Shown one piece after another: positions 1 to 64,000 of a stretch of DNA of 64,000 bases. How positions within the stretch are numbered: position 1 is the first letter of the stretch; every line of letters starts with the position of its first letter. Below the pieces are notes generated by a model. The model ran no database searches. It was not told where the DNA came from and saw only the letters and a program-made list of their open reading frames with translations. The translations under genes and the position numbers were made by a program. The stretch is from Euryarchaeota archaeon UBA557. Lineage in GTDB: Archaea; Thermoplasmatota; Poseidoniia; Poseidoniales; Thalassarchaeaceae. Where the stretch lies: assembly GCA_002503285.1 (NCBI GenBank), contig DARI01000013.1, positions 8,337 to 72,336 of the forward strand, in the 5' to 3' direction.

Positions 1-2526
1 CATTACAATTGCATCCTGCATGTTGTATCCGTGATAGCTCATAATTGCCACAACTAGATTCTGACCACCAGGTCTTTGATTGAATTTAGTAGAATCCATA
101 GCCCTAGTTCCTACAATTGACCTCTGTGGATAATGCATAATATGTGCCCTTGTATCTGGCCTTAGACGGTAATTTGCGCTAGATAATCCGAGACTTTGTT
201 TCACCATAGCTGTTCCGCCTGTAACTCTAGGGGTAGAGTTATGCTCAGGATATGGAATTAAAGATGCGCAAACTCCCAAAATCAATTGTGGGTCAATTTC
301 CACATGAGTGAAAATTAAAACAGTATTACCTTTCTTCTCTTTTCTTTTTAGAGCATCCATATCGTCTTGGTAATAATTTAATGGTAATTTGAATTTTTCA
401 ACTATAGTTTTACCATTTGGAAGGTGAATTTCAGCAGCTAATTTGGCATGAGAAATATCATGTTCCCCGAGATTGAGCCACTCGACTTTATCGGGATTAA
501 TAGGCCTTTTATTCTTGGGTGAATGTGAAGGCAGATCATATGGCCTTGGAGCAATTAAAAGATCTTCTTCTTCTTCTGCATCAACCCATTCTACTACTCC
601 ACTTCTAACGAGATCATTGAAATCTAATTCATTTGATCTAAGCGCATCAAGATGCGCTTTTGATAGTGTTAAGCTTCCATTATCAATTACTAATAAAGGT
701 CGAAGAATTCGTCCTCTATCAGTATTAATGAATACATCTTTATTTTCTGTATCATGTCTAATACTAACTTCATGTCTAATTTTGCCTTGCCTTCTGCGGC
801 GCTTAAATTGGCTAACTAACTTCTGAGGTCTTTTATGTAATCCAAATATATCTCCATTTACGTGGACTCTCGAACCATCTGCCCAACCATCGGGATTATC
901 ATTGACACCAGTTTCCTTTAATAATTCTTTAACATCTCCTTCTGCTACTTCCTCTGAAACGTCAATCATCTGCGCTGCATTCTTAACTAATCCACAATTT
1001 TGGCCTTCCGGGGTTTCGTTAGGGCATAATCTACCCCATTGCGTAGGATGTAAATCACGTGCTTCGAAATGAGGTTGACTTCTGACTAGCGGGCTTGTTA
1101 CTCTCCTCATATGGGACAGTGCAGAGAGGAATGTAGTCCTGTCCAATAATTGACTAACTCCGGAACGCCCTCCGACCCAATTACCAGTTGCAAGTGCATG
1201 CATTATTTTAGAAGTTAAGACATCCGGCCTCAAGCATGAATTTATTTTTAATTCTCTTTTACGATTGTGATGTCTTTCTAATTGATATTTCAAATCCCTG
1301 GCCAACTGCTGTAAGCTAACTCTGAATAAATCTTCGATTAAATCACCTGCTAATCGAACTCTTTTATTTGCATAATGATCTTTGTCATTTGGATCTTTGT
1401 TATTAATTGCCATTTCTAAGACTTGTCTGACAATTCTACCTAGGAAAATAGCCTTTTTCTGGCGGTGTTCATAAGCTGCACCCAGGTGAGGAAGTAGCTC
1501 TTTGTCAAGCAGATTTTGAATTCTTGATTCTCGATATTCTTTTTGTTGACCTGCTGCAAACTTCTTTTCTAGCCAAGCCAATGCTTCTTCTTCATTCTCA
1601 ACACCATATTCTTCGTTATCCTTAACATCATTAAGGTTGGCTACTGTATATTTCATTGCTTCGACTGGTCCGGCTATTGAAGAGAAGATTTCCCTATCAT
1701 TAGACATCCCTAATGCCCTCATCAAAAGTACTACTGGAATTGCCGTAGTTCCTGCACTTGGAATTTTTACCATCAACATTCCATCTCTTCGCTTTTCAAC
1801 ATTTAATGGTTTACGAACACCATCTTTTTGCGAAAATATTTTTGCGACTTCTGTATCATGCGCGTATTTCTTATTTCTCTCCACGGTAACTCTATTTGGT
1901 GCTAAATCTTCCATCGATATGAGTACTCTTTCTGTACCATTTATTATGAAATATCCGCCTGGGTCAACTGGATCTTCGCCAAATTTTCGTAGTAACTTGA
2001 CATATTGTTCTGCATCTTCAGGAGATGTATCAGGAGATAATTTTCTATTTGAGTCGATATTGTTAGCATGCAAATTACATCTAGCAGATCTAACCATTAT
2101 TGGAAGATTTCCAATGTGTACATTCTTTTCGTCCATATATCCCAAATCAGCACCAGGAGATGGGGGTAAATCATCCCTGTATATTCTAAAATCTAAATAT
2201 ACTGGCGCAAAATACGTTAATTTCCTTAATCTACATTCCATTGGAGTTGCAGGATGTTCTGCACCGTTGGCTTCCCTAATAGTTGGTTGACCTAATCTAA
2301 TATTTTTTACTCTGACAACTATTTCTTTTTCTAAAACATCCAGTTTGATTAAGCCACCTTCGGTTTCGTCGACTTCAAAATCATCACTACCAATTCTAAT
2401 GTTTCTTACGATTTTTTCCATCCTACTTGCCTTACCATCTGAAAGTGGTATGCAATCATTATAAGATGCGAGTTGGTGATTTACTAAACTTCTTTTATCA
2501 AAATAACTTTTTACGATTTCTTTCAT
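1..2526 (-). CDS. rpoB: DNA-directed RNA polymerase subunit B (Rpo2). Covers the N-terminal ~840 codons; the C-terminal part lies beyond the left edge.
   Basis: Hand translation of the minus strand from the ATG at 2526 gives MKEIVKSYFDKRSLVNHQLASY. Around 1000-1220 it reads KIMHALATGNWVGGRSGVSQLLDRTTFLSALSHMRRVTSPLVRSQPHFEARDLHPTQWGRLCPNETPEGQNCGLVKN, the conserved core block of RNAP second-largest subunits. The track lists no stop-terminated minus ORF in 1-2539, so the frame appears open to the edge. The gene is therefore unsplit, with no B''/B' break. Confidence 0.9.
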   Translation of the reverse strand, partial: MKEIVKSYFDKRSLVNHQLASYNDCIPLSDGKASRMEKIVRNIRIGSDDFEVDETEGGLIKLDVLEKEIVVRVKNIRLGQPTIREANGAEHPATPMECRLRKLTYFAPVYLDFRIYRDDLPPSPGADLGYMDEKNVHIGNLPIMVRSARCNLHANNIDSNRKLSPDTSPEDAEQYVKLLRKFGEDPVDPGGYFIINGTERVLISMEDLAPNRVTVERNKKYAHDTEVAKIFSQKDGVRKPLNVEKRRDGMLMVKIPSAGTTAIPVVLLMRALGMSNDREIFSSIAGPVEAMKYTVANLNDVKDNEEYGVENEEEALAWLEKKFAAGQQKEYRESRIQNLLDKELLPHLGAAYEHRQKKAIFLGRIVRQVLEMAINNKDPNDKDHYANKRVRLAGDLIEDLFRVSLQQLARDLKYQLERHHNRKRELKINSCLRPDVLTSKIMHALATGNWVGGRSGVSQLLDRTTFLSALSHMRRVTSPLVRSQPHFEARDLHPTQWGRLCPNETPEGQNCGLVKNAAQMIDVSEEVAEGDVKELLKETGVNDNPDGWADGSRVHVNGDIFGLHKRPQKLVSQFKRRRRQGKIRHEVSIRHDTENKDVFINTDRGRILRPLLVIDNGSLTLSKAHLDALRSNELDFNDLVRSGVVEWVDAEEEEDLLIAPRPYDLPSHSPKNKRPINPDKVEWLNLGEHDISHAKLAAEIHLPNGKTIVEKFKLPLNYYQDDMDALKRKEKKGNTVLIFTHVEIDPQLILGVCASLIPYPEHNSTPRVTGGTAMVKQSLGLSSANYRLRPDTRAHIMHYPQRSIVGTRAMDSTKFNQRPGGQNLVVAIMSYHGYNMQDAIVM

Positions 2527-2539
2527 CTAAATAACTCCC

Positions 2540-3127
2540 TTAAGCTCTCTCCACTACTAATCTGTAGGCAATACTTGTGCCTGCTGATCTACTATATCTT
2601 TTTACTTTCATTACCCTGTTGGTAAGCCAACCTGCTAATAGAGTATCATCTTCTGCTTCTGTCATTTCTTTAATTGCCTGAACTGCAGGATCTGTAATAA
2701 GAATTTTAGGCAATAATTCTTTTGCAAGTCTATCTTTCCCTTCAAAATCTTTTTCCATTAAATTCCATGGAGATAATTCGATTTCCTCATTTTCAATTGG
2801 CACTAGTTCATGATGAGGGACTAGTATGTGATTCAAAACGTTAAATCTATCATCGCCCTGAGGTATATCTTCGTCCAAAAGAGCATTTCTAGAAATTGTT
2901 ATTCTGCCACTTCTACTTCTTTTTCTTGAAGCCATTTGTTCCCGGATTACTGCCATAATAATTTCTAAGTCAGCACTCCCCAGTTCAAGGTCAACTTTTT
3001 TTGCGACTTGTTCGACAGTCATCCTTTTTATAGCATCCATATTGGCATCGTCGGCCAATTTATGGGCTCTGTCTTCAGGTACACCTAGTTCTATCAGCCT
3101 TTTTTTAGTTGAACTTTTTACTGCCAT
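2540..3127 (-). CDS. rpoH: RNA polymerase subunit H (Rpb5-like) with a ~110-aa N-terminal extension
   Basis: The C-terminal ~80 aa (FNVLNHILVPHHELVPIENEEIELSPWNL...LPKILITDPAVQAI...VMKVKRYSRSAGTSIAYRLVV) fit the RpoH/Rpb5 C-terminal pattern (H.LVP.H ... LP.I...DP ... R.S..AG...YR.V). The gene lies directly upstream of rpoB, as in archaeal rpoH-rpoB operons. Confidence 0.75.
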   Translation of the reverse strand: MAVKSSTKKRLIELGVPEDRAHKLADDANMDAIKRMTVEQVAKKVDLELGSADLEIIMAVIREQMASRKRSRSGRITISRNALLDEDIPQGDDRFNVLNHILVPHHELVPIENEEIELSPWNLMEKDFEGKDRLAKELLPKILITDPAVQAIKEMTEAEDDTLLAGWLTNRVMKVKRYSRSAGTSIAYRLVVERA

Positions 3128-3178
3128 ATTCGCCTTCCCCTTACCTGCAAAAAAGCATGAACCAAGAGCTTAGTCAGG

Positions 3179-3252
3179 CGGGCCTGACGGGATTCGAACC
3201 CGCGGCCGACGGGTTAAAAGCCCGTCGCTCTACCTGACTAAGCTACAGGCCC
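3179..3252 (-). tRNA. tRNA-Lys (anticodon UUU), 74 nt, no encoded CCA
   Basis: The reverse complement folds by hand into a cloverleaf: GGGCCTG TA GCTT AGTCAGGTA GAGC G ACGGG CTTTTAA CCCGT CGGCC GCGGG TTCGAAT CCCGT CAGGCCC G. It has a 7-bp acceptor stem, a TTCGAAT T-loop, and anticodon loop C-U-UUU-A-A. Confidence 0.9.
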
Positions 3253-3375
3253 ATAGCATATGCTGGGCTATCAGCCGTCCTAGGAGGGGTTTAAGAATCT
3301 AACTAACCAAGCAGTGTTGAGAGCTGAGGAAGCTCCCCGTACTGCAACAGGGAATGAGCATCCATAGGGCGCTTA

Positions 3376-4764
3376 TTGCATAAAGGTTTTCAAAAAAATG
3401 AGATTATTAAGATGGATTTAATCAGCCAGAATATATTGTTTAAAATTGATAAAATATGTTCGTTTAATTTGAATGTCCCTAAAACTGTTTATGTGCCTAG
3501 AGAAGATACATATTTACTCGCTGATGCCATAATCAAAATTGGAATTAAAGTAGGAAATGCTATGGAAATTGGGTGTGGTTCCGGAGCGTTGACATTGTTG
3601 ATGGCCCATCTAGGTTGGAGAGTCAGATCTTGCGATATCAACCCGAATGCAGTAATAGCAACAAAGACTAATGCAAAGAACAATGGCCTAGACAGTAAAG
3701 TCATTGTAGAACACAATGGAATTGGTGATAAATTGAAATTTGGTTCAAATTTAAATCTAATTATATGGAATCTCCCCTACTTAAATCCATTAAAGGCTGA
3801 TGATGAGCATTTGGAATTTATAGAGGATGCAGCATATATTGATATCGATAATGGAGGTTGGAGTGAAAAACTCATAAAAGAATTAAAAAAATCTAAAATA
3901 TCAGATGAATGTGTAATATTATTATTATTTCGAGTTCGCCCAATTAGCCCTAGTTCACCTTTATCATGGAAGTTGCAAGGATGGGCCTCAAGAAGAATTA
4001 ATTATTTGATAATTGGTGATGAGAAATTAGAAGTCCATGCATTTTGGAAACCAGGTTTTAATCAACAACCACTCATATTAGATGAATGTGAGAGCACTAT
4101 GGACGAAGCTAAATTACTATCAACAAAGGGATGGAATAGAGTCGTCGCAAACAAACAAATTAATGGCAGAGGAAGGAGAAGCTCAATCTGGAATTCAAAA
4201 TCTGGAGATCTGACAGCAACATGGTTAATATCAAAATCAATGTTGAAGGATATTCAAATTGGCTTATTACAAATTGAGATAGGATCGATAGTTGCAAACG
4301 CATTGGCCGCCAATTTAAAATGGCCGAACGACATATTTTCTAATGATTTCAAGAAAATTGGAGGAATAATACTAGAGTCTAGTGATACGGAAAATCATAT
4401 TAGATTAGGAATTGGAATAAATAAAGATCCAAGAGACATCGGAGGAATCGGCGCATCCGGATGGATTGAGAAATTTGATAAATATACTAATATGGATATA
4501 TTTGCACTAATAGATGCTGCTTTGTCCTCAAGGTTTGAGGTTAATTGTATTAAATCGGATATTAAATATTTAGATTGTTTCGAAAATTCATGGACCTCAT
4601 TATCACAATTTTTATCTAGGGGCGTAAGTGTATCAATACATAACAATAAATTCCAAGAACGAGTAGTGAAATTAAATGAAAATGGTTCTTTGGATTTTGT
4701 TAATTATAATAAAATAATCAATAGCAATATGATAGATGACATAAATTGGAGATATTTTGTTTAA
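3376..4764 (+). CDS. Fusion protein: N-terminal HemK/Mtq2-type SAM methyltransferase plus C-terminal biotin--protein ligase (BirA catalytic domain)
   Basis: The N-terminal part reads VYVPREDTYLLADAI...MEIGCGSGALTLLMA...CDINPNAV...LIIWNLPYL, which gives SAM motif I and an NPPY-type motif as N-L-P-Y. The C-terminal part reads QINGRGRRSSIWNSKSGDLTATWLI and LKWPNDIF...KIGGIILES, matching the BPL GRGRxGRxWxS and KWPND motifs. The track start is TTG at 3376; the first ATG is at 3412 (MDLISQ...). Confidence 0.75.
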   Translation: MHKGFQKNEIIKMDLISQNILFKIDKICSFNLNVPKTVYVPREDTYLLADAIIKIGIKVGNAMEIGCGSGALTLLMAHLGWRVRSCDINPNAVIATKTNAKNNGLDSKVIVEHNGIGDKLKFGSNLNLIIWNLPYLNPLKADDEHLEFIEDAAYIDIDNGGWSEKLIKELKKSKISDECVILLLFRVRPISPSSPLSWKLQGWASRRINYLIIGDEKLEVHAFWKPGFNQQPLILDECESTMDEAKLLSTKGWNRVVANKQINGRGRRSSIWNSKSGDLTATWLISKSMLKDIQIGLLQIEIGSIVANALAANLKWPNDIFSNDFKKIGGIILESSDTENHIRLGIGINKDPRDIGGIGASGWIEKFDKYTNMDIFALIDAALSSRFEVNCIKSDIKYLDCFENSWTSLSQFLSRGVSVSIHNNKFQERVVKLNENGSLDFVNYNKIINSNMIDDINWRYFV

Positions 4765-5087
4765 AATTTAATCTCCATTCTTTCCCGTACTAATTTTATT
4801 TTACCTGAACTAGTAATCGTAGTAATTAATTTATGAGAATTAAGAATTTCAATAGATTCTTTATATGAATTAAGATCTATTTTGACGATGGAATAAGTTA
4901 CCTCATTTACAGTATTAAAATCATATAATTTCCAAATAGAATTTATTAATAAATCATCAAGGATTGCCTCAAATTTTTTTCTAGATCGGAGATTAGAATC
5001 TAGGGCTAAACCAATCCATCGATGCTTGCCTCTTTTGGCTTTAGTTAACCGCGCCATATGTTCCGAGAAGGGGTTTAACTTAACCAA
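4761..5087 (-). CDS. rnp2: RNase P protein component 2 (Pop5/Rpp14 family), probable
   Basis: KAKRGKHRWIGLAL near the N-terminus resembles the Pop5 K+RYI.F motif. ...ITSSGKIKLVRERM near the C-terminus resembles the Pop5 (V/T)SGTIK motif. The size is about 100 aa. The track start is TTG at 5087; the likely ATG is at 5057 (MARLTKAK...). Confidence 0.55.
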   Translation of the reverse strand: MVKLNPFSEHMARLTKAKRGKHRWIGLALDSNLRSRKKFEAILDDLLINSIWKLYDFNTVNEVTYSIVKIDLNSYKESIEILNSHKLITTITSSGKIKLVRERMEIKF

Positions 5088-6223
5088 TGATGGTGCGCCC
5101 TGCGAATATGGAGGCTACCACCTTTAGTGCTACCAGCAAAAACAATACCGGTTATGTAAATAAAAATAATGCAATTGCTAATCCTTCCACTTTACCGCAT
5201 TTTATTTTATTATTATTAAATGCTAGCATATTATATTTATTAATGAAATCAAACTATGGATTAATCGGTGCTAAAGGTAGTTCAATATTTCTTTCACTTG
5301 CAATCAGCTATTGTATTGCAGCATATATTTATACGACAGAATTTGGCCTGAAAACATTAAAAATTGAAGATAATGGAATGGGAATATTAACTACTAAATA
5401 TTGGTTTTTGGCCATAAAGGCTGTAATTCCAATGATTCTCATTTCATTGATTTTGATTGTAGTTATTAATTTATTTTTTACAGAAAGTGAAATTGATTAT
5501 TTTATGAGTTCTTTATTTATTGTAATGTCAATTGGGCAAGGAATATCGATAATTACTGGTGGAATCATTTACTATGATGGCAAAGGCATCAATAGAACAA
5601 GCAATAATACTGAAAATTATAGAATAATAAGAGTTGTTTTCACCATTATAATTTTTATTCCATTAATATGGTGGTTTGGATATGGCGCAGAAAATGCATT
5701 GGAAAAAAATTTAGTTATTAATTTATTATGGATTTTATATGTAATAACAATAGGATTGGTAGCGTATTTATTGGATAGATTTACGTCCAATGCTCGTAAT
5801 AATTTAGGTTTAAGTGGGGCAAAGGCGGATAAGTTTCTTTTATTGATGATTATTACAATTTCATGGCACCTGCTTAGTGCTTGGAGAAGGAATCCAATTT
5901 TAGTGGAATCTACTGATTTATTAATGTTATTTGAAGAGGGAGTATTAATGCTTGTTACCATATTACTTACTGTAACTGCATTGATAAAAAAAGGAAAAAA
6001 GAGAGGATGGAAAATATTTGAAGGGCAATCGGCAATTTTTTGGGGAGTGGCATTTGGATACGCATATTCTGGGAGCATTAGTTCGCTAACAATATTATCA
6101 GAAAGATTAACAGAAAGTAGTCTATTACAAACTACAGCCCTGGGCCATCTTTTAACTGCATTTGTAATTATCATAATATTACCAAGTTCGATTAAGAAGT
6201 TTATGATTTACGAAGAAGAATGA
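5087..6223 (+). CDS. Polytopic integral membrane protein, function unknown
   Basis: The long ORF has many hydrophobic ~20-aa segments. No catalytic motif was recognised. The start is uncertain; the first clear TM follows an internal Met at about 5243. Confidence 0.5.
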   Translation: MMVRPANMEATTFSATSKNNTGYVNKNNAIANPSTLPHFILLLLNASILYLLMKSNYGLIGAKGSSIFLSLAISYCIAAYIYTTEFGLKTLKIEDNGMGILTTKYWFLAIKAVIPMILISLILIVVINLFFTESEIDYFMSSLFIVMSIGQGISIITGGIIYYDGKGINRTSNNTENYRIIRVVFTIIIFIPLIWWFGYGAENALEKNLVINLLWILYVITIGLVAYLLDRFTSNARNNLGLSGAKADKFLLLMIITISWHLLSAWRRNPILVESTDLLMLFEEGVLMLVTILLTVTALIKKGKKRGWKIFEGQSAIFWGVAFGYAYSGSISSLTILSERLTESSLLQTTALGHLLTAFVIIIILPSSIKKFMIYEEE

Positions 6224-6239
6224 CAGGATTTAGTATAAA

Positions 6240-7145
6240 TTATATTCCGCTTAATACAGCTATTAACCTTAATTTTCCCAACATATTATCACTTGTTCTT
6301 GCACCAAGAATTACTTGACAATCCGGATCCAATATTGATAAAAAACCTTCAGAAACTTGCTCAAGATGTGCTAAAGTCATATCTGGGCCACCTTCTACTT
6401 GTATTAAACAACCCCTTGCACCCTGTACTTCAATATCATAAAGTGGCGATTTTTTAGCCATTTTAACTACATAATCTGGATCCTCAGTGCTCCCAGTACC
6501 AACTACTAGAGTTGTGTCTCCCGATTTATTTACTATTGTCTTTAAATCCATCAAATCTAGATTAATTTTACCAACTTTGGCTAAAGTTGTTACTAAACCT
6601 TCTATTAATTCTCCAATCCATTCGGATCCGGACTCCCAATCCGAATTTCTATCTTTTGCTTGCCATGCAAGGCGTTCCATACTCAATTTTATACATACAT
6701 CAGAAAAATTTTCAAGAGATGGCAATGTATGTTTTGCAATTGCTGACCGGAGAGGTTGTTCGGCAAAAGGGAGTCCAGCTATAGAAACAACGACACTGCC
6801 TGTATCTTGTGCCATCGCAGCAATTTCAGGTGCAACTCCCGAACCAGTACCTCCTCCCAATCCTGCCAAAATAATTACTAATTCAGAAGATTTTAATAAT
6901 GGCTTAAATTCATTTATACCCTCTTTTAATCTATGTTTTGCTACCCTACTAAGAGTTGCTGTCCCTTTATCATGGCCTCCTAAAGATAATTGCAAACAAT
7001 GTGCAGAATTAATTCCAGAAAAAGAATCTTTATCGGCATCAATTAATAGTAAATCTGCAAATTTAGCGCATCTTAAATGGGCTTGACTAGCCCACTTGCA
7101 TCCTATGCCTCCAGCGCCAACAATCAATATGCTACCGCGCTCCAT
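6240..7145 (-). CDS. FtsZ/tubulin-superfamily GTPase, short divergent paralogue
   Basis: The T1-like loop reads ILIVGAGGIGCKWA. The tubulin signature AGLGGGTGSGVAPEIA (T4) is intact. The T7-like motif is GKINLDLMDLKTI (N-x-D-x-x-D). The C-terminal domain is colinear with FtsZ (LVVGTG...ARGCLIQVEGGPDMTL...). There is no C-terminal linker or tail. Confidence 0.75.
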   Translation of the reverse strand: MERGSILIVGAGGIGCKWASQAHLRCAKFADLLLIDADKDSFSGINSAHCLQLSLGGHDKGTATLSRVAKHRLKEGINEFKPLLKSSELVIILAGLGGGTGSGVAPEIAAMAQDTGSVVVSIAGLPFAEQPLRSAIAKHTLPSLENFSDVCIKLSMERLAWQAKDRNSDWESGSEWIGELIEGLVTTLAKVGKINLDLMDLKTIVNKSGDTTLVVGTGSTEDPDYVVKMAKKSPLYDIEVQGARGCLIQVEGGPDMTLAHLEQVSEGFLSILDPDCQVILGARTSDNMLGKLRLIAVLSGI

Positions 7146-7176
7146 GCCTGTGGAAGAAGAGGTGAATTATATTATC

Positions 7177-7482
7177 CTAGTCATAATTTAGATATCTTTG
7201 ATAACGCCTTCTTTCATCCCTTGCCCAAGCGTTATCCGGCTCTAAAGCTAGAACTTGTTCGTATATCTTGATTGCATTTTTAAAATCTGATAAATATCTA
7301 CCTTGCATATGCCCCATGACATTTAAGATTGGTATACAATTTGGATTTTTATTTAGAAGTTCAATTAGAATATTTTCTGCCTGTGTGATTTCCATTAACT
7401 CCATATGATCTTCTGCGATTCCTAAATTATTGATTTCATATTCATTTAAATCATAAATATTTCTCCAAGTAGGGCCCGTCAT
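7177..7482 (-). CDS. Small TPR-like repeat protein
   Basis: The 101-aa product has a TPR-type segment (FKNAIKIYEQVLALEPDNAWARDERRRY). It lies directly upstream of the FtsZ-like gene on the same strand. Confidence 0.5.
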   Translation of the reverse strand: MTGPTWRNIYDLNEYEINNLGIAEDHMELMEITQAENILIELLNKNPNCIPILNVMGHMQGRYLSDFKNAIKIYEQVLALEPDNAWARDERRRYQRYLNYD

Positions 7483-7619
7483 AGACTTGCTAGGGGCTAC
7501 ATAGTTTTATATTTTCGAGAGTAACGGAAACTTGTTAAAATAGATAGTGAAGGAAAGTGGTTAACTGGAACCTTAATAGTCTCCTTTCAATTGGGTTAGA
7601 TTGTCATAGAGGCTAAAGT

Positions 7620-8441
7620 ATGAATAGTGCGATTTTGTCCTCAAAAAGAGTAATTGTTTTAGGGGCATTATTGATGTTTATGGCAGGTACTGGTCAAGCA
7701 ATTCATAGTGGCGTTGGAGGGGATGCAAATAATCAAGGAGAAGTGGCGATTGCTGGATGTACTTGCCACGCATCTGAACCAGATAATTCTGTAACGGTAA
7801 TACTTGATTCGGTGCCATATCATTATTCATACGGCGTAAGTTATAATATGGAAATTCAACTCATAGGAGGCCCAGAAATACTAGTTGGAGGTCAATCAGG
7901 AGGGTTCGCTCTAAGGGTCAGTAGTGGAACCCTAGAACCAGGAATAGGATATGAAAATTTAATTCAAAATTGGGAAAATGACCCATCAACACTTACACAT
8001 ACTTCGGCAGGATCTAAAGTTGAAGATAGGGCATGGCATATAATTTGGAATTCACCTGACGCTATGGAAGACGATACAACGATTACTTTTTGGCTAGCAG
8101 GAAACTCAGTAAATGGTGATAAAATCCCATCATCATTAGATAGGTGGAATAGATTAAGCGTGACTATCGAAGAAGGAGAAGATAATGGAAAAACTAGGAC
8201 CATATTTTCTGGCAATGGAGACATTAATCCTCCTGCCCCAGTAACTGATGAAATCGATTTGCACCACATGGGTGCAAAGTTAAGAGCACATTGGCTAGGA
8301 TTGCTAGGATTTGGTGCGGTGATATTAGTAATAGTATTTTGTGGTTTGTTTTTAAGATATGGATTTTCAAGACATTATGAAGGACGCAGTAATTTACTCA
8401 AATTGAGAATAAAATATCTCAGAAGGGGTGATCAACTTTGA
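7620..8441 (+). CDS. Exported, C-terminally membrane-anchored protein with a G-C-x-C-H motif; first gene of the Rieske/cyt b operon
   Basis: An N-terminal signal-like segment (VIVLGALLMFMAGTGQA) is followed by AIAGCTCHASEP. The body is beta-rich (GGFALRV, THTSAG, WHIIWNSPD, FWLAGNSVNGD). There is one C-terminal TM (WLGLLGFGAVILVIVFCGLFL). GAGG lies 8 nt upstream of the ATG. Confidence 0.6.
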   Translation: MNSAILSSKRVIVLGALLMFMAGTGQAIHSGVGGDANNQGEVAIAGCTCHASEPDNSVTVILDSVPYHYSYGVSYNMEIQLIGGPEILVGGQSGGFALRVSSGTLEPGIGYENLIQNWENDPSTLTHTSAGSKVEDRAWHIIWNSPDAMEDDTTITFWLAGNSVNGDKIPSSLDRWNRLSVTIEEGEDNGKTRTIFSGNGDINPPAPVTDEIDLHHMGAKLRAHWLGLLGFGAVILVIVFCGLFLRYGFSRHYEGRSNLLKLRIKYLRRGDQL

Positions 8442-8887
8442 AAGATGACGTCGTCATGAGATTACTACGAGATGTTAGTCTCGGAAAGGTATCTGTTGAA
8501 GAAGCCAGGGAAGCACTAGAAGGCATTGATATTTCAGAAGAGAATTATGTAAGGGCAGTTGATCATGGAGTATTTAATATGCCGAAACCGGGAACCATAG
8601 TAAGGGCCAGTATATCGCCCTCTGGCGATTCTTGGTTGATCATCCTAGTAGGATTATGGGGCATAGTCTGGACATTATTTTGGGGAGGATCATTATCATA
8701 CGGATTATACAATCATTGGAATCAACAAATGCTTGCATTTGATTTAGCGATGACCTTGTTGACTATCATAATCATGGGAATCGTGTACCTAAAATATGTT
8801 ATGCCAGACGTAGTAGTTGTAAAGCACAGAAGAAACAAATACATAACAAGGAATGATCCTGAGGCTTGGAAAAAATACGAGGCATGA
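8438..8887 (+). CDS. Small membrane protein: soluble N-terminal helical segment plus 2-3 TM helices
   Basis: The ORF overlaps both flanking genes, giving an operon layout. The hydrophobic segments are WLIILVGLWGIVWTLFWGG and LAFDLAMTLLTIIIMGIVYL. The track start is TTG; an ATG lies at 8456. Confidence 0.5.
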   Translation: MKDDVVMRLLRDVSLGKVSVEEAREALEGIDISEENYVRAVDHGVFNMPKPGTIVRASISPSGDSWLIILVGLWGIVWTLFWGGSLSYGLYNHWNQQMLAFDLAMTLLTIIIMGIVYLKYVMPDVVVVKHRRNKYITRNDPEAWKKYEA

Positions 8888-9735
8888 CCATGGCTAGAAG
8901 ATTCAAATTACGTCCTTTACCTAATGACTCCAATGATAATAAAGAATCACTAAAGATGATAGATCGAAGGGAGTTTATGAGGCTTTCATTTAATACGGCC
9001 GCCGGACTAATCACAGTGGCAAGTATCGGAAGTGTTGGTTTCGCATCACTATTAATGGGACAACCAGAGGCAGATGGAGGAGATACGGCAGTTAGGTTTT
9101 GGGTTCCTTCAGGAGCAGAAGATACGGCTTGGTTTGGAGATCGCCATCTTGAGCCTATGAGTTACAGCGCATTTCAGACTGCAGCTGCCAATACCAAAAC
9201 AGGAATGATAGGTGCTCAAGGAGTCTGGTCAGGATTACCTGTTAACGTAGTTTATGTTCCTCATGAAGAAAATAAAGACTTACCCCTAGTACCTGATAAA
9301 CCAAGATTTCAATACCTGGAGGGTTACGATTTAGGAGGAAAATATGTTGGTTCGGGAAGAGAAGTAGAAGATGATTCAACATATTCCACATTATCAATTC
9401 ATGACAATATGATAATAATATTTTCAAGATGCCCTCATCTCTGTTGTATACCGGGATGGCAATTAGTAACCAATAATTACACAGGAGATACTTGGGCATC
9501 AGGAGGAACGGATTCTGGAGGCGATAAATTATTTTGTATCTGCCATTCCAGTAGATTTGATCCAACAGCGATTGAGAAAAATAGCATGGGAAGAGGAGTC
9601 CCATTTGATTTCATTGGAGTAAGAAGAACTGGTGGGCCTGCACCTAATGGAATGCCCTTAATCCCGTTTGTAGTAAATGGAGATATTATTGAGGCATTAC
9701 CGGATTTTAAAGACTGGTATGCATATTGTGGTTGA
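8866..9735 (+). CDS. Rieske [2Fe-2S] protein with a twin-arginine signal
   Basis: The Tat-like motif is DRREFMRLSFNTAAGLITVA. Rieske box I is CPHLCC (C-x-H-x-x-C) and box II is CICHSS (C-x-C-H-x-S), with both disulfide cysteines present. The start is uncertain (ATG at 8884 or 8956). Confidence 0.85.
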   Translation: MEKIRGMTMARRFKLRPLPNDSNDNKESLKMIDRREFMRLSFNTAAGLITVASIGSVGFASLLMGQPEADGGDTAVRFWVPSGAEDTAWFGDRHLEPMSYSAFQTAAANTKTGMIGAQGVWSGLPVNVVYVPHEENKDLPLVPDKPRFQYLEGYDLGGKYVGSGREVEDDSTYSTLSIHDNMIIIFSRCPHLCCIPGWQLVTNNYTGDTWASGGTDSGGDKLFCICHSSRFDPTAIEKNSMGRGVPFDFIGVRRTGGPAPNGMPLIPFVVNGDIIEALPDFKDWYAYCG

Positions 9736-9746
9736 GGTAGATAAAG

Positions 9747-10613
9747 ATGATTCAATTTTGGTTCTTATGGCTTTTTATTGCAATAGTAGTTGTCATCGTA
9801 GCATTTACTTTACGAAAAGAAAGGGACGATATGCCCAGAAAGGACATATTAAGGGCAGTAGAAAGTAATGCTAGCAATATGGGTTTAGCCGAAAAATTAT
9901 TTTTATGGGCTTTTTCATGGTTAGATACGAGATTTAGAATACAAGATTATTGGGGGATGAGCAGAGATGCATTTCATAGCGTTCACAGGCAGATGCCCCT
10001 TACTCATGCAGAAAAATATAAATTGAGGATTATTTGGTATTGGTACCCACTTTATTGTTTGGGCGGTATTTCATTTTTAGCGTTTATAATATTGGTAATT
10101 ACAGGATCTATACTTGGCCTTTATTATGTACCAGGAGGAGAAGGTGATCCGACTCCTGCATACAGTAGCCTCGAATTTATTATGACTACACTACCATTTG
10201 GATATATAATAAGGTCGATTCACCATTGGACAACTCATTTTATGGTTGCAGCAGTATTCTTACACATGTGTAGAGTTTACTTTACTGGAGCATATAGGAA
10301 TCCTAGAGAATTAAATTGGTTAATAGGAGTTGCATTGATGTTCTTCACAATATTCTTTGGATATTCTGGATATTTGCTCCCCTGGGATAGTTTGGCATTT
10401 GGGGCTGCTACTATTGGAATAAATATGGCAACATCCACTCCTTTAATTGGAGAATGGATGGCTAACATACTATTTGCAGGGTCCACATTATCTGGACAAA
10501 CAGTAACTAGAATGTACTTTTTACATGTCTTTATATTACCAGTCCTAGTAACCGCTTTAATATTAGTTCATTTATTCATAGTTTGGGTTCAAGGGATTGC
10601 TGAACCGCATTAA
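9747..10613 (+). CDS. Cytochrome b6-type subunit (four-helix cytochrome b N-terminal half) with an extra N-terminal TM
   Basis: The product is colinear with plastid and cyanobacterial cytochrome b6: LYCLGGISFLAF..., IRSIHHWTTHFMVAAVFLHMCRVYFTGAYRNPRELNW, GYLLPWD, TVTRMYFLHVFILPVLVTALILVHLF, ending ...QGIAEPH. Both haem-ligand histidine pairs are present. GAGGT lies upstream of the ATG. Confidence 0.85.
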   Translation: MIQFWFLWLFIAIVVVIVAFTLRKERDDMPRKDILRAVESNASNMGLAEKLFLWAFSWLDTRFRIQDYWGMSRDAFHSVHRQMPLTHAEKYKLRIIWYWYPLYCLGGISFLAFIILVITGSILGLYYVPGGEGDPTPAYSSLEFIMTTLPFGYIIRSIHHWTTHFMVAAVFLHMCRVYFTGAYRNPRELNWLIGVALMFFTIFFGYSGYLLPWDSLAFGAATIGINMATSTPLIGEWMANILFAGSTLSGQTVTRMYFLHVFILPVLVTALILVHLFIVWVQGIAEPH

Positions 10614-10624
10614 GAGGTATTTAA

Positions 10625-13408
10625 ATGGGATTAATAGATAGATTTGGAAGGATAGCTGATACATATGTCAGCGAAAGGGACCATTTAATTGAAGCGGAAC
10701 AAGAACGAAGAAGAGTTTTTGTAGGCCACTCTTTTTGGCCTACAGAAGTATTAAGAGATACAATAATCCTAGCCAGTATGGTCATGGTAATATGTTTCTA
10801 TTCATGGATTGTTCCTCCACCCCTGCATAGTGCTGCAGATCCATTTGCTCAAGCGGGATTTGTATTTCCGGATTGGTATGTATTATTCTCATACGGATAC
10901 CTACGATGGGGCGAATACCTACCTCAGTACACAATTCCAGCAGGCCCAATTGGTGATTTCTTTGGTCAGCCATTTATTTATTGGAATGCAGCATGGTGGG
11001 GCGCGGCAATAACTGGCATCCCAGTAGGAATATTGGCCCTACCTCCATTCATAATAGGTAAAAGAGAAAAAAGAGGCGTTGAAGATCCTTGGTTTGCTAG
11101 TGCAGGAGCAGCTTATTTAGCACATGTATGGTTTATTTCCGTATTCTCCATAAATATATTCTTAGAATTATATGCAAAAGATTTGACCAATTATTGCTTT
11201 AAAGATTCTCACGATTATTTCTTCTGCGGCCGACAGGCTCCTTGGACTGCTACGATATTTAATGCCATTCCTTGGATATTATCTGCCTTTTTCTTATTTG
11301 TGATTTTATATTTCGTCACAAGAAAATTTTTGCTAAATACGATGGGTGCTAGAGTTACTCCATCGCTCGGAAAACAAGTCACAATAGGTACCATAATTAT
11401 TACAGTACTTATCTCAACTGTAACTTGGCCGATATATGAAGGCGGGTTTTGGGATTATGGAGGTTTAGGTGCAATGGATGATATCTCACAATTAGATGAA
11501 ATGCGAGACCAGCCACAAGATACATTAGTCCAATATGGTCAAGGAAATGTTTGGGATACATGGGAAGATGAATGTTTATCAAATGAAGAAAGTTTCGGTC
11601 TAGGAGTCTGGGAAAACATAAATCCAGAAGATTTTGAAGAATGGTGCGTGATACCTGCATCTAATTGGATAGACTGGTCCATCTATCAACCGACAAAGTT
11701 CACTTTAATTGATTATTCTGGCGTCAATGGGCATGCAGATTATAACACTGGACAAAATCAAGCATTTTCAGAAATGACATATGTCGGAAATTCTGATGAA
11801 ACAGAAGTAAGTATTTCATCTTTCGAATCTTTTACAGTGGAAGATTTTGGTGTAAGCGAATTGCCCACCGATATTGGATGTAATTTTAGAACAAGTACAT
11901 ACGGAGCAGGAGATCATCAGCAGACAGTATATTTAACTAATTCAATTAATGAAGAAGTTTGGAGAATGAAAGGGGAAACTTGTTCACTAGAAACAATTTA
12001 TCTTAATTCAGGAGAAACATACACAATCTATTTTGAAACAACTTCAAATTCAGTTAATGAATCAATTACAATGATTACAGATTTTTCAGCTACGGCATAT
12101 CAACCATTATTATTGGCAGAAGATGGGACAGCCCTAATCAGATCTTCCAGTATTTTAACAGTGGATGAAATGAAAGAACTATCAATAGAGAATCCAACTT
12201 ATCATAAGAATCCCAAGAGTCTGGATGCCAAATTAATATACTCATTATTCATACCTTGCTTAGGAGTCGGGGCGATGGTCTTTATGTTAATGAGAAGTAT
12301 GGCAAGGGGATATGAATGGGAAATGAACAAATGTTATGGCTGTGATCTTTGCGATGATGCATGCCCCGTAAGGTTGTTTAATGCAGGAGATAAATTAAAT
12401 ATAATTTATAATACATGGAATAATGAAGATGATGGAGTTCCCCTATATTCTTGTTTGACTTGTAGTGCATGTACAAATGCCTGCCCTCAATTAGTAGATT
12501 ATGATTCATATGTAGATATTCGAAGAAATTTGATTGTAGGAGGGCCCCCTGCAGCTGAGATACCCCATACAGTACTGCAAGCAGTACTGGCCGCCGAGGC
12601 GGACGAGGATGAAGCATTTATTCCTACAGCTGATTATCCAATAGATTCCAATATTGGCTATTATCCAGGATGCGTAGACTACATAGATCAAGAAATGGTA
12701 TTTAGCCATGTAAATGAAGGTACCATGAATCTTGGAGAAACAACTACTGCAGCATTCACGCTATTCGAAGAGTTAGGGCAAGATGTTACTTATTTAGGAA
12801 GGGATTTCTTGAAATGTTGTGGTCACGACCAAAAGTGGCAAGGATTATCAGAAGTATTTGAAAAGCTAAAAGGATATAATCAAAAGAAAATTGGGGAAAG
12901 TGGAATTGATACATTAGTAACATCATGTGCCGAATGTTTCAGAACCTTCGCATTAGATTATGAATTAGAAGACATGAAGGTTATGCATACAACCGAATTC
13001 TTGACTGAAAATGGATTTGACATGGAATTAAAAACTGAGGATGACATAACAGTAACTTACCACGATCCTTGCAGAATTGGTAGACAAATGAATTTGTATG
13101 ACGAGCCAAGAAACTTAGTAGAATCAATTGAAGGAGTGTCTTTAGTAGAGATGGAACATAATAAAGAAGACGGATTATGCTGTGGAGTTTCCAGTATGAT
13201 GTCATGCAATGAAAACAGTAGAGGTTTACGACTTCAAAGGTTTGATGAAGTTAAAGCCACAGGTGCGGATATCATGCTAACAACATGTCCAAAATGTGTA
13301 AGTCACTTTGAATGTTTAAAATTTGAGGGTGATCCAAGACATGATTTTGAAATATTAGACGTAGTCAGTTTCTTAGCAAGGCAAGTAAATGCAAAAAATA
13401 AAGTTTAA
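10625..13408 (+). CDS. Fusion: b6f subunit-IV-like (cytochrome b C-terminal) membrane domain, ~270-aa exported acidic domain, a TM, then a cytoplasmic HdrD/GlpC-like 2x[4Fe-4S] + 2xCCG module
   Basis: The N-terminus reads FWPTEVLRDTIILASMVMV...AADPFAQAGFVFPDWYVLFSYGYLRW, the PEWY-type ef-loop of subunit IV. The C-terminus has CYGCDLCDDACP and CLTCSACTNACP, two CxxCxxCxxxCP motifs. These are followed by YYPGC...KCCGH, YHDPC...LCCGV and TTCPKC, i.e. two CCG domains. GAGGT lies upstream of the ATG, 11 nt after the cyt b6 stop. Confidence 0.8.
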   Translation: MGLIDRFGRIADTYVSERDHLIEAEQERRRVFVGHSFWPTEVLRDTIILASMVMVICFYSWIVPPPLHSAADPFAQAGFVFPDWYVLFSYGYLRWGEYLPQYTIPAGPIGDFFGQPFIYWNAAWWGAAITGIPVGILALPPFIIGKREKRGVEDPWFASAGAAYLAHVWFISVFSINIFLELYAKDLTNYCFKDSHDYFFCGRQAPWTATIFNAIPWILSAFFLFVILYFVTRKFLLNTMGARVTPSLGKQVTIGTIIITVLISTVTWPIYEGGFWDYGGLGAMDDISQLDEMRDQPQDTLVQYGQGNVWDTWEDECLSNEESFGLGVWENINPEDFEEWCVIPASNWIDWSIYQPTKFTLIDYSGVNGHADYNTGQNQAFSEMTYVGNSDETEVSISSFESFTVEDFGVSELPTDIGCNFRTSTYGAGDHQQTVYLTNSINEEVWRMKGETCSLETIYLNSGETYTIYFETTSNSVNESITMITDFSATAYQPLLLAEDGTALIRSSSILTVDEMKELSIENPTYHKNPKSLDAKLIYSLFIPCLGVGAMVFMLMRSMARGYEWEMNKCYGCDLCDDACPVRLFNAGDKLNIIYNTWNNEDDGVPLYSCLTCSACTNACPQLVDYDSYVDIRRNLIVGGPPAAEIPHTVLQAVLAAEADEDEAFIPTADYPIDSNIGYYPGCVDYIDQEMVFSHVNEGTMNLGETTTAAFTLFEELGQDVTYLGRDFLKCCGHDQKWQGLSEVFEKLKGYNQKKIGESGIDTLVTSCAECFRTFALDYELEDMKVMHTTEFLTENGFDMELKTEDDITVTYHDPCRIGRQMNLYDEPRNLVESIEGVSLVEMEHNKEDGLCCGVSSMMSCNENSRGLRLQRFDEVKATGADIMLTTCPKCVSHFECLKFEGDPRHDFEILDVVSFLARQVNAKNKV

Positions 13409-13683
13409 TTAAATGCGAAATATGCTGAGATTAATGATAGTATAGCATTTAATAAAATTCCTATCAATGTGAGTTTTGCTACTTGTTTATTTTGATAACC
13501 TAGTGCTGTTAACCACAAGAATAACCCTATCAAGCCGCCGCATGCAAATGATATCCATGCAGCCTCTAAACTCAAGAATAACATCATAAAAAGCCAAATG
13601 AATACTCCTTGAAATAATGATAATAGAGATAAGGGATTTAAAAAATATTTCTTGAGATCATCCATAGACATCCGAGGTAACAC
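13405..13683 (-). CDS. Small hydrophobic membrane protein, function unknown
   Basis: The 92-aa ORF has three hydrophobic helices. It is convergent with the fusion gene, and the stops overlap by 4 nt. Confidence 0.4.
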   Translation of the reverse strand: MLPRMSMDDLKKYFLNPLSLLSLFQGVFIWLFMMLFLSLEAAWISFACGGLIGLFLWLTALGYQNKQVAKLTLIGILLNAILSLISAYFAFN

Positions 13684-13702
13684 AGAGCAATGAAACTGAC
13701 GA

Positions 13703-14080
13703 TTGATAAAGGAAGGGCATCTGAAGTTAAACGAAGGAGCATTAAGAGTGACGAATCGTGACGACTTGACCGTGAGGAGAAATTCTCAACAAAGAAGAAT
13801 CAGGATGATGATGAATGCTGTTAAATCTGAAGAAAGAGCGAAACTAAAAGGCGGCCCTGAAGCTGTAGCATGGGTAAAAGAAGAATTATGCATTGGTTGT
13901 GATCAATGCACAATTGTATGTGATGATGATGCAATAGAAATATATCATACTCCTTTAAAAAGCCCAATAATGAACGTAGATAATAATAAAAAAGCAAAGG
14001 TCTTGAGAGATCCCTGTACAGGTTGTAAGTTATGTGTGTTGGCTTGTCCAACTGATGCGATAGTAATGATAGATAGGTGA
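13703..14080 (+). CDS. 2x[4Fe-4S] ferredoxin
   Basis: The cluster motifs are CIGCDQCTIVCDDDAI and CTGCKLCVLACPTDAI. The track start is TTG; the likely ATG is at 13805 (MMMNAVK...), giving about 92 aa. Confidence 0.75.
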   Translation: MIKEGHLKLNEGALRVTNRDDLTVRRNSQQRRIRMMMNAVKSEERAKLKGGPEAVAWVKEELCIGCDQCTIVCDDDAIEIYHTPLKSPIMNVDNNKKAKVLRDPCTGCKLCVLACPTDAIVMIDR

Positions 14081-14084
14081 AATT

Positions 14085-14378
14085 ATGAGTGAAAAAGATC
14101 CATTGAGATTTGGAGCAGAATTTGGTCCAAAGGGCATAAATAACCCTAGCGGTGTTTCATTATCAACATTTAAGACATTAGTATGGGTATCAAATCTTGG
14201 CGGATTAATATTATTTGCGATAGGATTAGAGTTAATGGTAGTTCAACAATTATTTGGAATTGGATTATTATGCCTAATTGCAGGCGTGATCATAGCATTA
14301 TTTCCATCAAATTATGAAATTACAGGAATGGAGGAGTTATCTGATTCCATTAAATTGAATACTCAAGGTGAGGAGTAA
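14085..14378 (+). CDS. Small membrane protein (two TM helices)
   Basis: GGTGA lies upstream of the ATG, which is 4 nt after the ferredoxin stop. The hydrophobic segments are LVWVSNLGGLILFAIGL and LFGIGLLCLIAGVIIALF. Confidence 0.4.
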   Translation: MSEKDPLRFGAEFGPKGINNPSGVSLSTFKTLVWVSNLGGLILFAIGLELMVVQQLFGIGLLCLIAGVIIALFPSNYEITGMEELSDSIKLNTQGEE

Positions 14379-14877
14379 ATTAAACATGCCTGAACATGGA
14401 GTTAGAAACATAGAAACACCAATTGGTAACTTGTCAATACATGCAACTAATGATGGAATTTGTAAAGTATCATCTGAATACAAAATTGAAAATAATAAAA
14501 TTGGAATATATCATTTAGATCAGGCAGAAAAGTGGTTTAGTGGATATTTTAAAAAAAAAATATTTGATTTTCCAAAATTTGATTTTTCAAACTTATCGAA
14601 CTTTGGATTAGTAGTTACAAGTACACTTCTTGAAAACGTTGAATTTGGAAATACTTCTTCATATTCGGAATTGTCATTGACCGCAAATAAACCAGGTTCA
14701 AGCAGAGCAGTCGGGACAATAATGAAGAATAATTCATTGCCAATCATCATTCCTTGCCATAGAATAATAAAAAAAAATAATCACATTGGAAATTATAATT
14801 TTAATAAAGGGATAGATACAAAAGGCTGGCTATTGATGCATGAAGGATTAAAAATCCGGGATAGTCATGTAATTTAA
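14368..14877 (+). CDS. ogt: Methylated-DNA--protein-cysteine methyltransferase (O6-alkylguanine-DNA alkyltransferase)
   Basis: The C-terminal domain reads SYSELS...GSSRAVGTIMKNNSLPIIIPCHRII, which contains the PCHR active site. The track start is GTG. An ATG at 14386 is preceded by GGTGAGGAG. Confidence 0.8.
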   Translation: MRSKLNMPEHGVRNIETPIGNLSIHATNDGICKVSSEYKIENNKIGIYHLDQAEKWFSGYFKKKIFDFPKFDFSNLSNFGLVVTSTLLENVEFGNTSSYSELSLTANKPGSSRAVGTIMKNNSLPIIIPCHRIIKKNNHIGNYNFNKGIDTKGWLLMHEGLKIRDSHVI

Positions 14878-14879
14878 AT

Positions 14880-16742
14880 TCAACTAGGCCATAAACTTAC
14901 ATCATCTAATATATCTAATGTATTTTTATTGGTTGGCGGATTGTCTCTTTGAGTTAGATGGATCGAATGAAATAATCTTAATCCAATGGCCATATCTGGC
15001 TGTTTTAATAATTGCTCAGTAAGAATTCCATAATCATGTGCCCATTCTTTAGCATGAGGCTTCAACTCATTCATAAATGAATTAAATAATGATGGAGAGG
15101 TCGCGGTACCAGCTGGCATTTTTGGCCTATTAATAATTCGACTAGGGAGCCCAGATAGTTTTGCTGCTTCCCTTAATGCCATTTTTTCAGTAGAATCTGA
15201 TATTTTCCAATCCATAGGTATTTTATGAGACTCATCTCTATGTTTTTTCCCCAGAAATGGGACGCGAACTTCCATGCCAAAGCACATACTATGTCTATCT
15301 GCTAATCGTAATTGAAAATTCGATAGTTGCCCTCTATCAATTTCAAACTGGAGTGTTTTTTGTAATGTATCGTAATTCTCACCTAAAAAAATATTTTTAT
15401 CTTTCCAAGGCATACCTGGTCCTGAATGAATTTCGGGCAATACATCATTATCGATTAAATTAAGTCTCTCCTTAATAATATTTGAATGTTTTTTGATATT
15501 CTTAAATCTCGAATATCCAGCATGTAGTTCGTCAGCACCTTGTCCACATAGTCCAACTTTGACGCTTTTTGACATATGGGAAAATAGAGGTTGCCAAAAT
15601 AAGACTGATAAATCTAATTCTTCTCCATAATATGAAAATTTAGGGAGTTCTTCCCAAAAAATATTGTCATCCATAATACTCGAATTTAATTTTAAATCAT
15701 TTTCTTGAGCTACGAATTGCGCGGCAAGAAAATCAGGATTATCTTCGCTCCCGGCTATAGTCCAACATTCAGGGGCTGCAATGCCACTATTATTTGCAAT
15801 GTTTTTTGAAAGAGCGGCTATTAAACTTGAGTCTAATCCTCCAGATAAAACAATCCCTATTGGAACATCGGACATTAATCTATCATCTACACTAGATTCT
15901 AAACTATTAAGTAATATTTTAGCATGCTTGGAAGGTGTCCAAATTTTTGAAGGAGAAATTATATCTTTCGAATAAGTGCTTACTCCTGTCAAGACTGCCC
16001 GTCCATTTGAATCCATTGACCATGTTTCCACAGTGCCAGGTGAAACTTGGCTAACACCTTCGAAAAGAGTAGTGTTGTCCACAGTATATTCATATGATAA
16101 CCTAGCGTGAAGTGATAAGATATCAGGTTTAGGAATAAAATCTGGATGCATAAAAAATGCTTTTATTTCTGATGCGAACATTAAACTTCCATCCCGTAGA
16201 ATAGTTCGAAATAATGGCTTTACGCCCATGGGATCCCTAGCGAGTATTAATTCGCGTTTGAGAGGATTCCAAATTGAAAAACCAAAAACACCATCTAATT
16301 TAGAAACCCAAATATTATGTTTACTGGCAGGGTTATTAATATCTGAGTAATTAGGCGTATGTCTAATAATATTATTTAATTTTCCAATAGGTACAGAGTT
16401 TGGTATATTCGGATTTAAATTATATTTATCATGTAATGCAAGTATTACTTCTGCATCTCCATTAGTCCTCCATGGGAAATTTGAAATCTCTGATTTAATG
16501 TTTTTATAATTATAAATTTCACCATTTTGGACTAGAACAGATGAATTATCGGATAATATTGGTTGTTTCGACCCAGATAAATCAATTATGGATAATCTAG
16601 AATGGCTCAGTGCAACCGACCCTCCATCTATATGTTCAGAAAAGGAGCTTATCCCATCTGGACCTCTATGAGAAATACAGGATGCCATAGCTGCAGTGAT
16701 TGATGAATCAGCATTACCAAAAAGACCAGATATTCCACACAT
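14880..16742 (-). CDS. asnB: Asparagine synthase (glutamine-hydrolysing) family amidotransferase
   Basis: The N-terminal MCGISG is the class II amidotransferase nucleophile. The PP-loop reads VLSGGLDSSLIAAL. The length is 620 aa. Confidence 0.9.
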   Translation of the reverse strand: MCGISGLFGNADSSITAAMASCISHRGPDGISSFSEHIDGGSVALSHSRLSIIDLSGSKQPILSDNSSVLVQNGEIYNYKNIKSEISNFPWRTNGDAEVILALHDKYNLNPNIPNSVPIGKLNNIIRHTPNYSDINNPASKHNIWVSKLDGVFGFSIWNPLKRELILARDPMGVKPLFRTILRDGSLMFASEIKAFFMHPDFIPKPDILSLHARLSYEYTVDNTTLFEGVSQVSPGTVETWSMDSNGRAVLTGVSTYSKDIISPSKIWTPSKHAKILLNSLESSVDDRLMSDVPIGIVLSGGLDSSLIAALSKNIANNSGIAAPECWTIAGSEDNPDFLAAQFVAQENDLKLNSSIMDDNIFWEELPKFSYYGEELDLSVLFWQPLFSHMSKSVKVGLCGQGADELHAGYSRFKNIKKHSNIIKERLNLIDNDVLPEIHSGPGMPWKDKNIFLGENYDTLQKTLQFEIDRGQLSNFQLRLADRHSMCFGMEVRVPFLGKKHRDESHKIPMDWKISDSTEKMALREAAKLSGLPSRIINRPKMPAGTATSPSLFNSFMNELKPHAKEWAHDYGILTEQLLKQPDMAIGLRLFHSIHLTQRDNPPTNKNTLDILDDVSLWPS

Positions 16743-16815
16743 AGTAAATTACCATCCTTAATTTATTCATAATTACATTCAAATAATAGTCATACCGAAC
16801 TTTGAAAATAGGAAT

Positions 16816-16843
16816 ATATTAATCAGAAGAATCTGATTAATAT
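16816..16843 (-). terminator. Perfect 12-bp inverted repeat with a 4-nt loop (ATATTAATCAGA-AGAA-TCTGATTAATAT), a candidate terminator hairpin
   Basis: Read directly from the sequence. On the minus strand a TTTT run follows within ~10 nt. The hairpin lies downstream of the 16978-17598 gene and upstream of asnB. Confidence 0.3.
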
Positions 16844-16927
16844 TAACAGAGAAGCAGCAGATGCTATTGCCCAAATAAACATATATGCATTTTGTGATAA
16901 TTCCGAGTCGTCTTCTTTAGGAGCCAT
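16823..16927 (-). CDS. Possible 34-aa single-TM micro-protein (MAPKEDDSELSQNAYMFIWAIASAASLLILIRFF)
   Basis: Hand translation, ATG at 16927 to TGA at 16823. The ORF is below the track size cut-off. It has an acidic head and a hydrophobic tail, and its stop lies inside the hairpin. There is no further support. Confidence 0.2.
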   Translation of the reverse strand: MAPKEDDSELSQNAYMFIWAIASAASLLILIRFF

Positions 16928-16977
16928 GTTATATTCATTGGAACGCAAATTGTCATGTAAAGATGACGGATAGATAA

Positions 16978-17598
16978 TTAAACAAACGGCAAAAGAATTA
17001 CCATAGCAACAAGAGGGAATAATATCATTGTAGCATTATCGTCTATATATTTTACTTGAGGTATTTCACCAAGAACTGTCAAAGGTGCAAGAAATATTGA
17101 AAGAATTATGGGGGTTTGTAGAAAATAACTACAACTAAACCAAATAAAGTATGAACATATGAGTCCAATAACTATCGCCATCTTAATATCTTTCATTTGC
17201 CTTTTAATTTCTCCCATTAATGGATCTACAAATGTTAATCCAAATATAATCGGAATTCCATATAATCCTGATTTAATTCCTCCAGTATCTCCACTTGGAG
17301 TAATTAGAAATACTAAAGAAACTGATAATGCTCCCCACGCTAAAGCCGACATTTGACTAGATTCATATTCCCTTTGACCTATGACGACTATTCCAAATTT
17401 TAATCTTATTATTTCAAGAATTAATATAGAGATGCAAATTATGCTAACTAATTGATCGATGTTTAAGTTCAAATTAGATGCAATATTTTCGCCCATAGTG
17501 TAGTAAATAATAGGTATTATGAACATAGAAATATGAGTTAATCGCCTAAATGTATGCCCGCCGAAACCACCAATTGAGTGTTCAACATGATCAACCAT
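16978..17598 (-). CDS. Polytopic membrane protein, possibly in the polyprenol/dolichol kinase-cytidylyltransferase-like family
   Basis: The product is 206 aa with about six hydrophobic helices. Resemblance to the CTP-dependent polyprenol kinase family is weak (FVDPLMGEIKRQ, IDDNAT), so the assignment is tentative. Confidence 0.45.
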   Translation of the reverse strand: MVDHVEHSIGGFGGHTFRRLTHISMFIIPIIYYTMGENIASNLNLNIDQLVSIICISILILEIIRLKFGIVVIGQREYESSQMSALAWGALSVSLVFLITPSGDTGGIKSGLYGIPIIFGLTFVDPLMGEIKRQMKDIKMAIVIGLICSYFIWFSCSYFLQTPIILSIFLAPLTVLGEIPQVKYIDDNATMILFPLVAMVILLPFV

Positions 17599-17639
17599 AA
17601 TATCCGTATTTGATGAATTATTAATCTAAAATCCCTCCA

Positions 17640-18518
17640 CTAATGTCCTAACTTGCATATTAAATCAACTGCCTGTTCAATTGTCATTATTCCCTCATCT
17701 AATTCTATCAGAATATCATTTAAAGAAGGGTGAGAAAGTAGTCGGGAATCCCAGGCTGAGAGAAGTCTTTCTTTAGTTCTTAGAATATTATTGGCAACAG
17801 TGTGCTGGCATGCCTCTATAGAATAAATTAATGATGAAATACCTTCGCCTGTAATAGCGGAAACAAGATGGACATCCGTATTGGAATTTTCATTCATATC
17901 TAAGGAGTACTTAATTGAATCAAAAGTTGCATGAGAACTGGGAATATCAGATTTATTAATTGCTACGATATCAGCTAACTCCAAAATTCCAGCTTTTTCG
18001 GCTTGAATTATATCTCCCATGTCAGGCCCTTCGACTAATAAAATCCTATCTGTGAATGCTATAATTCTAATTTGAGATTGCCCTGAGCCCACAGTTTCAA
18101 TGATTATTCTTGTCCAACCCGCTGCAGATAGTAAGTCGACCATTGGTGCTAGGGAATATGCCAATCCACCTGGGTGATTTCTTGTAGCTATAGATCTAAA
18201 GTAAACAGATTCGGATGAGTCAATTCCCTGCATTCTCATTCTATCTCCTAGAAGGGCACCGCCTGATTTTGGAGAAGATGGGTCGACTGCTAAAATTGCA
18301 ACTTTTTCCCCTTTTTTTAACCATTCAGATGTTAAAGTTCCAATAAGAGTTGATTTTCCAACCCCTGGTGGACCCGTTACACCTAGTGTCCAAGTTTTTG
18401 TTGGCGGAATATCAGGCCTAAATCCTGATTCAATTTTTGAAATTAATTTACCTAGACTTCGCCTATCTCCGTTCAAAGTTGAATGCAATAAGGTACCCTC
18501 ACTCAAATCCAACGCCAT
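17640..18518 (-). CDS. meaB: Methylmalonyl-CoA mutase-associated GTPase MeaB/ArgK
   Basis: The P-loop reads GVTGPPGVGKSTLIG. The family-typical DPSSPKSGGALLGDRMRM and INKSD motifs are present. The gene overlaps the upstream B12-binding subunit gene. Confidence 0.85.
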   Translation of the reverse strand: MALDLSEGTLLHSTLNGDRRSLGKLISKIESGFRPDIPPTKTWTLGVTGPPGVGKSTLIGTLTSEWLKKGEKVAILAVDPSSPKSGGALLGDRMRMQGIDSSESVYFRSIATRNHPGGLAYSLAPMVDLLSAAGWTRIIIETVGSGQSQIRIIAFTDRILLVEGPDMGDIIQAEKAGILELADIVAINKSDIPSSHATFDSIKYSLDMNENSNTDVHLVSAITGEGISSLIYSIEACQHTVANNILRTKERLLSAWDSRLLSHPSLNDILIELDEGIMTIEQAVDLICKLGH

Positions 18519-18949
18519 CCTTTGTCTTCTCCAACACCAACAGGTAAAGCATTATTTTTTCGATTATCAACCTCAGATAAAAAATCTGTGATGACGTGCG
18601 AGTATGTTCCTGGGCCAAAAATAGCCCTAACTCCTGAATTAAATAAATTATTATGATCTTTCTCTGGAATTATTCCTCCTGCGAATACCACTATATTATT
18701 CATGCCCGAATCTTTTAATTTTTGACATATTTTTGGGATGAGCACTTGATGTGCACCGGACAATGAAGATAGTCCTAGTGCGTCAGCGTCTTCATCCATA
18801 ACGATCCTATTAATCTCATCAGGTGTTTTCCGGATTCCGGTATAAATTACTTCGTGACCCGCATCTCTCAATATTCGAGTTATCACCTTGGCACCCCTAT
18901 CATGCCCATCGAGACCAGGTTTAGCAATCACTATTCGCATACCCTTCAT
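18503..18949 (-). CDS. Methylmalonyl-CoA mutase small (B12-binding) subunit
   Basis: IVIAKPGLDGHDRGAKVITRILRDAGHEVIY contains the DxHxxG cobalamin-binding motif. The size is about 148 aa. Confidence 0.85.
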   Translation of the reverse strand: MKGMRIVIAKPGLDGHDRGAKVITRILRDAGHEVIYTGIRKTPDEINRIVMDEDADALGLSSLSGAHQVLIPKICQKLKDSGMNNIVVFAGGIIPEKDHNNLFNSGVRAIFGPGTYSHVITDFLSEVDNRKNNALPVGVGEDKGWRWI

Positions 18950-19054
18950 TAGGGCCGATGGTATCGCATATTTTCAAATAACCCCAAGAGATTACATTTT
19001 ATTGCATCCTATACGGAATGCTCAAGGGCGTCCTTACTCAATCAGAAGTCAGAG

Positions 19055-20608
19055 ATGAGCGACAAGGAGGACAAGGCCGTTGATTTGCGGCTCAGAAAGA
19101 CACGTTCCAAATCAGGAGGCGGTAATGCTAGAATTGCATCACAACATGCAAAAGGTAAGATGACAGCACGAGAAAGAATAGATGTTTTATTCGATGAAGA
19201 TAGTTTTATGGAAATAGATTCTCTAGTCGAGCATAGGTGCCAAGACTTCGGAATGGAACGAAATATTATCCCTGGGGATGGAGTAATATGTGGACATGGG
19301 ACCATAGATGGGAAACTTGTATACTGCTTTGCCCAAGACTTCACAGTATATGGTGGATCACTGGGTGAAATGCATGGATTAAAAATATGTAAAATATTAG
19401 ATATGGCAATTAAAAGTGGTTCTCCTATAATTGGTTTAAATGATAGTGGAGGGGCTAGAATACAAGAAGGAGTAACAAGTTTAGGTTCATATGCTGAAAT
19501 ATTTTTTCGAAATGTAAGGGCAAGTGGAGTCATTCCCCAGATATCAGTGATTATGGGGCCATGTGCAGGAGGAGCAGTATATTCTCCAGCAATTACTGAC
19601 TTTGTAATTATGGTAGATAAGACTTCACATATGTTTATAACAGGACCGGAGGTAATTAAAACTGTAACAAATGAATCAGTTACATTTGAAGAATTAGGTG
19701 GTGCTGGAACTCATGGTTCAAAATCAGGTGTAACTCATTTTACTGCTGCAGATGATAAAGAAGCATTAGAAATAACAAAAGAATTAATTAATTTTTTACC
19801 TGCTAATAATTTAGATAAGGTCCCAACTAAGGAAACCAACGATTCATTTGATAGAGAATGTTTGGCATTAGATACAATAATACCAACAGACTCAAATCAG
19901 CCATACGATATGACCGATGTGATATACGAAATTTTAGATAACGGAGGGTTTTTAGAAATTCAGGCAGATTTTGCTCCAAACATAGTAATTGGTTTTGGTA
20001 GGTTAGGAGGGCATACTATAGGGATTGTTGCAAATCAACCGAAATTTTTAGCAGGGTGTTTGGACATTAATGCATCAATAAAAGCAGCACGTTTTATACG
20101 ATTTTGTGATTCGTTTAATATATCATTAGTTACTTTAGTTGATGTACCTGGATTCTTACCTGGTGCTACACAAGAGTGGGGAGGAATAATCAGACATGGT
20201 GCCAAACTATTGTATGCATATGCCGAGGCAACGGTACCGAAGCTTACTGTGATAACTAGAAAAGCATACGGAGGTGCTTATGATGTAATGTCCTCAAAAC
20301 ATATTCGTGGAGATTATAACATAGCATGGCCAACAGCAGAGTTGGCAGTCATGGGAGCAAGCGGCGCAGTACAAATTATCCACAAAAGAAGAATAAATGC
20401 CGCAATTAATCCCAATGAAGAACGTGAAAGACTAGTTGAGGATTATAATGAGAAATTTGCTAATCCATATAGGGCTGCTGCACTAGGATATATAGATGAT
20501 GTAATTAAACCAAGAAATACCAGAAAGGTACTAATTAGGTCGTTAGGCGCATTATTAGAAAAAGAAGAAATTAGGCCTTCTAGAAAACATGGAAATATCC
20601 CATTATGA
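19055..20608 (+). CDS. pccB: Acyl-CoA carboxyltransferase (propionyl-CoA carboxylase beta / methylmalonyl-CoA decarboxylase alpha family)
   Basis: The product is a 517-aa two-domain carboxyltransferase with [23 protein letters not shown] and AYGGAYDVM. Confidence 0.9.
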
Positions 20609-20617
20609 GGTTTTACT

Positions 20618-20812
20618 ATGAGGAATGAAATTGATTTGAAGTTAATGGTTGCCGCGTTATCGGCAGTATTATTTTACGAAAATGAAGGAGATATATTAAT
20701 GATATCCAAAGCAAGAGAGAAGGGGAGTAATTGGATCCAAGATCAACGGAATTCCGGGCATGGTAAAAATGGATTATTACATACAAATAATAAGAGAAGT
20801 TTACTGAGATGA
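20618..20812 (+). CDS. Small ORF between the carboxyltransferase and BCCP genes, a possible small accessory subunit
   Basis: The 64-aa ORF starts 10 nt after the pccB stop, and its stop overlaps the BCCP start (ATGA). No motif was recognised. Confidence 0.35.
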   Translation: MRNEIDLKLMVAALSAVLFYENEGDILMISKAREKGSNWIQDQRNSGHGKNGLLHTNNKRSLLR

Positions 20813-21213
20813 TTTTATTGAGTGAAAATATAAAAGTTACAATAGATGGGGAAGATTATGAGGTTGAACTTAAAAAAAATGGAAATATGTGGACTGTAAC
20901 AGTAGAGGGTCGGAAATTTGAAATAACAACCAATAATCTAAAAAATAAAAAAAACAAAGTAAAGAGGAGGAAAAGAAAATTAAATTCAGATGGAGTAATC
21001 TCTTCAACGATACCAGGGAAGATCATCGTAATCAATAATAAAATTGGAGATAATGTAAAAGAAGGAGATGTATTAATTATTTTAGAAGCCATGAAGATGC
21101 AAAATGAAATAACTGCACCAATAAGCGGAAAAATTACAGAAATAAATTGCAAAACTGGAGGAAGCATAGAAGCCAATATGCCGTTAATAATTATTGACAA
21201 TATTGATAAATAA
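20809..21213 (+). CDS. Biotin carboxyl carrier protein (biotinyl domain)
   Basis: The C-terminal segment VLIILEAMKMQNEITAPISGKITEI contains the AMKM biotinylation motif. Confidence 0.8.
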   Translation: MILLSENIKVTIDGEDYEVELKKNGNMWTVTVEGRKFEITTNNLKNKKNKVKRRKRKLNSDGVISSTIPGKIIVINNKIGDNVKEGDVLIILEAMKMQNEITAPISGKITEINCKTGGSIEANMPLIIIDNIDK

Positions 21214-21235
21214 AGTTAAGTCAACTGGATTCTCT

Positions 21236-21898
21236 TCATATTAAGCCTAATGCATCTTCAATCCTGTTTAATTCTGGACCTGTAGATCCAGAGCCAACTA
21301 AAGCATGGGAATCACTAGACGTACATCCGGCACCTACGAATGGGGAACCAAATGTAACTGTTCCAACCATCAAAGGAACTTGTAGAGTATTCTCAATGAT
21401 TTCAACCTCCAAGGGAGTAATGTCTGGATGGGCTAGAACACCGTGGTTATTTGCCACTAAAAGGCTTCCAATTGAATCTTGGTGTGCAACTGTAGTAGTC
21501 AGTGATGGAACGCCCAATACATCTGAAATCATCTCCAATCCATCATCCGGTACAGTTGGACTGACTATAGCACCATTATTATTACATTCAATTAAATTGC
21601 CGGCAGCGTTGACGCCGCTTTGCATGACAACAACGTCACCAAAACTTGTTAATTCGTCTAATTCGTCTTGAAAGGCTATGTCTGCAACAGCAATACCATT
21701 TTTATTACCTCTGAGTAGGCTACCCAGTAATGCGGAGCCACCTATGAGAAAGGGTTGCATCTCCATCTGAAAGGACGTCTCCAGAAGTTCAACAGATGGA
21801 TTATCAAGTGATCTAGGATAAAATAAGACATCATTTACTATGCTTAAGTGAACTCCTATCTGAGAATGTCCGAATAAACCACCAGTTGAAATTCCCAT
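21236..21898 (-). CDS. eif6: Translation initiation factor 6 (aIF6/eIF6)
   Basis: The 220-aa product has a pentein-repeat pattern and the characteristic C-terminus ...GSGSTGPELNRIEDALGLI. Confidence 0.85.
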   Translation of the reverse strand: MGISTGGLFGHSQIGVHLSIVNDVLFYPRSLDNPSVELLETSFQMEMQPFLIGGSALLGSLLRGNKNGIAVADIAFQDELDELTSFGDVVVMQSGVNAAGNLIECNNNGAIVSPTVPDDGLEMISDVLGVPSLTTTVAHQDSIGSLLVANNHGVLAHPDITPLEVEIIENTLQVPLMVGTVTFGSPFVGAGCTSSDSHALVGSGSTGPELNRIEDALGLI

Positions 21899-21967
21899 AT
21901 TATATCATCCTCATTAAATATGGCTAAAGCTGATTAGTTGTAATGTTTGCGGGGAAAGAAGTAGAGA

Positions 21968-22085
21968 GGCACAACGATGAACGTTCCCGTGGGCTTTCGC
22001 ACCACAGTACAAGAAACAACGCAGGAGGGCTTGACTTCCGGGTTCGATATGGGACCGGGTATTACCCCTCCGCTATGGCCGTGCT
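21968..22085 (-). rRNA. rrf: 5S rRNA
   Basis: The reverse complement reads GCACGGCCATAGCGGAGGGGTAATACCCGGTCCCATATCGAACCCGGAAGTCAAGCCCTCCTGCG...CGTTGTGC. The terminal helix is GCACGGC/GTTGTGC. The ends are accurate to a few nt. Confidence 0.85.
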
Positions 22086-22106
22086 CAACTCTATCTTCGA
22101 ATTTAT

Positions 22107-22129
22107 GAATTGATATGCACTGTTGGACA
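22107..22129 (-). other. 3' half of the pre-23S processing helix (trailer)
   Basis: The trailer RNA TGTCCA-ACAGT-GCATATCAATTC pairs with the leader GAATTGATATGC-C-TGGACA at 25080-25098, as a perfect 12 bp plus 6 bp. Pairing continues inward (GAGG, CACATA, AGG blocks) toward the mature 23S ends. Confidence 0.7.
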
Positions 22130-22149
22130 GAGGCCCACATAGGCCTGGA

Positions 22150-25060
<2,911 letters not shown>

Positions 25061-25079
25061 CCTTATGTGAGTCCTCTGG

Positions 25080-25098
25080 TGTCCAGGCATATCAATTC
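25080..25098 (-). other. 5' half of the pre-23S processing helix (leader)
   Basis: This segment is complementary to 22107-22129 (see that entry). It lies about 20-40 nt upstream of the inferred mature 23S 5' end. Confidence 0.7.
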
Positions 25099-25281
25099 TG
25101 GCATCTCAGATCGCTCCGTCTCCCCGCAGGGCGGCGCAATCTCAACCACTTACCCTGATACCTGATAGTATCAAAGTGCACTAAAAGCAATTCGCCGACC
25201 TACCTGTGGTATATGAATTAACAGGATGAAAGTAATTTATTTTCTTCCGATGATTACTCATTATAACCGAGCCGAATTATG

Positions 25282-25542
25282 TCATTTAGGGGCTAATTCT
25301 ATGCCAAATGGTATACTTATAGAAATAGCGTATTGCGGAGCATTATTAATCCCGAAAGGTAATGAAAATGTTTGGTTAGTATTTTCGAAAATTAATTTGG
25401 AAGATTTTTCATTTTTTTCATCAAATATTAAGGTGTTTTTTTGTAGATTATTTCCTTCCTTAGTATCAATAATTAAACCTCCACAAAGTTGACATTGTGC
25501 TTCAATTACTCCGTCCATTCCGCACGTTCCGCAAGCTGCCAT
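25282..25542 (-). CDS. Possible small zinc-ribbon protein
   Basis: The N-terminal MAACGTCGMDGVIEAQCQLCGG gives a CxxC-x9-CxxC pattern. The ORF is on the same strand as the permease gene and 53 nt downstream of it. It competes with an implausible plus-strand ORF at 25226-25492. Confidence 0.35.
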   Translation of the reverse strand: MAACGTCGMDGVIEAQCQLCGGLIIDTKEGNNLQKNTLIFDEKNEKSSKLIFENTNQTFSLPFGINNAPQYAISISIPFGIELAPK

Positions 25543-25595
25543 AATCTACGTCAGCTGTATGTGACACTTGACTTTAACTCAATATTAAATAATAT

Positions 25596-27233
25596 TTATT
25601 CAGATTCAGCGTTTATAAATTTCTCATTACTTACACTGCTATCTCTGTACACGTACGGAGTAAGAGCTACGCTGATGATTGCCATTGCAGAAATAATTAT
25701 TATTGGATATGCAGTTGAAGGCCAACTAATTGTATATCTCACAAGGCAGTAAACCGTTGCTATCATCACTGTAAAGATCATCATAGGAAATCCAGTTCGG
25801 AAAAATGTATTAAATGAAATATCATTTCCTGACTCTTCTGCCAATCCAGCTGCAACTACGTTAGCAGATGCCCCTATGATGGTCCCGTTTCCTCCTAGGC
25901 ATGCACCTAGAGCCAATGCCCATGCTAACGGCCCCAATGGTAGTCCAAGTAGAGGATCTGATGCAAGTTCTATCACTACTGGAACCATAGTAGCAGTATA
26001 TGGAATATTATCTATAAATGCTGAAGCAATAGCTGAGACCCAGAGTAGTAAAAGAACTGCTATCATCAATCGATTTTCTTCTGATGTTTTGGATATTGCA
26101 TCTGATATCATTTCTGCTATCATCTCTATTAATCCCATGAATTCTAAACCGTGGATCATGATGAACAACCCAGCAAAGAAAATAATTGTTGTCCACTCTA
26201 CTGAATCTAATTGCTCTTCAACATGATGTGGCGAAGTTATCAAAAGCATTGCAACAGCGCCCCCCAACGCAATTGTGGCTACTGATAATAATGGATGAGG
26301 GAAGGCAGAATGAGCAAAAAATAACAATATTACAATCATAAGAATTATTCCTGATTTAATTAATAATTTCTTATCCTTAACGCCGTATCTGAGCCTCAAT
26401 AAGTCAATATTTCTGTGCCTCTCGCCACTCAAACCAGAATTATCAATTTTCCTTAAAATCCATAAAGAAGGAATCATACAGATAACAACAGCAGGTGCTA
26501 CATGAATAATGAAATCAGTAAATCCAATACTGGAGCTTTCAAGGACGGTCCCACTTAGGGCCTGCGCAGACAATTGAGCCCCAATTATTATATTTGGCGG
26601 GTCTCCGATTTGTGTAGCGGCACCTCCGATGTTTGAAAACATAACTTCTGCGATTATTAGTGGCACTGGCTCTAAATCTAATACTTTTGAAATTTGAATT
26701 GTCACTGGAACAATTAATAATATAGTAGTTACATTGTCTAAAAAGGCAGAGAAAACTGCAGTAATTATACACAAAATAAATGATAAGCGCCAAATTGACC
26801 CTCCGCTCTGAGCATATGCTTGGACGGCAGCCCATTCAAATATTCCAGTTTTAGAGAGAATATTAACAATTACCATCATGCCAATTAGAAGTCCAATTGT
26901 TTCCCAATCTATCCAAGTCATAATTGTAGATAAATTGGGCCCATCGCCGATAACGTGAAGAGAAATTACCGCTGCAATTCCGCCTACTGCTGCGGCCAAT
27001 GCACGGTGAACAATCTCAAATACTATTAAAGTATAAACTGCAGTTAAAATTATTATTGCTAATGGGACGCTCCATTCAGGCATATCTGGAGCTACCCAAC
27101 TAGTATCTGAGCTTGCAGCTTTAACGGGCGATATAGAGATAATTGCACTCATGAACAATATAAATGGTTGAATTAATTTCGATGTCGCCCGGCCCCGAAC
27201 TACTAGTTGCATGAGCCCGCCTAGAACAATCAT
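25596..27233 (-). CDS. ArsB/NhaD-superfamily ion/anion permease
   Basis: The polytopic product carries the family-typical AFLDNVTTILLIVPV and GGAATQIGDPPNIIIG segments, repeated in the second half (SAFIDNIPYTATMVPV, LGGNGTIIGASANVV). The start is uncertain. Confidence 0.75.
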   Translation of the reverse strand: MIVLGGLMQLVVRGRATSKLIQPFILFMSAIISISPVKAASSDTSWVAPDMPEWSVPLAIIILTAVYTLIVFEIVHRALAAAVGGIAAVISLHVIGDGPNLSTIMTWIDWETIGLLIGMMVIVNILSKTGIFEWAAVQAYAQSGGSIWRLSFILCIITAVFSAFLDNVTTILLIVPVTIQISKVLDLEPVPLIIAEVMFSNIGGAATQIGDPPNIIIGAQLSAQALSGTVLESSSIGFTDFIIHVAPAVVICMIPSLWILRKIDNSGLSGERHRNIDLLRLRYGVKDKKLLIKSGIILMIVILLFFAHSAFPHPLLSVATIALGGAVAMLLITSPHHVEEQLDSVEWTTIIFFAGLFIMIHGLEFMGLIEMIAEMISDAISKTSEENRLMIAVLLLLWVSAIASAFIDNIPYTATMVPVVIELASDPLLGLPLGPLAWALALGACLGGNGTIIGASANVVAAGLAEESGNDISFNTFFRTGFPMMIFTVMIATVYCLVRYTISWPSTAYPIIIISAMAIISVALTPYVYRDSSVSNEKFINAESE

Positions 27234-27279
27234 ACTAAATATATCACTATTGAATTTGTCAAGAGTACTGAAATATTGA

Positions 27280-27552
27280 TTATTTACCTGACCAGTATAC
27301 CGCTGTATTACCTCTATTGAATACTAAGATTGAATTAGATTCAGTCGCCATCAAATTAAAAAGTACTTTTCTTTTTTCAGCAGTTTCTACAACTCCTCGA
27401 TTAGCCTTTACTTTTATTAATCGGCGCCTATTAAGTTGATCTTTTAATTCATTAACGATTGATTCTGATAGGCCTTCATGGCCGATACGCACAGAAATTA
27501 GTGTATCCTTATCTTTAGCTTCCCTCAATATGTAATTAGGTATTTTATCCAT
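27280..27552 (-). CDS. YhbY/CRM-domain RNA-binding protein
   Basis: The 90-aa product reads ...ISVRIGHEGLSESIVNELKDQLNRRRLIKVK...VFNRGNTAVYW. It is colinear with the YhbY pattern (iG..GLt..v..Ei...L....LIKVK ... G.t.vlY). Confidence 0.65.
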   Translation of the reverse strand: MDKIPNYILREAKDKDTLISVRIGHEGLSESIVNELKDQLNRRRLIKVKANRGVVETAEKRKVLFNLMATESNSILVFNRGNTAVYWSGK

Positions 27553-27563
27553 TTTTTTTCCTC

Positions 27564-27893
27564 TTATGTTGTTTTTAATTTAAGCCGGTATGTATTATTG
27601 CAAATTTTGCAAGTGTTAGTTATGAATCCTTTCGAAAATCTGACTCTGGCATTATACCCAGGTATTAATGCAGACTCACATGTTCGGCATATTTTCTTGT
27701 AAATGTGGCTTGATGGGCGTATGCCGTGTTTTTTTCCCATTCTTACCAAAGAACGGGCGGCAGAATTCATTATTGTTAAGTCAGATTTACTATCTTCTAA
27801 AATTGCTGATAAAAAAATGACAGCCTTTTTTGCATTTTGTTTCCTTGCTCCAGAATTATTGTTGCTTCTATTTTTAGGCAATTTAATCACCAT
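27564..27893 (-). CDS. rnp4: RNase P protein component 4 (Rpp21/Rpr2 family)
   Basis: The zinc-ribbon segment CRTCESALIPGYNARVRFSKGFITNTCKICNNTYR matches the Rpp21 pattern C..C...L.PG.NarVR......tC..C. Confidence 0.7.
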   Translation of the reverse strand: MVIKLPKNRSNNNSGARKQNAKKAVIFLSAILEDSKSDLTIMNSAARSLVRMGKKHGIRPSSHIYKKICRTCESALIPGYNARVRFSKGFITNTCKICNNTYRLKLKTT

Positions 27894-28512
27894 TTATTTT
27901 AAAAAGTTTCTTAATTTCTAGTTCAACATTATTAATCGATTGATTTCCGTCAATTCTTGTTAAAATACCTTTACTTTCATACCATTCTGAGAGAGGGGAA
28001 GTTTGTTCATGATAAGAATTTAACCTATTAATAACTGCTACTTCATTATCATCTTTTCTTTGAATCAATCTGTCTTTTATTTCATTTGGAGCGGGCCTAA
28101 ATGTAAGATGGTAGATTTCGCCAGTTTCAGGATCCATTCTCCTCCCAACGATTCTTTTTACTATTTCTTTATCTGGGACCTCTATGCAAATCACAGATGA
28201 GATATCAACAATTGAAGAAAGAATTACTGCTTGATTTATTGTTCTTGGAAAACCATCAAATAACACTCCATTAGTTGCATCATCTTCTTTTAGTCTTTCT
28301 GATATTAGTTCAATTATTATATCATCAGGCACTAAAAGTCCTGATTCCATAAAAGATTTAGCTTTTTTCCCCAATTCAGTATTATTCTTTACTGAATTCC
28401 TGAGCATATCTCCAGTTGAAATTTGTGGCATGCCAGTTATTTCAGATATTATTACTGCTTGTGTCCCTTTTCCTGCCCCAGGAGGGCCAAAAAGTATAAT
28501 TGATTCAGCCAT
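27883..28512 (-). CDS. adk: Adenylate kinase (bacterial/eukaryal Adk type)
   Basis: The P-loop reads ILFGPPGAGKGTQA. The ISTGDMLR and DGFPRT motifs are present, and the lid has no cysteines. Confidence 0.9.
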   Translation of the reverse strand: MAESIILFGPPGAGKGTQAVIISEITGMPQISTGDMLRNSVKNNTELGKKAKSFMESGLLVPDDIIIELISERLKEDDATNGVLFDGFPRTINQAVILSSIVDISSVICIEVPDKEIVKRIVGRRMDPETGEIYHLTFRPAPNEIKDRLIQRKDDNEVAVINRLNSYHEQTSPLSEWYESKGILTRIDGNQSINNVELEIKKLFKINGD

Positions 28513-28554
28513 TAAATTCCTCCATTACGATTTCTTTGATAAGTAAATCTATTT

Positions 28555-31500
28555 TTAATTCTTGTTCTTTTCCCACCACATGTGACCATATGCATTCCAT
28601 TGTTCCATAGTCCAGCCATCAGGTAATCCAGTAAGTGGAAGAGGGGGCCCTCCAGGTGAAGAGTGTTTCAAACTTGGCAGCGACGAAGATAAGGCTGCAT
28701 TTATTTCGTCTTGAGAAACTGTGCCTGACAATGCTTCTCCTGATAATGATGTGTCCAGTGCTGAATTTCTTCTTTCAGAAATATTTCCTGATGACAATGC
28801 AGAACCTGCAGGGATTAATTCTTCATCAGAATTAATGGAAGTAGATTTTCTCATATTAAATCCAACGAAACCCAAGGACATTAAAATCAAAATAAATATT
28901 ATTGGGATAACCCATGATGGCAGGCCTGCATCTTCCATGAACTCTGAAAGCCCTCCATTTCCTGTTTCTCTCGCCATACTTACCTTGAGTAATAATGAAG
29001 AATCTGTTATTGACATTGATTCTGAAGAAGAGTTTGCAAATAGTGTAAATTGTTTAAGTCCAATTGAAGATTTACTTACAGGAGATGCCCCTGCCGATAG
29101 ACTAACTTCCCCTCCGGGAGAAATTTGATTAATTTGTGTTTTATCCAATGATATTTCCCATCCTTCTAATTGATTAAACTCGATATTGACATTAGTCATT
29201 ATATTACCATTATTTTTTAGAATGATATCAAAAAATGAGTCCGAATTAATTCCTATATCTTCAATTTGTATTATTGGAGATTCCAAAGTTATCCAAATTG
29301 ATGGTAAAACTGAAATTGATATTTCCACAGTATAAGTTGCTATTTCTCCGTTAGGCGTGGTAGCTTGAATAATCACAGGAACTTTATCGGATAATTTACC
29401 TTTTTCTAAATTTGGAGGTAAAGTTATACTTATTTGTACTACTGCTTCTCGGTTCATATCCATAGTAAAATAATTACCTGATAAAAATCCAACTTCCCAA
29501 GAATTAGGAACTGTCCCTATACTTATCGTAATATCTAAAGGTACATTTCCAGTATTTTTAATTTCAATCTCCGATATTCCATCCGTGCCCAAGGCTATGT
29601 CTAAATCATATGATTCAGCCAGATCTAATGCCGCTATTTCCTTCACGATTAATTTTGTGCCGCTTCTTTCCAATATCCCTTCATCAGACGTAGTTTTTAT
29701 AGAAATTGTATTCATATCTCCCTTTTGAGAAGATAAGGGAATAATAGTTTTTATTATTATACTAGAATATTCATTGGGGGCCAGTACAATAGAAACTGAA
29801 TTAGTGAGCCCAATGGGAATTGATTCAGAACTTTCATAAACTTGTAAAGGCCAAGTATTTACTGATGATAAAACTTGAATTTCGAAACTAATTTCAATAT
29901 TTCCTAAATTTGATATAACCAAATTTGTAGAAATAGTATCTCCATTTGTAACTGCCCTCGGTTCGGCAATTTCAACAGTTTCAAATTTATTACCTTCATC
30001 ATCAGATAAATATGTAGAAAACAGTTTACTTTCCAAAACTGTTATCATTGCCCATTCACTAGTGTACATTGAAGAATCTGATATTGAAGTAGTAGTGCAC
30101 ATTATTTCTTCAGTAACTCCCGCTAATGGCTGATAGTCTAATGATTTAGGCACTTTCACCCTTATTGGAAGAGGGAGAAATTGCAATCTATTTAATGGAT
30201 CAAGTACTAGTTCGGAAGATTCAGTATTTCCGATATGAATTAACCATCTATTTGCTGTTTCACAACTTACCTCATATTGAGTAGGGCCGTTACCAATATT
30301 TCTTATTGATAAAGAAAATAATCCAAATTCACCAGGCTTCGCAGATAAATCAGTTTCTCCTGCCACTACTGTAAATAATCCTTCAACTGTATCCACTATA
30401 GTTGTAAGTCTTATTGAGTGAGAAATAGTAGGTGCATTCTTATCAAATAGTGTCAAATCAGTAACATAATCGCCTGGCAATGAATATCTTGCCAATGCGT
30501 TATCAGTAATATCTGCATCTCTATTTGATAAGTTTAGAGATAATGTGTATTTATCTCCTTCTTGACCTGATGGGTTTAGAATCCAGGGGCCTGACTCATT
30601 CAAAATTTTCCACCATTCATCTTCTGGTTGATTTAATATTCCTTGTTCACTTATTATCTGTAATGGTGAAATAGATAAATCAACAGTTATTTGAGACGTT
30701 CCTTCATTTTTAATTTGCAATTTAAAAACTATTGAAGTATCTTCCCTAGGATCTAAATTTCTCGTTTTTGCATTATTTAATTCCTCGAGGTTATTTGGAA
30801 TTGTGCCGTTTTCAAATAAAGGTATGATTCTTACTCCTATTTGAGAAACATTAAATGAGTAATTAAAAATATTATTATTTACACCTTCTAATTCATCATT
30901 AAATTCAGATACCTCAGATAAAGAATCAAGTCTTAACTGAATTACATGTTCGCCGGTTGTATCAAAGGAATGAGTAAATGACAAAGAGGCAATTTGACCT
31001 CCTTCAAGAGACGCCATTTGTGATGATTTAATTAAGTCATTAGTAGTCAAATCATGGATTGATATTGAATAGTCGCCCGTAGGAAGAGAAGCCCTATTGG
31101 ACCATTTGGCATTTATTGATAGAATATCGCCCTGAAGTGGAGTAGATGTAAATGAGGATATAGAATCTGGAATTATAGATAGATCGGAACCGAATGTTTC
31201 TTCAATAATTCCAGATACTACAAGGGAATATTGTTGAATATTGCCTTTGGAATTTCCAATTTCAAGAGACCATATTCCTTCTTCAGCTGAATCTAATTTT
31301 ATTCTTTCTACATTATTTACATTGTCTGATATGCCGCCTGATGTACTATATCCAGAAATAAAATTATTACCATTATAAATAACTCCACTAGGAGATGTGA
31401 TTCTTAAATCTAGATTATTAACTAATTTACTAATACTTTGATCACTAGTTACGGAACCCTCTCTGTCATTCCAAACTAGAGTTGCATCTAGAGAAGAACC

Positions 31501-33363
31501 TGAAGTAACTTGTAATGTATACAAAAAACTATGACCTGGAGACAATGAACGAGAGTAATCAAATATAGTATCAGAATCAAAATCACCAGATTTAGGATAG
31601 AGACTTTGGCTCAAATTTAGTTGCCCCCAACCTTCAGAAGGGTTTGGAATATTCGATAATCCTAAATCTGTAGCTCCATTTATTAAAATAGCTTTAATCA
31701 AATCTGACCTTGGTTCTGAAATATTAACCTCTTCTCTCAGATATTGCCTGGTCATTGCAGCGGCCCCTGCAACTACTGAGGTTGACATTGAAGATCCATT
31801 TAATGTCATATATAGCGGAGTAATTTGATCGTTGTGAGTTGCAGTAGAACATGATTCTCCAATTGTGAAAGATGCCTCTGCCGCTCTTGCAGAACATATC
31901 ATTACTCCAGGGGCGACTAAATCAGGTTTTATTCGTCCATCTAAAGTGTAACCAGTTGATGAAAAATTATAGACACTACCTGAATCTATACTTGAATATG
32001 CACCGGTAGTTGAAGCGCCAACGGTCAAAACATTTTTTGCAGTCCCGGGAGAGCTGATTCCGGAAGACCCTTCGTCACCGGCGGAAAATAATACTAGGAA
32101 TTTAGGTTGATCTTTGACATAAGAGTCTGCTGAATGTGAGTCTGAGGTATATTCTCCTAGAAGGTTACTAGAGCCCCAACTATTAGTTTGAATTTTCGCA
32201 TCCTTATCCCAGGCGTGTGCGAACATTGAGTAGAGAGAATCCCACCGTGCGAAAATCCCTGAGCTATCCACTTCTAATTGATAAAATATAAATGTTGATT
32301 CCGGTACTACTCCAGTAGTTTTAGAATCACCTGAACCATCTCCCAATAAAGTTGCAGTGACATGCGTTCCATGTCCACTATTAGCATCATCACCGGAATT
32401 GTCGGGGCCGAAATCATTGTAAACAGGATTTCTAAGTCTAGTGCCAAAATCTCCATGATCAGCGTCAAGTCCCGTATCGGAGATTGCTATAACCTCACCT
32501 TCTCCATTCAAAGATCCGCCCGAAAGAGATAGTGCTTCATCTATATTGGATAATATCCTAGCATTGTTATTATGTATTTTTAATGATGAAGAAGGTTCAA
32601 TTTTGAGAATTCTCCCATCCATTGCAAGTATAGGAATTAATGAAGGATTTATACTAGATAATTTACATAATGAAAAATCACATACATCTCTATCTATAAA
32701 ATCATTGGAAACCAAAGAAAGATCAATATTTAATAACTCCAATTCTTCAGGGTTTAGATCGGGAGTAGTCATTATCTGTAAATCGATATTTCCTTCTAAA
32801 GATCCAATAAGCGGAATTAAGTCCTTTGATACTTTCCATGCTATAGGAAATTCACCAATCCATTTTACACTCGAGATTTTTTTAATCTCCTCAAACATCT
32901 CAATTTTATCATCCCCTAATATCCTGATTAAATATGCATCATCCGGAATTATGTCTATAATATTGACATCTTGTTCACCTTCTAGATACTTTGTTAATGG
33001 GATCAAATTTGAACTATTTGATTGTACTATTGCCATCCCACTTCTCAAAAATGAAAAGGGGTCAAATAAGTTTTCAGGCCCTAATGGAATGAAATCTACT
33101 TCTGGGTAGAATGAACCAAATGGAGAATGTATGATTCCTGAGCTTTCAGTTATATCATAAGAAGAATAAACTGCATGTTCGAACTCTGACCATACTTTTA
33201 CAGTTTGTAATTCCTCATTTTCATATTCGATATCATCAACATTTATTATAGTTGCCTGAGATATAAATGAAAGAGGAGTGAACATAAAAATAACGATGAT
33301 GGAAACGGTTACCTTCGTATTCACGTGGTAACCGACTATTGTTTTGCTTTTGACTATTAACAT
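28555..33363 (-). CDS. Giant membrane-anchored subtilisin-like (S8) serine protease with many Ig-like/CARDB-type repeats
   Basis: The product has an N-terminal signal/TM. The catalytic triad context is AISDTGLDADHGDF (Asp), GHGTHVTATL (His) and NGSSMSTSVVAGAAAM (Ser). About 900 aa of beta-rich repeats follow, then a TM (WVIPIIFILILMSLGFVGF) and a Ser/Pro-rich cytoplasmic tail. Confidence 0.85.
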   Translation of the reverse strand: MLIVKSKTIVGYHVNTKVTVSIIVIFMFTPLSFISQATIINVDDIEYENEELQTVKVWSEFEHAVYSSYDITESSGIIHSPFGSFYPEVDFIPLGPENLFDPFSFLRSGMAIVQSNSSNLIPLTKYLEGEQDVNIIDIIPDDAYLIRILGDDKIEMFEEIKKISSVKWIGEFPIAWKVSKDLIPLIGSLEGNIDLQIMTTPDLNPEELELLNIDLSLVSNDFIDRDVCDFSLCKLSSINPSLIPILAMDGRILKIEPSSSLKIHNNNARILSNIDEALSLSGGSLNGEGEVIAISDTGLDADHGDFGTRLRNPVYNDFGPDNSGDDANSGHGTHVTATLLGDGSGDSKTTGVVPESTFIFYQLEVDSSGIFARWDSLYSMFAHAWDKDAKIQTNSWGSSNLLGEYTSDSHSADSYVKDQPKFLVLFSAGDEGSSGISSPGTAKNVLTVGASTTGAYSSIDSGSVYNFSSTGYTLDGRIKPDLVAPGVMICSARAAEASFTIGESCSTATHNDQITPLYMTLNGSSMSTSVVAGAAAMTRQYLREEVNISEPRSDLIKAILINGATDLGLSNIPNPSEGWGQLNLSQSLYPKSGDFDSDTIFDYSRSLSPGHSFLYTLQVTSGSSLDATLVWNDREGSVTSDQSISKLVNNLDLRITSPSGVIYNGNNFISGYSTSGGISDNVNNVERIKLDSAEEGIWSLEIGNSKGNIQQYSLVVSGIIEETFGSDLSIIPDSISSFTSTPLQGDILSINAKWSNRASLPTGDYSISIHDLTTNDLIKSSQMASLEGGQIASLSFTHSFDTTGEHVIQLRLDSLSEVSEFNDELEGVNNNIFNYSFNVSQIGVRIIPLFENGTIPNNLEELNNAKTRNLDPREDTSIVFKLQIKNEGTSQITVDLSISPLQIISEQGILNQPEDEWWKILNESGPWILNPSGQEGDKYTLSLNLSNRDADITDNALARYSLPGDYVTDLTLFDKNAPTISHSIRLTTIVDTVEGLFTVVAGETDLSAKPGEFGLFSLSIRNIGNGPTQYEVSCETANRWLIHIGNTESSELVLDPLNRLQFLPLPIRVKVPKSLDYQPLAGVTEEIMCTTTSISDSSMYTSEWAMITVLESKLFSTYLSDDEGNKFETVEIAEPRAVTNGDTISTNLVISNLGNIEISFEIQVLSSVNTWPLQVYESSESIPIGLTNSVSIVLAPNEYSSIIIKTIIPLSSQKGDMNTISIKTTSDEGILERSGTKLIVKEIAALDLAESYDLDIALGTDGISEIEIKNTGNVPLDITISIGTVPNSWEVGFLSGNYFTMDMNREAVVQISITLPPNLEKGKLSDKVPVIIQATTPNGEIATYTVEISISVLPSIWITLESPIIQIEDIGINSDSFFDIILKNNGNIMTNVNIEFNQLEGWEISLDKTQINQISPGGEVSLSAGASPVSKSSIGLKQFTLFANSSSESMSITDSSLLLKVSMARETGNGGLSEFMEDAGLPSWVIPIIFILILMSLGFVGFNMRKSTSINSDEELIPAGSALSSGNISERRNSALDTSLSGEALSGTVSQDEINAALSSSLPSLKHSSPGGPPLPLTGLPDGWTMEQWNAYGHMWWEKNKN

Positions 33364-33387
33364 CTATTGTACATAATATGATGAGCA

Positions 33388-34488
33388 TCATAAGCCATAA
33401 TATCTAGAAATTGAGGAGTCGGTCATTTCGACAGAAACTTTCCAATCTTTCTCAACTCCCATCATGGACCTTATGCAATCTATATTTTCCGGTATTACGT
33501 CACTTTCTTGGTGTATAGCTTGGAAATAATATAATCTATTTCCTTTTAGCGAAACACCATCTTCCCATATGAATATTTCATGTAGATCTCCCCATTTTCT
33601 ACCCATATCTCTTGCCATTTCCATTACTTCAGCAGTTGAAGTAATTCTATTTTTATTACCATTCATAACTATAACTCTAGGTTGATTTTTCCATAACTTT
33701 ATTATGGATTCTGTGGTAAAATTATGATTAGCTGGTAAATCAACTATTATTGAGTGAACGTGCATTATAGTAGTCGGAACAGCCACAGCAAGACTATTTA
33801 TTTTAATTTCTGGCTTGATAGTCATTAAATCTAATCCATGATGACTAGGGACTTTGAGGACAGGTTTGATGGCATTAATTGGACCTCGCGATGAATCACC
33901 AGGATCTGCGGCACGACGAATCATGGTACATTCAACAGTGAGCTCTCCGCATGCATCATAAAGTGGAACTAATGTCCTTGATAGGCCAGTAGTATTGCAC
34001 GATACAACTCTAGCAGAATTGGCATTAAAAGCTGACTTGTGATTGGCCGAAGAAGAATATGATAGTCCTGTCAAATCATGTTTTTCCCCACCTTGAAAAA
34101 TATATTTTATATTTGCTCTTCGATACATTTCAGCATTAGCAACACCCATTTTCCCAGGTGAACAATCTACCACAATATCTGCTATATTGAGAAGATCTGA
34201 AATACCTCCTATGCAGGCATATCCTTCCTTAGAAAATGATGAAATCTTACTCTCATCATCGCTAGTACAATATATTGGAAAATTTTTATTTACGGCCAAT
34301 TTACAGCCAAAACTTGGACCAGTTTTAGTAATTCCGATTATTTCCATATCATCTTGAGCATCTACAGCGTCTGCGACTCTTTTTCCAATAGTTCCGTAAC
34401 CATTTATTGCAACTTTAATCATACTAATGCACGTCCAATCTATATCGGTGATTCCATGGCAATGACCAAACTCTATCAACATAACCAT
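33388..34488 (-). CDS. gap: Glyceraldehyde-3-phosphate dehydrogenase, archaeal type II
   Basis: MIKVAINGYGTIGKRVADAV gives the Rossmann motif and VVSCNTTGL holds the catalytic Cys. The likely true start is the ATG at 34422, since the longer N-terminus has no counterpart in this family. Confidence 0.9.
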   Translation of the reverse strand: MVMLIEFGHCHGITDIDWTCISMIKVAINGYGTIGKRVADAVDAQDDMEIIGITKTGPSFGCKLAVNKNFPIYCTSDDESKISSFSKEGYACIGGISDLLNIADIVVDCSPGKMGVANAEMYRRANIKYIFQGGEKHDLTGLSYSSSANHKSAFNANSARVVSCNTTGLSRTLVPLYDACGELTVECTMIRRAADPGDSSRGPINAIKPVLKVPSHHGLDLMTIKPEIKINSLAVAVPTTIMHVHSIIVDLPANHNFTTESIIKLWKNQPRVIVMNGNKNRITSTAEVMEMARDMGRKWGDLHEIFIWEDGVSLKGNRLYYFQAIHQESDVIPENIDCIRSMMGVEKDWKVSVEMTDSSISRYYGL

Positions 34489-34531
34489 AGAAAATTAATA
34501 TATCAATAATGGATATCCTTTTTTCTACATT

Positions 34532-36127
34532 GTGTTTGGACCCATACGCAGGCAGCTAAAAATTACTCCAGGAGGAAATCACTATATGCGAAATAATACA
34601 AATAAAAGTATCAAATTAAATAGGCAATTGGATAAATTATTAGTAGAAGCGATGAAAAAAGATTTACTTGTTAAAATTGGATGGGGCAGGGAGCAGGATA
34701 AAAAACCAAGAGATGGTGAAATAGGTGCTATTTCTCTATTGCCAGATAAATCAAAGGTATTACTACTAGGAAATCTTGGGGAATGCGCTGGAGCAATGAA
34801 TAATGGCGGTGTTTTTACACTCCAAGGATCTGCTACATCTATGCTAGGGGCTTTTCAAGAATCCGGAAAAATCATCGTTGAAAGAGATGTAGGTTCGAAG
34901 GCTGGATACAAAATGAAGGGTGGCTCTATAATAATACAGGGATCAGCAGGAATTGAAACAGGAGCAAGTATGCTAGGAGGTACAATAATTGTTAGAGGGC
35001 ATACAGGAGATAGTTTGGGTGCTAATATGCAAGGCGGGATGGCAATAATTCTTGGCTCAACAGGTGCTGATCCAGGAGTAGGCATGAGAGGAGGTAAGTT
35101 AGTCATAGCTGGCAGTTGCCCTCCACCTGGAGAAAGTGTATCAATGAGGTCAATAAATAAGACAGAATTAGAAGAATGTAAAATTTTACTAAAGCCCCTT
35201 GGTTTGACAATTTCAGATGATGCATTAGTACTTGAAACTTTAAAAATATTGACAAATGATAATAGTAAATTAAAATCTTACATAGCAGAAGGATTTGAAA
35301 ATATATCATTGATTCCTGATAATATTGAAAGAATACCAGAACATAATTCTATAGATCCATATACTCTAGTTTTACCAAATAATTTAGAATCAGAAGGGAT
35401 ACTTTTTCCCATTCCATGGCTAGTAAAAAGTGATGATTCGAATAAATGGAAGGGGTTTAATTCAGAAAGGCAGCCGGCATTAGTTACGGATAATCCACGT
35501 AAAATAGATTTTGTAATTATTAACGATGCTAATCTAAGTAATGCTAAAACATTGATAGAAGAGTGCGCAGGTATTTTTATTGATTTAAAAAATCTACCTC
35601 CTATGAATGATGCAGAGTTAGAAGCAATAATTGTTTCACTAAAAAGTAGAATGATAGAAACATCTTTAATTTTTTTAAGAGATGATGTTAATAGAGTTGA
35701 GGAATTATTTAGACTGGTGGTTGAACTAGATCTAGATGGGGCATTTGTGGATTTATCAGTTCCGGGAGGAGGAATAATTGCGGCATCATTGCCGTTAATT
35801 GGATTAGCCGCGAAAACATGGGAATTTAAAAAAAGTAATCGAACTATTATGATAGGAATTGACAAGAATCCAGATGTACAGGATATGTTAATAGCAAATG
35901 CATCGGGATGTAATTTGATAGTTGGACCTTATGGTGGAGATGATGTTGAGGGTGACCTGATGAGTAAAAATATAATGTTAAAAAAATGGATGGTTGAATT
36001 AGGCATAGATGGATTAGAAAAAATTGGAAGAAAGAACCTTAGAGCAAATGACCATAATACGGCTGCCATCTCAGGATTAAGATTAATAGGCTATAATCGG
36101 CCATTACCAATGTGGTTACGAAAATAG
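34532..36127 (+). CDS. GXGXG-motif protein (glutamate synthase domain-3 / FwdC-like beta-helix) with a ~300-aa C-terminal domain of unclear function
   Basis: Residues ~70-200 hold stacked G-x-G-x-G turns (LQGSATSMLGAF, IIQGSAGIETGASMLGGTIIVRGHTGDSLGANMQGGMAIILGSTGADPGVGMRGGKLVIAGS). The start is uncertain (GTG at 34532, ATG at 34586). Confidence 0.65.
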   Translation: MFGPIRRQLKITPGGNHYMRNNTNKSIKLNRQLDKLLVEAMKKDLLVKIGWGREQDKKPRDGEIGAISLLPDKSKVLLLGNLGECAGAMNNGGVFTLQGSATSMLGAFQESGKIIVERDVGSKAGYKMKGGSIIIQGSAGIETGASMLGGTIIVRGHTGDSLGANMQGGMAIILGSTGADPGVGMRGGKLVIAGSCPPPGESVSMRSINKTELEECKILLKPLGLTISDDALVLETLKILTNDNSKLKSYIAEGFENISLIPDNIERIPEHNSIDPYTLVLPNNLESEGILFPIPWLVKSDDSNKWKGFNSERQPALVTDNPRKIDFVIINDANLSNAKTLIEECAGIFIDLKNLPPMNDAELEAIIVSLKSRMIETSLIFLRDDVNRVEELFRLVVELDLDGAFVDLSVPGGGIIAASLPLIGLAAKTWEFKKSNRTIMIGIDKNPDVQDMLIANASGCNLIVGPYGGDDVEGDLMSKNIMLKKWMVELGIDGLEKIGRKNLRANDHNTAAISGLRLIGYNRPLPMWLRK

Positions 36128-36137
36128 ATGTGATAGC

Positions 36138-37892
36138 ATGCCAACGATAACTTTAGAACATGAAACTTTAACTAAAATTCAAAAAAATAATGGAGTTGTA
36201 CATGATTATATAAAATGGGAAAATTGGTTACCTAAATTAGGATGCCCTGTTGAAAATAACGATGAAGAAAAAATTGAAATTGAGGTATTTCCGGATAGAC
36301 CTGATTTGCTAAGTCATGAAACAATGGCCAAGGCCATAAGGTCTTTTTTGAAGTTAAGCAAGGAAAGTCCGGACTTAGAAATATTACCTGGGGAAAATAA
36401 AATTTTTGTTGACAATGATACAATAAATTCTCGTCCAATAATAATGTCTGCAATAGTAAAGGGAGTAGATACTGGTAAGGATTTCGATGAAAAAGAGAAA
36501 TTTATTCAATCTTTGATGGATCATCAAGAGAAACTACATTTAACCCTTGGTAGGAAAAGGAAGTTTGCATCAATTGGGGTCCATGATTTGAAAATGATTA
36601 ATGCACCTTTTAGATACATTACAGTTCCTTCAAGTTTCAAATTTACACCTTTGGGGGGTGAAAAAAATATGAGTATTGATGAGATAATTTTTCAACATCC
36701 GAAAGGCATAGAATATTCTAATTTAGTTGATAATCTCAAATCATACCCTATAATATTAGATTCTAATGATGACGTAATATCATTTCCCCCAATAATAAAT
36801 GGTAAAAAAACTACTGTAACGCAAACCACAAAAGACTTCTTTATTGATGTCACTGGATGGGATTCTAGAGCGTGTGAAACTTGTTTACTATTGATGTGCC
36901 TTAATCTAGGAGAAAGAGGTGGTAAAATAGAGAGTTTAGAAATTACTTATCCCAATGATTCAATCATAGTTACTCCAGTGGGAGAATCAGTTGAACATAA
37001 AGTACCAGATAAATTAATTAAAAAAATACTTGGCTTTGACCTAACTAATAAAGAAATTTCTGAATCAATAGATAAAATGGGGGGCGAATTAAGTGATTCA
37101 AGGACCGTAACTAATGGAGTCAATAGTTCGGAAAGATGGTCAGATTGTTTAGTTGGTGATAAAGAGCACATAATATCCATGCCAAGATGGAGGAGTGACA
37201 TTATGCACCCGATAGATATTGTTGAAGATATAGCAATTGGAATAGGTTATGATAATTTGAAAGATGATTTTTCATCAATACACTTAGATGCCATTCCCCT
37301 AGAATCCGCACAAAGAAATAGACGAATAAGAGAAAGTTTACGTTCACTTGGCCTTCAAGAAACACAGAGTTTGACACTATCTAACGAACGCGATCAATTT
37401 GATAAGATAAGGAAAGATAAAACAGGAATTATTACTACTATATCAAATCCCATAAGTAAAGATCACACCATTCTTAGACAATACATTCTCCCTTCATTGA
37501 TGCAATTATTAGCTTCCAACAGACATCAAGAACTACCACAAAGAATTTATGAATTAGGATTTGTAGTATCGGATCTAAAGAATCAGCATAGTTTTTCTTG
37601 GGCATGTGCAGAAGTAGGGGGTGGGTTTACTGCAGCAAAGGGATTTACTCAAGCATTATTGAGAGATTTAGGCATACTAAATACTGAAGTAATATTTGAA
37701 GCAACATCTGAAGATAATGGACCATGGCTACTTGGAAGGGGTGCAAAGGTAATTATACGAGGAATTGAAATCGGTCAGTTTGGAGAAATAGACCCAAAAG
37801 TTAGCATTAATTTCGGATTAAGGTCTCCAATACATGCTGGCGAATTTGACATTGAAAAAATTAAAGAAGTCTCAGTTGACTCACTTATCTAA
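36138..37892 (+). CDS. pheT: Phenylalanine--tRNA ligase beta subunit (archaeal type)
   Basis: MPTITLEHETL...LGCPVE...IEIEVFPDRPDLLSHETMAKAIRSFL is the archaeal PheT N-terminal pattern. The 584-aa product has B3/4-, B5- and catalytic-like regions in order. Confidence 0.85.
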   Translation: MPTITLEHETLTKIQKNNGVVHDYIKWENWLPKLGCPVENNDEEKIEIEVFPDRPDLLSHETMAKAIRSFLKLSKESPDLEILPGENKIFVDNDTINSRPIIMSAIVKGVDTGKDFDEKEKFIQSLMDHQEKLHLTLGRKRKFASIGVHDLKMINAPFRYITVPSSFKFTPLGGEKNMSIDEIIFQHPKGIEYSNLVDNLKSYPIILDSNDDVISFPPIINGKKTTVTQTTKDFFIDVTGWDSRACETCLLLMCLNLGERGGKIESLEITYPNDSIIVTPVGESVEHKVPDKLIKKILGFDLTNKEISESIDKMGGELSDSRTVTNGVNSSERWSDCLVGDKEHIISMPRWRSDIMHPIDIVEDIAIGIGYDNLKDDFSSIHLDAIPLESAQRNRRIRESLRSLGLQETQSLTLSNERDQFDKIRKDKTGIITTISNPISKDHTILRQYILPSLMQLLASNRHQELPQRIYELGFVVSDLKNQHSFSWACAEVGGGFTAAKGFTQALLRDLGILNTEVIFEATSEDNGPWLLGRGAKVIIRGIEIGQFGEIDPKVSINFGLRSPIHAGEFDIEKIKEVSVDSLI

Positions 37893-38078
37893 TATATCTT
37901 CATCAAATAACTTCATAGCATCCAAAAATTTTTTATTATCTAAATGTGATTTCCCTTCTCCTTTTTTTGAATCTTTGGCAATAACTTTTCTCTCATATTC
38001 TACAATGTTTTCTGTAAATTTTGAACTTTTCAACCGAGACGAAGATTTTTTTTTCTTAAATGGCCATATTGGAGTCAC
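37881..38078 (-). CDS. Possible small lysine-rich protein
   Basis: This 65-aa ORF fills the otherwise empty 277-nt gap between pheT and rnhB. No motif was recognised. Confidence 0.3.
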   Translation of the reverse strand: MTPIWPFKKKKSSSRLKSSKFTENIVEYERKVIAKDSKKGEGKSHLDNKKFLDAMKLFDEDILDK

Positions 38079-38159
38079 GATACTTCATGAAGTAAATAGC
38101 AAATTAAGATTTCCCAATAATTATCAATAAAGACCATAAAACAATAATTTCTAGACGGC

Positions 38160-38909
38160 TTGATTACTATGTCGAATAGTGTAATTGGCATTGATGAAGC
38201 AGGAAGAGGACCAGTAATAGGTCCGATGGTGGTGTGTGCAATAAAACTTCCAAAAACTGATTATAAAATATTAAAAAAAATTGGTGTTGATGACTCAAAA
38301 AAACTTAGTAAGATTAAAAGAAAAAAAATTTATCAATTAATATTAAAAGAGTCCGAAATAAATAATTGGGAGATATTTGTCAATATATGTAAAGCATCAG
38401 ATATTGACATTGGAAGGAAAAAAATGAATATAAATGAATTAGAAATTAACTTATTTTCGGAATCTATACTGCAAGTAAGTACTGCTTATGATAATGATGA
38501 AATCTTTTTAGATGCATGTGACGTAAATGAAGATAGGTTTGGAGTATCCGTAAGAAATAAATTAGGAAGTTTGTGGAGAGATAATATAATCATATCAAAA
38601 CATAAAATGGATCAAAGAAATTTAGCAGTAGGCGCTGCAAGTATTATTGCTAAAGTAGTAAGGGATGAAGAAATATTAAGAATTGGGAATAAACTAGATT
38701 TTCAAATTGGTTCAGGATATCCTTCCGACCCTATTACTATCATAGCAGTTAAAAAAATGATTACATCAGAATATCCTCACGATGAATTAAGATGGAGTTG
38801 GGCTACAACAAAAAATGCTTGGATGAAATATCATAATAAGGCGATTCCGATTAGAGATGAAATAAATCATTTATCATGGAAAAAATCTTTCAGGAACGAG
38901 ATAGAATAA
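38160..38909 (+). CDS. rnhB: Ribonuclease HII
   Basis: The active-site motif is IGIDEAGRGPVIGPMVVCA, with later DSKKL and GSGYPSD. The likely start is the ATG at 38169 (MSNSVIG...). Confidence 0.9.
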   Translation: MITMSNSVIGIDEAGRGPVIGPMVVCAIKLPKTDYKILKKIGVDDSKKLSKIKRKKIYQLILKESEINNWEIFVNICKASDIDIGRKKMNINELEINLFSESILQVSTAYDNDEIFLDACDVNEDRFGVSVRNKLGSLWRDNIIISKHKMDQRNLAVGAASIIAKVVRDEEILRIGNKLDFQIGSGYPSDPITIIAVKKMITSEYPHDELRWSWATTKNAWMKYHNKAIPIRDEINHLSWKKSFRNEIE

Positions 38910-38951
38910 GAATGGTGAAATGCATAATATCGATAGGAGTGAGATACTGAC

Positions 38952-40694
38952 ATGAGCAAAGATACTGATTGGGACTCCGGCATTAAGGATGTAGTTCGAA
39001 AATACGCCCTTCAAAATGCATTAGAATATAACGGAAATGGCAAACCCAGTAGTGTATTGGGCAGAATAATGTCTGAAAGGAAAGATTTACGAGCTTTGGC
39101 AAAAAAATTATCTTCGCTAATCGATTCTGAGGTAAGCATTGCTAATGAAATTGCTGCTAATGATGGCATAGAAAGTATAAAGAAAATATTAACAAAATTA
39201 AATCCGGATGCATTAGTTAGAAAGAAGCAAATTCGTAGAACTGGCTTACCAGATTTATTAGATACTGAAAATAAGAAAATCATATTAAGATTTGCCCCTA
39301 ATCCAAATGGCCCATTGACTTTAGGTCATTCAAGAGGAATTGTATTAAATTCTCAATTTGCTAAGAAATATAATGGAAAGGTTGTGTTGCGATTTGACGA
39401 TACTGATACAAAAGTAAAGCCACCGATGTTAGAAGCATACAAGTGGATAGAAGAGGAATACGAATGGATAAGTGGTTCACCTGCAGATATAGTAATACGA
39501 GCCAGTGAAAGAATGCCAATATACTTAGATTATGCAGAAAAAATGATTTCAAAAGGATTTGGGTATGTCTGTAGATGCAGTTCTGGAGAATTTAAAAAAC
39601 TGAGAGATGCGGGAGAAGTTAGTCCATACAGAAACAGAAGTATAGAGGAAAATCTGAATGATTGGAGTGCCATGTTGGATGGAAAAATGAAAGCTGGAGA
39701 GGGAGTAGTGAGAGTAAAAACTCCAACAGATCTCCCTAATCCTGCTCTAAGAGACTGGCCTGCATTAAGGATTCAACACGGTGAACACCCTATTGTTGGA
39801 AAAATGTATAAAGTATGGCCACTATTAGACTTCCAAAGTGCGATAGAAGATCATGAACAAAGAGTAACGCACATAATTCGTGGTAAAGATTTGATGGATA
39901 GCACCAGAAAGCAAAAATTATTGTATGAGCATTTTGGATGGGATTATCCAGAAACGATGTATTGGGGAAGAGTAAAAGTTTTTGAATTTGGCGGGTTCTC
40001 AACTTCAGGAATGAGAAAATCAATAATGGAAAGCGAATATTCAGGATGGGATGACTTAAGACTACCAACAATAAAATCATTAAGAAGAAGAGGTTTTGAT
40101 CCAAGTTCACTTAGATCTTTTTGGCTAGATCTCGGACTTACTCAAAAGGATATCTCAATTTCAATGCAGACTATTGAGTCATTTAATATTAAAAAAATTG
40201 ATCCGATAACGCCGAGGAGATTTTTTGTAAGGAATCCTATAAAATTAAAAATGTCTTGGAAGGGCAAAAATAAAAAATTTAATGATATATTAAAAATCCA
40301 AAATCATCCAAATAGCACTAATTTAGATGATGTTAGAAAATGGAGATTTAATGAATTTGAAGAAACTTTGTTTATTGAAAATAACGACTACATTAAATGG
40401 GATAAATTTAGGCTAAAGGATTTCGCAGATGTTTCTAAAATAGACAAACATTGCAAAGTAGAATCAATTGAAAGACAAGATAATCGACAAATCATACATT
40501 GGCTACTTGAATCAATTTCTAGAGAGGCCGTTTTACATATTCCTCAAGGCAATAACATAATGATCCACGAAGGCATAATAGAGAACTATAATTTAGAAGA
40601 AGGGAAAATATATCAATTCGAAAGGGTGGGTTTTGCCAAGATAGAAAATATAACTCCAGGTAAACCAATAAAATTAATTTGGCTCCATAGTTAA
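38952..40694 (+). CDS. gltX: Glutamate--tRNA ligase (archaeal/eukaryal type)
   Basis: RFAPNPNGPLTLGHSRG is the class I HIGH region, followed by VLRFDDTD and THIIRGKD. The length is 580 aa. Confidence 0.9.
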   Translation: MSKDTDWDSGIKDVVRKYALQNALEYNGNGKPSSVLGRIMSERKDLRALAKKLSSLIDSEVSIANEIAANDGIESIKKILTKLNPDALVRKKQIRRTGLPDLLDTENKKIILRFAPNPNGPLTLGHSRGIVLNSQFAKKYNGKVVLRFDDTDTKVKPPMLEAYKWIEEEYEWISGSPADIVIRASERMPIYLDYAEKMISKGFGYVCRCSSGEFKKLRDAGEVSPYRNRSIEENLNDWSAMLDGKMKAGEGVVRVKTPTDLPNPALRDWPALRIQHGEHPIVGKMYKVWPLLDFQSAIEDHEQRVTHIIRGKDLMDSTRKQKLLYEHFGWDYPETMYWGRVKVFEFGGFSTSGMRKSIMESEYSGWDDLRLPTIKSLRRRGFDPSSLRSFWLDLGLTQKDISISMQTIESFNIKKIDPITPRRFFVRNPIKLKMSWKGKNKKFNDILKIQNHPNSTNLDDVRKWRFNEFEETLFIENNDYIKWDKFRLKDFADVSKIDKHCKVESIERQDNRQIIHWLLESISREAVLHIPQGNNIMIHEGIIENYNLEEGKIYQFERVGFAKIENITPGKPIKLIWLHS

Positions 40695-40753
40695 TAAAAT
40701 TACCATTTAGGATTGTATATTTTATTAATCTTATAAGCGGCGCATTCAAACAC

Positions 40754-42778
40754 GTGATATCAATCAGATGGCAAATGACGCTACGAGATAGGGCCAATGC
40801 ATTTATTTTGGCATCACTAATTACAATGATAATTTTTATGCCAATGGCCGTTCAAAGTCAAATTTCCGAAGAATGTTGCAAACAACGAGAATTTGAATTA
40901 TTTTTAATTGGTGAACCTGATGATGGAATATTAACACCATTCTATTCTGAGCTAAATACAGAAGAAGTTGAAGTTGAAGTTACATCATCAATAGGAGGAG
41001 AAGTTAAGATTGCGACATGGGATGTAACTTGGAGGATCGAGGGAGAATATCTCTCAGAAACTTGGGAATTTTCCATACCATACAGGTTACAAGGAGCAGC
41101 CGGTTTTACGCTTAATGCCACATTAGAAGTAAAAATTGGTGGCGATACATACGAAGGGTCAATTCCGACGCCTGAAATATTATTGACTGGAGAAGGTAAT
41201 TTGGAGATACCGGTAGAAGTTGCACAAGGCGATATATCGGAAGGAGATTTAGTAGAAATTACTCTAAGTGTACAGAATTTGGTATTTACAAGCCCTGGTG
41301 AAGATACTGGAGTATTCTTTGTTTGGGGATCAGAAGAATATGATGCTAGCATAAGGGTGAAATTGCCACTCTTAGAAATTTTGATTAAAGACCCGAGTGT
41401 AACTGGTAATTTAGTTTATCTTCCTGTTATGATAAAGTCAGGATTTGAGGGCGACATGTGGTCAAAATCTAATGGGATTGCCAAAGTCCAAAATATAGAG
41501 ATAGGCGAAAGCCCCATAGCGATACTAAGAGATATTGGCGTAGAAGTAACATTTGTTTGGGAAGTTCCGGTCAACTCTGATGGAATTATTAAATTTGAAT
41601 TTGAATTAATCCCTCAACCAGGATTAATTATTAGTTCAAATAAGACTCATGAGATAGTAGTTGGGGAAGATAGTGGACCTGGTGATTGGTACCCAGAGAA
41701 TGAGCCATTGAGAGATGGAGGATCTACAATTGAAGTTGATATCGATACGAAATTTAAGGGAAATTCGATAGAAAAACAAATTTCAATAGAATTTGATGGG
41801 GCAATGTCACAATGGATTAGATGGGGATTGGACAATATTGGAAATAGCACATTAGATTCCAATAGTTGGTGGAAGAATCTTAATTCATATTCTGATTCCA
41901 TAAAATCTACTGAAAAACATAATGGTAAAGTTGATGATTCCGAAATTAGAGCACTAAAAAACCATCTGATAGGCTCTAGATCAGACCTTAGATCATTTTT
42001 TGCAAATGGCCTATACCTAGAGATTGAGTCAATAATTGGCATAAATCCCATAGATTTAGGTCCTACAGAAATAAATATCAATATGGGTGCAACTAGAGCA
42101 TTTAGTTCGGAAGAAATGATAATAACGATTGAGACTTCTTATGCTATTGAAGAAAATCAAAGGCAAATATTAGTTGAGAACTTTATTAGGCCATCATCCG
42201 AACAAATCTGGGATGAAGTTTCTTTGAACATTATGTTCAAAACTAATATGTTGACTGGCATGGGAGACATATATGCAGATGAAATAGACTATAAACTGAG
42301 AAGATGGATAATCATGGAATCAATTAGTATTACTGAAGAAGACATTGATACCGAAATTGAATTCAGAATTGAGTTTGTACCGCCTAGTTCAATTATATTT
42401 AGCCCCCTTGTATCTGCAATGATTTCTGTACTGGCATTATCAGTCGCTTTAGTAATAGGAATGGCCCTAACAAAAAGAAGAGCGAGAGTTCCTACTATGA
42501 TTACAGTATTAGTCTTAGGAGCCTTAGCATTTACAATTTATTGGATGGGGTTACCTTTGCAAATAGTATTAGGAATAGTTTCAACTAGCGTTTTATTAGT
42601 ATTTCCAATCTCATTGGTATCACCAACCTCAAAAACTATTGAAAAAATAACTAATAATGTTGGAGGACCTTATGTCAAATGTCCATCTTGCGGTATTTCT
42701 AATCAAGTTCAGTCTACGGTGAGGCCATTAAGAATACCATGTTCGGAATGTAATAGTATTTTAAGAATTGAAAATTAA
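40754..42778 (+). CDS. Large exported protein with C-terminal TM helices and a cytoplasmic zinc ribbon, function unknown
   Basis: The signal peptide follows the ATG at 40775 (MTLRDRANAFILASLITMIIFMPMAVQSQ). A ~520-aa ectodomain and three hydrophobic helices follow. The protein ends with CPSCG...x17...CSECN. Confidence 0.6.
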   Translation: MISIRWQMTLRDRANAFILASLITMIIFMPMAVQSQISEECCKQREFELFLIGEPDDGILTPFYSELNTEEVEVEVTSSIGGEVKIATWDVTWRIEGEYLSETWEFSIPYRLQGAAGFTLNATLEVKIGGDTYEGSIPTPEILLTGEGNLEIPVEVAQGDISEGDLVEITLSVQNLVFTSPGEDTGVFFVWGSEEYDASIRVKLPLLEILIKDPSVTGNLVYLPVMIKSGFEGDMWSKSNGIAKVQNIEIGESPIAILRDIGVEVTFVWEVPVNSDGIIKFEFELIPQPGLIISSNKTHEIVVGEDSGPGDWYPENEPLRDGGSTIEVDIDTKFKGNSIEKQISIEFDGAMSQWIRWGLDNIGNSTLDSNSWWKNLNSYSDSIKSTEKHNGKVDDSEIRALKNHLIGSRSDLRSFFANGLYLEIESIIGINPIDLGPTEININMGATRAFSSEEMIITIETSYAIEENQRQILVENFIRPSSEQIWDEVSLNIMFKTNMLTGMGDIYADEIDYKLRRWIIMESISITEEDIDTEIEFRIEFVPPSSIIFSPLVSAMISVLALSVALVIGMALTKRRARVPTMITVLVLGALAFTIYWMGLPLQIVLGIVSTSVLLVFPISLVSPTSKTIEKITNNVGGPYVKCPSCGISNQVQSTVRPLRIPCSECNSILRIEN

Positions 42779-43635
42779 TTTATAATTCCGTATTTTAATA
42801 AAGAATTCATTAGGTTTTCTGATAATGAATATTCATCATCGAAGTCCCATTTATCTAACTGATAATTTAATTGGCCTACCATATCAGTTTCCCAACCTGG
42901 TGCTACAATACAATTCCAAATTATTTCCTCTACACGTGCAGTAGAAGGTAGATTTTTCGTTAATACTGGTTTAGCCAATAATGATAAAGATTCTTCCTTC
43001 ATAGCAATATTCATATCATTCCATGATGAAGATAAAGATTTTAAATAACTCACATCAATCCAATTAAAATTTTTTAAATTTGGATTTTTTACTTCTGTTA
43101 TAGGTAATATACGGATGCTCCCTTCTTTTTTTAATATATTTTTTAATTTTAAAAATACAGGATCATAGGTATTGTCAAGTGAGTCATCTAACCAGTTGCC
43201 CGATAATATCCACGGGCGTAACCTGCGTAATCTTATGCTATTAGGGCATATTTCATTAGCTAATGCATGCGACTGTGCTATTGCGGTTAGAGGTCCTTTT
43301 TTGGAATCTCCATCTGAACCAGTTAGTCCTTCAACAATTGAATCTGAGAGGAATAATGAATTATTATCATTATTTAGATATGGACCAATTTGATCATTTG
43401 AATTCACCACATTTATGGAAGGATAATTTTGATTAGGTTCATTTACAAATCTTCTCCTATAGGGAATATTAGAATCTAATAAGGCGGCCTCAATTGGGGC
43501 AAGGGCTAAACAGCCACGGATACTAGGTTGGGATGTAATAAGAATAGTATTGTTAGATTCTTTAATATCTTGACTGAATTTTATAAATATTTCAGAAACA
43601 TCTGAGAAAACTACATCATCCAATAAGTTCTCCAT
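42775..43635 (-). CDS. Hypothetical protein, possibly a degenerate (catalytically inactive) DHH/RecJ-Cdc45-like protein
   Basis: The 286-aa ORF lies 44 nt downstream of rps15 on the same strand. Its N-terminus, NTILITSQPSIRGCLALAPIEAALLDSNIPY, occupies the position of DHH motifs I-II but lacks the acidic and His residues. The assignment rests mainly on synteny. Confidence 0.45.
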   Translation of the reverse strand: MENLLDDVVFSDVSEIFIKFSQDIKESNNTILITSQPSIRGCLALAPIEAALLDSNIPYRRRFVNEPNQNYPSINVVNSNDQIGPYLNNDNNSLFLSDSIVEGLTGSDGDSKKGPLTAIAQSHALANEICPNSIRLRRLRPWILSGNWLDDSLDNTYDPVFLKLKNILKKEGSIRILPITEVKNPNLKNFNWIDVSYLKSLSSSWNDMNIAMKEESLSLLAKPVLTKNLPSTARVEEIIWNCIVAPGWETDMVGQLNYQLDKWDFDDEYSLSENLMNSLLKYGIIN

Positions 43636-43679
43636 AAGCGGGCTGAAATAGGTTAGGCGTTCAAGCCTTCTGCTTATAA

Positions 43680-44135
43680 TTACTCAACCATTAATCTTAG
43701 TTGATCTCTTTTATATGTCCAAGTTTCAAGAATATTTCCATTTCCCTTGTAATATCTAGCTAATCTACGTATTTTTGATTCGCATAATTCTAATTGTCTA
43801 CGATTATGAATATCTTTTTTGTTTGAATTTAAATGATCAATTAGCCTTAATGCTCTACGCATGAGGTTCATCATATCTTCAGGATAAGATGGTACAATAT
43901 TGTTCCTAGTAAGAGTTTGGGAGATTCTTTCACCTGTTACTAAACGAGCATCGGGGACTGCATATCTATCTCTAAGAATCGTTCCAATAACTGCTGTTGA
44001 ATTACCTTCTTTTGAGAGAGTTAAAATTAATTCCTCAACTTCTTCTTTATTATCATTAGACCAAACAGGAGGCATTTTAGAATTGGGCTTGTTTGAGCCA
44101 CTACTTCCTTTCCCTTTACTATGCATACGTGCCAC
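43680..44135 (-). CDS. rps15: 30S ribosomal protein uS15 (S15P/S13e)
   Basis: (M)ARMHSKGKGSSGSNKP... is the typical archaeal uS15 N-terminus. The start is GTG, preceded by GAGGTGA. The product is 151 aa. Confidence 0.9.
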   Translation of the reverse strand: MARMHSKGKGSSGSNKPNSKMPPVWSNDNKEEVEELILTLSKEGNSTAVIGTILRDRYAVPDARLVTGERISQTLTRNNIVPSYPEDMMNLMRRALRLIDHLNSNKKDIHNRRQLELCESKIRRLARYYKGNGNILETWTYKRDQLRLMVE

Positions 44136-44211
44136 TCATAATCACCTCTGACAGCCATGCGACTAACCCACCCTCTTTAATCGCTACGTAAGATTTTTGT
44201 AAGAATTCGAT

Positions 44212-46092
44212 TCAAAGACGATGTTGGGCCCTTCCCAATCGACCTGGGCCATTTGGCCACTCCCATCCAGGTGCATCTGCTCTAGCCGAGCCAATTAACA
44301 GATTATTCTGATACACTAAAACTTCATCACCACGTCTGATATCGCCCTCTATTGATTCGACATTTGTGGAAAATAAATCGCCTTTCCAAATATGATCATT
44401 GCGTAAATAAACTCTAGATAGGGTGCCATATTTATCCAAAATTGGTAAACAAGATTTTGAAAATGCGAATCTAGCGCTTCTGGGATTCCATTGTGCAAGT
44501 TGAATACCATTATTTTTAATTGTAAAAATCGGAGGTCTGCCCTCTACAGATGTATCATTTAACCATAAATCACATCCATGCTGAAACCTAGAGAGAGATT
44601 TTAGCTTTTCTAATCTGTGCAAACTTTCTTTCATCTTAGGAATATTAAAATCCAATATTGCATTATCTATCTCAATAGATAGATTAGATAATGATTCTGA
44701 GCAGCCTGCAGATAGTCCTTTTCTAGTATCTTTAATATCAATCCCTTCTATTTCAATTTTAATTCCGGAATGATTTATTATTCGAGAATAATTTGTTCTA
44801 TTAGATATTTTCTTAACCATATTTTTTATTATATATATTTCGTCTTTATCCCAATCTCCAGTAACAGGAATATCATAATTACCCGCTGGCCAAATATCCT
44901 CTAATTCCCTCGGAACTAACCCTAATGGGGCAGTAACAATGACTTCATGAACTCCTCTTGTATTGATTGATTTAGCGAATCTTTGATGACTTTGGGATAA
45001 ACGATATGGTTTCATTGCTGAGCAAGGTAGCAATAGTAATACATTGGTTTGATGATTAGGGGGGGTATGAAAATTTGAAACCCTATTGTGCCAATCTTGG
45101 ATTAAGGCATCAGAACGGCTGGTGAAAGAATTACATCGCAGAGTAGCGGAATTTCCTAATACCCTAGACAAACCAGACCTACCTCCTCCTAATTCTCTCA
45201 TTTTGAGGTCATGGAGCCTTAAATGTTCAACAGATTTTGAACTTGAAGTGCTTTGCATTTCAGCTAATTCCCTTAGTGAACCTTCACGAATTGCAGCTCT
45301 TGTTGCAGAGATTGATCTCTTCCACTCTGCACATTGGGCATCCATATCGGAACTTTCACTAACAGTATAATCAATTTCTCTTGGCCCTAGGGTCGACAAT
45401 AAAACACCGATTGCAGAAGCGCTTCTTGACCTAGATAAGTCAAATAAATCTATTCCCATCCATGTAAGTAGAGCGCAATTATCAGGACCAGCGATACCTG
45501 GGGTCCAAATTAAAGAAGAAGGAAATTTTGTCCTTATTGTGTCTATAGCATCGATTAGCAACCCTTGATTCTTCACTAATTGAGGAGAATCTACCAAAAC
45601 GACTATTGATGGTTCTAAATTTTTATCATTTAATTTTATGTCATGATGTAAGGATTGCCAGGAGACAAGTAGGACTTCTTCTCCTTCGCTGAATGTACCG
45701 GAATCTGATTCTGCAAGGCTAGGAGGAAGTACTAATCCTTCCATTGATGTCCATGTATCTGGAGTATCAAATGGGAAGCAGAAATTACCACGTGTAGATA
45801 TCGAGATATTTGCAGGGATTGAAGAAGAGTTTCTTCTCGAACTAAAGGGCGCAATTGAAATAGGTAATTCTGGATCATTTATGCCAAGTACAATTCCCGG
45901 CGTCCAAGATGATGGGTTTTTCCTGTCACCGAGGGAAAAAATACGAGAAAAACGTTGCCTAGATTCTACTCCGCGAGCTAAAGGCCTACCATCCATATGG
46001 TTGACGAGTGATGCATTTCGCTTGAAGGATTCTAATGTGAGGGAGGTTTGGGTTAATCGTGCGAAGCATAATTGTATTGCTAACTTTGGCAA
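44212..46092 (-). CDS. arcS: Archaeosine synthase ArcS (TgtA2-type, with a C-terminal PUA domain)
   Basis: LLLLPCSAMKPYRLSQSHQRF matches the ArcS PC-x3-KPY-x2-S-x2-H motif. The C-terminus is PUA-like (GDIRRGDEVLVYQNNLLIGSARA). The likely start is the internal ATG at 45996 (MDGRPLARG...), which removes the overlap with the divergent gene at 46059. Confidence 0.8.
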   Translation of the reverse strand: MPKLAIQLCFARLTQTSLTLESFKRNASLVNHMDGRPLARGVESRQRFSRIFSLGDRKNPSSWTPGIVLGINDPELPISIAPFSSRRNSSSIPANISISTRGNFCFPFDTPDTWTSMEGLVLPPSLAESDSGTFSEGEEVLLVSWQSLHHDIKLNDKNLEPSIVVLVDSPQLVKNQGLLIDAIDTIRTKFPSSLIWTPGIAGPDNCALLTWMGIDLFDLSRSRSASAIGVLLSTLGPREIDYTVSESSDMDAQCAEWKRSISATRAAIREGSLRELAEMQSTSSSKSVEHLRLHDLKMRELGGGRSGLSRVLGNSATLRCNSFTSRSDALIQDWHNRVSNFHTPPNHQTNVLLLLPCSAMKPYRLSQSHQRFAKSINTRGVHEVIVTAPLGLVPRELEDIWPAGNYDIPVTGDWDKDEIYIIKNMVKKISNRTNYSRIINHSGIKIEIEGIDIKDTRKGLSAGCSESLSNLSIEIDNAILDFNIPKMKESLHRLEKLKSLSRFQHGCDLWLNDTSVEGRPPIFTIKNNGIQLAQWNPRSARFAFSKSCLPILDKYGTLSRVYLRNDHIWKGDLFSTNVESIEGDIRRGDEVLVYQNNLLIGSARADAPGWEWPNGPGRLGRAQHRL

Positions 46093-48152
46093 TTTTATTT
46101 CTAATGAATGTTAGTCCAATCATAAGTGCTCAATCAACAAACATCAATATCTTGATAGATGAAAATGTAGAAATTGAAGGACCAGTTACAATTGAGTATA
46201 CTTGTAATTTAATAGCATGCATGGAGCTTGAATTAAAAGTCATTAATAATGGAATTTACACTAATAAGTCTGATTCTCACAGAGTTTCTTGGTCCGGATT
46301 GGTTAATGGTAGCTTTTCATGGCAGGTTTATGCTGAAGCAGGGATAGGCGAGGAGGATATTACTAGTAAAATAATAATAGATGATAATGGCACAATTGAG
46401 ATGTCAGATTTAACAGATAATATTATTTTTAATGCGGAAAATTACGGAGATTATTTTTATCATGCTTCGCCATGTCAAATGGATAGTTGCAATAATCTAG
46501 ATAATATTAATGAGGGGATGAAATTTACAGGAGCATTGGATTCAAATATAGATAAAGATGCAATAAAATTACTAGGTAGTGAAGGCGATATTATCCTGAT
46601 TAAAAACATAATATTTGCTCATGACATCAATATAGAATTATGGAGTGTTTTACCAGAAAGTAAAACAATTATTACAGATTTTTCGAATTATATTTATGAA
46701 GATTATTATTTGGAATATCCAGAGGGGGAACTTTGGTTAAAGCTAATTCCTAGAAATGAAATTGGATATACACCTTATCAATTTGAAGTGATTTACTATG
46801 ACTCGAATAATGAATCACCAGATAATATGGAATTAAACAATCCTTGGAATCATGGAGCATCATTATTATTTGGAAATTTTTATCGTGGCCAAATTGCTGC
46901 TTCTGATATTGAGGGCGATTCAATATTAATTAATGCAGGCGCAAAAATGGAAATTATTCCAATTTGTCAATTTAGTAATTATGTAAATATTGAAATATTT
47001 TTTCATGAGAATGATAATAACATATTAGAATACCTGACAAATATTAAAATTTGCCCTGATAAAATTTATACAAGTAAAGATACACAATCAATAGAATTCA
47101 GAATTAAATCTAATTTAACAACAGCATGGGAGATAGGCATTTATTCAAATAAAAATGGTGATGGAGGAGATTTAGGTGATGCACCTGATTACATATGGGA
47201 AAATGGAAAAATTGATGATAATTGGGTAATAATAAATGATAATAACACTGAATATAATGGCCATTTGGGAATAAATGATGATATAGATATATACGGATTG
47301 ATGGTAAAGCACGAAAACGGCTCTCATATTTATTTTAATGATTCTATAGGAGATATTTCCATACATATAGTTATTTTAGATCAAAAAACAGGAATAATTG
47401 TAAATTATACAAATGGAACTGAAATTATAGCACCGAAGGGGATACATGCAATACGGATTGAAAAAAATAATGGTGAGTCAGGAGAAGTAAATTATCAATT
47501 TATGAGCCCAGAGTTTGTAGAATACCGTCCTGAAAATATAAAATTAGAAGATCTATCAAGTATGTTTACAAATTTCTATATTTTTGTAGGCATCATGTTT
47601 TTAACTCCAATGATGATAGTACTATGGTGGAATAGAAACGATATAAAAGGTAAATACGAAATTAATTCAATTGAGCAACATGAACTTAAAAGATTAGAAA
47701 AATTACGAAAAAGAATATCTAATGGCGTAGATCAAGAAGTAATAATTTCATCATTACATCAACTTGGAGATAGCCCTTGGAAATCCGTAATTCAGGAATG
47801 TGGAAATCCTCTGATTAGACATATGACCGAACAAATAGAAGTTTGTATATGGAAAATTGAAGGGAGTAAGTCAAATATTTTAGTAGGTATTAAACCATAT
47901 AAGAATATTTGGAAAATGGCTGCTATTCGAATATTTGCATCAGAAGGTCCGCCCATAGAGATCAAAGAAGTTACCCCTCAAATGATATTTCAAGAGGATG
48001 AGATTTTTCTCGAGACTTTGGAAATTGGAAAGAGCGTATTCATAAAAATTTCATTTATTGATGAGCCTAAAAATATAGATTTCCAAATATCAGGAGTCGT
48101 CAATAATGTACCACTAGCTGCTACTTCTTCAAGAGCAATCTCATTCGATTAA
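46059..48152 (+). CDS. Exported protein with PPC-like (pre-peptidase C-terminal type) domains, one TM and a ~170-aa cytoplasmic domain
   Basis: The GTG start gives a good signal peptide (RSIIVLLTLAILFLMNVSPIISAQS). There are two D.D.Y/I-type PPC-like segments (DKDAIKLLGSEGDIILI, DDIDIYGLMVKHENGSHIYF). The TM is FYIFVGIMFLTPMMIVLWW. Confidence 0.6.
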   Translation: MRSIIVLLTLAILFLMNVSPIISAQSTNINILIDENVEIEGPVTIEYTCNLIACMELELKVINNGIYTNKSDSHRVSWSGLVNGSFSWQVYAEAGIGEEDITSKIIIDDNGTIEMSDLTDNIIFNAENYGDYFYHASPCQMDSCNNLDNINEGMKFTGALDSNIDKDAIKLLGSEGDIILIKNIIFAHDINIELWSVLPESKTIITDFSNYIYEDYYLEYPEGELWLKLIPRNEIGYTPYQFEVIYYDSNNESPDNMELNNPWNHGASLLFGNFYRGQIAASDIEGDSILINAGAKMEIIPICQFSNYVNIEIFFHENDNNILEYLTNIKICPDKIYTSKDTQSIEFRIKSNLTTAWEIGIYSNKNGDGGDLGDAPDYIWENGKIDDNWVIINDNNTEYNGHLGINDDIDIYGLMVKHENGSHIYFNDSIGDISIHIVILDQKTGIIVNYTNGTEIIAPKGIHAIRIEKNNGESGEVNYQFMSPEFVEYRPENIKLEDLSSMFTNFYIFVGIMFLTPMMIVLWWNRNDIKGKYEINSIEQHELKRLEKLRKRISNGVDQEVIISSLHQLGDSPWKSVIQECGNPLIRHMTEQIEVCIWKIEGSKSNILVGIKPYKNIWKMAAIRIFASEGPPIEIKEVTPQMIFQEDEIFLETLEIGKSVFIKISFIDEPKNIDFQISGVVNNVPLAATSSRAISFD

Positions 48153-48161
48153 GAAAAATAA

Positions 48162-49307
48162 TTAATTTCCCCTTCTTTTATTTGCTTCGTCGATTATGCT
48201 ATCTTCTAGCGTTAAAGATTGATTCGTAATATTTTCTCTTAAATTGATTAATTGTTTTTTAAGAGATTTTGAAATCTTTTTTGGGATATCTAATTTCAGC
48301 AATACCGTAACTGAGCCTCTGCCCCTACTAGAACGCATGGAAGGCAATCCTCTAGAATGTATAGATATTGTATCGCCTGGTTTAGATAATGGCGGTACTT
48401 TAATTTTCAAATTCTTCCCATCTATATGTTCTATCTCAATAACTGTGCCCAATAATAAATCTGAATAATTTACAGGTAGGGCCATTAAAATATCTGCATC
48501 ATCTCTTTCGAACCAAGGATGTTCTTCAATTTCAATTTCTATATAGAGATTACCAGCAATTCCATTTTTTCCTCTTGCTGCTTCCCCTTGGCCCGCTATT
48601 TTTATACGATTACCACTAGAGATTCCTGGAGGTACTGTAAATTTTATTTTCTTTGATTGATTATATCTTCCTTCTCCGTTACAGGAATTACATGGATTGG
48701 TAACAATCACCCCTATTCCATTACAGGATGGGCAATCTGAAACGACTTGTTGAGCAAATGGGCCAACTCGTTCAACTCTTTGCACCCTGCCTCTGCCATT
48801 ACAAGAAGGACAAGATTTTGTACCATCAGGATTTTTAGAGCCTAATCCATTACATTTTAAACATGCAGATAATGATTCAATTTCTAATTCATCATCATAA
48901 CCGTCTATTATAGCTGTAAAAGGTACAATATGCCTAATTAATAAATCTCCACCTCTATTGTTACGATTGGGTCTCGAGTTACCAAATATTTGTCCAAATA
49001 TACTCTCAATTCCCCCGCCAAATAGATCATCAATATTGATATTTACGCCTTGAAAACCTCCAGGGCCAAATGGTGAGCCCCCTGGCCTGTTATGCCCATA
49101 TCTATCATATTTTGATTTTTCATTAGGTTCAGAAAGTATTGCATATGCTTCTTGAATTTCTTTGAATTTATTTTCTGCCTCTGGATTATCTGGATTTTTA
49201 TCGGGATGATATTTACGTGCTAAACTTCTGAAAGATTTTTTAATCTCGGAATCACTAGCATCTTTAGAAATTTCAAGAATTTCATAATAATCACGCTTAT
49301 TCGCCAT
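48162..49307 (-). CDS. dnaJ: Chaperone DnaJ (type I Hsp40)
   Basis: The J domain reads DYYEILEISKDASDSEIKKSFRSLARKYHPDKNP. A G/F-rich linker follows, then four CxxCxGxG repeats (CLKCNGLG, CPSCNGRG, CPSCNGIG, CNSCNGEG). Confidence 0.9.
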   Translation of the reverse strand: MANKRDYYEILEISKDASDSEIKKSFRSLARKYHPDKNPDNPEAENKFKEIQEAYAILSEPNEKSKYDRYGHNRPGGSPFGPGGFQGVNINIDDLFGGGIESIFGQIFGNSRPNRNNRGGDLLIRHIVPFTAIIDGYDDELEIESLSACLKCNGLGSKNPDGTKSCPSCNGRGRVQRVERVGPFAQQVVSDCPSCNGIGVIVTNPCNSCNGEGRYNQSKKIKFTVPPGISSGNRIKIAGQGEAARGKNGIAGNLYIEIEIEEHPWFERDDADILMALPVNYSDLLLGTVIEIEHIDGKNLKIKVPPLSKPGDTISIHSRGLPSMRSSRGRGSVTVLLKLDIPKKISKSLKKQLINLRENITNQSLTLEDSIIDEANKRRGN

Positions 49308-49356
49308 AACCTACTCAACCCTCCGACTCATAGTGACTTTTTTCAACCGTTCCCCT

Positions 49357-50082
49357 CTAAAGATAGATACCACATGAAACACAATAATTAGAATCCACAT
49401 CGTTTAGGGAATTGCAAGAAACACAAATAGTTACTTTAGATGTAGAATTAGTAGATTTGATGTCCCATTTTTTATTATTCTGAGATGAATTAATTAATAC
49501 TTTGTTATTATTTATTTTCTTTGATGCAGATTTTTCAATTAACATAGTTAATAGGTTTTTAATTTTGAAATATAATTGTTTAATGAAGTTAATTTTATTT
49601 GGTTCTTTATTATTATTATTATTATCATTATTGATGAGTTCAATAACTTCCTCTTCCATAGTATCTTCATTTCTTTCTTTATTTAGTGAACCAACAAAAC
49701 CTTTCATTGCAGAATTAAATCCATCATCATTAAAATTACTTTTTGCCTTTATTTCTAATTTATTTAAAATTTCATCACTATTTTCCCATAATCCTTTATC
49801 TTCTAATTTATACGATTTAGAAAGTTTACGAATTGCTTTTGAACGGTGATACTCATGATCTTTGATTATTCTATATTTTGATAACATGAATAAACCCAAA
49901 AACAATACGATAGAGTAAGTGATTATTTGTGAAAATAGATCTTTTGATAATACATCATCAACTACTGGAAGAACAGCCCTTAAGGCTGTCAAACATAATA
50001 CTGGAAAAATTGCTATTCCAATTGATACATATGCTGAGCGATTTGCCATAAACTCAGGATAGTAATTTATCGTTTGAACCAT
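49357..50082 (-). CDS. Membrane protein with an Asn-rich linker and a C-terminal zinc ribbon
   Basis: The product has two or three N-terminal TM helices, a low-complexity NNDNNNNNKEPNK stretch, and the C-terminal CVSCNSLNDVDSNYCVSCG. Confidence 0.55.
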   Translation of the reverse strand: MVQTINYYPEFMANRSAYVSIGIAIFPVLCLTALRAVLPVVDDVLSKDLFSQIITYSIVLFLGLFMLSKYRIIKDHEYHRSKAIRKLSKSYKLEDKGLWENSDEILNKLEIKAKSNFNDDGFNSAMKGFVGSLNKERNEDTMEEEVIELINNDNNNNNKEPNKINFIKQLYFKIKNLLTMLIEKSASKKINNNKVLINSSQNNKKWDIKSTNSTSKVTICVSCNSLNDVDSNYCVSCGIYL

Positions 50083-50140
50083 TCGTTTAAATGATAGTTT
50101 AAATGATATTAACTACTGGAATAAACTATAGGCAGATAGC

Positions 50141-50665
50141 ATGGGATTAAATATTACAATTACTACAATGTTGCGCCCATATGAAGATTCGGACAATGTC
50201 ATAACATCCATAAATAATATCTTTCCAGACTGGAGGTCCGATTCCATAATTACAAAACAATCTTTTCCTACAAATAGGCTAACTACAAAAATTAAAGGGT
50301 ATTCCATTAATTTTGAAAAATTTATATTATTATTAAGAAAACAGAAAATATTGGATACAGCATTTGACGTTATGACTAAAAATTTGAAAATTAATTATAC
50401 CTTTTTTTCCATTTCAAGACAGTCTGCAATGAAAGAAGTGATATCTTTCATAGTTCAAGACATCCCTTTAGGAGGGTCTATGGAAATAGAACTTGAAAAG
50501 GAAAATCTTGAGATTTGGTTAGAAGATCAAACCTGGCATCCAGGAAGAGAATTGATACCGAGGCAAGTAAATGATGATTTGGCTATGAAAATTAATGGTG
50601 AACCAGTAGAGTGGTTTGATAAATTTGGTAATCCAACTATGGCGCCATATTTAGAAGAAGAATAG
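50141..50665 (+). CDS. UPF0201/COG1931-like predicted RNA-binding protein with a C-terminal extension (tentative)
   Basis: The N-terminal ITITTMLRPYEDSDNVITSINNIFPDW resembles the v.PTED.ekV..ai.niFp signature of that family. I cannot verify this without a profile search. Confidence 0.45.
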   Translation: MGLNITITTMLRPYEDSDNVITSINNIFPDWRSDSIITKQSFPTNRLTTKIKGYSINFEKFILLLRKQKILDTAFDVMTKNLKINYTFFSISRQSAMKEVISFIVQDIPLGGSMEIELEKENLEIWLEDQTWHPGRELIPRQVNDDLAMKINGEPVEWFDKFGNPTMAPYLEEE

Positions 50666-50724
50666 CTGACCATAAAATTTGAATTATACGTTATATTGAT
50701 TGCTAATGGCCTGTAGCGTCATAC

Positions 50725-51042
50725 ATGGAAGAAGAATACATAGTAAAACTTCAACCAGAAGAAAGTAAGGTAAATCCCTTGGGAGTAATTGGGATTATTT
50801 GGAATGAAATGAGTGGTGGAATTGGCCCTTGGGGTACTTTTAGGCCAATATTTTCAATAATTATATCTTTAATTCCTTTTTTATATTTAGGCCAACATTT
50901 CAATGGTGAAAGTAATAAAGCATTTAGTTGGACATTAATACAACTTCCATTAATATTGTCAATAATCTTGTGGCCAGTATTATACTTGTGGTCAATATTT
51001 GATTCATGGTGGATTTCTAACAAAATAATAGCATCAAAATAG
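50725..51042 (+). CDS. Small membrane protein (about 3 TM)
   Basis: The 105-aa ORF has hydrophobic helices. No motif was recognised. Confidence 0.4.
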   Translation: MEEEYIVKLQPEESKVNPLGVIGIIWNEMSGGIGPWGTFRPIFSIIISLIPFLYLGQHFNGESNKAFSWTLIQLPLILSIILWPVLYLWSIFDSWWISNKIIASK

Positions 51043-51051
51043 ACGTATTAT

Positions 51052-51543
51052 TTAAAAATCATCAGGTAATTCGATTGGGCTAAAAAGATGCCCAGGTTTC
51101 GAAGATTTTGATAATTGAAGAATGACTATTGATTCCCAGTCTTTTAATAATATCATGGCATTGATAAATGGTAATTCGGTAGAGTTAATTATTGTCCTTA
51201 TTATGGTGTCTAAGATGTCCATTCTATCTATATCAACATTCTTTAGAACGGATTCAAGAGGGAAATGAAAATCAATATCATTATTATTTTCTAGATTTAC
51301 ATTTTTTTTAAAAATTTCCAAATAAGGAATTTCTTCATTTACTTCTTCTGCCTTTAAATTCAATGATTCCGAAATAATTCTAATAAATTTTGAAATTACC
51401 AAAGAAACCTCAACTAGAGGTAAATTATATTGATTTACAAAATTAACCATATTCTCTTGTAGAAATAATAGTTTATCTTCAACCGGGGAATTAGTGGCAG
51501 GAATATGCTCTGAATTATCTTCCACGACTATACGAGGTAGCAT
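51052..51543 (-). CDS. Acidic hypothetical protein downstream of the giant TSP3-repeat gene
   Basis: The 163-aa ORF is on the same strand as the 1906-aa gene and starts 15 nt after its stop. No motif was recognised. Confidence 0.45.
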   Translation of the reverse strand: MLPRIVVEDNSEHIPATNSPVEDKLLFLQENMVNFVNQYNLPLVEVSLVISKFIRIISESLNLKAEEVNEEIPYLEIFKKNVNLENNNDIDFHFPLESVLKNVDIDRMDILDTIIRTIINSTELPFINAMILLKDWESIVILQLSKSSKPGHLFSPIELPDDF

Positions 51544-51558
51544 ATCATTAATAGTAAT

Positions 51559-54500
51559 CTATGTAGTTCTGTCATCATATCTTATGGGTGAACCACTATT
51601 GCCCCTCACCCCATCCAATAAATCATCTTTAATTTCAAAATTATCATTCAGCCAGTCTCCATCAGTATCCCAATTGGTTGGGTCGGTGCCGTCTGCTATC
51701 ATATCACCATCAATATCAATTAACCACCATCCAAATACATATTCTCCAAGGCCCAAATTAGGCAAATGAAATTGATCACCTGCAAATCTATTATATTCAT
51801 CAGTCCACGCCCCATTTATGAGAATATTATCATTAGAAGTATTAATTATTTCATAATTCTCATCGTTATCATCTATAATAAGTGAGTATAACATATCTCC
51901 ATCATTAATTCGATTCATCCTTAAGTAATTTGTAGATACTGCCGTACTACCTGAACAAGTGCCCAATAATGATTCACGTAATTGCCACCATTCATGGACT
52001 ATTTCTCCGGCGCAGTCATACAAACCAGCGGCTCTGACTAGAGAGGGAGATGATAGAGTGGCATTAACCGTAGCATAGTACTCCTGGAAGTTTGTGTATG
52101 GCACGTATGTACAAGTACCTGAAGAACAATCCCAGTCTCCATCATTATCTGCATCATAACCAGCATCGGTAGGATCAGTAGCATCATGAGTGAACCATGA
52201 CCAATTTAAATTTGGACGGGATATATATCCTTTTGAAACATCCACAGGCTTAAAGTTAGTTGCAGATACTTGATACCATTGAACAGAAATTTTTAGTAAA
52301 GATGACCAATTATCATTTGTCTCATTCCATCCTCTATGATATTCATAGAAATCCGGCATCATATCTCCATCTGTATCATTATCTAATGGATTGGTGCCGA
52401 ATTTGAAAATCTCACGTCCATCGGATAGGCTATTATCAATTACATAATTTGTGATAATTCCATTAATGATAATTGGTTTCATTAGTACAGAATCATCATC
52501 AGAATCAAAATCTAATGGATTAGTACCATTATCATATTCCATGAGATTAGTGAAATATAATTCCAAAGTTCCACTATCGATCTGATCACTCAATGGATTC
52601 AATATAAATTGTCTTTCAATCCAATGCCCTTGTTCTGCCGGGATATCTCCTAATTCTCTATCATACCATCCATCTGCGTCGGGGTCATAATTTACATCTA
52701 ATGGATTAATTGGATTTAATGACCATCTATATGAATTAATAGGCAAAAATTCTCCATATATTGAATAACAATATTCCCAACCATCAGTCATTCCGTCTCT
52801 ATCCGAGTCAACATCATTTGGATCACTGATTCCAGCTAAACTAATATTAAAATTATCATAATTAAGCTCATTAATCAGCCCAATTTTCTCGGATGCAGAA
52901 ATACTTTTTGAAGAAAATGTCGTATAGAGAGTACTTTTGGCTGATGATAAAGATAATTCATTTTCCTCCATTTGTGCAATTATTGCATCTTTTCCATATG
53001 AAACTAAACCTGTTCCATTTGGTATTGAACCAACAGCAAGCCTTTTTCCATATATTCTTGCATCATATTCTGCTAAATTATCATAGGACTCAGCTTCGGT
53101 TATTATCCCATTTCCATCGCAATCAAAGGAATCATTATCAGAATCAATATCAACATCGTAATCAGATAGTGGATTCATTGACCATGAGTTTTCTTCTAAA
53201 TTCCATTCTGTGAACCAATATTCATAGCCATCACTCATTCCATCCCTATCAGTATCAAATGAGTTTGGATCAGTTATACCAAAAATAGATTCTAAGAGAG
53301 GCTTTGGGGCCAAACCTGATTGCCAATCTACAAATTGTTCCATGGCTAAACTCGCCCTAGATTCCTTTGCAAAAATTATTCTATATATCCTGTTTACTGA
53401 TTCTTGAGAATTTATTGATTCCACTTCAGTCCAAAACTTAGGTGCATCTGAAGGGGCTAATCCTCCGTTAGATGGGTTATTATTAGTCATATTTAATTCT
53501 ACAATGTCAGTTATCCCATCAGAATCTGAATCATAATTGCCATCACCTGCAACTAATGGATTAAGGGTCCATAATTCATCAGAAGAGTTCCACTTTGTAA
53601 ATATCAATTCTATTCCATCTAAAATACCATCTCCATCCGTATCTGGATTATTTGGATCTGCAGTAAATCCAGATACATTATTACCTTCAAGTGACATAAA
53701 TTCACCGAAAGATTGAGACGATTCTGCGCCTATCCAGGGCATTGATGTTAATTCTCCCGCAACATTTGTTAAGAAAAATTGAGGAGAAGATATTGTATTA
53801 CTTATTTCACTTTTATTACTTGAGATAACATTATATTCTTCCCAATTATTCATCCCATCGCCATCGTAATCTCCTAAACTATCTCCCTCATTGACAAGGT
53901 TTAATGACCAAACTTGATCAAACAAACTCCATCTTGAATGATAAAACTCCCATCCATCTGGCATTCCATCTCTGTCAGAATCCGCATCTAGAGGATTGGA
54001 AGAGCCGATATCCTGAAAAATAATGTCATCTATGATAACTGAATAGTACAAACTAGATTGATCTCCAAAAGATTCTAATGCAAAATCCTTCCAAGAATTA
54101 TGAGATAAATTTGTAGAAAAATTTTCTGGATACGTTAACCCTGAAGATGTAGATGTGGAATATAAAATATCTTTATTTAGGTAGTATTCCATCCAATTAA
54201 CTAATTGTTCATCTGAACTTAGAATTCCATCATTATTTATATCAAATCCATCGCCATCAGGATTATTCAATGAATCTGAACCATTCATTGGATTAATACC
54301 AGAGTTTCTAGGTGACCAATTACATGCATAACGAGCTTCCCACCCATCGGGTAAGCCATCACCATCCGAATCTACTGAATTAGGATCAGTATGCATCCAA
54401 TCTTTGGCTGCTTCGGATGTTTCACCATGAGAAAGTAGACCATTTTGTAAAGTCAAATCTAATAAATTACTCCACTTATATTCGCAAATATTTTTTAGAC

Positions 54501-57279
54501 CATCTCCATCTGCATCAAGAAACGCATCATTGGGATTGAGTGGGTCCAATGTCCACTCATTTCCTCCTGTATATTCATTTCCTATCCACCTCCTATTTTC
54601 AATTTCCCAACCATCTGGCATACCATCGCCGTCGGTATCAGCATTAGTTGGATCTGTGGGGCCATCTGTCCCCCCTCCAGTGCCTGAGCCCAACCATCCC
54701 TCTAGATGAACAGTAAGTGCAGATAATCCTATTTCATCATCACAGATATACTGCAGATTAATGTAATGACAGTTAAAGATTGAAGAATCAGAAAACCACC
54801 CCCAATATTCCTCTCCATCTGTTAATCCATCTCCATCGGAATCCACATCCCTAGGATCCGTACTATTATCACCTGAGTCAGAAATAGAGCTATATCTATA
54901 TTCATCAAGATTGGTCCAAAGTCTGTCTAGAAGGAGTCCATCGTTACCAAAATATTGTATCCCATCATCATCTAAATCTCTAGCGGCATCAAATGGGTCT
55001 GTAGGATCTAATCCATTGGCATACTCCCAACCATCCGGCATCCCATCTAAATCAGAATCATTAGAAAGAGGATTTAAGGGGACTATATTCATGTATTTAC
55101 CGGGAGATATACCGGCGAAAACCCATGTTTCATCGGAATTCTCCAATAGTGCAAGAGATGTAACTAGACCAGGTATCATAGTTTGATTAAGATACATACC
55201 TAATATTCCTTGTTGAGCATTTCCTTCTAAACACCATGTACCAAATTTAGAACCAATTATTACTTTGCCATTATATGATAATATAGATCTAATATCATTA
55301 GCGCCTTCTAGAATATTATCAATATTAAGCATTCTTTCATTGTTAAATGCTTCAGTTGGCTGAGATATTATTAAATCCAATTTAATTAAATAAATTCCAC
55401 CAGCCATACCTAACCATAGCCCGGTTAAATCTCCATTTACAATTTCTTTTTGCAATAGATTTACTCTTGAAGTACTACTTGAGTCAAATATATTCTCATT
55501 GACGAAATAATCAGCGTTAGTCTTATTAAAAATCCACCAAGGATTTCCTATTGATGAAATTCCATCAGTAGTATTCCATGCTATCAAACCAGAATCTGTG
55601 CCAACAAATAATAATGGAATCCTGCTATCCATTTCTACATGACTAATGGCAGTAATAGTAGAGTTAGAAGAATTTAATAAATCTGATAATTCATTTACAT
55701 GGTCAATATTCTCGTAATACGGTACATCTTCAAATCCATCATATAGTCTGACTTTCCAAATATCTGAGTTTCCTCCAATCAGTAAATCCAAATTACTATT
55801 CTGTGTTTCCAATTTTGAAATCTCTGTTATTGATCCTATTGGGAATAAAAACATAGAGTCAAATTCCGGTAAACCATTTACCAATTTAGAGATTTGTAAA
55901 CCTTTATTTGTCCCCATCAATAAATAACTATAATCTCCAATTTCGTATTTCTCCAATATATTCATTTCAGTTCCTTGATCTAAGTGAAATAGAGTCGATG
56001 TATCTCTGAAAGGATCTACTACTGATATACCATATTTTGAACCAATTATAAGCCTATTTCTCAGAGAATCAGCGATTACATCATTTATCGAGCTATCGAC
56101 TAATGATGTTTTAGAGTCGTGATTAAAAGAGATTATGGGAGCGTCATCATTAAATAATTTTACCCCCATAACTCCGGGAGAGACTCCCATTCCTGAATCT
56201 GAATCGACCATATATTCCTCATAATTACTGAATTGTTCACCCCATTCAGAGGTAGAAATTGTAATATCAGGAGTTAAGAATCCATCTCCATTAATGTCCC
56301 ACCCGTCGCCATCTGGATCAGTAATTGAATCGCTATAATTTCTTGGATCTAGTCCATTATAAGCTTCCCAACCATCAGGTATACCATCTCCAATTGAAGT
56401 TAAAGAAGATGCAGTAGAATCCGTCCATGAATAATAGTCAGAATCAGAGAATCGAGGATCTGTCCCGAGCCAGCCATCATCGAGAGTAGGTCTTTCATAT
56501 GTTGATTGGCATGAATCAATACTGAGTCCTTGAATTTGGCCATAACACCACAGACCATCTCTTTCAGTAATCCAATCATTGGGTGCACCGAATAAATATT
56601 CTTCAGTATTAGTAAATTTTTCACCTGCATCTATAATTCCATCCTTATTAAAATCGAAACCATCTCCGCAGCCCCAACTAAAATCCTTATCACAGCGATC
56701 AAAATCTTCTGTCAAATCCCGGCCATCCAAGGGATCAAAATATAAGCAATCCCAGGTGTTTGTTAATGGATTTAGTGAACCGACGCCTCCGCTGGTGCAC
56801 ATATGAATTTCGTAGCCATCAGGTAGTCCGTCCCCGTCGGTATCTGCAACCCTTGGATCTAAATATTCACGTAAACCAGACTTAGTTTCAGAAGGAGACT
56901 TGCCAGTTAAAGAATTTCGTTTTTCAGAATCTAAACACGAATCTAAAGTGAATGGCCAACAATATTCCATTAATGCAGTCGCGCCATCATTGTCGTGATC
57001 CGTAATATTATCAGTTGCATTATACGAATCTAGACCTTTGATTATCATATTAAAATTATTTAATTCAAAGTTAATATCATCTCCAAATATAAATTCATGC
57101 ATATCTGGTATCATATCTCCATCCTGATCCGTAATTGGAGGTTCTCCTCCTTCTGCATCATCAGGATTAATTGAAGAAACTGAAGATTGAGGCCTAGTTT
57201 GAGAAACAAATGCTAAACTACTTAATATCAAAAATGATAATAATAATGCGCTTATTTGTTTTTTACGCATGGTTACCAC
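51559..57279 (-). CDS. Giant secreted protein (1906 aa) with many thrombospondin type-3-like Ca-binding repeats and a central propeller-like region
   Basis: The signal peptide is MRKKQISALLLSFLILSSLAFVSQ. At least 12 copies of D-x-D-x-D-G-x-x-D-x-x-E are present (DTDGDGLPDGYE, DSDLDGMPDGWE, DTDGDGMPDGWE, DSDGDGLPDGWE, DSDRDGMPDGWE, DTDRDGMSDGYE, DSDRDGMTDGWE ...). Residues ~400-720 hold repeated G(T/S)xxGL units (GTNKGLQISK, GTDSGLIAWN, GMAGGIYLIK). There is no C-terminal TM. Confidence 0.85.
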   Translation of the reverse strand: MVTMRKKQISALLLSFLILSSLAFVSQTRPQSSVSSINPDDAEGGEPPITDQDGDMIPDMHEFIFGDDINFELNNFNMIIKGLDSYNATDNITDHDNDGATALMEYCWPFTLDSCLDSEKRNSLTGKSPSETKSGLREYLDPRVADTDGDGLPDGYEIHMCTSGGVGSLNPLTNTWDCLYFDPLDGRDLTEDFDRCDKDFSWGCGDGFDFNKDGIIDAGEKFTNTEEYLFGAPNDWITERDGLWCYGQIQGLSIDSCQSTYERPTLDDGWLGTDPRFSDSDYYSWTDSTASSLTSIGDGIPDGWEAYNGLDPRNYSDSITDPDGDGWDINGDGFLTPDITISTSEWGEQFSNYEEYMVDSDSGMGVSPGVMGVKLFNDDAPIISFNHDSKTSLVDSSINDVIADSLRNRLIIGSKYGISVVDPFRDTSTLFHLDQGTEMNILEKYEIGDYSYLLMGTNKGLQISKLVNGLPEFDSMFLFPIGSITEISKLETQNSNLDLLIGGNSDIWKVRLYDGFEDVPYYENIDHVNELSDLLNSSNSTITAISHVEMDSRIPLLFVGTDSGLIAWNTTDGISSIGNPWWIFNKTNADYFVNENIFDSSSTSRVNLLQKEIVNGDLTGLWLGMAGGIYLIKLDLIISQPTEAFNNERMLNIDNILEGANDIRSILSYNGKVIIGSKFGTWCLEGNAQQGILGMYLNQTMIPGLVTSLALLENSDETWVFAGISPGKYMNIVPLNPLSNDSDLDGMPDGWEYANGLDPTDPFDAARDLDDDGIQYFGNDGLLLDRLWTNLDEYRYSSISDSGDNSTDPRDVDSDGDGLTDGEEYWGWFSDSSIFNCHYINLQYICDDEIGLSALTVHLEGWLGSGTGGGTDGPTDPTNADTDGDGMPDGWEIENRRWIGNEYTGGNEWTLDPLNPNDAFLDADGDGLKNICEYKWSNLLDLTLQNGLLSHGETSEAAKDWMHTDPNSVDSDGDGLPDGWEARYACNWSPRNSGINPMNGSDSLNNPDGDGFDINNDGILSSDEQLVNWMEYYLNKDILYSTSTSSGLTYPENFSTNLSHNSWKDFALESFGDQSSLYYSVIIDDIIFQDIGSSNPLDADSDRDGMPDGWEFYHSRWSLFDQVWSLNLVNEGDSLGDYDGDGMNNWEEYNVISSNKSEISNTISSPQFFLTNVAGELTSMPWIGAESSQSFGEFMSLEGNNVSGFTADPNNPDTDGDGILDGIELIFTKWNSSDELWTLNPLVAGDGNYDSDSDGITDIVELNMTNNNPSNGGLAPSDAPKFWTEVESINSQESVNRIYRIIFAKESRASLAMEQFVDWQSGLAPKPLLESIFGITDPNSFDTDRDGMSDGYEYWFTEWNLEENSWSMNPLSDYDVDIDSDNDSFDCDGNGIITEAESYDNLAEYDARIYGKRLAVGSIPNGTGLVSYGKDAIIAQMEENELSLSSAKSTLYTTFSSKSISASEKIGLINELNYDNFNISLAGISDPNDVDSDRDGMTDGWEYCYSIYGEFLPINSYRWSLNPINPLDVNYDPDADGWYDRELGDIPAEQGHWIERQFILNPLSDQIDSGTLELYFTNLMEYDNGTNPLDFDSDDDSVLMKPIIINGIITNYVIDNSLSDGREIFKFGTNPLDNDTDGDMMPDFYEYHRGWNETNDNWSSLLKISVQWYQVSATNFKPVDVSKGYISRPNLNWSWFTHDATDPTDAGYDADNDGDWDCSSGTCTYVPYTNFQEYYATVNATLSSPSLVRAAGLYDCAGEIVHEWWQLRESLLGTCSGSTAVSTNYLRMNRINDGDMLYSLIIDDNDENYEIINTSNDNILINGAWTDEYNRFAGDQFHLPNLGLGEYVFGWWLIDIDGDMIADGTDPTNWDTDGDWLNDNFEIKDDLLDGVRGNSGSPIRYDDRTT

Positions 57280-57427
57280 TATTTTATATCGTAAGGAGTG
57301 ATGACTAATTTATGATACTGATGGAGCGTAGTTCAGACATACAAAAATTAATATAAACGATGAGTTGTAAAAAATTATTCTAATATCACAGTTATTATTA
57401 ATTTTTATAGTATTTGTTGATAGACCA

Positions 57428-58225
57428 TTGTGTACACGGAACATTGTAGGTATGAGTTTGGAAATTATACACCTAGGTTCGGGCAGTAGAGGTAACTCTA
57501 CATTATTAAGGACTGACGAAACGAACGTGCTAATTGATTGTGGATTTTCTCTTAAGCAAATTGAAAAAAAATTAATTCAAATTGGTTTAGATGGTAAAGA
57601 AATTGATTCCATTATTGTCACTCATCACCATGGAGATCATTCCAAATCTGCAAAAAGAGCCTCTATTAAATGGGATTCTGTATTGCATAGTAACATTGAA
57701 ACAGCAATAAAGATGGGTTGGGAGCCGATGGAAGTTTGTAAAACATTTAATAATCTAGATAGAGTTGAATGTGGAGTAGATTTTAGTTTTATTTCCGTAC
57801 CAATTCCACACGATAATGCTGATAATGTTGCAATAATAACAAATAGCGGTAAAAGTGAAAAGGCGGCCTTCATTACTGATTTGGGAGAGTCAACATTAGA
57901 ATTAGAGAAATACATACAGGGCTGTAAACATATTTCAATAGAGGCTAATTATGACCAAAAAAAATTAATGAATAGTGCATATCCTGATTCATTAAAAAGG
58001 AGAATTTCTGGCAGGGGAGGGCATTTGTCAAATTACCAAACCGGTGAAATATTATCAAAAGTTTGTCACTCTGAACTTAGTAGTATAGTATTATGTCATC
58101 TTTCAGAGAAAAATAATGCCCCCCATTTGGCTGAGAGTGAGGTATTGTATCACATAGGTGAGATTTTTGACGGAAAATTATCTATTTCAAAACAAATGGG
58201 CCCTGAGTTTTCTAATTTTATATAA
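57428..58225 (+). CDS. Metallo-beta-lactamase-fold hydrolase (YycJ/PhnP-like)
   Basis: VTHHHGDH is the HxHxDH motif. Later motifs are ITDLGE and GGHLSN. The likely start is the ATG at 57452 (MSLEIIHLGSGSRGN). Confidence 0.8.
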   Translation: MCTRNIVGMSLEIIHLGSGSRGNSTLLRTDETNVLIDCGFSLKQIEKKLIQIGLDGKEIDSIIVTHHHGDHSKSAKRASIKWDSVLHSNIETAIKMGWEPMEVCKTFNNLDRVECGVDFSFISVPIPHDNADNVAIITNSGKSEKAAFITDLGESTLELEKYIQGCKHISIEANYDQKKLMNSAYPDSLKRRISGRGGHLSNYQTGEILSKVCHSELSSIVLCHLSEKNNAPHLAESEVLYHIGEIFDGKLSISKQMGPEFSNFI

Positions 58226-58255
58226 TGAAATTATATTGATTACTGAAATATATAA

Positions 58256-60784
58256 TTAATTTCCCATAATTGCCCTATGCACAGAATTTTGAACATCTTT
58301 CATTCTATCTACTGCCCCTAATTCTCTAAAAACTGATAAGGAGCTCTGTAAATAATTCATTCTTTGCGATCGATCAGATTCCACAGCGCCCAATCTAGCT
58401 AATAACTCTCCTTGCATCATCCTAAAATCGTTTGCTTCGGCTACAGCTAATCCTCCAAGATAATGTTTTGAAGCTTCTAAATTTCTTCCTGCATCCATGA
58501 GTACTTGACCCAATAAAATTGAAACTTCGACGACGCTTCTCGGATTATTTTGTTTTGATAATTCTTCTAATGCACCTGAATAATGATGTAATGCTAAGTC
58601 GTTATCTGAAATTTTAGCATAATATCTACCAAGCACCGCTCTTGAGCGCGCGTGGAGAAAATCCTGACCATTATCTTTAGTTTCATCGTATGCAATCAAA
58701 GCATGCTCCCTAGACTTATCTAATTCATTCATTTCTAAAAATGCTGAGGAAAGTCTTATTCTTGCATCGCATAATTCAGGATTTGTTTCTGATTTTAACA
58801 ATTCTTCAACGTTACCATATACCTCTAAGGCATGCCTAGTATCTTTTCTTCTTCGAAAAATATAGCCCATATTGTTATATGATTTTGCAGCCCCTACTGC
58901 ATCCCTTATTGAAATTTGAATTTCTAGAGCTTTTCTATGTAATTCTAAGGCATCATCCATCGCCCCTCTTTTAACTGCGATATCAGCCCTGGCTGAAAGT
59001 AATCTTGATAATTCAGTTATCATGGTATTTTTTCCAATACTTTTCATTGCTGAATCATATTCAATTTCTGCCTCATCCCAACGCCCTTGGAGAGATAATA
59101 TATCGCCCCTTAATTCTCTTATTAATCCCCAACTATTTTTGTTAAAGTCATCAGATTCTAAAGACTTCAAAATCGAGTAAAGCTCTGTGTGACCTGCAGT
59201 GACGAGATTATGACCTTCTGCGAATAATATATCAGATATCTCATCATAATTTCCTGATAAATGAAGATGGTGGATATACTCTATCGTATCTGTAGCGCCA
59301 TTTCTTTTATTTTTATACCATTTAACAGCATTTTCATGTAATTCATACCTTAATGTTTCATCCATTGACCTTACAAGAAATTCCCTTACAAGATCGTGAA
59401 CATCATAAGTTTCGTAATCTGATTGGCGTGCTAATCCTTTTTCAACTAACTTATCCAACATGTCTGTTTCCCTCTCTATTGAATTTATTGCTTCTAGCTG
59501 TACGGGTTCCCTAAATACTGCTATAGCACCTAATAATCTTTTTTCCGGGCCGGATAATCTACTGAATATCTCTTGATCTACAAATGCTTCCAATGTAGAA
59601 TGAAATTTCTCACCAACACTACCTCTGTTTATTAATTCCAGAATTAGAGGATGACCACGTGATAGGGTAAAAATATGATTAAACTGTTGACCTTCGAGAT
59701 CGGAAATAGCAGTTAGTATTTGTTTACTTGAGTCTGCATCTAGTCCCTCTAATGGGATGACCAGAGTAACAATTTTACCACTAGAGTCAGATTCCGGAAC
59801 AACCATCCTAAATGAACGTGAAAACATAACTAAGCCTACTTCAGATAAGTTAGTAATTTTTAATGTCAGGCCCCTCAATAATGAAATTAAAGTCTCATCT
59901 CCAACTTTGTGTAAATCATCGATGACGATCAGGGAGGGAGAATCATCCAACCCTTGACAAATCATATTTACTGCAATTGAAGATTGGGGAACAGGAGTTG
60001 ATGATATGTAATCAGCCAATTCATTATTTCCTATTGCAGATAGCCATTCTGCGCAAGCCTCTAAGAAAGCACGAGAACCTTCCCAATCTTGACATCTATG
60101 ATATAGAAGATTTCTTCTATGTGTAAAACGTTCAAGAAGTTTAGCAGCAAGTGCGGTTTTTCCGATGCCAGCTATACCCGGTACTAATATAGAATTAGAT
60201 TTATTTTCTAAAAGGGCAACCATATTTTCTAATTCACTTTCACGCCCAAAGAACCTCCTTGTCCTAGGCATGTCGTTTAGATAAGAAACTAATTGCTTCT
60301 CTATGTGCTTTGAGAGATCTCTTTCAATTAATTCGGGAGAAAGTGATGACAAATCAACAACGCCGTTATCATCCATGTATCTTAAAAAATCTACATGCCG
60401 TAGTGGTAAATCAGAGATTTCAATAGCATCAGAAAGGATTACATTTTCTGATCTCCCATCAGGTAATAAAAGTCTTATTTTTTGTTGTGAGACTTTGGTC
60501 CAAATTTCATCAGCAACTTTTGCTCCATCCATAGTTAAAAAATACGCCTTTCTCTTCCTTGAAACGCCTGTAACATGAGCTTGTCGTTCTATTAATTGAC
60601 CGCTTTCTTTCATGCCTGAAATTGCCCTAGGAACATTAGAACGGGCAATAGCAACTGCATTTGCTATACCCATTTGAGATAATGCGAATGGTACTTCGAC
60701 TTTACCTGAGTGATCCACATAGTCTCTGAGGTGAAGAAATATCCTCTCCTGAACGCCTGGACGTGCCATAGGGAGTTTGGTCAT
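58256..60784 (-). CDS. wHTH + P-loop STAND/AAA-type NTPase + TPR-repeat protein, probably a signal-integrating transcription regulator
   Basis: The N-terminus is winged-helix-like (LSQMGIANAVAIARSNVPRAISGMKESGQLIERQ...RKRKAYFLT). Walker A is VPGIAGIGKTALA and Walker B is SLIVIDDLH. The C-terminal ~350 aa consist of TPR-like repeats. Confidence 0.75.
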   Translation of the reverse strand: MTKLPMARPGVQERIFLHLRDYVDHSGKVEVPFALSQMGIANAVAIARSNVPRAISGMKESGQLIERQAHVTGVSRKRKAYFLTMDGAKVADEIWTKVSQQKIRLLLPDGRSENVILSDAIEISDLPLRHVDFLRYMDDNGVVDLSSLSPELIERDLSKHIEKQLVSYLNDMPRTRRFFGRESELENMVALLENKSNSILVPGIAGIGKTALAAKLLERFTHRRNLLYHRCQDWEGSRAFLEACAEWLSAIGNNELADYISSTPVPQSSIAVNMICQGLDDSPSLIVIDDLHKVGDETLISLLRGLTLKITNLSEVGLVMFSRSFRMVVPESDSSGKIVTLVIPLEGLDADSSKQILTAISDLEGQQFNHIFTLSRGHPLILELINRGSVGEKFHSTLEAFVDQEIFSRLSGPEKRLLGAIAVFREPVQLEAINSIERETDMLDKLVEKGLARQSDYETYDVHDLVREFLVRSMDETLRYELHENAVKWYKNKRNGATDTIEYIHHLHLSGNYDEISDILFAEGHNLVTAGHTELYSILKSLESDDFNKNSWGLIRELRGDILSLQGRWDEAEIEYDSAMKSIGKNTMITELSRLLSARADIAVKRGAMDDALELHRKALEIQISIRDAVGAAKSYNNMGYIFRRRKDTRHALEVYGNVEELLKSETNPELCDARIRLSSAFLEMNELDKSREHALIAYDETKDNGQDFLHARSRAVLGRYYAKISDNDLALHHYSGALEELSKQNNPRSVVEVSILLGQVLMDAGRNLEASKHYLGGLAVAEANDFRMMQGELLARLGAVESDRSQRMNYLQSSLSVFRELGAVDRMKDVQNSVHRAIMGN

Positions 60785-60886
60785 ATACTCACTCTCACCT
60801 TACTCATACAAGAATGTTAGCGATAGTTGGACCATACAATTATACTTTAGTTACCATAAAAACATTAATCATGATATAGATTGATG

Positions 60887-63800
60887 TCATTCTGAAATAT
60901 GATTAGGATCTTCTATCCATTCTTCATCAACTGTATTCCAAAGCCAACCAGGATGGTCATCGTGTTTCTGCAGTTCTTTTCCGGATTCTAAATTATTTTC
61001 AATTAATTCACTGTCTTCATCTAGAACTTCTACTTCTATGAAGAAATATGCTAATGACGCAAGTGCTATTATGATAATAATTGTAATAAATATATATCCA
61101 ATTGGGAATCCTTTTTCATCTTGTTCTCCTTTGTAAATAATATCAACAGAAATGGAATCTTGTCCTCCCATTGAGAATTCAGGAGTGGCTGATGTGCCTG
61201 GAATTCTAGAAGCAGGGACACCAAGTATCCAAGATGAATCTGCAGATACTAACGTGGTATTTACTGTATTGCCGCCTATGCTTACAGATATTGTTTGACC
61301 CGGGAGTCCGGAACCAGAATAAAGCATAACTCCATCATCATCTACAATATCATTATCCAAAGTAGTAATTATAAATTCTACAGGTTCGACAATAAATGAA
61401 GTAGGATTTGAATTTATCTTTGATCCAAATTGATCAGTTGCGACGAAAATAATATTTGTCAAGGACCATGTAGAAATATCAGTATCATAAAAATTCATGT
61501 CAGTTGGATTATATGTTGCAATTCCGTTGCTATTTACTTTGATTACAATGCCATAATTATCATCATATTCATCTACGCTATTATACACTGATATATATTC
61601 TAAATCGGAATCAACATCATCAAAGAATTGGAGTAAATTTATTGTTGCGGTTGTGCATCTACTAGAAGATTTTGAATTTAAATCGCAATACAACGTGGTG
61701 CTATCTATCCAACCTTCTGAAGTAAAAGTAGGCTGATTATTATTAGCATCTGGAGGATTATCTGCGATTATTTGTACCTCGGACCATCCACTATAATCAT
61801 ATCCATCATATGACCTAAATCTTAATAGATATGGAGAATCATGGTTTAAATTGGATGAGTCCCACGAATAATTCCATTCTCCATTTTCTGAGAAATCTGA
61901 AATTGAATGAGAATGAATTACTATATATTCATTTTCTATATCTTTTATTTCCATATCAACCCTAGAAACATCTCCATCGAAGTCTCTCGCAACACCACTT
62001 ACCAAAGTATTTTCAGAAACTGATAGCCTCATACCACCTGATGGTTCATTTATGTTAATGCTTGGTGCAAGATTAGAATTATCTACAGTCAATGACAGAA
62101 TAATTGGAGAGCAAACATCTATTATCCCATTACAAAAATCAGAATCAGATGCCCAGACTGTGAATGTAAAGGATGCAGAAACTCTTGGTTGCCCGCTAAA
62201 ATCCCAATCCCAGTCCCAAGTACCCCCATCATTTACCTCTATTGGAGTTGTGACTTGAAAGTTTGGGCCTTCTATCAACATGTATATCGAAGTTATATCT
62301 ATATTACATTCCAATGGACAGCCGTAGGGATCAGAAGAATCACCTTCGAAGTGAATAATACCATCGGAATGACTGGATAATGATGCTGGAGTTGAAACTG
62401 AAATAATTGGAGCTTCGGTATTAATTTTAAAAGTTCTAGTAATTATCTCGCTATAATCAGTTCCATCGTATGACCTAAATTCAAAACTATAATCTCCTTC
62501 CTCCCTATTGGACATATCAATTTCAAAATACCATGCACTAAAAGGATGATTGAATCTTGTTACAATGCCATTATCTGCCCCACTCTCGTCAATTGCCATA
62601 CCAGAATTTTGCCATTCGTTTGTAAATGGATCTTTTACTTCAATACGATGAACATACCCTTGTTGATCCCACTGAGCTAATTCATTTGTAGAATAACTAC
62701 TTGCAAGTTGCCCATCGTGTGCGCTACCTGTGACATTCACAATTGACCTATATGAGTGCCCATTGGACTGAGTTATTTCCACCGATGGTGCTAAATTAAC
62801 AAGTTCTATATAATCTTGATAGGTTGATTCATCAAGTGTAAATTCTCCTGTAGCATATCCAAATCCAAAGCGATAAATTGTGTAAAAATATCTTGATAAT
62901 TCGCGAGTACCTTGTGAATTATCACAATCAGAATCATCATTATCGACTGTAAGATCACCATCATTATCTATTCCATCGGAACATGAGTCTTCATATAGAT
63001 CATCAGCAAAACCATCTGGATTATCTCCTCCACCCAATCCTCTAAAATCTAAATGGAAATTAGAAGGAAGAGAAAACCATGGAGTGTACCCATCTAATTT
63101 AGTTAATATCGTGTAAAGATCGTTGCCTAATGCATCTTCTATTAATACTAAGGCATCTGAAACGGCTGCTCCATTAATTAATGCCTGGAATCTTACTAGC
63201 TCCGCCCTGCTCACTTGTACGGCATAATGAGTTGGTTGAGATTCTATAAAAATATTATTTGTATCTAGATTTGATAAATTGGAAAAAGTAAAAACCGTAG
63301 AATTATTGTCCATATTTAGAGCAAGCGGGAAATTACGAGGAATTATATTGTCACAAGCGGGGCAATTTTTTACTGGTGGAACTTCTATTCGAGTTTGAAA
63401 TCCATTTGCGGGCCAAGCTTCTTGATCAGGCCAAGATAATCTTACAGGATATTCTCCAGAAGGAGCTGATGGGATATTTTCAGATTGAACTGTTACAGAA
63501 CTTTTTGTAACGTTATATGTCATTTGAACATTACTCCAAGTATTTTGAGAGAAAAAGGCTAATGAGCCATATTGTAGACTATCGACATATCCATCGTCAT
63601 AGTTAGTAATTAATGCACCCGTAAGTGCACCGTCAAATGTATTTCTTTGAACATCTAACAAAGCACCTTGTGCCATAATAGCATTAGCCTCCCCTGCTGC
63701 AATATTATTATTATGTATTGTAGCTCCAGATCTGAAAACCATAATTGCAGGACATTGGAATTCTCCACCCCACCATTTTGTGCTCGAACACACACCTGTT

Positions 63801-64000
63801 CCATCAGTAGATATTTCATTATTTACTAGATATAAATTTGATATTTGAGTATCAGAATAAAAATATTCACCAGCGATAATAGGTTCTTTATTTGTTTCAG
63901 AGATAGTATTATTTTCTGCCTCTACATCAAACGAACCATAAAGCCAAAGTCCATTAAATCCTTCAATTGGTCCTATGTCATTGTTATGAATTTTGGCTAC
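60887..64000 (-). CDS. Giant surface protein, 5'-truncated by the right edge: beta-helix-like N-terminal region, Ig-like repeats, a C-terminal TM and an acidic tail
   Basis: The track starts at a GTG (63793). My hand translation of 63794-64000 in the same frame finds no stop (...AKIHNNDIGPIEGFNGLWLYGSFDVEAENNTISE...), so the gene continues beyond the window. The C-terminal TM is IGYIFITIIIIIALASLAYFFI. Confidence 0.8.
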   Translation of the reverse strand, partial: VAKIHNNDIGPIEGFNGLWLYGSFDVEAENNTISETNKEPIIAGEYFYSDTQISNLYLVNNEISTDGTGVCSSTKWWGGEFQCPAIMVFRSGATIHNNNIAAGEANAIMAQGALLDVQRNTFDGALTGALITNYDDGYVDSLQYGSLAFFSQNTWSNVQMTYNVTKSSVTVQSENIPSAPSGEYPVRLSWPDQEAWPANGFQTRIEVPPVKNCPACDNIIPRNFPLALNMDNNSTVFTFSNLSNLDTNNIFIESQPTHYAVQVSRAELVRFQALINGAAVSDALVLIEDALGNDLYTILTKLDGYTPWFSLPSNFHLDFRGLGGGDNPDGFADDLYEDSCSDGIDNDGDLTVDNDDSDCDNSQGTRELSRYFYTIYRFGFGYATGEFTLDESTYQDYIELVNLAPSVEITQSNGHSYRSIVNVTGSAHDGQLASSYSTNELAQWDQQGYVHRIEVKDPFTNEWQNSGMAIDESGADNGIVTRFNHPFSAWYFEIDMSNREEGDYSFEFRSYDGTDYSEIITRTFKINTEAPIISVSTPASLSSHSDGIIHFEGDSSDPYGCPLECNIDITSIYMLIEGPNFQVTTPIEVNDGGTWDWDWDFSGQPRVSASFTFTVWASDSDFCNGIIDVCSPIILSLTVDNSNLAPSININEPSGGMRLSVSENTLVSGVARDFDGDVSRVDMEIKDIENEYIVIHSHSISDFSENGEWNYSWDSSNLNHDSPYLLRFRSYDGYDYSGWSEVQIIADNPPDANNNQPTFTSEGWIDSTTLYCDLNSKSSSRCTTATINLLQFFDDVDSDLEYISVYNSVDEYDDNYGIVIKVNSNGIATYNPTDMNFYDTDISTWSLTNIIFVATDQFGSKINSNPTSFIVEPVEFIITTLDNDIVDDDGVMLYSGSGLPGQTISVSIGGNTVNTTLVSADSSWILGVPASRIPGTSATPEFSMGGQDSISVDIIYKGEQDEKGFPIGYIFITIIIIIALASLAYFFIEVEVLDEDSELIENNLESGKELQKHDDHPGWLWNTVDEEWIEDPNHISE

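Follow-up and report, generated by a model that had tools for sequence, protein, structure and literature searches.

Cytochrome b6f and the Firmicute/heliobacterial b6c complexes contain a Tat-type Rieske protein, a four-helix cytochrome b6 with four haem histidines and, in its CxGG motif, the haem-cn cysteine, and, as a protein of its own, subunit IV bearing a PEWY-type Qo motif. All of these elements recur in the Marine Group II (MGII) locus described here, in which the Qo motif reads PDWY and the b6 protein, ORF4, matches solved b6 chains at 3e-42. The MGII complex differs in that it has no cytochrome f, c1 or dihaem c, that its subunit IV carries extra helices and a C-terminal HdrD module, and that extra subunits (ORF1 and a DUF7318 protein) are present. 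A Rieske/cytochrome b core that works without cytochrome c1 is shared with the haloarchaeal complex (halocyanin, pNar). The SoxLN-CbsAB system of Sulfolobus, with its exported anchored cytochrome b558/566, CbsA, also has a core without cytochrome c1. The likeness to these two systems may extend to the outer-side partner, which is either a copper protein or a beta-rich protein that is exported and TM-anchored, but neither carries a cytoplasmic Fe-S/CCG module on its cytochrome b or subunit IV.

Modules of the latter kind are known from HdrDE, DsrMK, TmcBC, HmcEF and QmoC, in which an HdrD/HdrC-type Fe-S protein is placed on a NarI-type b cytochrome. These systems share with the MGII protein a cytoplasmic 2x[4Fe-4S] plus 2xCCG unit on a membrane partner with haem b that gives electrons to, or takes them from, a quinone or phenazine pool, and a full CCG cysteine set; in MGII, however, the membrane partner is a Rieske/b6/subunit IV Q-cycle machine rather than a NarI/HdrE-type dihaem b, and the host is not a methanogen but an aerobe. 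Among solved structures, mycobacterial EtfD (Rv0338c; PDB 9ojn) is the nearest relative of the module. It is likewise a single polypeptide with TM helices, two [4Fe-4S] clusters and two CCG domains, and in its aerobic host it forms a wire that connects a cytoplasmic donor with haem b and menaquinone. EtfD differs in its membrane part, a five-TM monohaem domain of its own in place of the subunit IV anchor of ORF5, and in its modified clusters, with a linear [3Fe-4S] formed through C-T and with a His ligand, against CC and CAEC in ORF5.

The bacterial 'PDWF-FeS' clade (Kao and Hunte, 2014) and the anammox complexes also combine a bc-family cytochrome b with cytoplasmic 4Fe-4S, MvhD or flavin modules, and embody the same idea of a low-potential chain able to reach soluble carriers. 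However, the PDWF-FeS clusters have no Rieske protein and no CCG domains, the anammox Rieske/cytochrome b complexes use separate NAD(P)-linked subunits and multihaem c, and in neither is an HdrD module fused to subunit IV. Among the closest listed relatives of the Fe-S module is a soluble HdrD-like protein of ANME/Methanosarcinales, which is 47-50% identical to the C-terminal part of a short fusion (P0332) and heads hdrCBA-mvhD clusters with the same downstream HdrC/B/A/FlpD genes as loci L003/L004, but has no membrane anchor and no linkage to Rieske/cytochrome b genes.

The features of the MGII cluster, within the window (the whole 64-kb stretch of DNA that was analysed), are as follows.

7620-8441, plus strand: ORF1, 273 aa, exported anchored protein
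8438-8887, plus strand: ORF2, 149 aa, small two-TM subunit
8866-9735, plus strand: ORF3, 289 aa, Rieske protein
9747-10613, plus strand: ORF4, 288 aa, cytochrome b6-type protein
10625-13408, plus strand: ORF5, 927 aa, subunit IV::HdrD fusion
10625-11434, plus strand: ORF5 residues 1-270, subunit IV (cytochrome b C-terminal domain), five TM helices
11435-12232, plus strand: ORF5 residues about 271-536, acidic extracellular insert, GOLD/MAM-like beta-sandwich
12233-13408, plus strand: ORF5 residues 537-927, sixth TM helix followed by 2x[4Fe-4S] and two CCG domains
13405-13683, minus strand: small membrane ORF between ORF5 and the ferredoxin gene
13703-14080, plus strand: ORF6, 125 aa, ferredoxin
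14085-14378, plus strand: ORF7, 97 aa, small two-TM protein

A sequence-only reading had described five packed plus-strand ORFs from 7620 to 13408, and all five were recovered at those coordinates, with successive spacings of -4, -22, +11 and +11 nt. Its further description of a ferredoxin and two small membrane ORFs downstream held only in part, because one of the two (13405-13683) lies on the minus strand. Since this ORF intervenes, the ORF6-ORF7 pair forms a separate transcription unit in this window.

ORF4 is a cytochrome b6-type protein, a cytochrome b of four helices preceded at the N-terminus by one further TM helix (Cytochrome_B / PF00033, 2e-41), and its best PDB matches are cytochrome b6 (6rqf_I, 3.3e-42). 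In the alignment to 6rqf_I all four haem His are kept, and C104, within YCLGG, aligns with the haem-cn cysteine of b6 (for the CxGG haem-cn motif, see PMC5600118); ORF4 is likely to bind haems bL and bH and a covalent haem cn, with cofactor occupancy being inferred. ORF3 is a Rieske [2Fe-2S] protein that is weak by profile (TIGR01416, 4e-8) and has no match in the PDB by phmmer; its Rieske motifs, CPHLCC (189-194) and CICHSS (224-229), were read from the translation, and it is homologous to the Rieske genes of all related loci. It has a Tat motif, RREFMRL, and one TM anchor (helix 46-64), and is predicted to be Tat-exported, with its true start probably downstream of 8866. ORF2 belongs to the DUF7318 family (Pfam, 5.6e-5) and weakly resembles the TM hairpin at the N-terminus of actinobacterial QcrA. 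In MGII, Marine Group III (MGIII), Thermoplasmata and L003/L019, the gene immediately upstream of the Rieske gene is a homologue of ORF2.

The N-terminal part of ORF5, which contains the PDWY motif and TM helices at 46-64, 126-144, 162-180, 214-232 and 252-270, has no direct Pfam match. Its assignment to subunit IV is supported by a 20-sequence N-terminal profile (A5), whose matches are the C-terminal half of cytochrome b (3e-14) and b6f subunit IV (3e-10), by the PDB matches of the single sequence, which at E<=10 are b6f subunit IV only, and by PF00032, found in 23 of 29 aligned sequences (ORF5 and relatives found using its first 560 residues). The insert that follows is specific to MGII, being absent from the fusions of MGIII, Thermoplasmata and other lineages, which are 540-700 aa long. 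It has no redox motif; in the AF2 monomer, which is of moderate confidence overall (pLDDT 67), it contains a beta-sandwich at 375-495 (pLDDT about 80-90) for which Foldseek returns GOLD/MAM domains.

The Fe-S module begins after the sixth TM helix (537-555), with its first cluster motif starting at C570. Pfam recognises CCG in two stretches (4.7e-22) and Fer4, with 4Fe-4S dicluster families at 564-622, and the NCBIfam matches include LdhH, GlpC and GlcF. Both CCG motifs are complete. In 36 fusions drawn from several archaeal lineages, the cubane cysteines (570/573/576/580 and 610/613/616/620), the CCG cysteines (683/731/768/771 and 816/852/853/888/891) and PDWY are invariant, and C732 is nearly so. 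The best PDB sequence match is EtfD (9ojn, 4.8e-21), and Foldseek returns EtfD (4.6e-14) followed by LutA and HdrB; ORF5 nevertheless keeps the full HdrB/HdrD-type cysteines, with CC versus CT and CAEC versus CPHC in EtfD. Six TM helices precede the Fe-S domain in MGII, and four do so in six of the seven shorter fusions counted. Because the number of helices is even and the N-terminus of subunit IV is known to be on the cytoplasmic side, the module is predicted to be cytoplasmic.

No CxxCH, CxxxCH or CxxxxCH motif is present in any ORF of the cluster, and CxxCH is absent from all stop-free reading-frame segments of at least 80 aa in the whole 64-kb window. The lack of cytochrome c1 beside the Rieske and cytochrome b genes of MGII has already been published, under the name 'MGII-specific complex III' (Tully, 2019). 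Archaea with blue copper carriers normally lack c1, and published data show high transcription of halocyanin in MGIIb. In one distant archaeal lineage (L003/L004), a pentahaem cytochrome c heads the same operon and takes the slot of ORF1. ORF1 is an exported reeler-like beta-sandwich of the 'choice-of-anchor V' type (NCBIfam choice_anch_V, 8e-20), ending in a TM anchor and a conserved cytoplasmic tail; the AF2 model shows the beta-sandwich and the TM helix. The protein is only about 25% identical between MGII and MGIII, and G46-C47-x-C49-H50, H127, W139, W143, N162, D174 and W176 are invariant in both. Structure and profile searches returned for it only generic or weak matches (cohesin, YcnI, the F-spondin reeler domain); they disclose no recognisable cofactor fold, and no relation to CbsA or cupredoxins was detectable. 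ORF1 is the candidate p-side partner of the Rieske protein, although the acceptor on that side is unidentified.

ORF6 is a 2x[4Fe-4S] ferredoxin with an RnfB-like domain (Fer4_21, 5.6e-13; rnfB, 3.9e-13), probably starting at Met35-37, and is likely, by inference, to be the cytoplasmic partner of the complex. In every lineage the HdrD module is succeeded by a ferredoxin-type gene, whose form varies: MGII has a ferredoxin of 110-125 aa, MGIII either a flavodoxin with a ferredoxin or a polyferredoxin, and the other lineages polyferredoxin-MvhD or an HdrA-like protein with MvhD. ORF7 (helices 35-53 and 56-74) co-occurs with this gene, with homologues directly 3' of it in MGII (1e-30 to 1e-35); in MGIII and Thermoplasmata the corresponding position holds weak matches (1e-9 to 1e-3). 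The minus-strand ORF, which has three hydrophobic stretches, separates ORF5 from the ferredoxin gene in MGII, a homologue occupying the same place and strand in L001 (7e-30) and L002 (4e-28) and, more weakly, in L025.

The cluster as observed is real, and is not a product of chance, because ORF5 has 469 homologues (at least 120 of them are 926-936 aa and 74-98% identical) and independent assemblies share its gene order. It is conserved in MGII and, without the insert, in MGIII, other Thermoplasmata, Bathyarchaeia and Geothermarchaeales; across these groups the order is Rieske, b6, subunit IV::HdrD, and a ferredoxin-type gene with or without flavodoxin, HdrA-like or MvhD. The ORF5 gene always follows Rieske and b6, with an overlap or an 11-nt spacing. 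The sequence-only reading had proposed a b6f-type core without CxxCH and with an added cytoplasmic HdrD/GlpC-like Fe-S/CCG module, and each of these points held: cytochrome b is split, its b6 part carries the four His ligands and the CxGG motif, PDWY lies in a subunit IV of its own, the HdrD/GlpC-type 2x[4Fe-4S] plus 2xCCG module comes after an even helix number, and profile searches support both the CCG and the subunit-IV assignments. Of the findings that it had named as refuting, unfused and scattered genes in relatives were not observed, except that in MGIII the CCG half is encoded separately, by a gene that is translationally coupled, and a c-type cytochrome in the same operon was found only in the distant lineage above. 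Its view that the combination had not been recognised also stands, in that the literature searched yielded no description of the HdrD fusion.

The cluster can be explained as the respiratory 'complex III' of an MGII archaeon. The analysis establishes its gene content and motifs, the homologies, the predicted topology and the conservation of synteny; which cofactors are bound, how near the Fe-S module lies to the haems, what the partner is and which way the electrons flow are inferred without an experiment or multimer model. The core would be a menaquinol-oxidising complex of the Rieske protein, b6 (bL, bH and probable cn) and the PDWY subunit IV, PDWY being correlated with menaquinone and low-potential Rieske proteins (PMC4122944). 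The Rieske electron would be taken outside by anchored ORF1, by a blue copper protein encoded elsewhere, or by both. Through its even number of helices, subunit IV would lead to an HdrD-type module of two cubane [4Fe-4S] and two CCG-bound clusters, tethered about 15 residues from the membrane, which may serve as an electron wire between the cytoplasmic-side haems (bH/cn, Qi site) and the ferredoxin-type partner ORF6, with ORF7. The favoured flow would run from a cytoplasmic low-potential donor, either reduced ferredoxin from 2-oxoacid oxidation or a thiol, along the wire to cn/bH and quinone at Qi, so that a single enzyme would combine the functions of a ferredoxin(thiol):quinone reductase and a quinol oxidase. 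Analogues are EtfD, in which electrons pass from a cytoplasmic donor through four Fe-S clusters to a haem-b anchor and menaquinone (PMC13083937), HdrDE in reverse, and the long-proposed ferredoxin-to-haem-cn route in b6f (PMC5600118). MGII are aerobic degraders of proteins and fatty acids with an orphan 'RnfB' (Tully, 2019).

This full explanation, including the wire and its direction, is as likely to be wrong as right. No experimental or multimer-model evidence places the module within reach of the haems, the complete set of HdrB-type cysteines is no less compatible with catalytic disulfide chemistry than with a passive wire, and in this window a minus-strand gene lies between ORF1-5 and the ferredoxin gene. 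The sequence does not determine which way the electrons flow; input towards Qi is favoured, and output is not excluded. Coupling of the quinone pool to a ferredoxin or thiol/disulfide couple, as first suggested, remains an inference, which is strengthened by the conserved ferredoxin, flavodoxin, HdrA and MvhD neighbours.

The rival that survives best, and remains possible, is quinone-based electron bifurcation, in which menaquinol at Qo would deliver one electron to the Rieske protein and oxidase chain and the other via bL, bH/cn and the HdrD module to a cytoplasmic disulfide or the ferredoxin, either replacing the delivery to quinone at Qi or in addition to it, so that quinol would become a source of low-potential reductant. 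It is supported by the complete, invariant CCG cysteine set, expected of a catalytic disulfide-reducing site, by the HdrA-like, MvhD and flavodoxin partners in related lineages, which suggest bifurcation-type chemistry, and by the precedent, itself a hypothesis, that anammox Rieske/cytochrome b complexes generate NAD(P)H (PMC12954380). However, the need for it is unclear in an aerobic heterotroph that already produces reduced ferredoxin and NADH, no candidate disulfide substrate is known in MGII, and characterised haem-b/HdrD-type enzymes of aerobes (EtfD) feed electrons into the quinone pool. The haem bH lies around -100 mV in menaquinone systems, and transfer from it to a ferredoxin at about -400 mV would be steeply uphill.

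It is unlikely that the module is instead a docking site for an unlinked cytoplasmic dehydrogenase, as in GlpC, LutA, GlcF and EtfD, with an ETF or flavoprotein dehydrogenase encoded elsewhere as donor (for example in fatty-acid or hydroxy-acid oxidation) and the adjoining ferredoxin incidental. The EtfD and LutA matches, the NCBIfam matches and the fatty-acid oxidation encoded by MGII genomes (Tully, 2019), with one beta-oxidation gene highly transcribed, speak for it, but across about 50 loci the genes next to the cluster never include etf, glcD or lut and always include one of ferredoxin type, and the EtfD-specific ligand changes are absent. That ORF5 acts outside Q-cycle electron transfer, as an independent HdrDE-like quinone-linked enzyme on a reused anchor or as a regulatory or redox-sensing Fe-S domain, is the least likely of these readings: cytochrome b modules are reused as generic anchors, as in the Rieske-free 'PDWF-FeS' cytochrome b fused to 4Fe-4S and MvhD (PMC4122944), but subunit IV alone has no haem and cannot relay electrons, PDWY is invariant, and the gene is always coupled to Rieske and b6 in the arrangement given above. 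Whichever way its electrons run, abundant marine archaea encode a complex-III-like quinol oxidase without a c-type cytochrome, in which subunit IV is fused to an HdrD-type module.

The respiratory cluster consists of five plus-strand genes followed, beyond a gap, by a ferredoxin gene and a gene for a small membrane protein, and the ORF coordinates proposed in the sequence-only reading held exactly.

Features of the cluster
7620-13408, plus strand: ORF1 to ORF5, where ORF2 is a two-TM protein of family DUF7318, ORF3 the Rieske protein, ORF4 cytochrome b6 and ORF5 a 927-aa subunit IV fusion
13405-13683, minus strand: conserved small membrane ORF, 92 aa, matching the ORF at the same position in the related Marine Group II (MGII) locus L001 at 7e-30
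13703-14080, plus strand: ORF6, a 2x[4Fe-4S] ferredoxin
14085-14378, plus strand: ORF7, a two-TM protein

Among ORF1 to ORF5, neighbouring genes either overlap (by 4 and 22 nt) or lie 11 nt apart, and the genes for b6 and subunit IV are separate, with 11 nt between them. A gap of 294 nt lies 3′ of ORF5 and, because it holds the minus-strand ORF, the ferredoxin and TM pair (13703-14378) is regarded as a separate unit in this genome. The minus-strand ORF (13405-13683) is wedged between ORF5 and the ferredoxin gene at the same site in MGII relatives. In Marine Group III (MGIII) and Thermoplasmata, a ferredoxin-type gene abuts the HdrD/HdrB-like gene directly.

The cluster encodes a complete Q-cycle core and, attached to subunit IV, a cytoplasmic module of four clusters. 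ORF4 matches PF00033 at 2e-41, and among solved structures b6 chains match it best (3e-42); its four haem His all align with those of solved b6 (two bis-His haems, helices B and D), and Cys104 of its YCLGG pairs in the alignment with the haem-cn cysteine in the FYCLGG of b6. A split cytochrome b with the cysteine of the CxGG motif, as defined by Dibrova et al. (2017; PMC5600118), places ORF4 and ORF5 in the b6f/b6c subtype; haem occupancy is inferred. ORF3 carries the boxes CPHLCC and CICHSS, a twin-arginine motif (RREFMRL) and one TM helix. Its profile support is weak (TIGR01416 at 4e-8, below that profile's cut-off) and, because a phmmer search against the PDB gave no match, its identification as a Rieske protein rests on motifs, this weak match and synteny.

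Direct Pfam and NCBIfam scans gave no match to the subunit IV part of ORF5, Pfam returning only the C-terminal Fer4 and CCG domains. Residues 1-280 have just three PDB matches at E<=10, all to b6f subunit IV, and the alignment includes WP...ADPFA...PDWY. A profile of 20 N-terminal ORF5 sequences matched the C-terminal half of cytochrome b (3e-14) and subunit IV (3e-10) in the PDB, and PF00032 is present in 23 of the 29 sequences of alignment A2, which comprises ORF5 and the relatives retrieved when its first 560 residues were searched exhaustively. It is on these PDB matches and on PF00032 in relatives that the N-terminus is identified as subunit IV; the sequence-only reading had made the same assignment, which thus held, though not by a direct Pfam scan. 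The PDWY Qo motif at residues 82-85 is invariant in 36 homologues, and PDWY indicates a menaquinone system (Kao and Hunte, 2014; PMC4122944).

Hydropathy of ORF5 predicts five helices, a 265-residue acidic extracellular insert and a sixth helix, and the first CxxCxxCxxxCP motif begins 15 residues past that helix. Ahead of the Fe-S domain there are six helices in MGII and, in all but one of the seven shorter fusions, four, so that crude counts are even in 7/8 fusions examined; this fits a cytoplasmic Fe-S domain. The module comprises two cubane motifs (CxxCxxCxxxCP, Cys 570-620) and two complete CCG motifs (CXnCCXnCXXC) with cysteines 683/731/732/768/771 and 816/852/853/888/891, both recognized by Pfam CCG; the CCG assignment of the sequence-only reading was thereby upheld. 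Across 36 fusions the cluster cysteines and PDWY are invariant, except C732, which is conserved at 90% or more. In the AF2 model the C-terminus adopts an HdrB/EtfD-like fold, and the core of the insert is a confident beta-sandwich resembling GOLD/MAM domains. The insert (11435-12232, residues about 271-536) is MGII-specific and adds two TM helices to subunit IV; its beta-sandwich is acidic and extracellular, with four Cys and no redox motif.

That ORF5 is a misassembly or frameshift artefact is ruled out by hundreds of full-length homologues from independent assemblies: 469 homologues were found, at least 120 of them full length (926-936 aa). To survey the distribution, a single genome from each GTDB species was scanned, and the loci were then mapped locally with phmmer.

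Gene orders in related lineages
MGII: ORF1, DUF7318, Rieske, b6, subunit IV::insert::HdrD, (minus-strand ORF), ferredoxin, TM
MGIII and other Poseidoniia (about 35 loci): MGII order without the insert, the module split in two genes
MGIII split: subunit IV::Fer4 (about 351 aa) and a CCG protein (about 295 aa)
MGIII 3′ genes: flavodoxin and ferredoxin (329 aa) or polyferredoxin, then a small TM protein
Other Thermoplasmata: DUF7318, Rieske, (extracellular domain::b6), subunit IV::HdrD (550-700 aa)
Other Thermoplasmata, 3′ of the fusion: polyferredoxin::MvhD, or split HdrA-like flavoprotein and MvhD
Bathyarchaeia and Geothermarchaeales: Rieske, b6, subunit IV::HdrD with an HdrA-like gene
Uncultured archaeon (L003/L004/L020): pentahaem c, small TM, Rieske, b6, subunit IV::HdrD, HdrC, HdrB, HdrA, MvhD
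ANME and Methanosarcinales: a related, soluble HdrD-like protein heading hdrCBA-mvhD clusters

From this survey the fusion is concluded to be ancient, widespread and always within a Rieske/b6 operon, with a ferredoxin-type Fe-S protein invariably encoded downstream. The same genes unfused and scattered in close relatives would have refuted the sequence-only reading; this was not observed, since the MGIII module is split and yet retains the gene order, with the stop of the first gene overlapping the start of the second in most loci. In L064 (8885-9871) and other MGIII loci the partner is a 329-aa flavodoxin::2x[4Fe-4S] fusion, and in others a polyferredoxin; the fusion therefore indicates a flavin-containing cytoplasmic partner in this sister lineage. 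The b6 of other Thermoplasmata has an N-terminal extracellular extension of 300-800 aa (L005 5343-7973; L009-L012; L013-L017; L059), which is Big_5 in one group; an additional N-terminal TM helix is all that ORF4 retains.

The window is archaeal, with about 35% G+C and one tRNA-Lys, and homologues of its proteins are annotated Candidatus Poseidoniales, Thalassarchaeum or Marine Group II.

Features outside the cluster
6240-7145, minus strand: tubulin/FtsZ-family (CetZ-like) gene, immediately upstream
14368-14877, plus strand: O6-methylguanine-DNA methyltransferase-like gene
17640-20608: MeaB GTPase, B12-binding methylmalonyl-CoA mutase small subunit and propionyl-CoA carboxyltransferase, close downstream
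21966-25046, minus strand: 23S and 5S rRNA genes
28555-33363 and 51559-57279, both minus strand: two giant ORFs, one of 1602 aa and the other of 1906 aa

The CetZ-like neighbourhood is kept in MGII relatives L001, L002 and L008. The methyltransferase-like gene shares 11 nt with the end of ORF7, as in L001, and is likely to be unrelated to the respiratory cluster. The MeaB, mutase and carboxyltransferase genes, which are syntenic with L001/L002, indicate propionate, odd-chain or branched-chain catabolism. The 1602-aa ORF is a subtilase (Peptidase_S8), which fits extracellular proteolysis, and a Pfam search gave no match for the 1906-aa ORF. Because 23S and 5S genes are present and 16S rRNA has no match anywhere in the 64-kb window, the rRNA genes are suggested to be unlinked.

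With the bc1/b6f superfamily the complex shares the Tat-Rieske protein, four-His cytochrome b and PEWY-type Qo motif (here PDWY), but unlike cytochromes b6f and bc1 it has no c-type cytochrome subunit. ORF5 shares with HdrD the two CxxCxxCxxxCP and two CCG motifs, whereas the HdrD partner HdrE, a NarI-type dihaem cytochrome b, is missing, no NarI-type gene being present in the cluster, and the anchor is instead subunit IV beside b6 and Rieske. The host group comprises aerobic heterotrophs (literature including Tully, 2019), and is not known to provide a substrate for an HdrD-type site, such as the CoM-S-S-CoB of HdrD. The nearest solved protein is mycobacterial EtfD (Rv0338c type), a haem-b-anchored HdrD-like wire running from a cytoplasmic donor through D1-D4 and haem b to menaquinone, with cluster spacings of 7-9 Angstrom (PMC13083937); HdrDE, DsrMK and QmoC follow the same wire logic. 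EtfD has its own five-TM monohaem-b domain, whereas ORF5 begins with subunit IV, and the phmmer alignment between ORF5 and EtfD (9ojn) is confined to the soluble part. EtfD ligands are C-T and CPHC (His ligand; linear [3Fe-4S], non-catalytic cluster), in contrast to CCGHD and CAEC in ORF5. No etf genes occur in the window or the fetched loci, whole genomes being outside the scope.

On the outer side, the sequence-only claim that CxxCH motifs and a c-type cytochrome are absent from the cluster held: the cluster lacks CxxCH, CxxxCH and CxxxxCH, and no stop-free reading-frame segment of >=80 aa in the 64 kb contains CxxCH. No cytochrome f, c1 or dihaem c subunit was found in the cluster, nor any CxxCH in such a role in MGII or Thermoplasmata loci; CxxCH in HdrD/HdrB-like proteins of other loci was rejected as a haem site, these being Fe-S motifs (CYGCH, CPxCH). 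An operon-encoded c-type cytochrome is limited to the distant L003/L004/L020 lineage, with its pentahaem c. Cytochrome c absence is ordinary for such archaea, and MGII with Rieske and cytochrome b but without canonical bc1 had already been noted (Tully, 2019). None of the 49 longest non-overlapping ORFs of >=90 aa in the window has a cupredoxin-like C..H..M motif; published work ranks halocyanin among the most highly transcribed genes of MGIIb.

ORF1 is a beta-sandwich protein of the "choice-of-anchor V" type. It carries a signal peptide and a C-terminal TM helix, its tail is strongly conserved, and it occupies the operon place held by the pentahaem cytochrome in L003. Conservation across MGII and MGIII is confined to GCxCH, H127 and a small number of Trp, Asn and Asp residues. 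Its AF2 model (pLDDT 68) retrieved only generic beta-sandwiches in Foldseek (cohesin, YcnI, low TM-score), its profile had only marginal F-spondin reeler matches in the PDB, and no cofactor fold was recognized by either route; a cupredoxin or haem-c protein is unsupported by fold and profile searches. Cytochrome f is likewise a beta-sandwich that is exported at its N-terminus and anchored at its C-terminus, a likeness that is by analogy and not a tested homology. ORF1 may possibly be the outer-side acceptor, a hypothesis for which no cofactor is recognized. Homology of ORF1 to the Big_5 extension of Thermoplasmata cytochrome b was rejected, as was P0229 (L008 4172-5485, 437 aa) as an ORF1-Rieske Rosetta-stone fusion: within the TM helix the sequence of this protein changes abruptly to a Gly-rich linker followed by a foreign b6f-type Rieske, its contig measures 5.9 kb, and it is likely to be a chimeric metagenome assembly.

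Beyond gene content, the mechanism is an inference from relatives, and the direction of electron flow is undecidable from sequence alone. Input toward Qi is favoured because of the EtfD wire precedent and the haem-cn proposal: haem cn lies at Qi on the cytoplasmic face and has long been proposed to take ferredoxin electrons (PMC5600118). In this model, reduced ferredoxin or thiol would donate via ORF6 and the ORF5 clusters to cn/bH, which would pass electrons to menaquinone at Qi, and the resulting menaquinol would be re-oxidized at Qo. MGII is an aerobic peptide and fatty-acid degrader with an orphan "RnfB" and no Rnf complex (Tully, 2019), a physiology that such input fits.

Set against this model, as its chief rival, is output through quinone-based bifurcation, which sequence data likewise cannot decide. 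It is supported by the full Hdr-type cysteines (CC and CAEC in ORF5 where EtfD has CT and CPHC) and by the HdrA and MvhD partners of other lineages, and it echoes an unproven anammox proposal (PMC12954380).

A bolder reading, which we advance only tentatively, is a covalent link of bH/cn haems to soluble Fe-S/flavin carriers with two alternative working modes and a new ORF1-type partner. In one mode a ferredoxin(thiol):quinone reductase would be integral to the complex at Qi, a working form of the ferredoxin-to-haem-cn route debated for b6f cyclic flow; in the other, a quinone-based bifurcating enzyme exporting low-potential electrons to the Hdr-type site. The link would be a natural, hard-wired part of a b6f-type Q-cycle enzyme spread across Thermoplasmatota and some other archaea, and would be paired with an outer partner that is neither haem-c nor cupredoxin and bears an invariant CxCH...H signature; as a whole, this reading is judged less likely than not.

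A cytochrome b joined to 4Fe-4S and MvhD domains in the absence of any Rieske protein is already known from bacteria (PMC4122944), as are the c1-less MGII complex III and the anammox idea; what appears to be new is the subunit IV::HdrD fusion. Such a fusion in a Rieske/b6 operon is undescribed in the open literature searched, in which no identical, already characterized complex that would have contradicted the sequence-only reading was found and the term heterodisulfide reductase is absent from the MGII-related papers in that search; subscription literature was outside the search, and prior mention is not excluded. The wider family ties Rieske/cytochrome b complexes to Hdr-type flavin-based bifurcation machinery, by way of its partners HdrA and MvhD as well as a multihaem variant, a link with no description in the literature searchable.

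Marine Group II and III are among the ocean's most abundant heterotrophs, and the Rieske/b6/HdrD complex is their only recognizable complex III. If the HdrD module truly exchanges electrons with the Qi-side haems, the complex would be a respiratory-chain junction missing from textbook schemes, and a natural fusion for asking whether haem cn accepts ferredoxin electrons and whether the low-potential Qo branch can feed soluble acceptors. Cytoplasmic ferredoxin or thiol pools would then be coupled directly to a Q-cycle enzyme, and energy-yield estimates would change.

Follow-up and report, generated by a model that had tools for sequence, protein, structure and literature searches.

We identify, from its sequence, the open reading frame at 10625..13408 (+ strand; 927 aa, ATG start) as subunit IV (SUIV, the PetD equivalent) of the sole Rieske/cytochrome b6 complex of a Marine Group II (MGII) archaeon, fused to an HdrD-type Fe-S module that probably wires a cytoplasmic electron carrier into the quinone-reducing site of complex III. 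The window, the whole stretch of DNA analysed here, comprises 64,000 nucleotides of contig DARI01000013.1. From the N-terminus to the C-terminus, the fusion consists of a SUIV part that carries a PDWY motif and two extra helices, an acidic exported beta-sandwich, a sixth transmembrane helix and a cytoplasmic HdrD-type module. The literature that we searched holds no report of the SUIV-HdrD fusion itself.

The original prediction described a single uninterrupted reading frame, and independent assemblies bear this out: the identical 927-aa protein occurs on many independent contigs, being indexed in 87 collection blocks from different samples and sources (23 contigs were read). Orthologues of 926-942 aa occur across Poseidoniales (Marine Group II), and more than 100 clusters of orthologues of 926-936 aa have 99-100% query coverage. 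Between MGIIb and MGIIa, identity is 84-87% in the Fe-S part, 76-79% in the CCG part, about 60% in SUIV and about 30% in the middle domain, and the HdrD-type module, at 76-87%, is the most conserved region of the fusion within Poseidoniales. Judged from these comparisons, the fusion ORF is a real gene under selection. In public records, the Poseidoniales fusion proteins are named "Fe-S oxidoreductase" or "HdrD", and the subunit IV part is overlooked.

The fusion gene closes the core of an operon that runs from an exported "choice-of-anchor V" protein through a DUF7318 protein, a Tat-exported Rieske protein and cytochrome b6 to the fusion, followed by a 2x[4Fe-4S] ferredoxin gene. The first gene (7620..8441, + strand) encodes 273 aa with a signal or N-terminal helix, an exported "choice-of-anchor V" domain (NCBIfam NF041895, E 8e-20, exceeding the cutoff) and a C-terminal membrane anchor. 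It keeps its operon position in both fused and unfused operons, a Cys-His dipeptide is invariant in the alignment, and its product is a candidate partner of the Rieske protein on the p-side. The second gene (8438..8887, + strand), also retained in the operons of relatives, encodes a 149-aa DUF7318-like membrane protein (Pfam PF24002, E 5.6e-5, below the cutoff). The Rieske iron-sulfur protein (8866..9735, + strand; gene callers start it at about 8890) has, as read from the translation, the twin-arginine signal DRREFMRL and the cluster boxes CPHLCC and CICHSS, matches NCBIfam Rieske_proteo at E 4e-8, below the cutoff, and its gene is conserved in position among relatives. Specifically, the SUIV gene directly follows the Rieske and b6 genes, with b6 at 9747..10613 (+ strand) and the fusion from 10625, and this order is kept in relatives.

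The 288-aa cytochrome b6-type protein (Pfam Cytochrome_B, E 2e-41) has one additional N-terminal helix, the four haem-ligand histidines and the motif YCLGG, which corresponds to the haem cn/ci cysteine motif. Against a solved cytochrome b6 (E 3e-42), its CLGG aligns on Cys35 and its His ligands are aligned; YCLGG lies opposite FYCLGG of the spinach and Mastigocladus b6 proteins, giving the CxGG of helix A that marks haem cn/ci. A covalent haem cn has been demonstrated only for Bacillus, heliobacteria and oxygenic phototrophs (PMC4122944).

Residues 1-270 of the fusion (10625..11434, + strand) contain helices E, F and G, an H-like helix and one extra helix according to hydropathy and a profile match. 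The Qo motif PDWY, predicted in place of PEWY, is located at residues 82-85 (10868-10879); all relatives share it without change, and in the alignment to solved SUIV it falls on PEWY. The proposed colinearity of the N-terminus with SUIV holds by profile, but a Pfam search with the N-terminal 290 aa alone gave no match, so that the assignment depends on profile or transitive evidence. As a single sequence, the window N-terminus reaches only E 0.04 against solved SUIV, with PDWY on PEWY. A profile of this region built from nine members, including the window protein, reaches E 7e-13 against helices E-G of solved cytochromes b and about 5e-7 against b6f subunit IV. In comparisons with short-form relatives, moreover, the window N-terminus scores E 1e-13 to 1e-24; the best-scoring of these relatives passes PF00032 (52 bits against a cutoff of 20.7), and 8 of the 9 members match PF00032 at E values up to 10. 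The fusion has six helices where b6f SUIV has three (E, F and G); the short-form relatives have four, as does the haloarchaeal split type (PMC3509893).

In line with the predicted topology, hydropathy places five helices ahead of the acidic domain (46-64, 126-144, 162-180, 214-232 and 252-270) and a sixth, LIYSLFIPCLGVGAMVFML, after it (residues 537-555, 12233..12289, + strand; hydropathy 2.2), which returns the chain to the cytoplasm. The K/R-rich segment MRSMARGYEWEMNK follows the sixth helix, 14 residues before the first cluster cysteine. Five helices separate the p-side PDWY loop from the first Fe-S motif, and this odd number places the Fe-S/CCG module on the cytoplasmic side, as had been claimed. 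The distribution of Lys and Arg agrees, with 4 of 17 and 4 of 19 residues in the n-side loops versus 1 of 61 and 3 of 33 in the p-side loops. An odd count was also obtained for 6 of the 11 relatives scanned, including 5 of the 7 full-length short forms (three helices each), and in the remainder the count was even or was five, obtained with a crude detector prone to overlook weak helices.

The middle domain between the fifth and sixth helices (residues 271-536, 11435..12232, + strand) carries a net charge of -37, and the topology agrees that it lies outside the cell. It is found only in Poseidoniales, is absent from the short-form relatives and is poorly conserved, with two invariant cysteines, C419 and C453. 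AlphaFold2 predicts an eight-strand beta-sandwich as its core (residues 377-492, 11753-12100; pLDDT 70-95 for the sandwich), within a full-length model that is poor overall (mean pLDDT 64, pTM 0.44). Fold searches with this domain returned only generic GOLD, MAM and jelly-roll matches, with TM scores of at most 0.57.

The HdrD-type module spans residues 556-927 and the stop codon (12290..13408, + strand). Both predicted CX2CX2CX3CP motifs and both CCG units are found in it: CYGCDLCDDACP at residues 570-581 (12332-12367; C570/573/576/580), CLTCSACTNACP at residues 610-621 (12452-12487; C610/613/616/620), CCG unit 1 as C683, C731-C732-G and C768xxC771 (12671-12937) and CCG unit 2 as C816, C852-C853-G and C888xxC891 (13070-13297), all on the + strand. 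Pfam detects two CCG stretches (E 4.7e-22) and, at residues 566-622, 4Fe-4S dicluster families; these significant matches support the predicted HdrD type. All sixteen motif cysteines of the module are invariant or nearly so among 28-30 family members, and the two domains have the pattern CXnCCGXmCXXC with all ten CCG cysteines conserved. The best solved relatives are mycobacterial EtfD (9ojn; sequence E 4e-21, fold E 1e-13), LutA and HdrB. All NCBIfam equivalog models score far under their cutoffs (TfrB 109 bits against 385, DsrK 33 against 400 and GlpC 39 against 278). Among stand-alone proteins, the nearest relatives are archaeal, come from ANME-2, Methanosarcinales and Lokiarchaeia, carry the annotation HdrD and sit in HdrC-HdrB-HdrA-MvhD clusters. 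The partner that defines HdrD, the NarI-like dihaem cytochrome HdrE, has no counterpart gene in the window operon, in which the partner genes are those of cytochrome b6 and the Rieske protein. The CCG sites of HdrB bind non-cubane [4Fe-4S] clusters. Both CCG motifs here are complete as in catalytic HdrB and HdrD, not degenerate as in the electron wire EtfD, which leaves room for thiol or disulfide chemistry rather than simple ferredoxin docking.

Downstream of the fusion, a 2x[4Fe-4S] ferredoxin gene of "RnfB-like" type is present, as the original prediction stated, and is a conserved neighbour; its distance, however, is 295 nt (from TTG 13703, where the ORF opens) or 340 nt (from 13748, where gene callers start), not 400 nt. 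The protein, 110 aa as called in other assemblies (13748..14080, + strand), matches Pfam Fer4_21 at E 6e-13 and the NCBIfam rnfB subfamily at E 7e-13, the latter below the cutoff. All 22 of the 22 MGII loci have a ferredoxin-like ORF within 4 kb downstream, versus 1 of 22 plain-SUIV loci, and other fused loci have one in 8 of 13 cases by motif and in 3 more by Pfam. The ferredoxin gene is paired with a gene for a 97-aa two-helix membrane protein (14085..14378, + strand) that has no match in a Pfam family search and accompanies it, on one strand or the other, in all MGII loci that were examined.

A survey of gene context in 80 GTDB loci revealed three forms of SUIV: plain, fused to 2x[4Fe-4S] with an adjacent separate CCG gene, and fused to a whole HdrD. 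Beyond Marine Group II, a shorter SUIV-HdrD, or an SUIV-HdrC-like protein with a separate CCG protein, occurs in metagenome genomes of Thermoplasmatota and other archaea; soil Thermoplasmatota loci (e.g. L035, L037, L039 and L044), for instance, encode Rieske, b6, SUIV-2x[4Fe-4S], a CCG protein and a ferredoxin-like ORF. Of 54 Fe-S-bearing operons, 52 have the haem cn cysteine (CxGG) in cytochrome b6, versus 0 of 20 plain operons, an association behind which there are few independent evolutionary transitions, the plain operons forming essentially one clade in a neighbour-joining tree. One fused operon (L008) lacks the haem cn cysteine. Fe-S-bearing forms nearly always come with both CxGG in b6 and a downstream ferredoxin-like gene.

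Electron entry or exit at Qi, as the original prediction proposed, is consistent with all of these findings, and the co-occurrence of the haem cn cysteine supports it. The best explanation, in which we place about even confidence, is that the fusion is a SUIV with an n-side HdrD-type wire that would pass electrons from ferredoxin (or a thiol) inward to Qi; direction and substrate are what we infer here. Because the first cubane motif starts 14 residues after the last helix, its cluster would sit at the n-side membrane surface, comparable to cluster D4 of EtfD, about 7 Å from its haem. From there, the Fe-S chain may swap electrons with the n-side haems, namely bH and haem cn on the CLGG cysteine of b6, and thereby with the Qi site. 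The distal CCG end would meet a cytoplasmic partner, most likely the co-encoded 2x[4Fe-4S] ferredoxin or, alternatively, a dithiol. The most likely direction in this aerobic heterotroph is inward, from reduced ferredoxin (or thiol) through CCG, the two [4Fe-4S] clusters and haem cn/bH to menaquinone at Qi, and the quinol would then be oxidised at Qo via the Rieske protein, so that one complex might serve as complex III and ferredoxin (or thiol):quinone reductase at once. Electron transfer from ferredoxin or thiols to menaquinone is downhill and needs no charge transfer across the membrane. As a counterpoint, a plain donor:quinone reductase would need no Rieske/Qo machine, and the fusion may hint at Qo bifurcation coupling.

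Flow in the opposite direction, which we consider unlikely, would have Qo bifurcate the quinol electrons, the low-potential one leaving via bL, bH/cn and the Fe-S chain to a cytoplasmic disulfide or ferredoxin. The complex would then use its Rieske branch to drive the production of low-potential reductant, a role already suggested for the anammox Rieske/cytochrome b complexes that contain NAD(P) oxidoreductase subunits (discussed in PMC12954380). Such an output is favoured by the complete Rieske/Qo apparatus with its invariant PDWY in all members, which would be superfluous for a simple quinone reductase, by CCG motifs complete as in disulfide-reducing HdrB/HdrD and by the HdrC, HdrB, HdrA-like and MvhD genes that lie directly downstream in anaerobic relatives. 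However, electron movement from the p-side to the n-side opposes the membrane potential, and by established thermodynamics menaquinol with a low- or mid-potential Rieske protein barely reaches the potential of ferredoxin, PDWY being associated with low-potential quinone and Rieske proteins (PMC4122944). Moreover, an aerobic heterotroph has cheaper sources of reductant, and EtfD, the closest solved analogue, runs inward (PMC13083937).

An improbable second alternative is a thiol:quinone oxidoreductase, that is, a reversed HdrDE in which b6/SUIV replaces HdrE, a cytoplasmic dithiol or pair of thiols gives up its electrons at the two non-cubane clusters, quinone is reduced at Qi and the ferredoxin is accessory. 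The ten conserved CCG cysteines and the nearest stand-alone relatives, HdrD-annotated and clustered with HdrC, HdrB, HdrA and MvhD, point this way, and reverse HdrDE into menaquinone has been deemed feasible in ANME-2d (PMC4683180). Yet the conserved neighbour is a ferredoxin rather than a thiol-carrier protein, and proteins that carry out no thiol chemistry, such as the close fold match LutA, can have complete CCG motifs as well. We know of no candidate thiol in Poseidoniales, where CoM and CoB are assumed to be absent because these archaea are not methanogens.

The rank of EtfD as the best PDB match, by sequence and by fold, might suggest an ETF:quinone oxidoreductase that takes electrons from electron-transfer flavoprotein in fatty-acid and amino-acid oxidation, and acyl-CoA dehydrogenases are indeed encoded by all MGII families (PMC6336850). 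This reading is very improbable: the EtfD-specific ligands CTG/CPHC are replaced by CCG/CAEC, the fusion has no NarI-like haem domain, no etfAB gene was found in the operons examined or in the annotated parts of the window, and EtfD may rank first because there is no HdrD, TfrB or GlpC structure to match. Finally, an assembly or frameshift chimera or a decaying, non-functional Hdr-like appendage is rejected as practically excluded, nothing in its favour having been found for the long ORF, given the identical protein in 87 index blocks, the hundreds of full-length orthologues, the strongest conservation in the Hdr-like part and the cluster ligands that are invariant or nearly so among family members.

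Few archaea of the surface ocean are as abundant as those of Marine Group II, whose respiratory chain has, to our knowledge, so far received no description beyond "non-canonical". The one Rieske/cytochrome b complex that they possess has a covalently attached, strongly conserved HdrD-type module beside its quinone-reduction side and a ferredoxin gene adjacent, offering a candidate route for re-oxidising ferredoxin or another cytoplasmic carrier. The Rieske/cytochrome b repertoire is widened by an archaeal family in which Hdr-like module and haem cn cysteine travel together, and the identification of subunit IV corrects the annotation of Poseidoniales "Fe-S oxidoreductase" and "HdrD" records. 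We tentatively raise a further-reaching possibility, namely that an archaeal clade has a hard-wired, ferredoxin-side Fe-S chain delivering cytoplasmic electrons to haem cn at Qi, the complex being a quinol oxidase and a ferredoxin (or thiol):quinone reductase. In that case, the haem cn cysteine would owe its retention to serving as the site where the Hdr-like module docks, and the complex III of Marine Group II archaea would be of a type not described before, a natural model for electron entry through haem cn. Such n-side entry has long been debated for chloroplast b6f in cyclic electron flow.

The complex resembles b6f/b6c-type "green clade" Rieske/cytochrome b complexes in the gene order Rieske, b6, SUIV, the split cytochrome b, the Qo loop and the haem cn cysteine. 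It differs in that its SUIV adds two helices, the exported beta-sandwich, the sixth helix and a 370-aa Fe-S/CCG module, in the extra N-terminal helix of cytochrome b6, and in an operon without cytochrome f or c1, whose position is taken by the "choice-of-anchor V" protein. HdrDE of Methanosarcinales likewise has two CX2CX2CX3CP motifs and two complete CCG units on a single polypeptide chain that is joined to a dihaem cytochrome in the membrane; here, in contrast, the membrane partner is Rieske/cytochrome b6/SUIV rather than a NarI-like HdrE, the module is covalently fused, and the host is an aerobic heterotroph (PMC6336850). Mycobacterial EtfD (9ojn) provides, in an aerobe, a similar membrane-anchored HdrD-like Fe-S wire to a haem beside a menaquinone site, carrying electrons inward through CCG clusters, two [4Fe-4S] clusters and haem b to menaquinone (PMC13083937). 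Unlike the window protein, which has CCG and CAEC at the corresponding places, EtfD has a degenerate first site, CTG/CPHC, that builds a linear [3Fe-4S] cluster (PMC13083937), and only EtfD has its own N-terminal five-helix monohaem b domain, a disordered C-terminal tail and etfAB linkage.

In the bacterial "PDWF-FeS" proteins (Kao and Hunte 2014, PMC4122944), a 4Fe-4S domain and an MvhD or flavin domain are likewise joined to a Qo-type cytochrome b, but there a full-length cytochrome b is fused, without Rieske in the cluster and without CCG domains. Anammox Rieske/cytochrome b complexes share a core plus a cytoplasmic redox module and the same question of n-side electron exit or entry (PMC12954380), whereas their module consists of flavoprotein and multihaem subunits on separate polypeptides in bacteria. 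Within the archaea, an odd complex III and an orphan RnfB were noted in MGII by Tully 2019 (PMC6336850). In the parts of Diamond et al. 2022 available to us, two sentences report that the complex III locus of Ca. Angelarchaeales, a related archaeal order, has hdrD-like and rnfB-like genes next to it, and propose ferredoxin entry, and those sentences describe neither a fusion to subunit IV nor a haem cn link (PMC9038741). The soil Thermoplasmatota loci of our survey, whose lineage is read from sample names, probably belong to that same operon family and differ from the Poseidoniales fusion in having a separate CCG gene and no exported middle domain.

The fusion is encoded by one ATG-started ORF of 927 aa (10625-13408, + strand), in which every motif ascribed to it by the original prediction is found in place. 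Identical copies of the 927-aa sequence occur in 87 blocks of the assembly collection. Specifically, the gene neighbourhood is shared by all 23 contigs with such copies that were read, which come from ENA, NCBI and elsewhere, and JGI contigs encode a protein 98% identical to the window fusion. Additionally, orthologues of 926-936 aa fall into more than 100 clusters at 99-100% query coverage, and relatives of the fusion bear the names Poseidoniales, Thalassarchaeum or marine group II/III. Because identical copies lie on independent contigs and full-length orthologues fill more than 100 clusters, a frameshift or assembly chimera is ruled out and the predicted continuity of the frame holds. Between MGIIb and MGIIa, the subgroups of Marine Group II (MGII, Poseidoniales), identity is highest in the Fe-S part (84-87%) and in the CCG part (76-79%), followed by the subunit IV (SUIV) part (about 60%) and the middle domain (about 30%). 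This top conservation of the Fe-S and CCG parts within Poseidoniales indicates that the Hdr-like module is under strong selection in these aerobes.

The N-terminal part carries the Qo motif PDWY at residues 82-85, as read in the translation. A Pfam search of the N-terminal 290 aa alone gives no match at E up to 10, and residues 1-290 match solved b6f subunit IV marginally (E 0.04), with PDWY aligned on PEWY. Since Pfam is silent on the N-terminus alone, SUIV identity is established via a family profile and the relatives. With a profile of this region built from nine diverse members, window protein included, the solved cytochromes b are matched in their helices E-G (E 7e-13), and b6f subunit IV is matched too (E about 5e-7). 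Between the window N-terminus and shorter relatives, E-values run from 1e-13 to 1e-24, and the best-scoring of these relatives, P0128 (543 aa, without the middle domain), lies above the PF00032 cutoff (52 bits versus 20.7) and has the precomputed architecture Cytochrom_B_C + Fer4 + CCG. Upstream lie a Rieske gene with a Tat signal (8866-9735, +) and, directly before the fusion, a cytochrome b6 gene (9747-10613, +), whose product matches solved cytochrome b6 (E 3e-42) in an alignment that brings all four haem histidines into register and YCLGG onto Cys35, the haem cn cysteine; the operon contains no second SUIV gene. Because of the family-profile match, the PF00032-passing relative and the position after the Rieske and b6 genes, the fusion is assigned to a b6-type Rieske/cytochrome b complex as its subunit IV, in agreement with the PetD-like N-terminus proposed originally. 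At its C-terminus, the window b6 has …HLFIVWVQGIAEP in the place of …HFLMIRKQGISGP of chloroplast and cyanobacterial b6, which includes Arg207, a residue near haem cn; this difference may reflect a different Qi/haem cn environment in the window b6.

The C-terminal module contains two 4Fe-4S motifs, CYGCDLCDDACP (residues 570-581) and CLTCSACTNACP (610-621), and two complete CCG units, C683 / C731-C732-G / C768xxC771 and C816 / C852-C853-G / C888xxC891. The Pfam matches are two CCG domains (E 4.7e-22) and, over 566-622, several families of the 4Fe-4S dicluster type, which bears out the predicted 2x[4Fe-4S]/2xCCG content. Its top solved relative is Mycobacterium smegmatis EtfD (9ojn; sequence E 4e-21, fold E 1e-13), and the next fold matches are LutA (TM 0.76 on the target) and HdrB (TM about 0.6). 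In NCBIfam, TfrB scores best (109 bits), ahead of LdhH, a dicluster protein, TmcB, GlcF, GlpC, DsrK and HmcF, all far under their equivalog cutoffs, so the module is an orthologue of none of TfrB, LdhH, TmcB, GlcF, GlpC, DsrK and HmcF. In a library of 1.8 billion proteins, the closest sequences after the fusions are stand-alone archaeal proteins of 310-400 aa (roughly 35-42% identity) from ANME-2, Methanosarcinales, Lokiarchaeia and Borrarchaeum, annotated as HdrD or (Fe-S)-binding protein, one of which lies within a CCG, HdrC, HdrB, HdrA-like and MvhD cluster. The first CCG site of EtfD, with CTG and CPHC, holds a linear [3Fe-4S] cluster (PMC13083937), whereas the window protein has CCG and CAEC at these places and is thus Hdr-like at the ligand level. 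Membership of EtfD was rejected on cluster ligands and domain content.

Hydropathy places five helices at residues 46-64, 126-144, 162-180, 214-232 and 252-270, followed by an acidic stretch (271-536) and a sixth helix (537-555). By SUIV homology, the N-terminus lies on the n-side (cytoplasmic), with the PDWY loop facing the p-side. In the window protein, five helices separate PDWY from the first Fe-S motif; by a crude hydropathy detector that misses weak helices, this number is three in 6 of 11 relatives scanned, including 5 of the 7 full-length short forms, and two, four or five in the other five. An odd number places the Fe-S/CCG module on the cytoplasmic side. The loop charges agree with the positive-inside rule, K+R being 4/17 and 4/19 in the n-side loops and 1/61 and 3/33 in the p-side loops, one of which (181-213) holds a conserved cysteine pair. 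Taken together, hydropathy, odd count and K+R distribution corroborate the predicted five-plus-one helices with a cytoplasmic Fe-S module. MRSMARGYEWEMNK directly follows the last helix, which leaves just 14 residues between the membrane and the first cluster ligand. The full-length AlphaFold2 model (pLDDT 64, pTM 0.44) was too weak to guide placement of the Fe-S module against the helices.

The exported middle domain has a net charge of -37, and C419 and C453 are invariant in its alignment. AlphaFold2 predicts an eight-strand beta-sandwich at residues 377-492 (pLDDT 70-95), with residues 271-376 poorly defined. Foldseek returns generic sandwiches only (p24 GOLD, MAM, viral jelly rolls, subtilisin-associated beta-jelly rolls; TM <=0.57), Pfam gives no match at E up to 10 and no cofactor motif was found in the domain. 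A redox or cofactor role was rejected, given the lack of such a motif and the generic beta-sandwich matches. The domain occurs in none of the non-Poseidoniales relatives compared. In other family members, Big_5 Ig-like extracellular repeats are placed on cytochrome b6: fused-type operons of several sediment and groundwater Thermoplasmatota (L019 3658-6882, L023, L026 1169-3802, L029, L022 3-1892) encode b6 proteins of 630-1074 aa, a length due to the one to four Big_5 repeats that precede the b6 domain (by Pfam, in the three loci scanned, one in L022 and four each in L019 and L026). With Big_5 on b6 there and a sandwich on SUIV in Poseidoniales, extracellular sandwiches have therefore been added to different subunits by lineage.

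The product of the first operon gene (7620-8441, +) is a choice-of-anchor V protein by NCBIfam (E 8e-20), exported and anchored at its C-terminus, and the gene occupies the place expected for cytochrome f/c1 or a copper protein. Near its N-terminus, only a Cys-His dipeptide is invariant across relatives (GCTCH in the window; GATCH, GTGCH or QPGCH in relatives), and the other motifs kept in relatives are ATHT, GGF, VNGD and DxWN. This protein may accept electrons from the Rieske protein, via a single-cysteine haem or metal site. Downstream of the fusion, the expected ferredoxin gene is present, at a gap of roughly 300-340 nt rather than the predicted 400 or so. The gap is filled by a very hydrophobic 92-aa ORF (13405-13683, - strand) that overlaps the stop codon of the fusion and is called by gene callers (59-92 aa) in the closest assemblies (L084-L087); 75%-identical relatives (L001) have neither gap nor ORF, the ferredoxin gene starting 60 nt after the fusion. 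Elsewhere in the window, 23S and 5S rRNA genes, which mark the DNA as archaeal, lie together at 21966-25046 (- strand; 23S at 22160-25046). No 16S rRNA gene was found within the 64 kb, and a CitMHS-type transporter (25596-27233) is encoded next beyond the 23S; rRNA genes thus appear unlinked here. Pfam searches at E up to 1e-5 assign no family to four large ORFs, namely those of 1906 aa (51559-57279, -), 968 aa (60887-63793, -), 697 aa (46059-48152, +) and 674 aa (40754-42778, +), and a 1602-aa ORF (28555-33363, -) has a subtilase (S8) domain only.

A scan with a SUIV-region profile of one genome per GTDB species gave 543 confirmed loci, and the 80 fetched fall into four architectures. The first is plain SUIV (189-356 aa), in many metagenome genomes of Thermoplasmatota and Halobacteriales and in Halospeciosus flavus. 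In the second, from soil and groundwater Thermoplasmatota, the CCG protein has its own gene after SUIV + 2x[4Fe-4S] (about 430 aa), and a ferredoxin-like ORF comes next. The third is SUIV plus full HdrD without the middle domain (543-789 aa), often with a giant Big_5-bearing cytochrome b6 and downstream HdrC/HdrB/HdrA-like or Fer4+MvhD genes, and the fourth is the Poseidoniales form (926-942 aa). In an uncultured archaeon (GCA_012974965.1 contig; L004/L090), an operon at L090 5092-13875 runs from a multihaem cytochrome c through a 77-aa protein, Rieske, b6 and a 543-aa SUIV-HdrD to HdrC-like, HdrB-like, a 1010-aa HdrA-like ORF (L004), a Fer4 protein and MvhD. Here a Rieske/cytochrome b complex sits inside a heterodisulfide-reductase/MvhD gene set, and the host is probably an anaerobe.

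The haem cn cysteine (CxGG) of b6 is present in 52/54 Fe-S-bearing operons versus 0/20 plain operons, which have YTLGS or YALGG at this position. L008, from a Bathyarchaeia metagenome genome, is fused yet has YYLGG without the cysteine, and the unfused L005, L012 and L013 have YALGG. The 4 kb downstream contain a ferredoxin-like ORF at all 22 Poseidoniales loci, at 8/13 other fused loci by motif (plus three more by Pfam) and at 1/22 plain loci. In a neighbour-joining tree of b6, the plain operons form essentially one clade, and a small mixed clade includes L008, so both associations rest on few independent events; with so few transitions, a reading of the CxGG/Fe-S correlation as many independent events was rejected.

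Domain content, topology, operon, conservation and family associations are what the sequences show; by analogy with EtfD and HdrDE, we infer that the Fe-S chain links the n-side haems and the Qi site with a partner in the cytoplasm. Electrons would then pass between the partner, the Fe-S chain, the n-side haems and Qi, and the favoured direction is inward, with reduced ferredoxin or a thiol as donor and menaquinone at Qi as acceptor. Such transfer is downhill without any movement of charge across the membrane, and this direction is favoured for that reason as well as because the conserved partner gene encodes a ferredoxin, because EtfD runs inward and because PDWY suggests a low-potential quinone and Rieske system. 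In EtfD, CCG clusters, two [4Fe-4S], haem b and menaquinone are spaced 4-9 Å apart (PMC13083937), and PDWY goes with low-potential quinone and Rieske proteins (PMC4122944). For MGII, Tully described an odd complex III as well as an orphan RnfB (PMC6336850), and Diamond et al. suggested ferredoxin entry for Ca. Angelarchaeales, where hdrD-like and rnfB-like genes lie beside complex III (PMC9038741). A main alternative to inward flow is an outward one powered by bifurcation at Qo, which has been proposed for anammox complexes (PMC12954380). A second is thiol/disulfide chemistry proper, with which the completeness of both CCG sites is consistent. The third, an EtfD-like role with ETF as donor, is weakened by the ligand differences (CCG/CAEC versus CTG/CPHC) and by the absence of etfAB nearby, Pfam finding no ETF, oxidase or Hdr genes among 20 other window ORFs.

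The open-access literature yielded no description of a covalent SUIV-HdrD fusion or its spread over several archaeal lineages, of its co-occurrence with the haem cn motif, or of a Poseidoniales-specific exported insert in SUIV. On Marine Group II with HdrD or with electron-transfer flavoprotein nothing relevant came up, HdrD going unmentioned in the Marine Group II papers, and for Hdr-like genes at archaeal complex III the only remark found is that on Angelarchaeales (PMC9038741). The SUIV-HdrD fusion is of solid interest for bioenergetics and marine microbiology. Among known systems, the split cytochrome b of haloarchaea is described as being without the haem ci cysteine (PMC3509893). Dibrova et al. 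listed large cytochrome b-domain proteins of unknown function, and in a few bacteria cytochrome b is fused to 4Fe-4S/MvhD or flavin domains, without Rieske proteins (PMC4122944).
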